A stretch of 64,000 nt of DNA, taken from assembly GCA_037379345.1 (NCBI GenBank), contig CM074518.1, positions 24,738,001 to 24,802,000 of the forward strand, in the 5' to 3' direction. A program made the translations under genes and the position numbers. Each line of letters starts with the position of its first letter. The first letter of the stretch is position 1. Shown piece by piece: positions 1-64,000 of the stretch. Source of the stretch: Perna viridis (lineage: Eukaryota). The notes below the pieces were generated by a model. That model saw only the letters and a program-made list of their open reading frames with translations. It did no database searches and was not told the DNA's origin.

Positions 1-334
1 GAAGCCAGCAATAATAGCAACAAGACAGCAAGAATTATCTCCCCTGCTATAGTACCAACAGTGGTAGGTGGCCAAGTTTGTGTTTCCTTCTGGTACCATA
101 TGTATGGTATTCATGTCAACAAGCTGACTATGTATGTACAAATGAATGGTGTTAGGAGTCAAATATGGCAGAAGGTTGGTAACCAAGGCAACAAATGGAT
201 CAACGGCAAAGTAGACGCTACTGTATACAATAATAATCAGATTGTATTTGAAGGAGCAACAGGAACCAGCTACATGGGAGACATTGCTCTGGACGATATT
301 TATATCTTTAATGGACCATGTCAATCCACATCAA
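1..334 (+). CDS. MALRD exon 1 in window (5'-truncated), C-terminal part of a MAM domain
   Basis: Frame 1 is open from base 1 ([15 protein letters not shown]...FWYHMYG...GDIALDD...CQSTS); donor GTATGT at 335. Confidence 0.9.
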
Positions 335-3300
335 GTATGTTATCAAAACCCTAGCGTCAAAAACTTCGAGACATGGAACATAAAATATTTTCTCAGATGA
401 CCTAGCAATCCAAATGTTATACATGATTTTTGTGGGCGGTTAAAACATTGATTGATGAAACATGAATTTCCCTCTAAATTATTTAAATTTGTCAGCTATT
501 TCAAATTGAATAAGTAATACAAATTTTGTTAGGTTTTTTTTTTTTTTTTTTTTTTCATTGAATGCATTTGAAATATACTAAAATAACAAACATTGATGTT
601 AAAAATTTTTCTTTTATTGGCTTTATCCTAAAATCTTTCTTTTTACCAATGACTAGAAAAACAGTACAATCTGATTTAAAAAAAAAAAATCTTTTTAGGT
701 TCCTGCGATTTTGAAACAACGTCTATCTGTGGATACCAACAAGCTATAGATGACACTTTTGATTGGTCGAGAGGAAGCAATGGAACATCTTCACGTGGAA
801 CTGGACCCAAAGCTGATCATACCTATGGCACACTAAGAGGTTTGTCTATTTTCTGCCTGATTAATAAGGTTAGAAGCATGAATTTTTTTTTCTGTGAGCA
901 CCAGTTGGTCTGTGTGTTTATGCCTAAGTTTGAAGCTTTTTTTTCTAAAAAGACTGATCAGTTTATGGTTTTTGGTGTTTTACTAATTAAAGTTAACTTG
1001 TAAACTTTCTATAATTTTTGTTCTGGCTCTGTATTGACATTGATGGGCTGCATTTTTTTTTATGTCAGTGGCTTTTCTTGTTACTGAGTCTTAAAATAAG
1101 CTGAATAAAACGAGAAAAAAAAAAAAAAAACAATGTAACAAATAAATTAAATAACAAATTACCAGTTCAAACATTTTCTCAAGGCTAACTAGAATTAATT
1201 TCTTTCTTCTTGTGACTTTCTTTGTCTTTTCTGAGAATGCATTAATACCCACTTAGTTCAACATATGTATGATATGAATATATCAAAGAAATACACTCAT
1301 CACTTTTATGAGAGCAATCAAGAGTGAAGGGAAATGCTTAATTCCGTTATTGATTTTCAAGAAAAAACTGCCTGAGATCCTAGAATTTTACCTGAAATGA
1401 GTTAATTTAACAATTAAGAAAAATGTCTCATTAATCTAATTTTGTTGCTTTGTAGGTCACTACATGTATATAGAATCATCTGCACCTCGTCGTCAAGGAG
1501 ACAAGGCACGGCTGGTTTCACCTAAGTTTCCAGCAACCACTGGCAAGTGCTTGACCTTCTGGTTCCATATGTATGGACCAAGTATTGGAATTCTCAATGT
1601 TTACCAAAGCACATACAACCGACTCGGTCAGGCGATCATCATCCTTCAGGGCAACAAAGGCAATAGATGGCAGATTGCTCAGATGTCTATTACCTCACAG
1701 ACACCATATCAAGTATGTCTTAGAATTTTGGTTAGAAAAAATGTTTCAGATTCTGAGTTGAATGTGATAGGCTAGAATAAACAAATGAGAGACTCAAGTT
1801 ATAGACAGTTAACTCAACCTACAATGTGTGTTCATTTATTAATCAATCTTTTTTCCCATAAAGTTTTCATGTTTTCACAATTTTCTTTGAATAAAAGAAT
1901 GTGATAAGATATCATGGATATGAAGCATGGTCAGTTAACAAATCAAAATGGGAATGTACTGTCATTTTTCATAGAATTTCTCAATAACTCATTACAGTTG
2001 TATTGAGGATTGCATACATATGCTTTTTTCAGTTTTTTCTTTTCTTTTTTCTTTTTTTTTCAAATATTTTATGAAAATAAGTTGTGAAACTTCAGATTTT
2101 GTTTTCTTCAACATTATGTTAAGAAAATTTATTTCATTTTTCATTAAGATTGTGTTTGAAGGAATTAGAGGAAATGGTTACCAAGGAGACATTGCTATTG
2201 ATGATATAAAATTGACAGATGGGCAGTGTGCTGGTGCTGGCACCTGTGACTTTGAGAAAGATACCTGTGGCTGGACACAAAGACAAGATGATAAATTTGA
2301 TTGGATTAGAGCAAGAGGGAGAACTCCATCTGCTAGAACAGGACCTACAAGTGACCATTCAACAGGATCTGGTCAGTAAAATGTTTCAAATCTGACTATA
2401 TTCACATTTATGGCCTTAATCCAGGATTTATACATTGACAGTTGTCCAAACTCTTAACAGGAGATTAAGATTAAATTTTCTTCTATCATTTGAGTCCCTT
2501 GCAAAAAAGTGTCTCCCCCCATTTCCTTCTATGTATTTTTGGAACAACATAAAGATAGATAATTAAAGTAAATTTCTTAACTTAAGATTTCATCTTATAT
2601 CTTCAGGTTATTACATGTACATTGAATCAAGTGCACCCAGACGACCAGGTGACAATGCTGTTCTTCAGTCTCAAAATATAGCAAATGCCAACACTTACTG
2701 TTTCAAATACTGGTACAATATGAATGGTGCTACTGTTGGTTCACTCACAGTTTCCATGAAGATGTCAGTAAACAATAGTATACAGGCCCTCAAGTCAATT
2801 AACGGTTCACAAGGAACCGGTTGGAAACAGGCTATTGTCCCCATCAATGGGGCTTATTCTGACTTCACTGTGAGTTATTAAAAATGTAATGGTTTACCTT
2901 GTTTATGGTGTCTGCATTTTTCAATCAGATTTCAGATATTTCTCAGGGTTTTTGAGTTATGAGGGGTCAAAGGGGCCACACCCAAAAAAATTGACTTTTT
3001 TGTTTTTGTTGCGATTTCAAATTTTCTTTTAATTGGATTCCTTTTAAAAATACCCAGCCTGCGTTTTTCTATCTGATTTCAGATATCTCTTACTAATTAC
3101 TAGTTATATGGGGTCGAAGGGGTCACACCTGAAGAAATCTACTTTTTGTATATTTGGTCTGATTTTGAAATTTATAATTTAATTTAAAATTTTGTGCAAT
3201 ATAAGGTCCAAACCATTTGATATATCCATAATAGATTGTAAGTCCTTGTACTTAAGTGTGTCAAAAACTAATATTGTGTCCACACTTATCCAACTGTTCA

Positions 3301-6300
3301 GGATTTGACTACCGCTGTCGTATTATGCTACACTTGCCAAAGCTCTTTATTATAATTTGTATTTCTCTACAGATTTTGGTTGAGGGAAGGACAGGAAGTA
3401 GTTACACAGGTGATATTGCAGTTGATGACTTCCAGTTGAGTCCATTTGCGTGTAGTACAGGTAATAAAAGTTCACTCTGCTGTAAACTCGGAAATTATTC
3501 CTGATGTAGCAATTTTTAAAAAATCCCAAAAATTTATACTTTTACAGTATCAAAATTGCAATTATGAATATTACCATTATTTTTTTTAATCAATAGGTTT
3601 TTACATTGTAATTAGGAATGGATTATCTGATTTCTACTATCAAAGTACAATAAACAGTATAATCTGTGTATACTTAACTCGGAATAATCTGAAAATCTTT
3701 CTAAATCAGATACTTTTTTATGTCCTTGTATACCAGTTAAAACATATTCTGAACCTCTGTAAACTGAACAATTGTCTAAACTAAACCAATCCAAATGTGA
3801 AAAACTGGTTTGGTTCAGACAGGTGTGAATGTAGTTAAATCATGGTATTTTCAGCAAGAGGTTAACAAGTTTTTAAAATACTGTAACTATCCATACTGGA
3901 GAAATTTAATGTGAGATGCTCTTTCTCTAATTTCTAAATGCAGAAAGATTTGAAATTGAAGTTAAAAATCTCCCAACCTCTGGACATAAGTTCATGAAGC
4001 AAAATGTCATGTTTTGATGACATTACATTAGAAGCAAACCAATCATATGCTGAGAACGAAAACCTCACCTGAGATTTCCAGTATTTACACAATGAGTTGA
4101 GAGATGGTTTAAATCACTGCTGCTGGTAGCTAGAGAAAATTTTTGTTTACTTTTTTCTGTAGTAAACACTTCGAGCAACACATTTAATTGCCAAGATGGA
4201 CGAGGAACTACAATTCCTATGAACAAAGTCTGTGACTTCAAACATGACTGTCCAAATGTCCAGGATGAAAGCAGATGTGGTAAGGTTCTATGATATTTTT
4301 TTTGTAAAGCAGAATTTCCTTTATAATATGAAGGTTGGGATCATGTGATTTTATGCTATTTACAAAATATGTTCCCCTCTTTCAAGGGCATACATACTTT
4401 ATAAATAAACAGAAACTTTAATTTTAGCCTGATTGCAAATGATATAAAGTTTGTTTTAAATAGTTTAGAATAAAAACTGTATGTTGTATTACTTAAATTC
4501 AGCTGTATAGATGCTTTCAGTTTCCATATTTGGACATTGATCATTTACCAATTGGTTATCAATATACAGACCAGTGACTAGAGGCTTTTTACAGTCACAT
4601 AACTTTGGTTGTCAATATACAAACCAGTGACTAGTGGCTTTTTACAGTCTTATGACTTTGGTTGTCAATATACAGACCAATGACTAGTGGTTTTTTATAG
4701 TCGCATGACTAATTACAACATCAGCAATTGTTATTCGTCTGCTAAATATCAGTCAGCAGTATATAGGTCGACAATCCGATAAGTGCATCAGGGATGCTTT
4801 TCTTCCCCTATATATTGATACATAATATTTTTTTTTAAATTTTTGTCTGTTTACATTTTCGTGTTGTTTCTGGTGAAAATCATGTCTCATACAAACATTT
4901 ATAAGTTCAGGAACTGTATGTACAAGTCAAGTGCTTTGCATTGTAGGAGCTTGTTCTTTTGAAACTGATTTCTGCTCCTGGACCTCTGTTGGAGGAGGAG
5001 CCTTTACATGGTCAAGGGGAGGTAACCAAACTGCTACTGCTAATACTGGCCCAAGATTTGACCACACTGTTGGAAACTCTGGGGGTAAGTCTTTACACAC
5101 TTTTCATCTGTCTGTCTGTCCATCTGACATAATGATTATGATGTTTTGGCTGGAGAACATCTGAGAGGGAAATTATTGAATTTGTTTCACAGTGAATTAT
5201 CGAAATATTTTAGGGAAGATGCAATAAATCATTGTTATCTGTATAATAAAATATTTTATTTAATGTTAATGAGTACAGTATTATAAATTCAATGCTGTGA
5301 AATCTGTCTAAACCTAACCCTGAAAAAAATTGAAAAAATGAAAACTGATCCAAACTAAACTACTGAAAATGTTTTATTTTTGTCATTGATAAAATGCATT
5401 TTAAACCTGTTTACACCAAAATTTACATAAAGAAAATAACACTAAAGGGGTTCTGTTTTGTGGTGTCTGATTTTGGTCTGATGAACACTGTTGACCACTA
5501 GTGTTCTAATAAGATAAATGACTTGTAAAAATTTTGATTATTCCACTAGGTCATTACATCTATGTTGATGCTAGTCAGGGAACACTAAATAGCCAAGCTG
5601 AAATTGATGGACCTTTACTTCAGCAATGCAGCTCTACCTGTCAAATCTCGTTCTGGTATCATATGTATGGATCAGGTAAGGGATATTCCATTAAAAAGTT
5701 ATTTAGGGATAGATCAGATATGGACAATCTCTTTAAAATGTATTCAGAGGCAGATCATGTATGGGTTTTTCCATTTAAAAATTATTTTTGGGTAGATCAG
5801 ATAAGAGCTATGAGGTAAAAGCTGTTTAATTTAATGTGTATTTATGGTTGTATCAGGTTTAGAGCAGTAACATTATGTAATACTAGACCATGTTAGTGAT
5901 ATTTTGTTACATATTTAGATCAGGTAATATTTTTTTCCATTTAACTTGTACTTATGAATAAAGCAGTTTAGGACTATTCCTTTTAAAATTTACATTTCAA
6001 GCAATCCTTTGGGAAAAAACCTGCTTCATCTTAATCACCCTTCATTGTCTTATAGTAAGTGCAGCCCCTGAACCAATCCTGGCAACTATTTGACAAATCA
6101 ACAACAGGTTTGAAACTGATCCTTGATCGATGACTGATAACAATCATAGTTGCATGTATTGGTTCAGGTTCTAGATAATATATTATTTTGATTTTTCTGT
6201 CAGGAATTGGAACATTAAGAGTATTAATCAATGTTGGAAACAGAAACACAGAAATCTGGAGAAAATCTGGTAACCAAGGAAACAAATGGATCAAAGCAAC

Positions 6301-9300
6301 AGTTGACATCGGCAGAGTTGCGGAGCCATTCAGTGTAAGTGACTATCACTATTTGTTATTCACCTGCCTGTGGAGCCTCATTTAAAGGATTTCCATTTTC
6401 TTAAACCAAAGTCCAACATGTAGGGCATATGATAGGTTGTGAATTGTATGGAAATTTTGTCTTTGTCTAAAATCAACTTCTGTGTAGGGTAGTGACAACA
6501 ACTCATTGTAAGTATGAGTTATGATGTACTGTGATTCTCAGCCCTGCATGGAAACAACAGGGATGGATTTTTCATACGATGAGGACATAACTTTTTTGTA
6601 GGTTTATACTGGTTTGGAGCTGGCATGTCAGTTAACTGTTAGTAGTCCTTAGTTCATGTATATTTGTATTTACATTCAGTTTCTTTATTTCCCTTGTAAC
6701 AAGGGACTGGACCTTTTTTGAACTGATTTTTAGGGGTGCTTAATTGTGTAACATTTTTTCCACAGTGGCTAAATTTTAAAGGGAGGTTGAGATCATGACA
6801 AAGTGTTTTAACCCCGCTGCATTTTTGTGTTTTTTTGGGCTGTCTGCAGCCTGCCCTGTGGTATGAGAGTTTCCTCATTGTTTCATTGAAGACCAATGAG
6901 TGGCCTTGAGAATGATATTTTTATGCCGGTGGGGTTATTGTTTCTTTAACATATGCAGCATACCTGTTCTCGTTATATTATATTGTGCATTCCCAAATAA
7001 CCCCCCATGTTGTGGGTGTAAAATGAGACATCATGTAACTGAAGATACTTTTTTGTGGAAGCTAGTAGAGGTCATGTCATTTATTGTTGACTTGGATGTG
7101 TGTGTTCAATTGGTTTGAATAATGTGAAAAAAAAATTTAACAAATGTAAAATGTTGAAATAAACCCTGCAAAGGCCTGATTTAATACTCCAAAACTGAAA
7201 CTGTTCTCCTAATTTGAAAATTTTAATTTTTTTTTCAAATTCACAACTTTGGCTACCTGGTAATTTATAACATTTATAAGTGACATTAACTTTTTCATAG
7301 ATGGCTTTCCGTGCTACCAGAACTTACAGTGTACAGGGAGACATTGCCCTTGATGACATTCAGATGGTGAATTGTAACTTCCCTGCTGTACAGCAGTCCT
7401 GCCGCCCAACGAGTCAGTTCAGATGTACACGTGGAGCATGTGTGGCTAAGAATACTGTGTGTGACTTTACTGATGACTGTGGGGACAATAGTGATGAAGT
7501 CAACTGCAGTATGTTATAGACCTTTTTGTGAGAACTGTGGGATAGTCCATGAGCATGCTCAATATACACTTCTGGAAGGAAAATTAATTTGTTCTCCCCC
7601 AAACCCTACTGTCTGGAAGTGTATCTCACATATCACAAGAAAGAGTTTAGCAATTTGTCAAGTATTGTGGGGAAATAAAAGGGTTTGGGTCTGGGTAAAT
7701 TTAAATTTTTAAAAACTTCAAGAAAAAGATTTATCTTGCAAGTAAGTAAGGAGTGTAATCTCATTGAAAATTATATATATTTTATATTAAATAGAATGGA
7801 TTCATATTAAAACTGAATGATTTCTATACATTTAGCTCTTTGCCAATTTCAGATAATTTCCCTGGACGATGCTCCTTTGAAACCAGTATTTGTGGATGGA
7901 GCCAAGATAATTCTGACACTTTTGATTGGATAAGAGCAACTGATCATACAGCCAGTGCTGGAACAGGTCCATCTAGAGACCACACCAGAGGAACTTCTAA
8001 TGGTATGTAGTAGACTTGTATGATAAACTCCATGTTGACCTTGATTCCTATTCTATGGGATTTTGTTTTTTATCACTTAATTGAAAGATAAAGAAAACTT
8101 TCATCACAAAAATCATAGCTGCCATTGGACAGATCTATTTCAGATTTGTATAATTGGGCCATCTGATCATGGGGCATACATTGTCAAAGATTTTTGTTGC
8201 TGTCTAACATAAACTTTTTGTACCATGGTAGTGGAAGTATATTTAGCATTTCCTTGTATGCAACTTTTTATGTACTCTGAACTTGAAAGAACCTTAAATG
8301 TAATTACCAGTTGCAAAAAACTGTTTTATTGATGACATTACAAACTAAAATTTTACTTAATTGAGGTTTAATAATTTTTTTTTGTTTTTAAAGGTTACTA
8401 CATGTATATTGAGTCATCAAGACCAAGAAAACAAGGAGACAAGGCCAGATTGGTCAGTTCTACAATGGCTAGAAAAGGAGGAAGTAGTGTTTGTACTGTA
8501 AGTGATAGCATCTTATAAGGTTAAAGGTCAACTGGAAATGGAACTATGCGTCAATCTATATTTGTTTCTTATAACAGAAGTTCCAATGGAACATTTCTTA
8601 AAAATTATTTTATAATGAAAAATCCTTTAAGAACATTTGTTATATTAGGTTTATTCTGTTAGGAAGATCTCACTAAAAAATAAAATTGAATTGCACGTGA
8701 ACTTAAGGTATGATCCAGACCTTTGTACTACATTGTAAGGCCAGACCTCCAATACATTATGGAGTACCAGAATTACACTAAGAAATAATGATGTAATGGA
8801 ATTTTTTGTGAAGTTACACAATGGAATCAAATGCATTGTGAAAGCTAAAAAGTATGAAGTGATTTCAACTCTTTGCTTCTTAGTATGATTAAAGTGGAAA
8901 TAAATGTAGAAAGCAATGTAACCAGAGTACTTCAGTGGAGTTTTAATAAGCCATTCTTTTGACATTGTGGCATACTATTGTCTATCTGTCATAATAACTT
9001 GATGATGCTTTGACTTATTTAAATAGAATTTTTATATACTTGTTTGTCAACCTAGAGAAAAGTTTTTTTTTTTTTTTTAATTATTGAATTTCATTTCCAA
9101 GTCTTTAAACATTTAACATTTCGTGTGATTTAGCACAGCTGTTTATCATTATTTGGATTGAGGAACTGTTTTTAAGTGCTGTTCTCAGATTTTCACGTAA
9201 TTTCATTGTTTCTATTCAACTTATGACATGATTCAATTTCTTTTAGTTCCGAATGTACTATCACATGTTTGGTAACGGAATCGGAAGCTTGAATGTGTAC

Positions 9301-12300
9301 ACACGTACCTCTATTGGTGGTCCTCTCAAATTGGTATGGTCAAAGTCAGGAAATATCGGTGACTTCTTTGAGAGAGCAGACATCCAAATTTTGCAAGCCA
9401 ATTCTTTCCAAGTAAGTCAAATAATCGCATTATGCCTTAAAATTTGTATAACTGTAATGATTTATGGACACATGTTGGTGAAAAAAAAAAAAGATATAAA
9501 GATATACTGTCGAACCTCGTTAAGTTGAAGTCGTAAGGACCATGCAAAAATGTTCGAGTTATCCGAGGTTTGAGTAATCCGAGGTCGAGAATGAACCGGA
9601 AATACTAGTAGCTTGGTCCATGATTGTTTCTGTATTTACATCATTTGTTATGCTTGTACATGTACATGTGCTTCACTTTACACAGTATCTGTAATGTCAT
9701 ACATTTCATATCGGAAGATATTTTTTTGTATGTATATCATGTTTAAAATACTGAATGGCAGTGAGCATGAAATTTCCTTTTTACTTTTTTCTATATCAAA
9801 AGCGTCATAGTTCATAACATCTGCTTTGTTTGATTCACAATCAGGAGTATCTTCAAACCATGTGCTCTACAATATTACTATAAAAATTCAGATTCACTAG
9901 TGAAACGAATGTAGTCATTGAAATACTTTTACTATCGTCTATTTGATGTTTCATTAAATAGTCAGATACCCTTACAACTCATCTGTATTTTTAAAAAAAA
10001 TTCAAAATATCTGATATCCCTGTTAGTGTAAATTCCGATGTGTTATTAATAAAATTCGTTTCTTTTAACAACACACGCAATTTTAAATTAATTAAATAAA
10101 CAAATCAAACCATAAAGAGTGTCAACAAATTAATTCTAATACCCACACTAATTGTTGTTAAAACACACTTCGATCATGGTTTTTAATAAAACAATCCTTT
10201 TTCTGACTAATTAGTTGACTTCGAGACATCAGGGTTAATTAACCTCGAAGTCCTATCGATGGGACTGATTGATTGCCTCGAGTTATGCGAGGTTTCGATT
10301 CATCCGAGGTAAAATTGTGTTGGAGTAAGGGGAGTTTTGTTGAGACTTTGTAAGAAGTTCGAGTTATCTGAGATTTCGACTAATCCGAGTTCAACATATC
10401 GAGGTTCGACTGTAACATTGCAGGAAAAAGTGCAACAAGTAACTTCATATGATTTACAAGATATGGGAAGACATGTTTTAGACTGATCTGCAAATATGTT
10501 TTTGTGTTTATAAAGCCCTTAGAAACTAATATTTTCTAAAATTATTTGGGAAAGATACTTTTACATACATTAAATCCTTTATAATTACCATTTGATTGTT
10601 ATTTTCTTGTTTTTCATGTATTAATTTGTTAGTCCTAAACATATTAAAAACATAGGTTGCAATTTTTTCTGTTTGGTGAAGCAAAGTTATTCGAAATTGT
10701 CAATGAAATAAAACCACCCAGTAGTTAAATTCATTAGAAAGGTCCCTTTAACCTTCTGCTAGGGATGGGAGTCATCTAAATGGTACCCTCTAGCCTCTAT
10801 AAATGGTACCCTCTAGCCTCTAGTAAATATCAAAGCCTCTGGCCTCTAGTAAATATTAGATTCAACAAGGAGGCACCCTTTAACCTCAAGCAAAGACCTA
10901 TTTACATCAAGAGGACACCTATAGACTCTAGCAAAAAATTGAATTTTTCCAAATTTTACCCTCAAATGTACAGGAAAGAGTAGGATTCACTGTAGAAGAT
11001 ATTCTCTATAGTATAGTCTCTATTTCATCAAGAAACTATGAGGAGATATGTAAATGAACAGGTAGACAGACTTAGTTTGCAGAAGGGGGAAAAGAAAGTG
11101 TGACAACTTATATTTTGCTCAGATATCACATATGTTACTTCTTTTACTGGAATCATTACAATGCCTTGATAGGTAGATCAAATTCAGATACTTTTTTGAC
11201 GTGGTTTTGGGGCTATCCCATATCAATAAAAGTGGCACATATGGACTCAACACAAGAAAACTGTTATTGATGTGTATACTTTCTTTTTAGGTTGTTATAG
11301 AGGGGGTTGTAGGCAGAACGTACACTGGTGACATTGCTATCGATGATGTTTCATTCTCTGATGGATGTGTTTCTGTTACATGTAAGTTTTTGTTAAATAT
11401 TAATCTGCTAAGAATCTTTCAATATTAGCTAGGAATCAATATTCAATTAATTTGTAATGGTTGTCATTAGTTTGTTAAGGGCTGCATTTTGGGGATTTGG
11501 AGTTTACCCTCTGTGTGTTTAGTGGAAATTTTACGTATTGTTGAATTTTAATTCTTAGCTCGATAGAACCATTATAACCATGAAAATCAGTATGATGTAA
11601 TCATATTCTGAATATAATTTCAGCAAGTACCTTGCCAACTGGTACCCCAGGACCAGTAACCACTCCAAACCCATGTGGAGCCAACAATACTGTGTGTGTA
11701 AGTGATGGGAAATGTATACCCAGCTTCCAAGTGTGTGACTTCCTGTACCAGTGTGCTGATAGATCAGATGAAGCCAACTGTGGTGAGGTCAAAATTTAGC
11801 ACATGCAAAGGGATGTTCTCATAATTATGGCATTGTTTTATTACTGCCAAAAATTGAAACTTGCATCTTAAATTAGTTATTTATATTTAACCATCTTTGA
11901 TGTAATCAGATCTCTCTGGAAAAGGTCAAATTAGCTTATTTGATTTACTTCAAGTATCAGTGGGAATGCTGGCCATGTAATTTCCATTATCAGAATTTTA
12001 AAAAGTTTTGTCTTTTTAGTAACAAGAATTTGTAGGTCTAATTGCTTCATGTTTTGAATTATGTCTGGCAAAAAAAAATGGAACAACGAACAAAAGAAGC
12101 AAAACTAAAACATAAATGACAAATTGTTCGTGTACATGTATTGGAATTTTTTCTCCAGGCGTCGGTTTCACAAAAAGTAGTAAGTGTGAAATTAATCGTA
12201 AATCATGACGTCACAATGCTATTTTATTTTATGACGTCATTTCTTACGATCAATTTTACACTTATGACTTTTTGTGAAACTGACACCTGGAGATTTATGC

Positions 12301-15300
12301 CATAACCCAGCAGGCAGTAGATTCACTTCCCTTCTGGAAGTCTCACAGTGAGACTCGGATAGTTTTACATCTACCTTTTGAGACATACTCACTGTAGCCA
12401 AATATATTCAATGTTTGTTCCATAGTACAATGCATGGTGTCAAGAAAAGTTATTAAAGGATTATTTTATGTTTGTAGGAGCTTGTAACTTTGAGAAAGGC
12501 CAGTGTGGTTGGAAAGATGGCAGTACTGGACGATATAACTGGCACAGTTTCCAAGGATCCTCTCCAGGAACGGGCGGACCTAGAACAGATCATACTATCA
12601 ATTCTGGACAGGGTAATAATTCTGTTTTTATTATATATTTACAAAGCTATAAAATAGCAATATATCAAAAACTCCACACTTTAATTCAGTTTATATTGAT
12701 ATATTGTTGTTTTGAAAATTTCAGAACATTTTCTATCTTGAACAAGTCAAATATTTACATATTTTAGTGTTTTGCTTTTGTCAGGTTAATTGGTATACAT
12801 GTACATTATACATGTATGTGTTGATAAATCATTCTCATTAGGCTATGTGTGTACATTTTTAAGCAATATTATGACCTCTCTGAATCTTTTCTTGAAGGTC
12901 ATTACATGTTGGTAGAAGGTGCAAGTGGAAATTTCTTTAGTCGTGCAATCCTTGACTCTCCAGTTTTCCAAGCAACGGCTGCCAGCTGTCGTGTAACATT
13001 CTGGTACCACATGAATGGAACTTATGCAGGTAATTTTTATTTCAAATATTACACTGAAATCAGTCTAAACAGAACCCTGAATCAGTTTGATTCCTTCTTT
13101 AAACCTGATTCTCTCTGAAATCCCTTGATATCAATTTCAATACATTTTGAACCAGTAAAAAATAAACAAAACCTTCAGTCCCTAAAAGGTTTTGGCTTAG
13201 ATGGACTTCACAGTATTTTCTAGCTTGACCTGGTACAACAGGAAATGCTGTGGAAATGTATAGCAATGAACTAAATATAATGCCTGGTAAATTATTTTGT
13301 TACTAAATGATAAAGAGATTTCGTTCTAGAATCAGTAGAGTGCTTTAATTATAATTTTCTCTGAAATATTGTCTTAAAGCAATTTTACGATTACTGATCT
13401 TTATATTTTGTGTTTTCTTCATCCAGGAAACTTGCAACTAGAAGTTGTCAACTCACAGAAAAGCTCTGACACATCACTTATCTGGTACATGACTGGTAGT
13501 CAAGGTTACGGCTGGCATAATGCATCTGCAGACATTGGTCAACTTAAGCCAGGCTATAAGGTAGAGTTAGTTACACTTGTGTCAACCATTGTAAAAGATA
13601 ATGCATTTGCCTGCCTGTTGTTTTAATACTGAACTTTTTATTCTGGGATTTGATTCTTCTGCAAATTGGCAGAATCCTGCATGTACAAATCCATATTTTA
13701 CCTTAAAGATTCTTTATTTTGTTCTATACTTACTTTTGATTTGGCCATTTCTGCTTCCCTTTAATTCCTTGTACCTCATACCTGCTTCTTCAAAGTTCAA
13801 AATATGTTGATTCTCTGAGGTCATTGACAGACAACTTGGCTGAATTTGTCTTCATGACTTATATCCTATTGCCAGAGCTCTTGAAAAGCTGTGAAAAGAT
13901 TGTCTTCTTTTAGAAAAATATGAATATGAAAATTTCATAACCCATGAGTGCTTTTTACCATTAAATTAATGATGCATAGAGAAACAGTCTACCTCTCAGG
14001 CACATTGATCTAGTACATGTTTACTATATGACTCAGGTAATTTTTTAGGTGACATATTATAGAAATTTATGAACAAATTTCTCAGTTTCTATTGGAGGGA
14101 ATACTTATTGTTTTTTTTATGATGACTTACACTGTGTCTGTCCTTTCCAAGTTTGATGAAATGATTAAGTGGGGTACTTTTAGCTGCTTGTTTGTATGAA
14201 TAAAAAATGGTCTGAAAACCCAGAAATTTACCACTAGCCTAAATTTGACAATGAACCAAGAATTTTTCTTGAATTGTAGCTGAGATTCCGTGCATTCCCG
14301 AACAAAGGATTCTCATTCTCAAAGATCCCGAACTCTGACATAGCCATTGATGATGTAAACTTTGTGAACTGTGACCCAACACAAATTTACCAGAATAACA
14401 GTAAGATCATTTAGTCTGTTATAGCAAGTTGAAATAAATTGATGTCAATACTATTAAGTTTGATCATTAATCGGTTTTAGCAAATTAAAAGAAAGTGATA
14501 CTGAAAGTAGTGAGATCATTTAATCGGTTTTAGCAAATTAAAAGAAAGTGATACTGAAAGTAGTGAGATCATTTAATCGGTTTTAGCAAATTAAAAGAAA
14601 GTGATACTGAAAGTAGTGAGATCATTTAATCGGTTTTAGCAAATTAAAAGAAAGTGATACTGAAAGTAGTAAGATTATTCTACCTGTAACCAGTAGAAGG
14701 AATAACAAGATCCTTTAACCTGTTACTGTCAATTGAAAGAGAGTGCTTTTAAATAACAGTGGAAATTTGTTTCTGATTAATATGTTCAACATTTGAGTTA
14801 ATACATTACTGTGAAAGTACTTTAATTCATGGATACCATTTTTCGGGGATTAGGAAAGGAACACAAGTTCATGTATTCTTGAATTCATGGTTTTGAGGTT
14901 TTCTGTATACACTTCAATGGGAATCTCCTTTTCGATGGGAACCAAATTTCATGGGTGAGCCTATCCATGAAAACCATGAAAATTTTTACCCCATGAATAG
15001 TAGTACTTTCACAGTTGAACACATCAAGCTGTTTTATCATTATGTAGGTAAAAAATTATTTTCCTGAAAAGAAGTTCTCAGTTCTCATATAACGAAATTA
15101 CTTTCACAGAACAGTACGATAATTACAGAGTCTTGATCGTATATATTTTAAAAGGGCTATCAGCTCAGACTTTATTTTTTAATTGATAAATGATATGTTT
15201 TCTGTTATTAAATACAATTTTTTTCCTTTAAGTTCTGAACTGTACCTTTGAAAACGATTTCTGTGGATATGTCCAAAGCACAAGAGACACCTTTGATTGG

Positions 15301-18300
15301 ACAAGGACAAACATGGCTTCACCAACACGTGGAACAGGACCAGATAGGGATCACACTACTGGACACGGTAATTTTAATGAAGACCAGAATATCTTACTTA
15401 TCTTACAGACATGTTATGTGCAATTCCTCTCTTTGGATTTTGATTAATCTGTATAGAAATGTTGGGCATCATATGTCCATGTTCGTGAAGGAATGTAGTT
15501 ACTGTCAGGGACACAAAAGGGATATAATCAAAATTAAGGGTTTAACACGTTAAAACCTTTTAAGTACAACTCCTCCTAAACTAGTCAAGGTATTTTGATG
15601 ATACATAATAGGAAGGTTGAGCATCCTATATTGATTTCCATGAAGGAATATATTCTCTGTTGGGTGACTCCAAAGGGAGATAATCAAACTTGAAAGCTTT
15701 TCATGTTAAATCATCATAAGCCCAACTCCTCCTCAACCATTGAAGGGACTTTGATGAAACATTATAGGTAGGTTTGGCATCATATGTAAATGTACATGTT
15801 ACTATCAGGGGGCTGCAAAGGGAAAAAGTTGTACTTATGTGTTATACATTCAACTGCATTGGAAGCAGGAGATATTCTCCTTGTGAGCTTGCTGACAGTA
15901 TTTCTAGTATATAGTGGATTGTCTGAAGGTTTTGTTGATTTCTTGTCTGCTTTAAGGAGTTAGACCTAGGGTAAGGGACACAACTCTTGCAAATCATTGA
16001 AACGTTTGTATTAAAGACTACATCAAGAAAGGAGACAAAACAATTTAACACAAATTGACTAAATAACTTGCACAGAAACAATAGAAAAATGAGCAACCCA
16101 GATCATATTATAAACTTTAGTATGGACTGAGTGCTCTGGTAGGGTAAGCACCCTCTGCTTTTTGAGAAACATCCCAAGGTGCTTATTTCATGCATAATTT
16201 TTGGTTGAAACAAAAGAGGTAAACTACAGCATTTGAACAAATCTGTTCTAATAGTGCTAAATGTACAATGAACTTGATTTGCTTGACATTTTAGGTTACT
16301 ATGTATACATTGAGACTTCAGCTCCTAGGCATGCTGGTGACAAAGCTGTTTTATCAACTGGCATCCTCCAACCAGCAGCCAATGGTGTGTGTTTAACCTT
16401 CTGGTACCACATGTTTGGGGCTCACGTTGAAACATTGAACGTTTATTCTGAAACAACTGGAGGAAATAGGACAATGATCTGGTCCAATTCTAAGACACAA
16501 GGCAATGTGTGGAAACAGGCAACCAGAACAATAACTTCATTGTATCCATACAAAGTAAGTCATTTTTAATTTTTGATGAGTTGCTTCATGGACAGCAGCT
16601 CTGCAAATTTTAAGTAGGGGGAGGTAAAAAAACCCATTCACTTTTTTAATAGTTGGTTTACAGAGTGCTATATATGTCCAAAATGTTTCATGACAGAAAG
16701 AAAAAAAATAATGTGACACATCTACATTATTTTGTTAGAATATTTAACATCAAATGTATTAATACACATTTTATTATGTAAAAGGGGTTGATGCCACTCA
16801 TTTCTGTGTGTACTTATATTGTTAAAATATAATGATTGTCCTTTGACCCTTCATTTCTATATTCCTGGTTTTGTTCTTTGTCCACAGATTCCCCTCTGTA
16901 TGTCACTTATAAAACATAAGTATGCAGAATGTAAATGTCAGGTTCATTGGATTGTGTTCTGGAATGTAGAGGCCTCACATGGGATATCATTAGGGAGAAT
17001 CAATGAAACATGTACTTCTGTGTCAATTACTTTAGGAAAAAAAAAACTTTTTTCTTTTCATTTTGGAAGAAATTCACATAAAAAATACAACAAAAAATGT
17101 AATGAAAAAAAAGATAAATAAGGAAGGTGTCAGGGAGACTTAGTTCAATGTATGAATAAAAACTTAATTTTATTTCCAGATTCTTTATCAAACATGAAGA
17201 TGTTTACTACAACATAATAGTTATTCTGGACTTGGACAGGGTATATATTGTCACATTCACTGCTTATGATGTTCCTTAGGCTCATGGAATATAAATCATA
17301 AGCCATGAGTGTGACATTATATACCCTGTCTAAGGCTGGAATAACATATAATATATATATGTGTGTGTGCGTGTGTGTGAAGATAAATGATAAATGAAGT
17401 CCTCCTACTTCCATCAAAATCTGTTTAACACAAGCATTTTATTGACTGACAAGGGATTTTCAGAACACATTGGACTTTTTTTATTTATACAAGGAAAAAT
17501 ATGGTTGGGGGCAAAAAAAATAATGCAATTTTGAAATTTTATTTTTATTCCACTTCTGACAAAAATCAGATCGGTGGATCTGGAAACCAATTTATTAAAA
17601 AAAGGCCTTATTGCATTTTCCATTGGAATGCATCCCATTGCCCTAGTGTTTGAAAATTATGCTAATCCATTCCTTTTTCCTGGCAAGAATTGACCAATGA
17701 TAGTTTGAAACATAGCCTGGTTTTTTTTTTTTTTTATAAGAGACTTATATCTCGGGCTCATATCTCAGGCTCTGGCCTATCATTTGGCAGAGAAAAGCAC
17801 TCAGTTCATTAATAAAGACATAAGCAACTGTCAAATACAACTATCTATGGTCTAAATTTTACTTTAAGGAAGTAGACCTAGGGTAAGGGACACAACTCTT
17901 ATGAGTCATTGGAATGATTGTATTCAGCATTTTACGTCAATCTCATGTAAGCATCAAAGTAACTTGGACTTGTTTCATTCTGTTTCAAATGAAAGCTTGA
18001 TAGGCTTTGGTGAAATTGATACAAACATATCACTGATTTCAAGAGTTATGTCCCTTACCCTAGGTCTACCTCCTTAAAAAGTGTCACATAACAAGGAAAT
18101 TCTAGTCCTGTTCTTGATCATCATTTTATCATTGTAGATTTCATTTGAAGGTGTAGTAGGAACAAGCTGGCAAGGAGATATAGCCCTGGATGATATATCA
18201 TTGGTACAAGGACACTGTCCACCTACAAGTACGTCTTTCAATGAATAACACCCCTCATTTTTCATTATTAGCTCAACAGGACTCAAGGAAGTTGAACTAA

Positions 18301-21300
18301 AAATGAGATTTTTCTGGAAACCTTGAATTTCCTCAAATTTAAAATTTCAAGCATGTTTCAATTTAGAAAAGATTTGAGGTAATAGTTGTATTGAAAAATC
18401 TCAAATGGAGATTTTCTCTTTTCCTTGAGTTTTTCATCAAACATAAAATTTCAAGAAAGCTGATTGGTTAAAATTTTAGTTGAGGAAAGATTTTAGGAAA
18501 TTTTTAATATGATTTTTTTATGAGACCAAAACCAGGTTCCCATTGCAATAGGTATTTATGCTCACCCAAAGGCTCTAGGGACATTGATTTGATTAAAACT
18601 CTGTAAATAAGTTTTTGTTCCGTTAAAGTGAAAACCATTTCAATACATTTATCTTCTATGAGTAATACTCGTAGGATACATCATGCAAATCTTGTAATAT
18701 TGTTTGGTTTTGCCTATTTCAGGAGTATGTGACTTTGAAGCTGATTTCTGTGACTGGACTCAGGAGACTAATACAGACAAATTTGATTGGTCAAGAGATA
18801 AAAATGGTACCTCCTCAACTGGAACTGGTCCCCAGTATGATCACAGCACAGAAAGCGAGAGCGGTAGATTTTATTATTATCTTTTAGACAGAAATTAGTA
18901 AAATTACTAAGTTAATACTAATATTTTTATGCCCTCTGCTTTGAAAGGAGGTATATATTGATGATTTTTTCTACAAGAGTTTAGATAGAGTTTTATAAAG
19001 AAACATCAGGTTAGTATGTTATAAATGGATAAAACAAAATCAACATGCCTAAATGTAAAATTTCTAGACTAAGTGCTTGAACCTGATGTTCAGGAATAAG
19101 TCTGCAATCTATCTTCACTCTAAAAGTGTCTCAGATAAGTATGAAGAACATTGTGTTTTCAATATTTTTAAGGCAATGTCTAAAAACCAGTGCATACAGA
19201 TAGAAATTTTGACTTTATTTTTTGAAAAACAAACCAACTTAAGGTATATCCTGTATATATTTGGTCTGTATTTAACGTTATTGGCTGTTGTCCTTCCTTC
19301 TTTGATAGAAATATTGTTGAATATAGAATTGTGTTTACATTTTCTTTTGTTAATTGATTAGAATTGTTTCATATTTGGTATGCAACTTTAATAAGATGAG
19401 TTTTTTTTTGGCCTTCATATTTTCTGTTTTGCTAAACTCCTGCCTGATATCTTAAAAAACAAATTGGGGTAATCTCCATGAACATTACATTGCATACCCA
19501 TAAAAGTTCCATTGAATGTTGTGTTACAGGGTATTACATTTACACGGAATCCTCAGCACCACGAAAACAAGGTGACAATGCCAAACTTGTAAGTCCAATG
19601 TTTGGTAATGACAGAACGGGAAAGTCCTGTTTCACATTCTGGTATCACATGCATGGGGACAATGTTGGACGTCTTAATGTTTACCTACGTCAGCAGGGAA
19701 ATGCAGACATATTAGTATGGAGTATGATTGGAAACCAGCCAAACCTTTGGTACTACAACAGTGTGAATCTTAATACCCAACAACAGTTTCAGGTGAAAAT
19801 TTGAACACTATCAGTGTATTATTCAGAAATACTGCATGTATTATTTATTACGAATGTAAGGTGGAAATGCAAATTTAATTCTCGACATTTTATTTTTTTT
19901 ATTTTTTTTTTCTTAGAAAAAATGATGTTAAAAGTTTTGATTATTGTGTATATTATTTGCATTTTTTACATCAATAAAGCATCACATTACAGTGTTCTAT
20001 GATTCCTATTTCCCGTTACCCGGGGCAAGTGAAATTTGGGTCAGGGAAAGTTAGGTACTTAGTTACACTTTCCCGTGGCAAGTTGAAAACTTCATATGCT
20101 GTAAGGATAAGTTAAGTTAGGAAAGCAGTCATTGACTGTGGGAAAGATGATTTTATATGGATTTTTTCCGAGGAAATCTCAATTTCTGAAAAAATCCTTG
20201 AACACTGTCATTAATTTCTGATATTACAGAAATAATATTTAGTCTATGAAATGGATATATCCATATATCCATACCTAAATGATTTTACAACTGCAGCTTA
20301 TCAACACATTCACAAGCTTTTTTTTTTGTTTTGATGAACATTAATGTGATAAGGAATATTTAGGCCATTCTAAGTTAATTCCTTGGTTCCCAGGACATTC
20401 CTCATCTCTTGTGGAATTGCCTTATTACCCTTTATATTACCATATCAATCAATTTCCCACAAAATAGCTACTTTCTCATTTTTTATTTCCGGCTATGAAC
20501 AATTTTTAAGGCATGCTAATCAATAATTTAATTAAGGTAATAAAATTGAAAAATGCCTTCCTCTCTCACAAGCTTTCATGAAAAAAAAAACAACCTGAAA
20601 ACTGATAAATTAACTTTGGCCTAATTAGCAACAATTTTATTGTACGGAAAATACCATAACATGCAACAATGTAAATTATAATGATAATGTATGGATAACT
20701 AATCATAAAACCTTCAAATGTTCAGCTCAATAAAAATGGTGAAAGGAAATTGTGTTATTTGAAATAAAGGACTCCAGACTTGGTTTGCTATTTAAGGAAG
20801 TAGACCTAGGGTAATGGACACAACTCCTGAAAACCATTGGAACGTTTGTATGCAGCATTTTACATCCATCTTAAGTAAGCATCTAATTAACTTGGATTGA
20901 TTTATTCTGCTTCAAACAAAAGCTTGAGAGGCTTTGGTGAAATTGAATATGATACAAACATATCAATGATTTCTAGAGATATGTCCCTTACCCTAGGTCT
21001 ACCACCTTGACAAAACGTGAATATGTATGTATGTAAGTTTTTTTTTAAACAGTTGATTCTAGAAGGAGTTGTTGGAAATGGTTACCAAGGAGACATTGCT
21101 ATTGATGATGTAGCCGTCACCAAAGGAGCCTGTCCACCACCAGGAAATTGTGATTTCGAATCTGACACATGTGGTTACTTGAATTCACGTGTAGGTGATG
21201 CATTTGATTGGCTAAGATCTGCTGGAGGAACTTTAACACCCAACACTGGACCAGCTACTGACCATACCACTGGCACTGACCAAGGATTTTACATGTTTAT

Positions 21301-24300
21301 CGAGTCATCAGGACGAAACAAAGGAGATCGTGCCTATTTCTACAGTCAGTACTACCCAGCAACCACAGGATCCTGTTACTCATTCTGGTACCACATGTAT
21401 GGTTCAGGTATGTTGTGAGTAAAAATACAGTGGATCATTTCTAAGCTCAACTTGGCATAGATTTAGAGATTTTAAAAAGGGAGAGGGGTTTATTGCACAA
21501 AAAAATAACTGAATTTAGAAATTTCCCAATCAAAGGGTGTCCAACCAAATGAATACATCCATGATCTGAAATTAATTTGGAAAGGAGTTCAATTCAGACA
21601 AGATGATGATGGGTTGATGAAATGTTGATTATTGCATTTTTCTGTTCCATCATATTTTCAGACTAGCTGATAACTGCTAACCTATTTTCTGTCAGAACTT
21701 GAGTGATTTTCAGGTCTGTAATTAGAAGAACTTGAACTAATTCTATAATTACTTGTATGATATTTATTATTTTGTACTTTAAAAAATTGTTTTGCTATTT
21801 TTAGACATTGGAGCTTTAAGGCTGTACAGACAAATGCCAAAGAATACCTTGTTAGTATGGAATATGACTGGTAACCAAGGCAACGTATGGCACCAAGCTA
21901 AGGTTTACATCAATAGTACAGCTGGACAGATATGGCAGGTCAGTAACATTTATACAGTGAATCCTATCTGTACCAAACATCTTTTAAAATCCTTTTATAG
22001 CAATTGACCTTTTTCATATTCCTGACTTTGACTTCATTTTTTGAGCAAAGGGAAGTAACCTTCCAACCATGAAGACTGGATTACTATCTGATTGGAGCAG
22101 TGGACAGCTGTATACTTCAAATCAAATATTTTGATTATTGTAGCAGTGATAAGTACTTGGTACCTTTTGAATAGATAATTTCAAACCATTTAACTTCTTA
22201 CCAAGTGTAAATAGCTTAAATTTCAAAGAAAAATGTTAATTGTTCTTCCTTTTCCCATTGAGACTGCTAACCAGGTTGTTGGGTGTTGCTAGGTTATGTC
22301 CCTTTGAAAAACTTGCTAAATTGGCTTGCATTCCATAAATATGAAAAATAACTATTATGACTGGTAAACAAAACACCTGTCTAAACTGAACTCATTTTTA
22401 ACTCCAAAAAATGTTGACAGGTTTCACTGTACCACAAAACAAATTATGAATTATATAAAAATGATGGATTAATAATGAATTTGATTTTCATGAAATTTAT
22501 CCTCATTCTACTATTGTAAAAAATTAACCATGCTTTGCCAAATATTTTCAAATCATATGCTTTGTTTTATTATTTTTTTCCAAGTCCAGTTAACTACCTA
22601 AGACATTTTATCAGATGATTGTCATTTAATCAAGGGAACTCCAACTCTTTCCTTAATCATCATCATTGTATTTGCCGTAAGACTTAACCTAATCAATTAT
22701 TTCTCTTTGCATTGGGGAGTGGCTATATCAGCACACACTCTTATATCTGCCTTTTGATGTAGCGTATGAGACCTTATTATATCTTGCTTATTCGTTCTCT
22801 TATTTAATGATATATGTGCTCCATAATTTTTCAAGGTGACCTTTGATGGAGAAGTTGGTGGAGGCTATGCAGGAGATATTGCCATTGATGACATTGTTGT
22901 CTACCCTGGGTTCTGTAACCAGACTATTACCACGACAACAATGATGCCACCTACCACTAAAAACTATCGTAAGTCAGGAATATTACTGCATTATCCTTAT
23001 TTGGTTTTCTTTAGCACTAAATCTAAAACAATATTAATTTAAGTGCTTTACTTTACAAGAATATTTTTTTAATACAATTTACCATGAAATATATTTAGAT
23101 ATCCCACACATTTGGTAGAAAAAATGTTCTACCAATCATAAAAAAATATGTACATATATTTACAGAAACAAAAATAAATCTCAGAAATAAAATATACAAA
23201 AATGAAAAATTTTACAATTAAGAATTTGTATTTAATAAGGCTACTTAGATTATACCCTGCCTTTTCTTCTTGTGACTGATTTTTTTATTTTCTGTTGTTA
23301 AGAAGAAAAAATATTGTTTATGTAGAAACTTGGGAGTCAATTTTAACACCCTGCCATATGAAGTGGCAAAGTATTATGTGTTACACTCAGTGTATCCATC
23401 TATTTATTAATCACCTGACAGTTTCCAGATGACAACTTTAGAAGATATTAAAGGATCCTTTTTTTTCAAATTTTGTATATTTATTGAGTATAATATTATA
23501 CAGATCAAGTTTGAATTTTAGTTTGATGAGATTAATTAAGTTTGAATTTCAGTTCGATGAGATTATTTACACAAAATGTAATGGTGATTTGAAGAAATGT
23601 TTGCACCCCAAAATTGTTTGTAACATGGTGGGATATCATTTAATGTCTTTATGGTTGAGGTATAAATTGTATTTCTTTTAGGTTGAAGTGATCAAAAATA
23701 TTTTTTTTCTTCTTTCTTACTTTTCTACTAGCTCCAACAAACCAAGATTGTAACTTTGACAACAACAATATTTGTCAGTACTCACAAGACCAGTCAGATC
23801 AATTTAATTGGTCATTACAGAAAGGAACAACTGCATCAATTTCTACTGGTCCTCCTTACGATCATAGTACTAAAGGTTCATCAGGTGAGGCCAATAAAGT
23901 TGAAGTCAGAGATTTTACACTTTAGAGACAAAGATATTTTTATTTTCAGCAGTGTGAGGTTTTTTTTCATCTCATGTACAGGTGTAAGTAGGATATTTGT
24001 TAAATTAAGGGAATTTTTGACTATCAGGACCTTATTTGTTAGCATAATCATCACCAAATTGTGTTTTAGATTTGAGAAAAAGAATAAAAAAAATGCCAGG
24101 GAATGACTTTGAAATCTCGGACACCTTTGTGTAAGATTGCACTGTCCAAAATTTATTTTTTAATTGATTTGATCTAATAAAGAAAACCACAAAAAATACA
24201 GGTATTTATGATCAGTAAATACACATATCATCTTGATTGATAGAAATAATACTAAAAAATATTGGGTGTCATCTGACTATTTGTAGTCCAATGAAAATAC

Positions 24301-27300
24301 TCCAATTATGATTATGATTATCAACCTGTTGATTTATTTTTCCAGGTTACTACATCTTCACTGAAGCCTCTGGTAGGAGGCCTAATGACACAGCCAGAAT
24401 TATAAGCCCTAACCTTAATGTAATGGATAATGGAAAGTGTGTCAAGTTCTGGTACCACATGTATGGAGAAAGTATCTACAAGCTAAACCTTTATGCTAAA
24501 AATGGTAAGGTGTACATTAAATTTGACATAGAATTTGAAATTTTTAATTCTAATGCAAATTTTCTGGTAATATATGAAGAGTCATTGGATAGCTTTGTAA
24601 ATTTCCAGGTATCAGTCCTGCAGTATTTTAAGCATGCAGGGATTGTTTTTTTAGATTTTTAATTGCTATTTTTACAGTTTAGTTTGACTGCTGCATTATG
24701 ATTGACTTGGTTTGGTTGTACATGGATTTTAAGGTTTTATCTTCTCAATCTATAAAAAGGATTAATGTTTACTGGCTTTTCTGACACATCATATGTGATC
24801 TAAATTTGTGACTGTCATCTGTCAAATCCATGATTGATTTCTCCAGATTTCTATAGAAAATACAGTTATCTCGTAAATGTTAGAAATTGAGAAGAATATT
24901 ACAGTCTCTTAAGAAAGTCCAGTTTTTGAAAACTTAATACAGTCATATATATTTGATTAAAACATGGAATTCCTCTACTTCAAAAACAAAATCTGCCCTA
25001 GTTGCCACATTTTACCATTACTGGTCTACTTTTTGAATGCTTTTACTTTTAATTAACCAACATATATTTTTTTGTTGGCCTTGTTAAATCATATCTTCCA
25101 GTAGCAGTTTTACAAAAAAAAATGATACATACAGTGTACCATATTCTTTAAAGGGAACTCTCTTGGAAACCCAATGTGGACCAAGCAAGGAGATCAAGGA
25201 GACAGATGGAAATATGCCCAAGTCTATATGATTCCTGCTGCAATGTCAGCTGTTCCCAAAGGACAAACATCAGCAACAGTCCAGGTTTGTATTGTGTAGA
25301 ATTATTGACACAGTGGGAGGTAATTTTAGGTGTAGGGAAATTTATGTGCCCTGGACTATATGATTCCTACAACATTGTCAGCTGTTCCTTCTCTTAAAGG
25401 TAGAGAATGGTAAAGAGCTCATTAAGAAGCCAAGAAAAGTTCAGTGGTTTTTATATATAACTCTTCATTTTGTTGAAAAAATAGTTAAGTTGGATAGATG
25501 TATTGTATTTAAAGATATGGAGGTGTCAACATTTAGGAATTGCTAATCTAATTTTTTTATTTATCTTTTAAAATTGACAACAGTGTGATTATTAAGTTGC
25601 TTCTTTTATTTTGTAGCTTGTATTTGAAGGAGTTAGAGGAACAGGATATAAAGGAGATATGGCCCTAGATGACATCTCTGTAAATGATGGAGCATGCCCA
25701 CCTTCAAGTTAGTACCAGAGAAATGGTTTTTTTTTTATATAGAATGGGAATCCATTTTCAGTATCATTTTGGGGTTAGAAGAATCACTCAATCAAATTTA
25801 GATAAAAATTGGGTTTTTTTATTGTTCAAATTGAAAGAGTAATTAAGGGAACCAAGGTTTTAGCAGTAATCAAAAGAATCTAATCCAGGGACATAGACCA
25901 GACATGGAAAACAGATATACACAACAAAGAACATATAGTAACTAAAATCATACATACAAAGTAACAAAAGCAAATGAGCAACTCCACTAAAAACTGGGAG
26001 TATGGACCAGGTGCACTGGTAGGGTAAGCACCCTCTGCTTTTCTAGAAACACCCGCCGAATTGCTCATAAAAAGGCAAGTGCGGGGTAGATGAAAGGAAA
26101 AATATAAATCAAATCAAATTTTCATTGAATGTCAGAGCATGTATAGCATTATTGGGAAAATTGTTTTCATTTCAGTAGGAGCTGTAAGGAGGGAAGAAAA
26201 TGATTGCATGATAAAAGAAAATGTAGAAATTAAAATATATTGATCAAGTTTTATCTGAAATATGAGTAGTGCTTTTTGACAGTACTAAATGCTTTCTTAT
26301 GATCAAATTTTAAACATTTGTTTTTAAATACCTGTAAGTTCATAGTTCATTGGTGGTTCTCACATGAATAAAAAAAATGAAATACTTATCTTTTATTTCA
26401 TTCTTCAAACAGCAACCTGTAGTTTTGAAACACAGACAATCTGTGGATTTAGCCAGGATTCATTTGATAATTTTGATTGGTCACGAGCATCAGGAAGAAC
26501 TACATCTGGAGGAACTGGTCCCCAATTTGATCATACCTATGGAACTAATGCTGGTAGGTTAAATGATTCTAGTACATACAGTGACCAATCAAGAGATTTT
26601 GAAAAGGGGGATTTCAGGCTGTTATTTGTTCATTATTTGGAATTTCCTTATAAATCAGGCCTATATAAATTGCTGTAGATGAGTAGAAAATTTAAATGTG
26701 AGATTTTTTCCAGCTTTAATCACTTGAAGCCGTCTTATCTGAACATAGGGTAAAATACTGGAATAATTTCAGAAGTACTAAGTGCTAATATGATCAATGT
26801 ACATATAATAGTACACTGGAACTTCATGTTTAGATTATTAGTAAGTAATGTTAATATTGAGACAAATATTCCTATTATTCCCTTATTTTAGAAATAAAAC
26901 CATTTTTATTTTTAAAAAAAAATCTTAGCCCCATGAAATGTGCTTGATTTAACCCAAAAGCCACTTAAAGCCCAACAGTGGGAAAAGTTCTATCATTTTG
27001 GATTTCATTTCAATTGAAGATAGTTCCTACGATTTTGACATATTTTGATTGTTCCATTGTTTGGTATTTTTTGGCCCATATCTCCAATTTCAGCACTATT
27101 GATATATGTACATATATAAATTCCTTTTATTTTTTTCTCAAGGGAACTACATGTTCATTGAGTCATCTAGACCAAGGGTGCCTGGCGATGTTGCCCGTCT
27201 TCTTACACCAATTTATCCAACAACTAATGGAAAATGTTTGACATTCTACTATCACATGTATGGGGCAGGAACTGGAACTCTTAATGTCAAAATGAAACAG

Positions 27301-30300
27301 CAAGGACAATTAACTCCACCAATCTGGACAAGGAAAGGAAACCAGGACAACAAATGGAGAATTGCTCAAGTCAACATTGTCACACCTTCGCCATATCAGG
27401 TTAGTTACATAAAGAAAATTACCCAAGTCAATATTGTCACTACTTCACCATACCAGGTTAGTTACATATGTTACGCCTTTGCCATACCAGGTTGGTTACA
27501 CAAGTCGGCATTGTGACACCTTCACCATGCCAGGTTCGTTACACAAGTTGGCATTGTCACACCTTCACCATATCAGGTTAGTTACACAAGTCAACAATGT
27601 CACACCTTCACCATATCAGGTTAGTGAATGTATTTGCTTCTTCCTTCAATTCAAGACTTTAAGATTGATTGTCATTACTTTTGAAATTACTTTCACTATA
27701 TTTTTAAAGTACTTACAAAAATGTCATAATTGCAGGTTGCATTTGAAGCAGTGCGTGGTCCATCATATACCAGTGACATTGCCATAGATGATGTCTCTCT
27801 CAATGATGGAAAATGTCCACCCCCTGGAAACTGTAACTTTGAATCTGGACTTTGTACATGGACTAATGATCAGATAGGAGATGATTTTGATTGGATAAGA
27901 AACCATGGAAGAACAACAAGTTCAGGAACAGGACCAAATGCTGATCATACTGTTAATAATCAAAATGGTGACTATTATTTCCTATTTTCTTTTCCAATCA
28001 TTTGAAAAGTTCAAAATGTAAGAAGGGTACCGGTGACAGTCTGGCTGACACATTGCCAGTTAACTTCAGTTAAATCCAAAAAGTTAAACCAAAACCTGTA
28101 CAATGTTTTGAAGCATCAAATCTTGGTGTTTTTTACATATTCATTTGTATATTTAAGTTATATTTATTTGAAAAATAAGGTTGTTTCCAATTCAGTAAAT
28201 TGAACCTCACGTTTCGGAATGGCTTTTGGTTAATTTAATTCTTTGGATTGATCAGTCAAATTAAAGCTTGACATGACAACAAAAGGAGAATCTTGATGTA
28301 TTTAATGACAGTAGTGATGGTTATGATTGTTTGGAATATTTTTATACCTGGGGCATAATGAAAGAGTAATCAAGGGAACCAAGGTTATAGCAGTAATCAA
28401 AAGAATGTAATCCGGGGACAAAGACCAGACATGGTAAACGAACATACACAACAAAGAACATAAAGTAACTAAAATCATACATACAAAGTTACAAAAGCAA
28501 ATGAGCAACTCAGACTCCACTAAAAACTGGGAACATGGACCAGGTGCACCGGTATGGTAAGCGTCCTCTGTTTTTCTAGAAACACCCGCCAAGCTGCTCA
28601 TAAAAAGTCCAGTCTGTGGTAGACAAATGAGGAAATGAAAACTATGACCCGTTGAATAAATCAGTTTTCATGGTGCAGATGGATACACCATAACCATCCA
28701 CGAGTTCATGTTGACAACCATAAAACTTCTGTAGTGATGACTTCAATCTTGTAGCAACATTACCCTGTTCCAGAAGCCTATTTGTTAGAGTTCTAGCATG
28801 ATACAAAAAGTCTGTGTAGTTTCGGCAAGCTCTGGCTTTAAAATTACCTTGTCTGTCTATCTGTTTTTGTGAGCTTGCTCTCGGTCTTTCTAGTTATACC
28901 CCTGACTTTGCAAATGATAAGGGCGTCCATTCTTCCTTCTGTTATATGGAGGGACCCATCTCTTATTCATTACTCCTCTTACACCACTGAATGGATATGG
29001 ATGAAACTTTCACATAATCTTTATTACATATTCCCCTTGTGCTCCTTTTGTGTTAGACTTCAATTGAAAGGTTAATAGGTACAATGTTATCAAATGAGGG
29101 GTATCAGGTCAGTGAGCATAGTTCATAGTTTTTCTAGTTCTTTTAAAGATGTCTTATTGTCACTAACTTTGACTTGAAAAGTTTTGAGGCTGTTTTTTTG
29201 TATTTAAATAGTTCTAAGCTCAATTCAGCTCTTGTCTACTTTTGTGTATTGTTTCAATGGTCTGTTCACATTGATCAAGAATTTCTTTTCAAAGACTTCA
29301 CAGTAGTAAAGGAAGCATAGTTACTAAAGCAAGAATCTTATTGCCAAATCACCATAAACTATGAAAGAAATTAAATCATTGATTTCAGTTATTATGGTTC
29401 ATTTAAATTTTAATTTTAGTAAAGTATTCAGGCAAATTGTATTATAATCAATGTAAATAAGACAAAACAAGAAACTTCATTTAAGTTATATTATCATGTG
29501 ATATGACTAATTTTCCTTACTCATTTCAGGATATTATCTGTATATTGAAGCATCATCACCCCAGAAACCTGGTCAAAAGGCTCGTATTCGATCCGAAGTT
29601 TTCCCTCCAACTGCTGGTAGTTGCTTCTCTTTCTTTTATTTGATGTATGGAAGGACAATGGGAACTTTGAATCTCTATCTTGACACCATTGGATCTTCAA
29701 GCACACCCAATCAGCATTCAAGCTTGTTCCAGAACTCAGTAAATCAGGGCCAAAAATGGATAAAGGCCTTTGTAAATGTCACCAGCAGACAGGAATATAC
29801 TCTTGCATTCGAGGCAGTTATCGGAAGTGGTTATTTAAGTGACATTGCAATAGATGACATTACATTAAAATCTGGATTATGTCCTGCTACCCCTCCATCC
29901 AGTCAGCTCTTCCAGTGTACAACTGGTAATTCCATATCTGCTCTCAAGGTGTGCAATTTCCAAAATGATTGTCCAGATGGAAGTGATGAAAAGAACTGTG
30001 GAAATTGCACTTTTGATAACTCACAGTGTGGATGGATAGATTCAAGTGCAGGATCTTTTAGATGGACAAGACACAACAATGGAACAGAAATTGGAAATAC
30101 TGGACCACGAAATGACCATACAAGGAATAATCCACTTGGATTTTACATGTATGTAGATTCTAATTTTGGACAAGGTTCTTCTAGATTTGCATCCCTACGA
30201 AGTCCAACTTTGAGAAACTCTGCTTCAACTTGTCAAATGACATTCTGGTACCACATGTATGGAAGAACTGGAACTTTGTTTGTAAGCAAGGTTGTTCAAG

Positions 30301-33300
30301 GTCAGCCTACTTCCTTGACATATCTGGGTAGAACAAATAGTAACCAATGGCAACAGAGAACAGTAAATATTGGACAAGTGAATCAAGACTTCTATATACA
30401 GTTCAGAGGATCTAAAACTTTGTCTCTTGTTGGAGATATTTCTATTGATGACATTTCTTTCCAGAACTGTGGACTTCCACCCATTCAGGCAACCTGTGGT
30501 GCTAACCAATTCCAGTGTACCAGAGGATCTTGTGTTGATAACAATCGACTTTGTGACTTTACAAATGATTGTGGAGATAATAGTGATGAGTCATCATGCT
30601 CTGGTTACCCATCAAGGTGTGCTTTTGATCTTTCATTTTGTGACTGGACTCAAGGAGCTGGTGATAGTTTTGACTGGTCCAGGAGAAATAGCCCAACACC
30701 AACTGCTGGAACAGGACCAACACATGATCATACAACGGGCCTCAGATCTGGTGGATTTGCCTATATTGAAACATCAAGACCAAGAAAAGTTGGTGACACA
30801 GCCATATTACTCAGCTCAGCGTACAATGCAGTTAACTCAGGTTGTTATTTTGTATTCTATTACATGTTGAATGGAAGGCTTGTTGGAAATTTGAATGTGT
30901 ACCTGAGACAAAATGGTGGTAGTACTCCATTGAAACAAATCTTCAGCACAACTGGAAACCGTGGTGATATATGGGATAGGGCCTTCATAAACATTCAATC
31001 TCAGTACCCTTTCCAGATTGTAATCCAGGCCACTGTTGGTGGACTGATTAGTGGAGATATTGCAATAGACGATACTGTTTTCAGTAAAGGATGTGTGAAA
31101 GCTCAAAATGTTCAGTTCCCTGGCTCAGTTAATATTCCACCTAATGTTCCAAGTGGACAGTGCCAAAACACAGCTGGAGATTTCAAAACTTGTGGACCAT
31201 GTGATTTTGAATCTGGAATGTGTGGATGGGTTGATAGAAGTAATGGAAGATTTAACTTCAGCAGGCATTCAGCAACGCAGAACAAAGGCAACATTGTTGG
31301 ACCATCACTAGACCATACAAAGAATTCAGCTCAGGGCTACTATGTTTTTGTTGAGGGATCACAAGGCGTATTCTACAGTACTGCTATTCTGCAAAGTCCT
31401 ATGATGCCCCCCTCTGCTAGTACTTGTGAGCTTTATTTCTACTACAACATGTATGGAGCAAATGTAGGTACTTTAACCACCATGCTCTTTATAAACGGAA
31501 CAAGATTCCCAATCGATATTATAAATGGCAATCAGGGACAAGGCTGGCATCTAAGGAAAGCCTATATTGGACAAAGAATTGGGGCTATTGCCACCAAATG
31601 GCAAGTGAAGTTCTATGTAAGACCTGGAAGATCTTTTGCCCCATCAAACACAAATGATATTGCCATAGATGATATCTCATTTGTAAACTGTGCAGGAACA
31701 GCTCCTAACATCAGCTGCAATTTTGACAGTGGACTCTGTAATTGGGTCCAGGCGGTGAATGATGATTTCCAATGGACTGTTAACAAAGGCACTACAAGAA
31801 CATCTGGAACTGGACCATCACGAGACCATACTTCAGGTTCAGGCCAGTATATTTATATTGAAACTTCTTACCCCAGGAAACGAGGAAACCAAGCTACACT
31901 GGATAGTCCTACCATGCCTCCCACTCCATTACAAGGCAACTGTTTGTCCTTCTGGTACTACATGTTTGGACCAACCATTGGAAGTCTTAGAGTCTATCTG
32001 ACTACATCTAATAACAGAGTTCTTTTCTGGTCAAAAAATGGCACTCAAGGTGATAAATGGACACAAGCCTATAGAACAATTAACTCCTCAATTGACTACA
32101 AAATTTCTCTAACTGGTATAGTTGGGAAAGGTCCACAGGGAGATATAGCAATTGATGATGTAACTGTTTCTCCAGGTCCTTGCCCCCTTCAGCCTGGTTG
32201 TGATTTTGAATCTGGTTTCTGTGACTGGAAACAGAGCAGTGCAGATGATTTTGACTGGACAATTGGCAATAATGGAACAACCTCTGTTGGAACAGGCCCT
32301 CCTTTTGATCACACTTACCAATCTAGCACTGGACATTATGCTTACATTGAAACATCTGGAAGACAACCTAATAATAGGGCAGTACTTCTTAGTCCAATGG
32401 TAACATCTGCTGTTACAACTACTAAATGTATGCAGTTTTGGTATCACATGTATGGAAAGACTATTGGATCATTGAATATTTATATCCAGAGAAATAATTC
32501 TCAAGCCAAACAGATATGGTCTAGAACTGGAAACCAGCAAAATATGTGGAGACATGGGCAAGTGACAATATATCAGTATGGAGTGTATTCCATTATGATA
32601 GAGGCAGTCAGAGGACTTGGTTACCAAGGAGATATTGCTATTGATGATGTTGTGATCACAAATGGTGCATGTGCCCCTGTTGGAACTTGTAATTTTGAGC
32701 AAGGAACATGTGGCTGGACCAATGCTATAACAGGTGATGATTTTGATTGGACACGAGACTTTGGTGGAACAAACAGTGCAAGAACTGGACCCAAAGTTGA
32801 TCACACTTTAGGTACATCCCAAGGTCATTACATGTACATTGAAACTTCTGGAACAGGAAGACGAATTGGAGAAAAGGCATGGTTTGTGAGTGATATCTTG
32901 AAACCTCTAACTTCTGGCTGTTTGAAGTTCTGGTATCACATGTATGGAGCTGGTATTGGCAAGTTGAATGTATATCAACAACTGTTTGGCTCACAAAGAC
33001 TGGCTTTGTTGTGGTCCTCAAGTAGTAACCATGGCAATGTATGGTTGAGTGCACAGGTGGCTGTTAGATCATCGCAAGAATTTACTTTAACTTTTGAAGG
33101 TGTCTATGGTGGTAATTACACTGGTGACATTGCCATTGATGATGTTGTCTTCCAAAGGGTAGGGTGCTCACAGACACCACCTACGACACCAACAGTGTTT
33201 CCACCATCAACAACAAGAAGTCCTTATCCACCCACTGCAGTAGACTGCAACTTTGAAAATGGAATATGCCTATGGTCACAAGACAAAAATGATACATTTG

Positions 33301-36300
33301 ATTGGACAATGAAAACTGGTACTACTACATCAGTGAAAACTGGTCCTGTTGCTGACCACACATTACAGAATGCAGCTGGACACTATATCTACATTGAGGT
33401 CTCTGGTAAAAGTCCAAACAGTACAGCTAGAATTGTTAGTCCCAATGTCAACATAAGGTCAGCTGGAGTATGTTTGAAGTTCTGGTACAACATGTATGGA
33501 GTCAATGTCAACAGATTGAGTGTTTACTCAAAGAATGCAGGAGTAATGAGCCAAGTTTGGACACGGTTTGGAAACCAGGGACTTGACTGGAAATATGCCC
33601 AGGTTCATATTACAAACCAAGGCCTTAATCAACAACTTGTCTTTGAAGGTGTTGCTGGAACACGTTATGCTGGGGATATAGCCCTTGACGATGTGACATT
33701 CAACATAGGAGATTGCCCACAGGCCTCAGTCTGTGACTTTGAAGATGGCATATGTGGCTACACACAGGACAGTAGTGATCAATTTGACTGGACCCTCAAC
33801 TCAGGGAGAACCAATAGTACTCGCACTGGACCTAAAGCAGATCATACTTTCCAGACAAATGAAGGAAAATACATTTACATTGAGTCATCTGCTCCAAGGA
33901 GAAGAAATGATAAGGCCAGAATTGACTCACCACTTTATCCAGCCACAACAGGATCCTGCTTGAAATTCTGGTTTAATATGTATGGCAGGTCAGTTGGATT
34001 TTTACAAGTCTATGTCAAACCCTCTGGAGCCAGTAATGGGAGAATGATCACAAAAATTGGACAAAACCATGGAACAGCATGGAAACCATTCCATGTAACA
34101 GTTCAGAGTCCAACTCCATTTAGAATCACTTTTGAGGGAATAGTTGGAAATGGTTATCAGGGTGACATAGCTCTTGATGATATTCAGCTTGTATCAGGAG
34201 CTTGTCCACCAAGAGGAAGTTGTGACTTCGAAAAAGACACATGTGCATGGAGAAATATGAATTTTAATGATACGATGGACTGGGAAAGAGCAAGGGGTAG
34301 AACTGCATCTGCAGGGACTGGACCTGCTGCAGACCACACTCTTAACACACCATATGGTACATATTTGTATATTGAAGCATCATCAAGGAAACAAGGAGAC
34401 AATGCATTGCTGGCTTCACCATGGTTACGACCTACAAATTCAAGTCGCTGCATGACATTCTGGTATAATATGTATGGAACAGGAATTGGATCTCTCAATG
34501 TTTATCAGCGAGTATATCCTCAACCATTAAACCAGCTTTTCACCTTGTTAGGTGACCAAGGGAATGGATGGAAACAGGCCCAAGTTAATATACAATCTTC
34601 TCCTTCAAGAGGGTACAATGTTTATATTAGAGGCATTGTGGGAACTAATTACAAAAGTGACATTTCCATTGATGACATTGTTATAAATAACTTTGGCTGT
34701 GGGAGCCTGCCACCTGCAACCACATCATCAACTTGTGCATACACATGTACTGGAAACAACCAATGTATTAGTAGTGACAAAGTTTGTGATTTTATACCTG
34801 ACTGTTCTGATGGTGGAGATGAAAAGCAGTGTGGTTATGATTGTACTTTTGAAAATGGACAGGTTTGCAGATGGACGAATAGCTCTACAACATCATTTAA
34901 GTGGTTAAAGAACAGAGGTGCCACACCTGATTCTAACACAGGCCCTTCAATTGACCACACAACTCTTGGACCTAATGGATACTACATGTATGTAGATGCA
35001 AGTGGAGGTGGACTCTACAGCCATGCCTACTTCACAAGTCCAACACTGAAACAGTCAGCAAGCACGTGTCAAATGACTTTCTGGTATCACATGTATGGAA
35101 CAGGAATAGGCACACTGTATATTTATATGAAGACTGTAGGAAGTACAACAAACACTAGAGTATGGAACTTGCAAGGCAATCAAGGAAACAGATGGAACAG
35201 AGGAGTTGTCAACATTGGACGGATAGACACCAACTTCCAGATTCTTTTTGATGCTAAAAGATCGTACAGTACCAAAGGAGACATTGCTATTGATGATATT
35301 AAATTCCAAGGTTGTGGCCTACCAACTGTTAGTACATCATGTGATGCCACTCACAACTTCACATGTGGAAGAGGAGCCTGCATCTCTTTGAACCGTGTAT
35401 GTGACTTTACTGATGACTGTGGTGACAACACTGATGAACAAATAAACACATGTAGTTCCTATATAGGATGTAACTTTGAATCTGGACTTTGTACCTTTTC
35501 ACAACTTACAGATGATGACTTTGATTGGACTAGACGTGCAGGAAGTACTCCATCTCAGCTGACTGGACCAGCTAGGGACCATACTCTAAACACAAAAGCA
35601 GGACTATACTTGTACATTGAAACTTCCCGTCCAAGAACACCGGGACAGAAAGCAAGACTTGCTAGTCAGTTCTTTCAACCAACAACTTCACACCCATATT
35701 GTACAATGAGATTTTACTACTTCATGTTTGGCAAAGATGTTAACCAGCTTGCTGTTTACACCAGGTCAAGTGTGAATGGAGGAACACTGTTAAGATATCG
35801 CAGATCTGGAAACCTTGGTGAATACTGGGAAAGAAGAGAAGTGGGTGTGTATTCTAGCAAACCTTTCCAATTCATCATAGAGGCTACTGTTGGAAAATCT
35901 GCCTATAGTGATATTGCTATTGATGATATCTCCTTCTCCAAAGCCTGCAAGCCATATACAGGACCAATATCTACCCTACCTCCAGGTTCTGTTACAACCA
36001 TTTCTCCCACTGGTAATTGCCCTACTGGACAGTACAAGTGCAATAATGGAAAATGTATTAACTCAACCTTAGTCTGTGACTTTATAAACAATTGTGGTGA
36101 TAACTCAGATGAAATCAAATGTCAAGAATGTGACTTCCAGTCTTCACAGTGTGGTTGGATGGATAGCAGTGCTGGCAGGTATCAGTGGGATAGACATAAT
36201 GGATCAACATCAACTGGCCCAAGAAATGATCACACTTATGGCACTTCGCAAGTTGGAAATTACATGTATGTTGATGCAGGAAGTGGACAGAATTATGGGA

Positions 36301-39300
36301 AAGCTGTACTGGTTTCCCCTCCTTTTGGTAACCTTAACTCATTGTGCTCATTGAATTTCTTCTACTATAAGAACAGTAATGCTGCTGGAACACTACGCAT
36401 GTACCTTGTGCCACCTAATATTAAATACAACTCCCTTGTTGGCAGAATAAGAATTTGGTCTGCTTTTGGTAATCATGGTAACACATGGAACAATGCTACA
36501 GTCGGAATTGGAAGAAGAACACCAGGATACTATCTGGTTCTTGAAGCCTTGCACTCAGGGAAAACTGTTGACATGGCTGTAGATGATTTCCATTTCACAA
36601 ACTGTGCTATTAGTCCATCTTCAACATACTGTGCTTCCAACCAGTTCACATGTGCAAGAAAGTCCTGTGTTGACCTTGCTTATGTGTGTGATTTCTCAGA
36701 TGACTGTGGTGACCAATCAGATGAAAAAAATTGTTCAAATTATGTTGAACGTTGTAACTTTGAACTTGACCTCTGTAATTGGATCCAAGATGACCAGGAC
36801 AATTTTGATTGGTCATATGGTTCAGGTGTAACAAGTACTGTTGGAACTGGACCAAGCTCTGACCATACATATGGGTCAAAAATAGGGCATTATATGTATA
36901 TTGAGACATCATCACCTAGGAAGTTAGGGGATGCTGCAAGACTAAAGAGTCCAGTATTTTCACCAAGCTCTAGTAATTGTAGGATCAGATTCTACTACCA
37001 TATGTATGGACCAGATGTAAATACTCTGAATTTGTACAAAGAGAACTATGAAAGTGGTCCCATGTCTCTGTTATGGACCAAAAATGGATCCCAAGCAAAT
37101 GCCTGGATAAGAGCAGTTGTGTCAATATCAGGGTCATCACCTTTCAGAGTTGTAATTGAAGCTGTACGAGGCAATGGTTATAAGGGTGATATCGCTGTTG
37201 ATGATGTTTCATTTACACCAGGATGTCAAGTGGTTCCTGCTGCCACATTACCTGCTGTATTAACAACCCCTGGACCATGTGGACCTGGCAAGTGGCAGTG
37301 TGCCAACAAACAATGTATTGATTACAGCAAAGTTTGTGATTTTAAGAATGACTGCAGTGATAACAGTGATGAAGCCAAATGCCCAGCTTCCTGTCCATTC
37401 AGCAGTGGAATGTGCTATTGGACCAATGACCAGAAAATGGCCCAAGGTAACTGGAATGTAGCCAGCAATGGTAACCCAGCAACAAACACAGGCCCAAGCA
37501 CAGACCACACCTCATCTTCAAGCTCTGGTGGATTTGCAGTCATTTCCAAAGCAGCCAATGATACAGGAAAGATTTTCCGTCTCAATAGTCCAATGTACCA
37601 CCAAGCAGGAAAGACTTGTAACTTCTCTTTATGGTATAACATCCATGGAAAAGCCTTCAGACAATTTAAGATTTACATCCATTCTGGTGGAGTAGAAAGT
37701 ACACTGTTTAGTCTCTATTATCTTCAGCTGAACAAACAACAGGACACTTGGCAACAAGCCCAAGTCAGACTACCAGGCTGTGCACACCAGTTTTACATCA
37801 TTATTGAGGGAATAAGCTATGGCAGACAGGCAGGATACATAGCAATAGATGATCTACAGTTCAGCAATTGTATGACTCCACCATCTACAGGATCTTGCAC
37901 AAAAGACCAATACACATGTTTAAGTGGAAACTGTGTTCCTATGAACTTACGTTGTGACCTGCAAAATGACTGTTGTGATGGCAGTGATGAAGTTAAGTCC
38001 CTTTGTATGGGTTACAGTCAGTGCACTTTTGAGTACTCATTGTGTGGATGGCAACAACTGACCACTGATAACTTCAACTGGACAAAACATCGAGGTCCAA
38101 CATCATCAAGTAGAACTGGACCAACACAAGATCATACCACAGGGTCAAGATCTGGATATTACTTATACATTGAATCATCAAGCCCTAGAAAACCAAATGA
38201 TACTGCCAGTATTGGGCTATATCTACCAAGAAACAAAGGTTCATGTTCAATGAGATTTTGGTACCATATGTATGGTAGTGCTATTGGTGGTATGAATGTT
38301 TATATCAATTCATTAGCTAGAGGAAAGATTAAACTTGACAGTGTGACATCACAACAGGGTAACAAATGGCTCCGTAGAGAAGTGAATTTAACAAGCTCGT
38401 CACCATATCAGGTGATCATTGAAGGTGTTGTTGGAGCAGGAATTACTGGAGACATAGCCATTGATGATGTTAGTTTCACACCAGGATGTGGAGCTCCAAC
38501 AGTTGTTACTCCTTCCCCTCATCCTATGACAACTCCTAGACCAAACCTTTGTCAAGGTTGGCAGTTCCAGTGTGGAGACAACAGCTGTATTGCCAAGATC
38601 AAAGTTTGCAATTTTAAACAAGACTGTAAAGATGGATCAGATGAGAAACAGTGTCCAACAGACTGTACATTTGAAGGGTCACAAGGAAATTGTGGATATA
38701 ATGAAACTGCTATTGATGGATTTGATTGGAGAGTTGGAAGTGGTGGTGATACATCAAGCCTTGTTGCTCCATCAGTTGATGCTACAACCCAAGATCAAAA
38801 CGGCCATTTTCTGTATATTAATGATAACACAGGTGGACACCCAGGAGTTAGTAAGAAAGCTCAAGTATCAAGTCCAACATACACAGTGGCTAATGGTAAC
38901 TGCAAAGTTACCTTTGCATACTATTTCAATGGACAAACACTTGGAACACTCTATATGTACATTCTTGAGCAGTCTGTTAAGACTCAGCTGTGGAGACTAT
39001 CTGGATACTCTGGCAGAAAATCTGATGACCAGTGGCATAAAGTCACTGTTGGTATCGGTCATCGTAGTTCTCCATTCAACCTCATTTTTACTGAAGTTTC
39101 AAGCACCTATAATGGAGCCACTGCTATTGACAATATTCAGTTTACAGACTGTAGCATGAGTCCACCAGTGCAGGTTTGCAACACAAATACACATTTGCTC
39201 TGTGGCAACAAAGCATGTATACCACTGTCATTACAATGTGATCTAACAGATAACTGCGGTGATGGCTCAGACGAAGCAAATTGTGGTAGCTATAAAGAGT

Positions 39301-42300
39301 ACAACTTTGAAAATGGAATTGGTGATCTTATCCAGAGCAAGACAGAAGATGATTTTGATTGGACACTTTATAGTGGAAAAACTCCATCAAGTTACACTGG
39401 TCCACAATGGGATCACACTATGGGAACATCAAGTGGACATTATCTATATATGGAAGCATCTGGAAAGAAATATAACCAAAAGACCTGGCTTCTAACCAAA
39501 TCATTTTACAGAACAACGGGTAAAGATTGTCGTATGAGGTTTTACTCTTATATGTATGGACAATATGTTAATACACTAAGTGTGTACTACAGAATATATA
39601 ATGCTGGACCACCCACAAAGTTAGTTCTGGCACGAGCCAATGAGCAAGGAGCATACTGGGCACGTCATGAAGTACAGTTGAATGTTAGCCAAAGCTTCCA
39701 GATTATTATTGAAGCTAAAGTTGGCGACAGCTATCTTGGAGACATCGCCATTGATGATCTAACTTTTACACCTGGTTGCCAGTATGACACATCCTCCTTA
39801 CCAAACCCACCTGCTGGTGTCACAACACATGCACCACCAGTTACACCAGCCAATAGATGTAACACAGTATCACAGTTCCAGTGCTCTGATGATAATAAAT
39901 GCATAAATAGTAACCAAGTATGCAACTTTGTCAATGATTGTGCTGATGGATCTGACGAATTACAGTGTGGTAAGTGTTAATATTGAAAACAAGATCAAAA
40001 AGCCTTGATTTTCAACCACTCCCACCAATGTATTCCATGCTAGAAACTTATATATTTGAATCTGATCAAAAACTGTAGTATGGGGGATAGATTTTTAAGC
40101 ACAAGTATGAAGAACATATGTACATTTTGTACATTTGTTTTACAGTTGTTAATTTTTCTGTTGTGATTAGGTCTAATGAAACTGTGCAAATCAAAATAAA
40201 GGACGAACATTGCATTTGATATTTTAAAAACGAAAAATTTTAAAAATGGTTATTTTCACATGATTTACTTTTTGGCTATATTCTTGCTAGACTTCGGAAT
40301 GCAGAAATGAAAGCATGCAAATAATAAAAAAAAATATATAGGGCTTATCTTCTTATGAGATACATGGCATAATCCCTCATTACAAAAATTACATCTAGGG
40401 AAAATAGTCACCATAGAAAAGACCCCATCCAAACATTTTTGAAGATGAGGTTTATCATGCACCTTTACTTTCCTTCAGTGAAAAAATCATGTGGATTTGG
40501 TTTGGATGAGTTATGTAACTGGATGATAAATGCATCACAGACAGCACCAGCTGATCAAACATACAAATGGAAAGCTGACCAAGGCATAACTGTACAAAAA
40601 GTGAGCGATTACAGACCCAAAAATGATCAGAGTGGGTCCCCTCAAGGATATTATCTATGGGCAGACAGCTCTCCTGGATCCTTTGACAGCCACACAGAAC
40701 TCTACACACCTGTCATTGGCCAAACAGGGCCCCAGTGCACTCTAGTATTGTACTACTACATGAAAGGAACAGCTGTTGGAAAATTGGAAGTTTTCACATT
40801 GTTTAACAAGCAAACTGATCATTTATGGGCAGTAGAAGGTAACCATGGAGGAAAATGGAATCGAGCAATGGTATTTATAGGTGCTAGGACAAACTTCCAA
40901 CTTTATATACAGGCAAGAAGAGGCAACTCTTTTGCTGGAGATATTGCTATTGACACCTTGCAGTTTGTCAACTGTGCAACACCAGAACCAGTTGTCGGAG
41001 GGTGTGGACAAAACCAATTTAAATGTGGCAATGGTTTCTGTATCAGTGAGGACAAACGTTGTGATTATTCTGATGATTGTGGAGATTCTACTGATGAACA
41101 GGTAAAAACGTTTGGCCCTGTTTTAACACATACCATTGACTTTCAATTTAATGAAAATTATACCTACTGATTGTTCCATTTTGTAACTTTATTTAAGTAC
41201 TGGGTGAATGGTACAATTATTAGGTACAACCTACTGAACCCTGAATAAAAAAACTGTCTACACCAGACACTTGTTGATACTTTTATGACATTTTGAATGC
41301 ATTTTGAACCTTAGTTAACCAAACACCTCAGTTACACCTGTCTTAAGAGATAAACATCAATTACATCTGTCTTAAGAGAAAAACTTCAGTTACACCTGTC
41401 TTACATGAATAATTATTAGTTACATACACCTTTCTTAAGAGAAGCACCTCAGTTATACCTGTCTTACGGGAAAAATTCTACAACCCAAAAGGGTTTAAGT
41501 TCTGACATGCTTCACTGTACAATGTCAATTAAATTACAGATACATATTGGGTATTTTGCATACTAATATTTTAAGTAATTACAGTAGCTCATTAAAGCTG
41601 ATAAAAATCCTAATCCCATTTTAGTTTACCATATAGACTAATTTGTTTGTTTTCTTCCTCTTTTAGCCTGAGACCTGTGACCAAAACTATAAGGCAAGGT
41701 GTGACTTTGAACATGGCATCTGTCAATCATGGTTCAATGACATTACAGATGACTTTAATTGGAAGTTATCAACTGGTCCCACAACAACCAGAGGAACCGG
41801 CCCTGTAACAGACCACACCCTAAGGTCAAGACAAGGTTGGTTTTAGTCTCACTCATAAGTATGTTTTAAATCTTGTACAGTTGAATGTATGGTTCATCTC
41901 ATTTCCTCCTAAAATCATTGTTTGATGGGGTAAATTGGCTTATGTTTTATGAAACATCACAAATTTAATGTTCAATTTTTCAGCAGATTTTTTAGAGAAA
42001 AATTGGTTCTTAACATGATATTGTATGTCAAAAAATCTGGAAAAGCACTTGACGAAGTCATGCAGGCAAATCCGTTCTGCTTTCATTTTACAGGCTTCAT
42101 GTTAGCAGTCTTATTTTTCAATATTTTAAAGATGTATCTGAAGAAATTCTTGAATTGGGATGTTTTTTTTTATGAAACATGGCCCTAACAGGATTAATAA
42201 TACTACAGCTGACTTCTGTGATAAAGGAACTATAGTTCTTTTCAATTAGATTTAATTTTGTGTGAGAAATCTCATTGTACATAACTCAGAGGTTGTGATA

Positions 42301-45300
42301 TTTGCAGTACAGGTATGTACTGTCACAGCCAAATGTCAAATACTCTTAATGACACACCATAACTATTTCAGGTACCTACCTTTATGTTGAAAGCTCTGCT
42401 CCAAATAAACCAGGACAAGTAGCCAGACTGTCTTCATACATCATTAAAGGAACTTCAAACAACTGCCAGGTAAGTAATAAATTTAGATGTGTTTTATGAT
42501 TAACTCCTCTTGTCTGAAAGGAAGGATATCAGAAAGGGGATATCTGTGGGCAAAAACGTATTTCAGAGCACACAAACTGATGTAGACAAACAACAAGGAA
42601 GACAAAGTATTAAAATACAATGTACACAGAAACAAGCAGCCCAAACTCACCAAAAAATGTATAGTCTACGTCAACCTGCATGCACAAATACAAGTGATGG
42701 ATGCAATAGGGACCAATTGTTAATTTGGATGCAGCTCTCCTTGACCTTCAGTGAGATTTCAGTAGGATTTTGATGGTAATTAAAAGCTATAATTGTGTAT
42801 TTGTTTGTTTATTTCACTATTTTTACTGGGTTTTTTTTTCAGACACTTTAGTGCAGATGAGATTTCAGAGAGGATGGCTATTTGTATGAGTCATTCTTTT
42901 TGTATTTTTCAGTATTTTGAAAAAAAAAACCTTCTTTTTTTTAGCTAAGATTATGGTATCATATGTGGGGTAATGATGTTGGATCTCTGGCCATAGCTAA
43001 AAGGTACAGCTATAACCCTGGTGGTATTGTTGTCATTTACAACCTAACAGGAAGTCAGGCTGATGGCTGGCTCAAGGGACAATACCCACTTACTGATGGA
43101 ACAAACACAAATAACTTTGAGGTATGTTGAACCCAGTCAGTCAAGTTAGTCACAAGGCTGACTGTTAGCCCAGGTAATAAAGGTAGTCATGAGGCCATCT
43201 GTTAGCCCAGGCAATAAAGGTAGTCACGAGGCCGACTGTTAGCCCAGGCTATAAAGGTAGTCATAAGGCCGAACTATTAGCCCAGGCTATAAAGGTAGTC
43301 ACAAGGCTGACTGTTAGACCAGGCAATAAAGTTAGTCATAATGCTGACTCTTAACCCAGGCAATTGGAATCAAGCATTTGCTTGGAAAAGTTGTCAGTTT
43401 TACAGTGAGTTGGTTTTTCCTTGATTCAACTTTCTATCAAATTTGAATAATAATACCTATAAAATGATATGAAATGAAGAGCCTTTTAAATTATTTTTGG
43501 AAAATTATGGAATGATTGTCATTTATTTCTGTGGCCTGATGTTTTTTTAATGAAAAGGATGTCTATTTTTCAGGTGACTCTGATTGGACAAGTAGGATCT
43601 GGTTTCCATGGTGATATTGCCATTGATGACATATCTCTTACACCTAGTTGTGAACAAGCTCCAATGGAAGGTTAGTCAAAACTGAAAACATATTTTAAAT
43701 TTGACAAATTTGAAATCAGTATTATTACTCTGTTCATAAGTTTGTTCCCACATTAAGTTTGGTATTGAGATTCTGGAAAAAATAAAAAAAATAAATAAAA
43801 TCTGTCGAAGGAGAAAAAGCTTTAAGTGCCTAAAATTATCAGATAAATTCGGTTTTAAAAAAACTTTCACTGTAAACCAGTTTCTCATCTCAGTGACTTC
43901 CCTTGTGAACAAATCTTCTAAAATAAGGAAGTGTTATCCATTCAGGCCATTTAGGTTCATAAGCCAAGTTATTTTTTGTAACCTGTATGGCTGTATGTTT
44001 TTGCCATCTGTCATATACAGTGTGGATATATGCTACATTTTGACTATGGGCCAAACCTCTATTTAAAGTGCTGTATACAAAAAATCTGGGTTATAGATTG
44101 AAGCATTGTTGTTTACAGTACCATTGCCTGGCCAGCCAACTAAACCACCAACTACAGTAGGGCCATGTGGTCCAAACCAACTAATGTGTGACAATTCTAG
44201 ATGCTACAGCAAGGAACAGAAATGTAACTTTATTGATGACTGTGGAGATGGCTCAGATGAATATATGTGTGGTATGTATAGAATATAGATTATATAAATG
44301 GTAGGTGTGGTTTAGAGGTGGTAGGTGTGGTTTAGGGATGGTAGGTGTGATTAAAGTCTTAGTAGGTGCAGTTTAGGGATGGTAAGCATTATTAAAATTT
44401 AATGATTGTGGTTTAGAGGTGGTTGGTATGGTAATATGGTTGGTGTGATTTAACTTTGGTAAGTATGATTAATGTTTAGTAGGTGTGATTAAAGTTAAGT
44501 AGGTGTGGTTTAGGGATGGTAAGCGTAATTAAAACTTAATAATTTTGGTTTAGGGGTGGTTGGTATGGTTATATGGTTGAAAGGTGTAGCTAGGGATTGT
44601 TTTTTAGATTTATGTGTCTCATAGTAAATGGGTGTTGCACTTGGTAGTAGGTATAACATTTGGTAGGTTTTGTTAATGGTAATATAGGGTTAATATGTGA
44701 ACGATTTGGTGGTATTTGATGGGTTTGTTTTGCTTTATGGTACAGTAAAACAACTTAATTAATGACTCAGTGGATGGCTGTCATGAACACTATATGTGTG
44801 TTAGATATAACATAGGACTGAATGATAAATTAAAAATGGTGAGTGGTGTAAGGGGCGAAAAAGGTTTGTTTTGGGTTGTATGTGTTAGTTGGACTTGGTC
44901 AGTTGAGGAATTAATTGTGAATGCAAATGGTGAGTTTTGGAATTGTGGAGGGATTAAATTGGGTACTTGGTAGGAATGATAAGGGCTTAAAATGATGGAT
45001 TTGTTGGAAGGTGTGCATGATAAAGGGTTTTGTATTCTATTTAAGTCAATGATATTTTATGCATATCCATATAAAAATCTTTAGTCTAAGGTTTGTGGTT
45101 AAGAAATATGCCTAATAAAAATAGAACTTTCTTATCTAAGCTTGTCTTACAAAATCACTGTCAAACATATCTTATTTCAGGAACAACATGTAACTTTGAA
45201 GATAGTACAAATAGCCTGTGTGGATGGAGAAACTCTGTCAGGGATAACCTTAACTGGACTAGACAGAATGGGAAGACACCAACATTTAGAACTGGCCCAA

Positions 45301-48300
45301 CTAAAGATGTTTCTGTTGGAACTGCTCAAGGTACATGATACTGATATGCTGAAATGTGTTTCATCCAAACCCATTTAAAATAGCATTGTAGAATGGTAGA
45401 ACTAACCCAATTGTTGATAATTGTTTTAATCATTCAAAGTAGACTTCATGACAAATGTTGCTCCCTGGTTTACTATGCAACGCTTCTGCTGTAAAGGGAT
45501 AAATCAAGGCATATTTAAAAGTAGAAATTACCCTGTCTAAAGTCGCAGTATGAATAACATCTGTTTAAACAGTAACAGATGTATGTTAGTGTAGTGATCT
45601 ACTGTTCCACTGAAGAAAAACTATATTTTGAATCAGAAAAGCCTGCCATTCAAATGATAGACGTATTTTCAATGTTTTGGAGAAAAAAAAGTTTGGTGTT
45701 TTCCTGAAATGCTACTTCTACCAGTAAAAAAAAACAACCAATTGAAGCCATTGATTAGTGATTATCTGCTCTGTATTGGTGAGATTTAGACAGATGAATC
45801 TACCGAATAAGGTGCATTAGTAATTATCTGCTCTATATCAGTGAGATTGAGACAGATGAATAAGTCAATCTACCAAATAAGGTGCATTAGTAATTATCTG
45901 CTCTATATCAGTGAGATTGAGACAGATGAATAAGTCAATCTACCAAATAAGGTGCATTAGTAATTATCTGCTCTATATCAGTGAGATTGAGACAGATGGA
46001 TAAGTCCATCTACCAATTAAGGTGCATGATATTTCCTTACAAGGTCTTTTGTACTTATCATAGATCTGTTTGAAATTAGTGGTTATGGGGATTACCTTAC
46101 TCATCTTTCTGTTCCTTTGTCTAGCAATCTTGTACATGAAGGTTGTCTTTAAATTATTTTACAATAAATTTACTGATATATCATTTTCCTTTAGGACATT
46201 ACCTTTATGTGGAAGCCAGTGGGAGCCATCTTGGATACAAAGCTATTTTGATGAGTGATATATACTACCAGTCAGGTCCATCTTGTCAAATGTCCTTCTG
46301 GTATGACATGTATGGAAAAAATGTTGGAGCACTAAAGGTTATTGTAAAAACAAGTTCTGGACAAAATCTAATCTTGAAAACATTGACTGGAGACCAGGGA
46401 CCAGCATGGAGGCAGATGAATGTATCATTGCCTAGCTACCATCAATTCTCCATCTTGTTTGAGGCTGTCCAAGGAAATGGTTACCTTGGTGATGTCGCAA
46501 TTGATGACATTAAGTTTAGCAACTGTGCTCCAAGTAAGAGAATTTAAAATATTTGAAATTGAATTTGAATTTAAAGAAATATAAGTAGTTGTACTTAATT
46601 GCAGCGGTTTGATTTGAAAAATGTGAATTATTATGTATTATTTATTATTAATGTTTTTTCCTTTCCTAATATAGAATTATTCTTAATGACTCCAAAATTA
46701 AAATTGCATTCTAATTTAAAATGACATATTTCAATAATCATTGCTTGCAGTATTCTGAATTTATAGTAAAATTGTATTGTGTTATCACATTAAGTTTTCA
46801 TTTCTTTTGCAGCTGTAGAAGTTAAGAGTTGTCCAGGAACACAATTCCAATGTGCCAGTAAGACACAATGTATTGATCGTCGTTACCGATGTGATGGGCA
46901 GACTGACTGTAGTGATTCAACTGATGAGGATGGATGCACAAGTGAGTTATCTCCCTTTGGTTTATTTCTCTATTGATACTCCTCCTTTTACGAAATTTTA
47001 ACTATTTGTTTTCTTTTAAAATTCTTGTTTCTGGTTAGATGTATTGTGGTCTTGTAACTGAAACTACACTCTTCTGTTACATGATTAAGAATTGTTATCA
47101 TGTAAACTACTCGCCAAATTTCACTTATAATTTTGTACCTGCTTTGGTGTTATTTGGAGGCAAGTCATGTGACCATTTGAACAGAATTTAGACCAGATGT
47201 ATTTATGCTAATTNNNNNNNNNNNNNNNNNNNNNNNNNNNNNNNNNNNNNNNNNNNNNNNNNNNNNNNNNNNNNNNNNNNNNNNNNNNNNNNNNNNNNNN
47301 NNNNNNNNNNNNNNNNNNNNNNNNNNNNNNNNNNNNNNNNNATTAATCATTCAAAGGTTGCAATTTTGGAATTTTTATCATTGGATTATAGTAGCAACAA
47401 CAACTTAGGACAGGTCTGCAGCTAGAAATTGGGAGTTAGGTGTCAATGTCAGGAGACAGTAGACACCAAGTCCCACAAACTATCCATGAGAGAAATAGAC
47501 AACAAATCAGAGTGGTGGTAATCAAATGATTTGTCATGGTCTTATCAAGATGGTGTAATGGTGTAATGGCATACTCTAGCTTATGTAGAATCAGTTTACA
47601 TTCAAATCAATTATGAAATATGCTTAGAGCTTATGTTTCCTCTTACAGCTCCAGCACTAGGTGACTGTAAGTTTGATTTGGAGCCATTCTCATCAGTTTG
47701 TGGGTGGAGCCAAAGTACAGACGACGATGCTGATTGGATACAAGGACAGTCAACACCCAATGCCAATACAGGACCATCTGTTGATCATTTAGGATCTGCC
47801 AATGGTAGGCTAGAAAATGAAGACTCCTTTAAAATCTGCATTAGGAGATTAAGCATCCAAAGCTCTTTGAAGTTGGAGGAGGCACTAGAAAATTAAAAAA
47901 AAATATTCCAAGTATTGCCCAATTTCAATATACTTGAGAGAAAATTTGCAGATTTGACCGATTACAGACATTTTATTTTCATTAATTAGAATGCTTATAA
48001 AATATGGATGATCAAGCTTATCAATTCATTTAATCTTCTAAACTGAAGAGGAAGGCTTCTTCATATTGAACATCTTAATTCTAGTCCTGCATACAGGGTC
48101 CAAAGGATAGGCCTTATAGTACGTTTTCTTTTTTTTTACCAAAAAATTGACCTTTTGAATAGACGTATACGCACATAGTTATGTAAATACATTCAGGTGC
48201 TCATTCTCTAAAAAGAGGTACCAATGCAATATCTCAGAATTTACTAACTGGTTTATATTGATATATAATTTTTTGCACAGGCTACTGGTAATATGTTTGA

Positions 48301-51300
48301 TCTATTATCATTATCCCTTTTTTGCAGGAGAGTTCCTTTACATAAACAGTGCCTCAATGAGACCTGGGGATTCTGCTCAAGTTCTTTCCCCACAATTCCC
48401 AGCAAGTCGTGGTGTGTGCTATGTCAGACTCTGGTATTACATGTATGGTGCTTCCACCATGGGACCCTTGAATGTAAGTCTGTGTATGATTTAATGTTGG
48501 CTTACAATGTGTTTTTACATATAGAAAATTTTTTAAAAAATGTACTCTTATACATGTTGTTACTTACATAATGCAGTTTTCAAGTTCATTGATATTGCAA
48601 TAGGAACAATTTTTGTCGTTCAAATTTAAACATTGTTTGAAAAAAAAAAAAAAAAATCTATACTAAAGATAACAAATTGTCCAGTATTTAATCTCAAAAC
48701 AACTTATGAAGCAAAGATGAAAAGAAAATGCTTGGCCTTCAGAAGACTATAATCCTGAATTTTTATTTTTTTTTGTCAGCATAGCTGAGGAGACTTCAGG
48801 CCTTGGAGCCACAAATATTTAAAAATATTTATGCTTGAGAATATTCTTAACTTCCATGGTAACTCCAATCAAAGTCTCTGAAATCGATGACATCACAAAC
48901 AGTTGAGAATTTTCTCAGACTTGAGTATTTTTTTAAGTTTTGTGGTGCTGAGGCCAGGTTTGACACTCTTCTATAAATCTAGCAAAATTAGTTTTCCATA
49001 CTTTTTTACCATGCTTGTCATGTTAAAGTGATATTTTGTTTTTCTATATATTTTTACAAGTTTGAATTTGTTCTGGTTCAGTTATCTTATTGGTAGTATT
49101 TTTGTTCTTGTTTGAATTTGATTTTTAGTCAAAGTTACACATCTACAAAATAAAATTTGATCAACTCCAACTCTGTGAAAAACATAATATATTTAGTACA
49201 TGTATGATAAATAAAGGGGGAAAACAAGCAGGATCTTCTGGGTTTATTACATTTTTGAATGACAAAAAATTGTAAAGTTAAATGAATTTTTTAAAATAGT
49301 TATGTGGTCCGATTCTTTTATTGGTAGTGTTTTTATTTTGTTTGAACTTGATATTCAGTCAAAGTTACACATTTACAAAATAAAAAAAAAGGAATTTTTT
49401 TTAAAATAATCATGTTGTTTGTTATAGGTCTATGTCCAAAACGTTAATGAAGCCAACCGACAGTTATGGTGGACTACATCAGGTAACCAGGGAGCACAAT
49501 GGAAATACATCAACCTATTGGTGGGAAGTATACAGCCATTCCGTGTTGTCATCGAGGGAGTGAGAGGAGATGAGCCAAAATCTGATGTAGCTATTGATGA
49601 TGTCACTTTTACACCAGAATGCCAAACAGGAAGTAAGTATAAATTTAAGCAGTGTTTTGTACCCAGACTCAATGAGTGGGCAGTATAATTGGATTCACCT
49701 TGTCCATCTGCATTCTGTCAGTCCAAATTCCATTATGGTTATCTTGCCTTGGTGAACAGCTATATATAGATTAGGCATACATTATAAACAATTTTGGGTG
49801 CTATCCAATACCAATTTACTGTTTCAAGCGACTTAGTCATTTTTCACTCTAAATCTGTGGAATGATAGAGAAAATTTTCATCACCGAAATCTTGCCCCTC
49901 AATGATTTGATTTGTTTGGTGTGTGACTTTATATAGGTATGGCAATTACATTGTGATTTTTGGTGCTATTTGCCAGCGACACATGTAACTTCATGTTTAT
50001 TTGTTTTTTATTGCCAAAAAGGCCATGCTGAAAATTGATTTTTATTGTCTCAACTTTACAATTATAAGAAGACAAGAAGAATAATTTTCATTTTTACTGG
50101 GGTATGGTAAATAGAATATAAGTACTGTTCTCTTTAAGAATCGTGCAGTAGGTGAATCATGGTGGGAAAGAGCACGCATGCTTTTCCACATGATCTTATT
50201 CAAAATGGTATCTGAAATGCAGAAATGGCATTCATTTCTAATAAAAGTGTCAATAATTCAAAGTATTAATTATAAGAAATTATCAAAGGGAGCTAACTCA
50301 CTTTTCCCCTAATTATTCTATTGTAACTTTGAACTTCCAGTATCCTCTGACACTCCTAAGACAAATTTGTCTTCAATAGAAAATAGGTACAGTATCTGAA
50401 CTGATCCATGCAATGATTTTACGGATCCATGACCGTTGACTGATTGATCACTGATGGATCGATGACCGGTGACTGATCTGATTGCAGTTTTGTTATGTAA
50501 AATGATGTAAGATCTGTTTTAGATAAAAGAAATGTAAGATAAAAGTATAAATTGATGTTTAAATCTATTACTCTATGTAAATATTTGTGTTAAATTGACA
50601 AAGAAAACAACAAAAACCGTAAAATACATTGACCGCTCTGTGGTCACGTGATGCAATCACCAGTTAAATGAATCGGTTTGACGGATCAATAACTGACTAG
50701 AAACTGATCGGTGATTGATGACCGATCACAATTTTTATTGCACAGATCGTTTCAGGTACTGTACCCACATTGTCAAATTTGTTTGTTTTTTTCTGAGCAT
50801 GATTCATTATTTTTCACTTTTGCCTGATTCTTACAGATACCAGTAATTAAATTGCTTTAGGAAGTAAATAGTAAATTCATAATAATTTCTGATTAATACA
50901 CAATATATTATTATATGTATTTTGATTAGGATTGTGCTGCTCGTATTTGTGTGTATTTTATGATTATGTATTTTTTAGTGATTGTCCATATGTCTGTATG
51001 TGATCATGGATTTCCCCTTTTTGATATCTCCTCTTTTTTGGCACTTCTGTATTCATTTTATTTATCATTTTAGAACCATACAACCAGTCATCAACAGGGC
51101 TATACTGTGGGCGAGACAAATTCTTATGTAAACCATTGAACCAGTGTTTTCCAAACTCGTGGAAATGTGACTTCGTTGCTGACTGTCCAGATGCAAGTGA
51201 TGAATTTGGGTGTCCATCAACACCAGCACCAACTGGTAAAACAAATGTCTCACCTGTAACACGACCAACCAAAACATTAGCTCCAGGAACAACACAACCA

Positions 51301-54300
51301 ACTACTATAGCACCTCCTAGCAAACAATGCAAGAAAACAGAGATGGCTTGTGGATCAGGAGAGTGCATTGCCAGGTTATATATGTGTGATGGCCATAATG
51401 ATTGTCGTGACGGAAGTGATGAACCAACTAATTGTAGTAAGCATTAGTTCATTTTTTTGACTTCTTAACATCTCTTGTTGACAAAATAGCATTAAGACCA
51501 AATAAAAGAATAAATGTGGTTTGAACAACTTCTCTGGACAGAACTTGATAGTTACAATATCTGTGCACTTTACAGCTGCAGCCATGAGACAACTAAAAGC
51601 CTTTCATCTTTCAAAATTCAGCAATATTTCAAGCAGACGTTATGAGTTGTTCAAAAAAATTAATAATGCAACTAGTTTTCCCAACTACCAACCCTATTTT
51701 ATTCAAAGAGGTGACCAGAACCACACAATTTTTTTTATTTGGCCTAATGAACCAAGTGCTGTGAAACCTGTATACCTGTTGATCTTTTTAACAGAATCAT
51801 GTGGGAGATTCTCCCCCATTGACACTGTTTGATTTGTGATATTTTGACATAAAAGCAATTTTTTATGTTAAAATTTAATTACTTAATTTTTTATCACAGA
51901 AAAATAATAATTTTAACAAAATTTTGTGGGATTCTCCCTCCCATAACAGGTATGAACCTGTATAAACCAGATATCTTCAAGTCCTTTCAAAACAGTTTCA
52001 ATATGTCCAAAACTGTTGTAACATGAACACCTATCTTAATCATACAAACTCCGCAGTCCACATATCTTTTCTGAATAAAATGCAAAACTTATCTTTAGTA
52101 TTTTTTATCAGAGTCAGGTTAAAATTAAAGTATATTTGATTAATTCTGAGTAAAAAGTTGAAATTTAGAAGAACCAATAATTTGTCTTTATACAAAACTG
52201 TGATCAAATTAGTAAGCAGTCATTAATTATCAATTGTTCAGCAGTCAGTCAGTGACCAGTCATTGATCTGTCAAATTGTTGCATGGCTTGGTTTGGGGAC
52301 TATATAAGGAACAAATTAGCAATTAAAGTGACTAAAGGTCAAGGATGTTAATGTATGTCAACTTCCATTAGCCATCTTATTTTATTATAAACCTTATTTC
52401 TTTTCAGTAAAATGTAAGGCAGGATATTACTGGTGTAATGCTCAAAGAAAATGTATAAACGCTCCTAGATGTGACACAGTCAACCAATGTGGAGACTTTA
52501 CTGATGAAAGTTTGTGTAATGGTATGTACAAAATATGAAATGAATGAGAAATTAGCAAATACTGTAAATAAGGAATGTTTCAGAAAAACTTTAAATGATG
52601 ATGGATAGTCAGTCTGTGAGAAATCTTAACAGGCAAGTGGTGTGTGTATAAATGTACAAAAGTTATCAAAGTATTGAAAATGATTATCATATTTGAAAGT
52701 TTTTTTTTTTTTTAACAAAAATGCAAATGTTAATGTGAAAGAACGGAAATTTCATCTTGGAGGAATTGTGAAATGGGAACTACACAACCTTGCATGCTTG
52801 CACATAAAAAAGATATATTCATCACACTGAAGAACCTGTTTGGATTTTTGTCAAGTCTGATTCTTTTAGTTGTAGCTGATTCAATTTCTTGGCATCATTT
52901 TTTTCTCAGCTTCTTTGTTTGCACAAATGTTAATTGAGGAGTTACTGATCTTGATTTATGGTGTTGCCTTACAATAGATTTTTAGTACCATATTGGGGGA
53001 TGGAGCTACATACGTAAACAAATTGCTACTTTTCTGACATATTATGTAAGGATAGTTTTTTTTTTGTCTGCATCCGGGTTAATTTTCAGTGAAGTAGAAC
53101 TTTGCGAACTACTGGTAGTTCCGATTTAGTAGTATGGTGGCAAAACAAATAAGAGTATAGTTTGTGTAGTAAAGGCACATATTTTTCTTCATGATTGGTG
53201 GTCTTGCAATTTAATACATTTATAGTGCCTATAAAACTTACTTATAAATGAACTTTGAAAGTTATAATCAATAATATCTCTACCAGTTTGTTGTAAGTAC
53301 TGACAGTCTGCAATATTCTATTATTTTCAATACTTATTACATCTGAACCTTAAAACCTGATTTTTTAAGCGTATGTCTTTCTATGAAACTATTTCCTATA
53401 GAAACCTGATAAAAAATAAGAATTCTGGCAGATAATGTTGATTATTATCAGGTTATTCTTTTCTTATTACAGGAGTATGCCCTTCAGGTTTCTGTTTAAA
53501 CAATGGAATCTGTACTGCCAGCAACACCAATGGAGCTTCTTGCAAGTAAGTGAAATTTATCCTTTGAAAGGGGGGCTTGTGCAATAGATAAAATTGGAAT
53601 TCTAATTTCTATTTGGACAAATTGAATTCCAATTGTAATAGGAAGATCTAAGATCAATTGAATTCTATCTATTATTGTTTATTTCGCAGATGCAAAGAGA
53701 GGATTTAAGGGTTTGGAACCCCCTCACTCTTTTTATTGGAAAATTTAGTTAATTTGTGCAATCAGCAAATGGTAGCTAGAACCCCTTTTTTATACCCTCC
53801 TTCCCACACCCACACAAAGTGAAGTTGTATTCTGTGATACCCTCCAAAAGGTTGCATGTCCATATGTGTATCCCCTGATGTTTTCCAGATGAAAACTGGA
53901 TCTATGATATTTTTTTTTAAACTTTGTCAGTTGCTAGGCACAATAAAATAGAGGTTAAGCTCAATTTTCAAAATTCTAAATGTAGTTTTCAAGTAAGACC
54001 ATTTTGAACATTTTACCCTCCCCCTTTTTTCACCATTATGTGATGGGGTATCACTTAATGTTTCATCAGTGACCTATATTGAAGTTTGGATTTGCCCCTT
54101 CTGTAACATATACATCACCATTTAAATATGCTAGGTTTTAAAAATTATGTTCAAAATATAATGCTTATATCACAATCTTGGCTGTTCAGTAAAACGGTAT
54201 ACATGTACTGGTAAATCAATATAAATGATTAAACATAGATAACATGTATCATGTATGTATTATACTATTTACAGTTGTTCTACCAATAACTATGGAGATC

Positions 54301-56363
54301 GATGTCAGTACAGTTTTTCTGCTGTCCGTAGTGCACCTAAGAAGAAAAGTAGTGAGTGAAATTATTTAATCTTTTAAAACAGAATGATGATTTTATTGTT
54401 TCTTTCTTACTTGTGAGGAAGCAAAAGGCTATTCAATATTTAAGCATGATTTCGAAAAATTGGTTTGGAAATCAAGAATTTGATGAGTTTAGGGATCAAT
54501 ATATTTTTATGGAACAGGAAGGCTCTAATCACCAATGGATTATTTCACAAAAATTGTTAGTGTATAATTAGTTGTATGGTATGATGTCACAATACTAGAT
54601 CAAACTATTGTGACATCATAATTCAGACTAATTTTACACTAGCCATTTTTTGTGGAAAGAACTGAAGACTACTTTGTTGTACATATTTCATGGGTAGTTC
54701 CCTTTATTTTAAAATTTCAACATTAAAAAATTAAAATATTATTGAATTGCTTTTCATATAAAAAAAACTCTCTTACAGATGGTGGCAAAATAGCTGCCGG
54801 GGTAACAGTCGGTGTCCTTGCCATTATTGGGGCATTAGCTGGTGGATACGTCTTCATGAAGAAACGTAAAGAAAGACAGTTCAGTGAAAGACTTGGATTT
54901 GGACTATCTAACCCAAGCTATGATGGCGGAGATGGTAAAGATGTAAGTTGTACATTTCAGTATTCAAAGAATACCAACATTGAAACAAAAGCCATCTTCA
55001 GCTGGGATGGGATTTTTCTGTGGATTCATGGATTTCTGCTGCTTTTTCAAATTGAGATTTTATCATTATGATTCTATATTTTTTATTATACATTTACTAT
55101 CATTTCCCTGTTCTTCCTCATATTGCATTCATGTATCAGTTAGCAGATCTGGTTACATAAATAAATCTAAAATTGTTATTTTTCTCAAATTTCGACTATT
55201 CAAATTGCTTGAAATTGAAGATTTGAGGAAAATCTCAATTTTAGATTTATTTTTAAACTGGACCGTAATTGCTTTATCCTGATTTGTACAGTTTCTGTTT
55301 GTAAAATATTTCATTTTAGGCCATCTAAAACTTTTTTTTTTGGTTCTCAGTACCTCTCTGTTTAGAATGCCTCATTACACATGTTTAATGCCATATAAAA
55401 AAAAGTTTAAAATAGTCAACATAACATATACAAAGAAACCAAAGTAAATTAGACTAAGAAATAAACTGTTAATCATGTCATGTTCTTTAAAGATTGACTT
55501 AAAAAAAAAAGCATTATTACGGAATATTTTTATGTAAAATTGTAACTAAAGCACACTGTCCTGATCTGATTATTTTTTATTCCTTTTTTTGTTTTCAGTT
55601 TACAATGAATGAAATGGATGCACCGTTTGCAGATGTAAGTGTTTTTGTTTGTATGTTTTATTTCCTTGCATAAAGAGTGGGAACATAATGGTAGTGATCA
55701 TCATGTCTGTTCACCATTCAATTGTTGAGTTATTCATGTTGTTAATTTTATGGTTTTTGTACATTGAAGGAACATCTCAATCTAATCTTTTCAAACATGA
55801 ACACAAAGTCATAGGTCAATTCACCACTAAGGAGTTATGGCCCTTTGATATTGTATACTGTATTATTCATTGCTGAGGAGTTATGGCCCTTTGATGTTGT
55901 ATACTGTATTGTTCATTGCTGAGGAGTTATGGCCCTTTGATGTTGTATACTGTATTATTCATTGCTTAGGAGTTATGGCCCTTTGACGTTGTATATTCAT
56001 TCACCACTAAGAGATATGGTCCCTTTTATATGGAAATTTATTCAGTGCAGTGGTTTCTGTAATTACAATTTCAACTGTAAACTGTTATATTTTTCCAATT
56101 CAAGTTTTTTTGTGTCCCAACATGGTTTACATGCCAATGTGTTGATTGTCACAATACAGAGGACATATAGATTAATGGTTATGATTACTTATATGCTTAG
56201 CTAAGTATCACACTTAATTATGAACAAAACAGAATGAAAAAGCAATTTTAAGGAAACAACATGTCTTTTTAAATGGTATGCAATTTGATAATTTTTTTTT
56301 TTTTTTCAGAAAATGACATCTGATGTAACCTCCATTGAGAACCCACTCTACCAAGACCTGTGA
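1..56363 (+). CDS. MALRD1: Giant MAM and LDL-receptor class A domain-containing type I membrane protein (MALRD1/MALRD2-like); 5'-partial, 55 exons in window, >6550 aa
   Basis: join(<1..334,699..839,1456..1712,2149..2371,2607..2869,3373..3460,4163..4279,4947..5084,5550..5675,6204..6334,7301..7508,7853..8002,8394..8497,9247..9411,11291..11381,11624..11782,12478..12612,12898..13029,13427..13560,14280..14400,15233..15367,16295..16554,18138..18228,18723..18863,19530..19792,21053..21407,21805..21938,22836..22968,23732..23884,24346..24504,25154..25284,25617..25707,26413..26553,27143..27399,27736..27967,29530..39969,40479..41101,41667..41835,42372..42469,42945..43121,43574..43670,44119..44271,45181..45330,46195..46533,46813..46941,47649..47804,48328..48473,49428..49632,51074..51436,52408..52521,53473..53545,54275..54351,54779..54942,55599..55634,56310..56363). 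All introns are GT-AG with compatible phases; the sum is 19656 nt, divisible by 3. Repeated MAM motifs (CxFE..C.W, TGP..DHT, F.YHMYG, GDIAIDD) and LDLa motifs (C.D.SDE..C) are followed by EGF, TM and an NPxY tail. The symbol is family-level; orthology is untested. Confidence 0.92.
699..3460 (+). CDS. MALRD exons 2-6 (699-839, 1456-1712, 2149-2371, 2607-2869, 3373-3460): two MAM domains
   Basis: [12 protein letters not shown]...; [18 protein letters not shown]...; [19 protein letters not shown]...[11 protein letters not shown]; canonical splice sites. Confidence 0.88.
2922..3180. repeat. Two diverged direct repeats of about 150 bp
   Basis: ATC.GATTTCAGATAT...AGTTAT..GGGGTC.AAGGGG.CACACC at about 2925 and 3072. 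Confidence 0.55.
4163..11782 (+). CDS. MALRD exons 7-16: LDLa-MAM-LDLa-MAM-LDLa
   Basis: Exons 4163-4279, 4947-5084, 5550-5675, 6204-6334, 7301-7508, 7853-8002, 8394-8497, 9247-9411, 11291-11381, 11624-11782. LDLa motifs [51 protein letters not shown]. Confidence 0.88.
4550..4710. repeat. Minisatellite, about 53 bp x3
   Basis: TTGGTTGTCAATATACAGACCAGTGACTAGTGGCTTTTTACAGTC..ATGACT repeated. Confidence 0.85.
9507..10412. mobile_element. Non-autonomous Tc1/mariner-pogo-type DNA transposon (MITE), about 900 bp
   Basis: Left TA|CTGTCGAACCTCGTTAAGTTGAA; right TTCAACATATCGAGGTTCGACTG|TA. TA flanks, subterminal TCGAGTTATCCGAGG repeats, no transposase ORF. Confidence 0.85.
12152..12293. mobile_element. 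Fold-back (palindromic) MITE-like element
   Basis: TCTCCAGGCGTCGGTTTCACAAAAAGT...ACTTTTTGTGAAACTGACACCTGGAGA; arms of about 60 bp around a short loop. Confidence 0.75.
12478..22968 (+). CDS. MALRD exons 17-28: four tandem MAM domains and a Thr/Pro-rich linker
   Basis: Exons 12478-12612, 12898-13029, 13427-13560, 14280-14400, 15233-15367, 16295-16554, 18138-18228, 18723-18863, 19530-19792, 21053-21407, 21805-21938, 22836-22968; MAM motifs stay in frame across junctions. Confidence 0.88.
14392..14765. repeat. 53-bp minisatellite starting at the exon 20 donor
   Basis: GTGAGATCATTTAATCGGTTTTAGCAAATTAAAAGAAAGTGATACTGAAAGTA at 14510, 14563 and 14616, with flanking degenerate copies. Confidence 0.9.
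14809..15014. mobile_element. Short MITE with CTGTGAAAGTAC termini
   Basis: TA|CTGTGAAAGTACTTTAATTCATGG ... CCATGAATAGTAGTACTTTCACAG. Confidence 0.7.
15410..15850. repeat. Degenerate tandem units of about 155 bp, HINE-like
   Basis: Repeats of AACTCCTCCT.AAC...TTTGATGA.ACAT.ATAGG.AGGTT.GGCATCATAT near 15420, 15568 and 15724. Confidence 0.5.
15956..16012. mobile_element. Truncated left end of the same TTAA MITE family
   Basis: TTAA|GGAGTTAGACCTAGGGTAAGGGACACAACTCTTGCAAATCATTG. Confidence 0.7.
16030..16180 (-). mobile_element. Older, diverged fragment related to the Penelope-like 3' UTR
   Basis: AAATGAGCAAC...GTATGGAC..AGTGCTCTGGTAGGGTAAGCACCCTCTGCTTTTTGAGAAACA matches 25972-26051. Confidence 0.6.
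17868..18073. mobile_element. TTAA-flanked MITE (Kolobok-like), copy 1
   Basis: TTAA|GGAAGTAGACCTAGGGTAAGGGACACAACTCTT ... AAGAGTTATGTCCCTTACCCTAGGTCTACCTCC|TTAA. Confidence 0.85.
20796..21006. mobile_element. TTAA-flanked MITE (Kolobok-like), copy 2
   Basis: Same TIRs and internal sequence as 17868-18073; right flank TTGA. Confidence 0.85.
23732..27967 (+). CDS. MALRD exons 29-35: two MAM domains and the start of a third
   Basis: Exons 23732-23884, 24346-24504, 25154-25284, 25617-25707, 26413-26553, 27143-27399, 27736-27967. Confidence 0.88.
25832..26072 (-). mobile_element. 3' UTR fragment of the same Penelope-like family
   Basis: Near-identical to 28359-28605 (GAAAGAGTAATtAAGGGAACCAAGG...GGACCAGGTGCAC..GGTAAGC..CCTCTG..TTTCTAGAAACACCCGCC). 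Confidence 0.75.
27367..27625. repeat. 43-bp tandem repeat spanning the exon 34 donor (6 copies)
   Basis: CAAGTCAACATTGTCACACCTTCACCATATCAG|GTTAGTTACA; donor-like GT at 27400, 27457, 27491, 27534, 27577 and 27620. Confidence 0.9.
28359..28836 (-). mobile_element. 5'-truncated Penelope-like retroelement: RT C-terminal codons (28642-28836) plus 3' UTR
   Basis: The minus strand reads [64 protein letters not shown]. This resembles the RAC...LKSSLRKFYGRHHDLVDRYG terminus I recall from mollusc Penelope-like RTs. The UTR is shared with 25832-26072. Confidence 0.75.
29530..39969 (+). CDS. MALRD exon 36: giant 10440-nt internal exon (half MAM + 17 MAM + 11 LDLa + 1 vestigial LDLa)
   Basis: Uninterrupted ORF (track 29640..39980) that extends upstream in frame to acceptor TTTCAG at 29524-29529 (G|YYLYIEASS); donor GTAAGT at 39970 after ...SDELQC. 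Confidence 0.95.
40479..41101 (+). CDS. MALRD exon 37: complete MAM + LDLa
   Basis: Acceptor CTTCAG; [14 protein letters not shown]...GDIAIDT...[14 protein letters not shown]; donor at 41102. Confidence 0.9.
41320..41470. repeat. Minisatellite, about 29 bp x5
   Basis: AAAC..CAGTTACACCTGTCTTAAGAGA repeated. Confidence 0.75.
41667..49632 (+). CDS. MALRD exons 38-48: MAM-LDLa-MAM-LDLa-MAM
   Basis: Exons 41667-41835, 42372-42469, 42945-43121, 43574-43670, 44119-44271, 45181-45330, 46195-46533, 46813-46941, 47649-47804, 48328-48473, 49428-49632. Confidence 0.87.
43122..43365. repeat. 37-bp minisatellite starting at the exon 40 donor, about 6 copies
   Basis: GTTAGCCCAGGCAATAAAGGTAGTCACGAGGCCGACT at 43164, 43201, 43238 and onward. 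Confidence 0.9.
44290..44620. repeat. G/T-rich degenerate tandem repeat of about 20 bp
   Basis: GGTAGGTGTGGTTTAGAGGT / GGTAGGTGTGGTTTAGGGAT variants; strong G-over-C skew continues to about 45030. Confidence 0.75.
45755..46030. repeat. 70-bp minisatellite, about 4 copies
   Basis: TTAGTAATTATCTGCTCTATATCAGTGAGATTGAGACAGATGAATAAGTCAATCTACCAAATAAGGTGCA repeated. Confidence 0.9.
47214..47341. other. Assembly gap (128 N) in the intron between MALRD exons 45 and 46
   Basis: Run of N. Confidence 0.99.
48799..48955. mobile_element. Short MITE-like inverted repeat
   Basis: GGCCTTGGAGCCACAAA ... TTTGTGGTGCTGAGGCC, with an inner TTGAGAATATTCTTAAC / GTTGAGAATTTTCTCA pair. Confidence 0.55.
50390..50761. 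mobile_element. TA-flanked MITE, about 370 bp
   Basis: TA|CAGTATCTGAACTGATCCATGCAAT ... ATTGCACAGATCGTTTCAGGTACTG|TA; internal TGATC/TGACC motifs. Confidence 0.7.
51074..52521 (+). CDS. MALRD exons 49-50 (51074-51436, 52408-52521): three LDLa modules with a Thr/Pro-rich linker
   Basis: [16 protein letters not shown]; [17 protein letters not shown]; [16 protein letters not shown]. Confidence 0.87.
53473..54351 (+). CDS. MALRD exons 51-52 (53473-53545, 54275-54351): juxtamembrane EGF-like domain
   Basis: [36 protein letters not shown] shows six-Cys EGF spacing across a phase-2 intron. Confidence 0.85.
54779..54942 (+). CDS. MALRD exon 53: transmembrane helix, stop-transfer and first NPxY
   Basis: [23 protein letters not shown] followed by KKRKER, then LSNPSY; donor GTAAGT at 54943. 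Confidence 0.9.
55599..55634 (+). CDS. MALRD exon 54: 36-nt cytoplasmic micro-exon ([12 protein letters not shown])
   Basis: Strong polypyrimidine tract and CAG at 55596-55598; donor GTAAGT at 55635; phase 0/0, no stop. Confidence 0.72.
55820..56030. repeat. 46-bp minisatellite, 4-5 copies, in the last intron
   Basis: GAGGAGTTATGGCCCTTTGATGTTGTATACTGTATTATTCATTGCT repeated. Confidence 0.9.
56310..56363 (+). CDS. MALRD terminal coding exon ([17 protein letters not shown])
   Basis: Long T-run plus CAG acceptor; second NPxY; TGA TAA tandem stop. Confidence 0.85.
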   Translation, partial: KMTSDVTSIENPLYQDL

Positions 56364-56478
56364 TAAAGTGTAACAAATTGCTGTGATATCAAAATGTGCA
56401 ATATACTTTTTAACAATTTTAAATAAGTTCAGTCATTTGTTATTGTTTTTTTTTCTTATGATTTGTTAATTGTTATTC

Positions 56479-56484
56479 AATAAA
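56479..56484 (+). terminator. Candidate polyadenylation signal of the MALRD gene
   Basis: AATAAA about 115 nt after the stop, followed by GT-rich sequence; a second AATAAA at 56528-56533. Confidence 0.5.
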
Positions 56485-56712
56485 ATATTTAACTTAGATA
56501 TTGTGTATCTTGAGTGTATACTGTGAAAATAAAAAAATCATTCTTGAATCAGGAAAATAAGAGTGAATGGTTTCAGCATACTTTTATACCCATTTTTTGT
56601 AACCATTTAACTTTCTACATGGCACTCAGTAATGAAACTCTGCATGATGTGAATTCTTTGGTAAAGTATAGTAATATTTTTGGCTGCTTGTTGGCAACAG
56701 TATAATGGTTTA

Positions 56713-57050
56713 TTGATTGATTGATTGATTATGTTTTAATGTCCTATGGCAGATGTTTTATGCATTTCATTTATCACTCAAACAGACCCTGCTTTGCACT
56801 AGTGGGACATGCTGTACCAAATTTTTCTTGTGCTAGCTCATAGAAGCAAGAACTCACAGGTAGGCATGCCACCCCATTCCGACACATTTTTCTGACTAGG
56901 AACCAACTAGATGTCACTCTATCCCCTTAAATACTGGTTGCTTGGTGAAGAAGCAGTGACTACCAAATTTAAAGCCTTTAGTGTGACTCAGCCGAGATCA
57001 AACCAATAAACTCTGCAATCGAGACTAGCGTAGTACCCTGATGCCACTTA
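56713..57050 (-). mobile_element. Decayed tRNA-derived SINE (V/CORE-type) in the intergenic region
   Basis: Minus strand: degenerate tRNA-like head, then GTCACACTAAAGGCTTTAAATTTGGTAGTCACTGCTTCTTCACC (V-domain-like), ATGAGCTAGCAC, and an (AATC)n tail; family assignment from memory. Confidence 0.65.
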
Positions 57051-57644
57051 GACTTTAATGATCTAGTGTGGCCTCATGCCCAAACACTAAATATCAAAGG
57101 AGAAGACCGGATCAATAGCTGTATGAATTAAAGCACCTGATAAATGTACATGTGTCATTTTCTTTCGTTTTTAAAGCCCAATTATTTTTAAATAAAATAT
57201 GGAAGACTAAAATACTAAGAAACACTTTCTTCTATAAAAAAGCAAAAAACAAAAACAAAAAACACTGTAACCATGGTAACAAAAATCAAGTTTTAGGTTT
57301 CTGTTACAGGACTTAAAAGAAAAGCAGAAAAATAGGCAGGATGTGTGTAATGTAGCTCTCTCGATGCTGTATTGCACATTGACAATATAATAGAAGAACA
57401 CAATAACATATGTATGTATGTGTAAAAACAAAATATCAGGGAAAAAAGACCAGCAACTAAATTTAAGCAGAAATTGATAAAGTATGCAACATGGTCTCCA
57501 CTAAAAATTGAAAGCAATCATATTAACTACAAAAAGAAAGAAAATAGTCTAAATAACACAATGTTGCGGTGCTGTAGTTTTTATTGTACTATATTCATAT
57601 ACTACATCATAAAAAGTATCAGTTTAGCAATAGACACCATATAA

Positions 57645-58225
57645 AACTAGAAATACTGAGTAAGCTCACAAAGAGAATACTTCCCCTTTTCTGCTTCAAA
57701 TGGATGTATGACCAGAACATTCAACTTTCTCCTTTCGGAGTCCCCCATCAGTAATAATAATCCTTCATGCACATTAACATATGATGCCCAACATTCAAAT
57801 TAAATTCATCAAAATCCCTTGAATGGTTTAGGAGGCATTGCACTTGCTAGGTTTTGGCATGTAAAATTCTTTAGTTGGATTATCTCCCCTTGGAGTCCCC
57901 ATCTGTAAGTAATACCTTCATGCACATTTACAAATGATGTTCAACCTTCGTATAAAATTTTATCAAAATCCATTGACTACTTTAGGAGTTGTGTGTATGT
58001 AAAACCCTTTAGTTGGATTATCTCCCTTTGGAGTCCCTCAAACAGCAACTATTTTCTTTCATCTACATATGATGCCCAACATTTCTATAAAATTTCATCA
58101 AAATTCCTTGAGCAGTTAAGGAGGTATTGCACTTGCAAGAAATGTGGACAGGACAAACATACAGACAGACAAGTGATTCCTACATACACATATACCCCCA
58201 AACCTTGTTTGCTGAGTGTATAATA
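57645..58225 (+). mobile_element. Helentron-associated (HINE/pearl-like) element with internal tandem repeats of about 150 bp
   Basis: Three copies of GGAGTCCCC..CTTCATGCACATT..ATGATG..CAAC..AAATT..ATCAAAATCC.TTGA, then an ACAG microsatellite and a TATACCCC...GTGTATAAT terminal palindrome. Confidence 0.6.
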
Positions 58226-59180
58226 AGTATACTGGCTGTGAAATAAGTTGAGTGGAATAAAAAACAAAAATATTGGCTCCAAAACTGGAAAATGCATATC
58301 AAATAACTTCAAAACTTGGGAAAAAAATTGCCAAATATTAATTGTGCTTTTGACATAAGTGGAGATATTTGGAGATATTCGATAACCATACAAAACTTAA
58401 TATCAAAACTAAAAGAATACTACATGACAACATATTTACCAATGAAATTGAAGTAAATGATACATGTGTACCTTCATTTAACAATTACAATCATTATATG
58501 GCACTAGAAGATAATTTTGGCCACAATGTGACTAGATACAACATATAGCAACATATATTTTACTACCTACAAATGCACAGGAAAATACTGTTGAACAGAT
58601 TACAATAAAATCATTGTAAATGTTTGATAATAATTTTTTTAAATATTGTATGAATTACAATGCAGTGTGGGAAGAAACTGGGTGACTCACAAGTTACTGT
58701 GTTAGATTCTGTTTCTATTATAAATAAGAGTTTTTTTGGGTTTTTTTCTAACACTGATATGAAGAATTTTTTTCATAATAAAATAAATCATCAGTCTATA
58801 TACTTCAAATAGATTGACAGTTATTTTTTTAACCTGTGAAAATACTCAGAAGAAACATCCAAAATTGAACAGTTTCAGGAATGCTTTTCTTATGAAATCT
58901 TTGCCAGTAACAACAGTTGCAAAATGAACGTGGAATGTAAGAAATCAAACAATATATTTTTTTAAAAAACACATCTAAGTATTTTAGTCAATGTTTTGCC
59001 AACTGCCAGATTTTTACTGAGACTGGTATTATGTCTTAATGTAAAATTTGCCTCAATTTAATAATCAAAAGCATACAGAGTTATCTGATTTGTTTCTGAT
59101 TAAAATCAAGAGTTACATGCATTGAAAAAAATGTACCTTGCAAATAGCAGCATGAGTTCTAATGGAAAATATATCAAACA

Positions 59181-62100
59181 TTATCTCATCAAAAACACTT
59201 TAAGAAAACCTCCTTTATGTGATGCTAGTTCCGATTTTAACTTAAAAATTAAATAAGTAAACATAACAACTGAAGAAATCGCCAGTAATAAAAATGTAGT
59301 CTGTAAATTGTAGGCTTTTGCTATAGAACTCAATGGTAATCCTGCCATGAAAACTCCAACTGAAAATGAAAGTAAAGATTCTATTTATACATTAGTAATA
59401 TTTAAGTCAATAAAGTCATACTTGGTTTCACAGTTCCTCAACTTAAAAATGTAAAATAAACCACAAATTTCATTTTCAATCCCTTATTAAATAGAACACT
59501 TTTTTACGAAAAGGTTATTTTTTTACAAAAAGCTGATTTCTCCAAATCTTACTAAATGTTTCCTATTTCTGCAGAACTTTTTATCTTTACATTTAGGTTG
59601 CTCATAATCTATGAACAAAAACCTTACATCAGGGTCAAAAACCATTGCCAAAAGCAGAAAACATAGGTTTATATAGGCAACAGAATAAGGTATTACATGT
59701 AATAAATAAAATATCAATTTAAATAAAGCACTTTCACAGTTACTTCCATTACTGAAAAGGTCTTTATTTATGTAGAGTTCAACTGGGGTCAAAAGGCATA
59801 AGATCAGGAACTTCACAAAGGAAGCCAAAGGTAGAGACACTTGAATCAATCACTACAAAGGTTTTTTAATTGACACATTTATAATAGAAGCGTTTAAGAT
59901 ATGTTTATGTTCGGAGGCATATTTCCACGTAACTGGTACTGTTTTATCCTTTCATGTAAAGTATGAAACTGTAAACCAGTTTCCACAAGATTTGATGTAA
60001 ATGTCAAATGTGAAAGTCATCTATCAAGAATATTTTTACAACAGTATAACCACAGTGTTGGATCCAGAGTGAGGGCTTTGGGTATTGAAATTGCCCTTAT
60101 ATTAGAAATTGTTGTCAATTTTGTGCAAAATTTTTCCAAAAATGAGCAAATGATAGCTTTCTGGATTGGAACATTCCCCACATTTTATAATTTATTAGAT
60201 CTGTCCCAAAACAAAATATTTCCTAAACCTATACACGCACTATAAGCCACTTACTATTAGAAAACAATGCTGCAACTGCGTAAGTAGTCCCTGATATACT
60301 TTGAGGTGCTGCTTCTATGGCAATGACCCCAGCTATCGATATTGGTCCATAAGTAGCCAAGCCCACCATAAAACCAATCAAAGTTATAACAACCTGATAA
60401 AATATACAATATCTTCGAACTGACAGAATATCAAGCAAATGCATATACCGGGTATTGCATTGGGAAATTCATTATCATTCATGCCATATAATGCCCTCCA
60501 GACTGATATGGATTTTATGAGTGCCTGATATGGACTTACTATAGAAAATCCATACGACACTGGTATCATGTCCTTGCATGCTATTTCCCTCCCAGTATTG
60601 GACCTCAGTTATGACACACTTCCAGTAGTCAGCAATCCAAAATATGGCTGAGTCAAAGGATGTCAGGCCCATCAGATAATTCAATGAAAATGACACTTAT
60701 ACATTTATCAATGACATGAAAAACCCAAGAAGGAAAACCACAAGTGACAACAAAATCATCCATGGCTGATATAAAAACAAATTATCTACTAGAATTAGAA
60801 CAATTTCAACATTGTTAATGGAACAAAACTAAATCCACTATACATATTTTCTAAATATGTGATAAATAAATCTTTACATGGCATAACCATATTGGCCCTG
60901 GTATCATCCCTTGACCCATATCAGACCTCGGGCTAAAAGCCCTCAGTGAAATATGGGCGTCTCTGAATGATACCGGGGCTGATAGGATTTATGCCAGGTA
61001 AAAATCTATAATTCTCATATGTTAATTTTTGCTTGAATGCATATGATAATCATATGTGTGTAAACTAAAACATAAGATCATCAAATCATGCTTGATTCGT
61101 CATATGTTGCAAACCATATGATTCCCATATGTGGCTCATTTGGTTATGTATATTTTAATATAGGGCTTGATAACAAGAAAGATCTAAGATAATACTCCTT
61201 ATCTTATCATACATTTATCTCAACTTCATACATTCCACATATTGGCAAAATTTTGAAAAAATCTTTAAATTTTTTTTTTCTTGTCTCGTCAATCCTATAG
61301 TTCATTGCATATAAAAACTGGTCACACTTATTTTGTGTTTAAAAAACTTGGCAATTTCTTTAAGGTTTTCTCATGGTCCTGAAGATGTCATCTTATTTGA
61401 TAAACTAGATGATACTGAAAAGATACAGCACTTCATAATAAGCTTTATTATTGGTTCTGTTCACACAGTTAATTATGCTTTCTTGCAGATTGGTACATGA
61501 TGAACAACTGATTCTTGTTCAACACTTTAATTCTGTTGTAGGATTTTTTTTTAGTTTTCCATGCATAACTAACTTTTTCCATTCCAATATCAGTTTTCAA
61601 AGATTTTTTTTCTTTTGCTTAATGGAAAGTGGAACATAACATTATCCTATGATTTCTCGCATCAAAATTTTTACTTTACCAAGATGACAGAAAATGAGAA
61701 TCCTCAATTAAAAAATGATTACAAGGTTTTCCATCAATTAAAAAAATTTTACCTCTACCTTTGAAGAATGTTTTCCATCAATTAAAAAAATTTGCCTCTA
61801 CCTTAGAAGAATGTGTATCAATGAGCAAGGAAAAACAGTACAAAGCTGCTGCTAGTATTATGATGAAATGGATCCATAATGTTTTCCTTACTAGATGCTG
61901 GGGTACTGAGCTATTCTGAAAAATAAATAACCATATAAATGTAAAAATATATATCATATACTTGTCAGCACAAAATTATCTTCAAATACATACATACTGC
62001 ACAAGTTAAAAAATCTACAGTGTATGTTACAAAATTCTTAAAGTAATATACTTATGGTAAACAAGATTTTATTTGAATTTGGAATTATTTTGTAATTTGG

Positions 62101-63482
62101 AAAATTAAAAAAAAATAATAATTTGTAAAACTAAGAGGGTTAGTCATACCAGAATGGCTAAGGGGGTAAGGTTAGTTTGGCAGAAAAAGGCAAGAAAAAC
62201 TTACTTGACCCCCTTAGTCATGATGGCATGACTAATCCCCATAGTAGATATAAGTTCTATAAATATTTGTTTTACTTACTTTCTTTAATCCAAAATAATT
62301 CCACATTCAAGTAATACCTTGTTTGATTGCATTTACTGCTAAAAAATGGCTAAATTTCAGCATGCTTCAAATGTTGAACAAAAAATAATCCAAATTCTCC
62401 ATAATAAAATGTTCACATCTTCAATATATACAGAAACATTGTGCAAAGTTTGAACAATAGTGGTTTAATCCTTTTTGAGTGACTGATCACAAAAAGTAGG
62501 TACTCCTTAGCCTGATGGACAGAGTCTAGAAGCTACTAGACTACTTTCACCTTTGGTGTCGCAGGTAAAAATAGAAAATCTCATTCATTGTATTATGTGC
62601 CATATACTTGTGTGCTGCAATAGTAATATTGTTTTATTTCTATGTCCCATGAAGAACTATATTTAATTTTACAAAATTTTAAAGAAATTTCATAAAGGAA
62701 GTGACCAAGTTTAAACTATAATAGGAAATTTAATGCAATAAAAGAGGCAATTGACATATCAAAGGAAATTATGACATTGTGATGCCATTCCTCTGCTCCT
62801 TCATCATAACTATTTGGCACTACCAAGTCAAAAGTACAATCAGAAATTAAATTTAACGAGAATGGATATGGTGAATATGTCAAAGAGACAACAATCCCAC
62901 CTGGATGAAATATGTCAGCTCAAGGCCCAAGTTTGTTTTTTGCCGACAAAAGTCTATGTCTCCCCTTTCCTCAATCAAAAGGGTAAAATTCACACAAAAT
63001 TTCAGTCAATCATAAAATCTTGGTATTATGCATACCAACACATCATGTGCAAACCACCAACAAAGTTTCATAAAATTTGGTGGTATATTTTCCAAGATGT
63101 TGTTACACTTACAAAAGTGTGACAGACAGACAGGGCAAAAACAATATGTCATCCCACCAAAGTTGAGCCATATATCAATAAGAACAGCCTATATGAACAG
63201 AAATTGAAGAAAGTGAAACCTATTCCAAGAGTCATAAAACGTTGAAATGCTATAACAAATCACAAAATATATTCTGCATTTACTGACAAGCTTAGACGAA
63301 GTTTTTTAAGTTGTAAGTTTTTTTTGACATTTTATGATTTTTCAAGGTTCTGTAATACATTAAAGAGAAATTATACTTAGATGTCTTCAGCCTCACTTTG
63401 GAGATCATGTGATCAGAACAATATCCTGCTATGAAACTTCCCACAATGCCACCAACTTCCACACTACTGACAAAGCCACTTC
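59181..63482 (-). CDS. SLC37A4: Glucose-6-phosphate exchanger SLC37A4-like MFS transporter, last four exons (5'-partial)
   Basis: complement(join(59181..59359,60255..60393,61802..61915,63397..63482)). Translation: GSGFVSSVEVGGIVGSFIAGYCSDHMISK / NSSVPQHLVRKTLWIHFIIILAAALYCFSLLIDTHSSK / VVITLIGFMVGLATYGPISIAGVIAIEAAPQSISGTTYAVAALFSN / IGVFMAGLPLSSIAKAYNLQTTFLLLA...KVFLMR*. It resembles G6PT motifs as I recall them (EVGGLVGSIAAGYLSD, YGPIALFGVIANESAP, GGFLAGLPFSTIAK). All junctions are GT-AG and in phase. Confidence 0.87.
60873..61002. repeat. Imperfect palindrome of about 130 bp (hairpin element) in an SLC37A4 intron
   Basis: TTTACATGGCATAA..GGCCCTGGTATCAT..CCCATAT..GGGCT AAA AGCCC..ATATGGG..ATGATACCGGGGC..TTATGCCAGGTAAA. 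Confidence 0.7.
62131..62244. repeat. Imperfect palindrome of about 115 bp in an SLC37A4 intron
   Basis: GGGTTAGTCATACCA..ATGGCTAAGGGGGT ... ACCCCCTTAGTCAT.ATGGCATGACTAATCCC. Confidence 0.7.
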
Positions 63483-64000
63483 CTGAAATAACAAGGGAAA
63501 TGTTAATGAAAACACATAGCATTCATTGACCTTTACCTTAAACCTAAAAACTATTGAAATTTTTAATTATTAATCATCTATCTCAGACAACTAGTGCAAA
63601 ATACTACAGGAGTTTTGGTTAGAAGGAAATGAAAGATGGGTTTTACTTGTCAAAAGCTAAAATGTACATAATGCTTAAAGTAGAACAAACCTATTATATG
63701 GAGCATTCTTTTCTGTCATCTTGCAAAATCATACAGAAGTAAATGAAATGTCTCTAAATTATTCAGAAAGAATTTTTTGCATGAAACTACATGTTTAAAT
63801 GGAAAAATTACAAACATTAATTTTAAGAACCTTCTTTCAAGGAGAAGATAATTAGCGGGAAAATGTTCTATAGAAAAATAATGAGAATTTTTGGTTTCTT
63901 TAATATTAAAAGAGAAAAAATTAAGTGACACCTAATTTTCTTTTTGAAATATAAAATAATGTCAGATAAGTGTTCTTTATACAAATTTTTGAGAAATTTT

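What the first reader, a model, noticed from the sequence alone, without database searches (positions are those of the whole stretch)
29530..39969. A 10.4-kb intronless internal exon in an intron-dense gene: candidate en-bloc (cDNA-mediated) loss of dozens of introns
Seen: the other 54 exons are 36-623 nt, and most MAM domains elsewhere are split by 2-4 introns at recurring sites (after DHTxxxxxG, before the final beta strand, between domains). This exon encodes 3480 codons (17.5 MAM and 11 LDLa) with none. Its first ~4.4 kb of repeat sequence is a domain-by-domain paralogue of 4163-29530, which carries 29 introns over about 25 kb. Two upstream repeat copies share intron sites and even exon lengths (699-839 and 26413-26553 are both 141 nt; 1456-1712 and 27143-27399 are both 257 nt), so those introns predate the duplication. 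Established: recombination with reverse-transcribed mRNA removes adjacent introns together, usually with a 3' bias. Inference: the intron-free state is derived, from one or a few very long cDNA conversions or in-frame insertion of a retrocopied segment. It is unusual in being internal, with 19 introns retained downstream.
Basis: partly seen in the sequence, partly recalled or inferred. Interest (0 to 1): 0.85.

Follow-up and report, generated by a model that had tools for sequence, protein, structure and literature searches.

The report
Ancient intron-free 10-kb exon in molluscs
A 10.4-kb exon in a bivalve's giant MAM/LDLa (MALRD1-like) gene is real and transcribed, and it replaces about 70 small exons that amphioxus, sea urchin and Trichoplax still keep, so dozens of neighbouring introns were removed cleanly before bivalves and gastropods split.

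Summary
Window 29530-39969 (+) is one uninterrupted 3,480-codon exon holding 18 MAM matches (17 whole, 1 partial) and 11 LDLa. RNA contigs from three studies splice 27967^29530 and then run on unbroken.

- The amphioxus orthologue aligns in register over all 3,479 residues at 42% identity and has about 70-74 introns there.
- 49 of 58 sea urchin introns and 12 of 14 Trichoplax introns sit at the amphioxus positions.
- Both bounding introns match amphioxus introns in position and in phase (phase 1).
- Loss sites carry no extra indels.

The event is old, not species-specific. The same block is a single reading frame in a 72%-identical relative, a heteroconch-clade bivalve, Haliotis rufescens and an unplaced lineage. 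It has shifted ends in Aplysia.

Downstream of the block, Haliotis keeps 18 of 33 amphioxus intron sites, against 0 of 74 inside it (Fisher p = 9e-12). That clustering favours one or a few concerted events. Recombination with reverse-transcribed spliced mRNA is the best-fitting mechanism, but it is inferred, not shown.

This is an extreme example of a known kind: extraordinarily large exons made by mRNA-mediated intron loss.

The parts
29530..39969 (+). Giant internal exon, 10,440 nt, phase 1 at both ends. It encodes a partial MAM (from HMM position 44), 17 whole MAM domains and 11 LDLa, with no stop codon and no intron.
   Evidence: RNA contigs are continuous from 29529 to 33099, and the runs hold 0.97-0.98 of the words of 29530-39529.
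27968..29529 (+). Upstream bounding intron (1,562 nt, GT..AG, phase 1). It is positionally homologous to the amphioxus intron after aa 161 of P0014. It contains a very high-copy dispersed repeat at about 28300-28900.
   Evidence: Joint 27966/27967 to 29529/29530 in RNA contigs from three studies. Amphioxus position and phase.
39970..40478 (+). Downstream bounding intron (509 nt, GTAAGT donor, phase 1). It is homologous to the amphioxus intron after aa 3690 and to the Haliotis intron after the giant exon.
   Evidence: Splice consensus and stop codon at 39978. Amphioxus phase 1. Haliotis exon map.
27736..27967 (+). Exon holding the last strand of one MAM plus the first ~45 residues of the next. 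It corresponds to amphioxus exon aa 84-161.
   Evidence: RNA joints, HMM hits 27733-27804 and 27832-27981, tblastn against amphioxus.
27143..27399 (+). 257-nt exon (MAM HMM positions 43-136). It corresponds to amphioxus exon aa 1-83.
   Evidence: RNA contig pieces 27142-27396 with a GT..AG joint.
40479..41101 (+). 623-nt exon holding a whole MAM plus an LDLa. It is a second, smaller merged exon: Haliotis has three exons here (132+291+201 nt) and amphioxus has several.
   Evidence: The same single ORF follows the giant exon in L002, L004 and L005. The boundaries are inferred, not read-verified.
4174..29529 (+). Intron-rich paralogous super-unit (LDLa-MAM-LDLa-MAM-LDLa-MAM, then further MAM domains). 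Its MAM domains match E5-E9 of the giant exon in order. Its last MAM continues into the giant exon as E1.
31086..31199 (+). 38-residue linker between MAM E3 and E4. The orthologues in L001, L002 and L005 have an LDLa module here; it is missing or degenerate in this lineage.

Best explanation
The 10.4-kb exon is the molluscan form of a segment of a giant extracellular MAM/LDLa protein gene (the MALRD1/MLRP2 orthologue). In the bilaterian ancestor this segment was built from about 70 small exons, with introns at fixed places in every MAM unit (about positions 45, 77 and 133, and between domains).

After the split from Ecdysozoa, and before bivalves and gastropods diverged, every intron between two still-existing phase-1 introns was removed precisely. 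This fused 17.5 MAM and about 12 LDLa modules into one exon.

The most likely mechanism is homologous recombination or gene conversion of the gene with a long, reverse-transcribed, spliced (partial) mRNA copy, in one or a few events. The conversion tract would have ended inside the exons that now border the block.

The fused exon has since been kept, is transcribed, and is spliced normally to its neighbours. Smaller later changes occurred at its edges: two more introns were lost downstream in bivalves, and introns are present near both ends in heterobranchs.

Shown: the exon is real and transcribed; the orthology is in register; the introns are ancestral; the loss is precise and clustered; the exon is widely shared among molluscs. 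Inferred: the reverse-transcriptase mechanism and the number of events.
For: Exon and splicing.

Conservation of the block as a single ORF of 3,345-3,541 aa at 46-72% identity in 15 protein clusters.

Genomic loci with the same structure:
- L002 (3.5-Mb contig): ORF 9965-20563, starting at MAM position 44.
- L004.
- L005.
- Haliotis L001/L008: ORF of about 10.7 kb with the same 5' boundary.

A quick tree follows the species groupings, with the window beside oysters among bivalves.

Amphioxus P0014 aligns in register at 42% identity and 2,667 bits, against 1,801 bits for the next register. It has 74 mapped introns in the block, 70 of them resolved with GT/GC-AG.

Intron sites shared with amphioxus within +/-1 aa:
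- Sea urchin: 49 of 58 (3.6 expected by chance).
- Trichoplax: 12 of 14 (1.0 expected).
- Priapulus: 9 of 47 (3.1 expected, p = 0.001).

The bounding introns match in position and phase.

There is no excess of indels at loss sites: 58 of 74 are clean, and the 22% gapped equals the 20% background.

In the downstream flank Haliotis retains 18 of 33 amphioxus sites, against 0 of 74 in the block (Fisher p = 8.9e-12).

The block is single-copy in the genome.

The reverse-transcriptase model predicts simultaneous loss of adjacent introns (PMC3652778).
Against: No trace of the mechanism can survive this long: there is no poly-A remnant and no intermediate allele.

The block is not at the 3' end. About 20 introns (about 3.5 kb of coding sequence) remain downstream, which simple 3'-primed cDNA models do not predict.

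A 10.4-kb conversion tract is very long.

Further small losses next to the block (the 623-nt exon) show the process was not strictly a single step.

Aplysia has introns at or near two ancestral sites close to the 3' end of the block. The original block may therefore have been shorter and grown later.

No chiton, cephalopod, annelid or brachiopod orthologue could be examined, so intermediates may exist.
Confidence: 0.72

Rival explanations
1. Gradual loss. The roughly 70 introns were removed one or a few at a time over the long stem lineage, by any mechanism, and the clean block reflects regional selection (for example against mis-splicing of many symmetric repeat exons) rather than one long cDNA event.
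For: Independent small losses clearly happen in this gene. Trichoplax keeps only 13-14 introns in the aligned part. The 623-nt exon merges exons that Haliotis keeps apart. The window exon 46194-46529 spans an amphioxus intron site.
Against: Retention is 0 of 74 inside the block against 18 of 33 in the adjacent flank (p = 9e-12). The boundaries are sharp and identical in bivalves, Haliotis and L005. No intermediate state was seen in any mollusc sampled.
Confidence: 0.2
2. In-frame replacement by a retrocopied segment. A processed partial copy was inserted and the original intron-bearing segment was deleted.
For: It would also give an intron-free block.
Against: Both ends coincide exactly, in position and phase, with ancestral introns. 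There is no duplicate or remnant, and the block is single-copy. It needs two rare events where gene conversion needs one.
Confidence: 0.04
3. The intron-free block is ancestral, and introns were gained in the flanks and in the outgroups.
For: Priapulus and Adineta do have many introns at non-ancestral positions in the block, so gain into this segment occurs.
Against: Amphioxus, sea urchin and Trichoplax share sites far above chance. The same within-domain sites recur in the window's own flanks. Priapulus keeps about 9 ancestral sites inside the block.
Confidence: 0.02
4. The exon grew by tandem duplication of an intron-less MAM-LDLa unit inside one exon, or it is an assembly or cDNA-contamination artefact.
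For: The content is repetitive, and the window may come from a gut-metagenome sample.
Against: The domains within the exon are old paralogues: out-of-register alignments give 29-35% identity. Each domain has its own orthologue in amphioxus. An independent DNA-like run joins the intron to the exon. Genomic contigs of at least four other species show the same exon.
Confidence: 0.02

Closest known systems
Extraordinarily large exons produced by mRNA-mediated (reverse-transcriptase model) intron loss. Source: Niu, Hou and Li 2005, Mol Biol Evol 22:1475, as cited in PMC3652778. The RT model predicts simultaneous loss of adjacent introns.
   Same: An outsized exon in an otherwise intron-rich gene. 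Losses are precise, with no indels, and adjacent introns go together. The flanking ancestral introns are kept. The block lies in the 3' part of a very long mRNA.
   Different: The scale is about 70 adjacent introns and 10.4 kb. The block is internal, with about 20 introns retained downstream. It has been conserved since before bivalves and gastropods split. The edges were later remodelled.
MALRD1 / MLRP2 family (MAM and LDL-receptor class A domain-containing proteins) of animals.
   Same: Alternating MAM and LDLa modules. There is in-register, domain-by-domain orthology with proteins so named in amphioxus, Pomacea, Haliotis, Saccostrea, sea urchin, Trichoplax, Nematostella and sturgeon.
   Different: The molluscan gene is far larger. 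The Haliotis gene models together suggest about 12,000 residues. No function has been tested in molluscs.
Processed retrogenes / retrocopies.
   Same: The intron-free sequence derives from spliced RNA.
   Different: The block sits in place in the parent gene, in frame, and is spliced to intron-bearing neighbours. It is single-copy and has no separate promoter or poly-A remnant.

Membership tests
MALRD1/MLRP2-like MAM + LDLa proteins | Repeated MAM domains (PF00629) | tested here: met
   18 stretches, E = 0, 2,118 bits.
MALRD1/MLRP2-like MAM + LDLa proteins | Interspersed LDL-receptor class A modules (PF00057) | tested here: met
   11 stretches, E = 6.8e-82.
MALRD1/MLRP2-like MAM + LDLa proteins | Collinear orthology with named family members, not just shared domains | tested here: met
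   The in-register alignment beats shifted registers: amphioxus 2,667 against 1,801 bits, Pomacea 2,626 against 1,785 bits, Haliotis 2,702 against 1,662 bits.
RT-model (mRNA-mediated) intron loss | The introns were present ancestrally at the lost sites | tested here: met
   Amphioxus has 74 introns in the block. Urchin shares 49 of 58 sites and Trichoplax 12 of 14.
RT-model (mRNA-mediated) intron loss | Precise excision with no loss or gain of flanking coding sequence | tested here: met
   58 of 74 sites have no gap within 8 alignment columns. The 22% gapped matches the 20% background.
RT-model (mRNA-mediated) intron loss | Adjacent introns lost together (clustering beyond independent loss) | tested here: met
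   0 of 74 retained in the block against 18 of 33 in the adjacent flank. Fisher p = 8.9e-12.
RT-model (mRNA-mediated) intron loss | Bias towards the 3' end of the transcript | tested here: inconclusive
   By the Haliotis models the block covers roughly 63-91% of the coding sequence, but about 20-22 introns remain downstream.
RT-model (mRNA-mediated) intron loss | Germline expression of the gene and an active reverse transcriptase at the time of loss | not testable with these tools
   The event predates the bivalve-gastropod split. The tissue of the RNA runs is not given.
Processed retrocopy | A separate locus, a poly-A tract or target-site duplications, and a parent copy elsewhere | tested here: not met
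   The block is single-copy, in place, and spliced to its neighbours.

The most novel reading that the evidence does not exclude
A single cDNA-templated conversion tract of at least 10.4 kb erased about 70 consecutive introns at once in a stem mollusc. No comparable case turned up in the literature searches run here. The block then stayed intron-free in bivalves and vetigastropods. The non-ancestral introns in heterobranchs, priapulids and rotifers would record independent re-intronisation of this segment, which would make the gene a natural experiment on both intron loss and intron gain.
Probability: 0.3. Interest if true: 0.75.

Novelty: new member of a known kind. Interest (0 to 1): 0.6.

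Why it matters
This is an unusually clean and large test case for how introns disappear. About 70 ancestral intron sites are mapped. The boundaries are sharp and match ancestral introns in position and phase. The adjacent flank of the same gene keeps more than half of its ancestral introns and so serves as an internal control. The block is shared by two molluscan classes (bivalves and gastropods) and one unplaced lineage.

It also shows that a 10-kb internal exon can be spliced correctly and kept for a very long time in animals whose genes otherwise have small exons. That bears on the idea that exon definition limits intron loss (PMC2614967).

There is a practical point for annotation. Public gene models in Haliotis and Saccostrea appear to cut this gene into pieces.

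Tried and rejected
- Tandem-duplication origin was rejected. The MAM domains inside the exon are old paralogues, and each has its own amphioxus orthologue.
- Artefact was rejected.
- The idea that the block was already intron-free in the protostome ancestor was weakened. It was prompted by the non-ancestral introns in Priapulus and Adineta. Priapulus keeps 7 exact and 9 near-exact ancestral sites inside the block (p = 0.001), so the introns were not all gone by then. It is not fully excluded for part of the block.
- The taxon of L005 (P0024) could not be found. A second protein search gave no close named relative.
- Saccostrea gave no DNA because the gene range was too long. Nematostella P0031 and Pomacea P0006 exceed the 5,000-residue limit.
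- No clearly in-register orthologue was found for an annelid (Owenia), a brachiopod (Lingula) or a cephalopod (Octopus).
- Literature searches for this gene's exon structure found nothing. Earlier notes of this scan added nothing.
The flanks were compared exon by exon only.
- The tree is the quick version; the careful search did not finish.
Full report

Yes. The + strand frame is open from 29511 to 39977. TTTCAG lies immediately before 29530 and GTAAGT immediately after 39969. The exon is 10,440 nt, exactly 3,480 codons, and is entered and left in phase 1.

Pfam finds 18 MAM stretches and 11 LDLa modules in its 3,479 whole codons. I built a MAM HMM from the exon's own domains and ran it over all six frames. 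It finds 17 whole domains and one partial domain that begins at HMM position 44, and none is interrupted. The MAM domains upstream and downstream are cut into pieces at recurring positions: about 45, about 77-97, about 133, and between domains. G+C is 0.40-0.41 in the exon against 0.30-0.36 around it.

**2. Is it transcribed as one exon, and is the assembly right?**

Twenty public runs from eight studies hold 0.95-0.99 of the sampled words of 29530-39529. I laid four runs on 27100-33099.
- Three small runs from three studies (X3, X4, X10) have no depth in the introns.
- Each has a single 14-15.6 kb contig showing GT..AG joints at 27399^27736 and 27967^29530, followed by unbroken sequence from 29529 to 33099. 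These runs therefore behave as RNA.
- A large DNA-like run (X1) has a 16.8-kb contig running from inside the intron (29003) into the exon.

The block is single-copy in the 723-Mb assembly.

It rests on the donor consensus, the stop codon at 39978, a complete LDLa ending at 39968, a whole MAM starting at 40490, and the orthologues described below.

**3. The exon is not peculiar to this genome.**

A protein search with the exon returned 15 clusters of single ORFs of 3,345-3,541 residues. They are 46-72% identical and collinear from end to end.

Genomic loci show the same anatomy:

| Locus | Source | Giant ORF | Notes |
|---|---|---|---|
| L002 | 3.5-Mb contig, 52% identity | 9965-20563 | Starts at MAM position 44, preceded by an exon holding 'last strand + first 47 residues', followed by a MAM+LDLa ORF of about 650 nt |
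| L004 | 72% identity | 844-11211 | Followed by ORF 11474-12112 |
| L005 | 46% identity | 996-11651 | Followed by 12017-12637 |
| L001/L008 | Haliotis rufescens | L008 7412 to about 18112 (about 10.7 kb) | Same domain string and same 5' boundary |

A quick maximum-likelihood tree of the last third of the block follows the species groupings.
- The window, with two close relatives, sits beside the oysters.
- A second bivalve clade contains Dreissena, and L002's protein P0008 falls in it.
- Haliotis groups with Gigantopelta.
- Pomacea groups with the heterobranchs.
- P0024 (L005) falls outside these groups. It has no close named relative.

The window is therefore from a non-oyster bivalve that groups with the oysters, and the giant exon predates the split between bivalves and gastropods.

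**4. Is the intron-free state derived?**

Branchiostoma lanceolatum P0014 aligns to all 3,479 residues in one register at 42% identity and 2,667 bits. Shifted registers give 29-33% identity and at most 1,801 bits. Each domain therefore has its own orthologue.

I mapped P0014 back onto its 70-kb gene. The aligned part, aa 162-3690, starts and ends exactly at exon boundaries and contains 75 exons, that is 74 introns. Seventy of those resolved with GT/GC-AG and an exact translation. Both bounding amphioxus introns are phase 1, as in the window.

Intron sites compared with amphioxus, within +/-1 residue:

| Species | Introns mapped | Shared with amphioxus | Expected by chance |
|---|---|---|---|
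| Sea urchin | 58 | 49 | 3.6 |
| Trichoplax sp. H2 | 14 | 12 | 1.0 |
| Priapulus | 47 | 9 (p = 0.001) | 3.1 |
| Adineta | 30 | 4 (not significant) | 1.9 |

The rest of the Priapulus introns lie at new places, including inside LDLa modules.

The introns are therefore older than Bilateria. At least some were still present in the protostome ancestor. All of them are gone in the molluscan block.

The flanks are ancestral too. Amphioxus exons aa 1-83 and 84-161 correspond to window exons 27143-27399 and 27736-27967. Eighteen of the 22 Haliotis introns downstream of the block coincide with amphioxus introns.

**5. How was it lost?**

Loss sites are no more gap-prone than the rest of the alignment: 58 of 74 are clean, and the 22% gapped matches the 20% background. 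Excision was therefore precise.

Retention is 0 of 74 in the block against 18 of 33 in the adjacent flank of the same gene (Fisher p = 8.9e-12). With the flank's per-site loss rate, 74 independent losses in a row would have a probability of about 5e-26.

Precision, adjacency and ends that coincide with ancestral introns are what the reverse-transcriptase model predicts. In that model the gene recombines with cDNA made from spliced mRNA (PMC3652778). Large exons have already been used as evidence for it (Niu et al. 2005, cited there).

By the Haliotis models the block lies at roughly 63-91% of a coding sequence of about 12,000 codons. It is in the 3' third but not at the end.

I therefore favour one or a few long conversion events. 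This step is inference. A gradual series of losses under regional selection cannot be excluded without intermediate taxa.

**6. Later changes at the edges.**

In the window, L002, L004 and L005, the exon after the block (623 nt in the window) holds a whole MAM plus an LDLa. Haliotis has three exons there (132+291+201 nt) and amphioxus has more.

In Aplysia the giant exon is 9,363 nt and its ends are shifted.
- Three introns lie at non-ancestral sites near the 5' end.
- Two introns lie near the 3' end, one exactly at and one near ancestral amphioxus sites.
- Two heterobranch-like single ORFs (P0063, P0084) align over nearly the same range, residues 273 to about 3337 of the window's exon.

Whether the 3' pair is retained or regained is open.

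**7.

Upstream MAM pieces between 15241 and 27411 best-hit exon domains E5 to E9 in order. The LDLa-MAM pattern ahead of them also matches the start of the block. The outgroup maps now make the same case directly.

**8. What is known.**

No paper on the exon structure of this gene was found. The kind of event is known. Its size, its internal position and its age are what stand out.

Noticed in passing
window 28300-28900 (inside the intron before the giant exon): A dispersed, non-tandem element of extreme copy number. Summed contig depth reaches about 10 million in the DNA-like run and tens of thousands in the RNA runs, with many rearranged joints. TRF finds no tandem array.
   Followed up: partly
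window 31086-31199: The LDLa module that sits between MAM E3 and E4 in Haliotis, L002 and L005 is missing here. Only a 38-residue linker remains, without the LDLa signature.
   Followed up: partly
L006 (Priapulus caudatus) and L011 (Adineta steineri): Most introns in the orthologous block lie at non-ancestral positions. In Priapulus several LDLa modules are split at position 18. In Adineta there are 30 introns of 52-85 nt. This suggests heavy intron turnover or re-gain in this segment.
   Followed up: partly
L009 (Aplysia californica) 14182-33024: The heterobranch version of the giant exon is 9,363 nt with shifted ends. Five introns lie inside the region that is one exon in bivalves, one of them exactly at an ancestral site (M18:77).
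   Followed up: partly
L001/L008 (Haliotis rufescens) and the Saccostrea echinata record: Public annotation appears to split this gene. In Haliotis an 8,781-residue model ends, and a 3,845-residue model starts, inside the same uninterrupted ORF. In Saccostrea there are 8,502-, 644- and 2,304-residue models in a row, the last spanning 232 kb across other genes.
   Followed up: no
window 44298-44507 and 45754-46027; window 47214-47341: There are two short 20-nt G-rich repeats and a 70-nt tandem repeat (4 copies) in introns. The 44-46 kb bin has a GC skew of 0.34. A 128-N gap lies at 47214-47341 and was left untouched.
   Followed up: no
G000:C8:24643432-24768264 (up to 95 kb upstream of the window start): Short paralogous exon matches to the block continue far upstream on the same strand. 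The gene, or a tandem array of such genes, extends well beyond the window.
   Followed up: no
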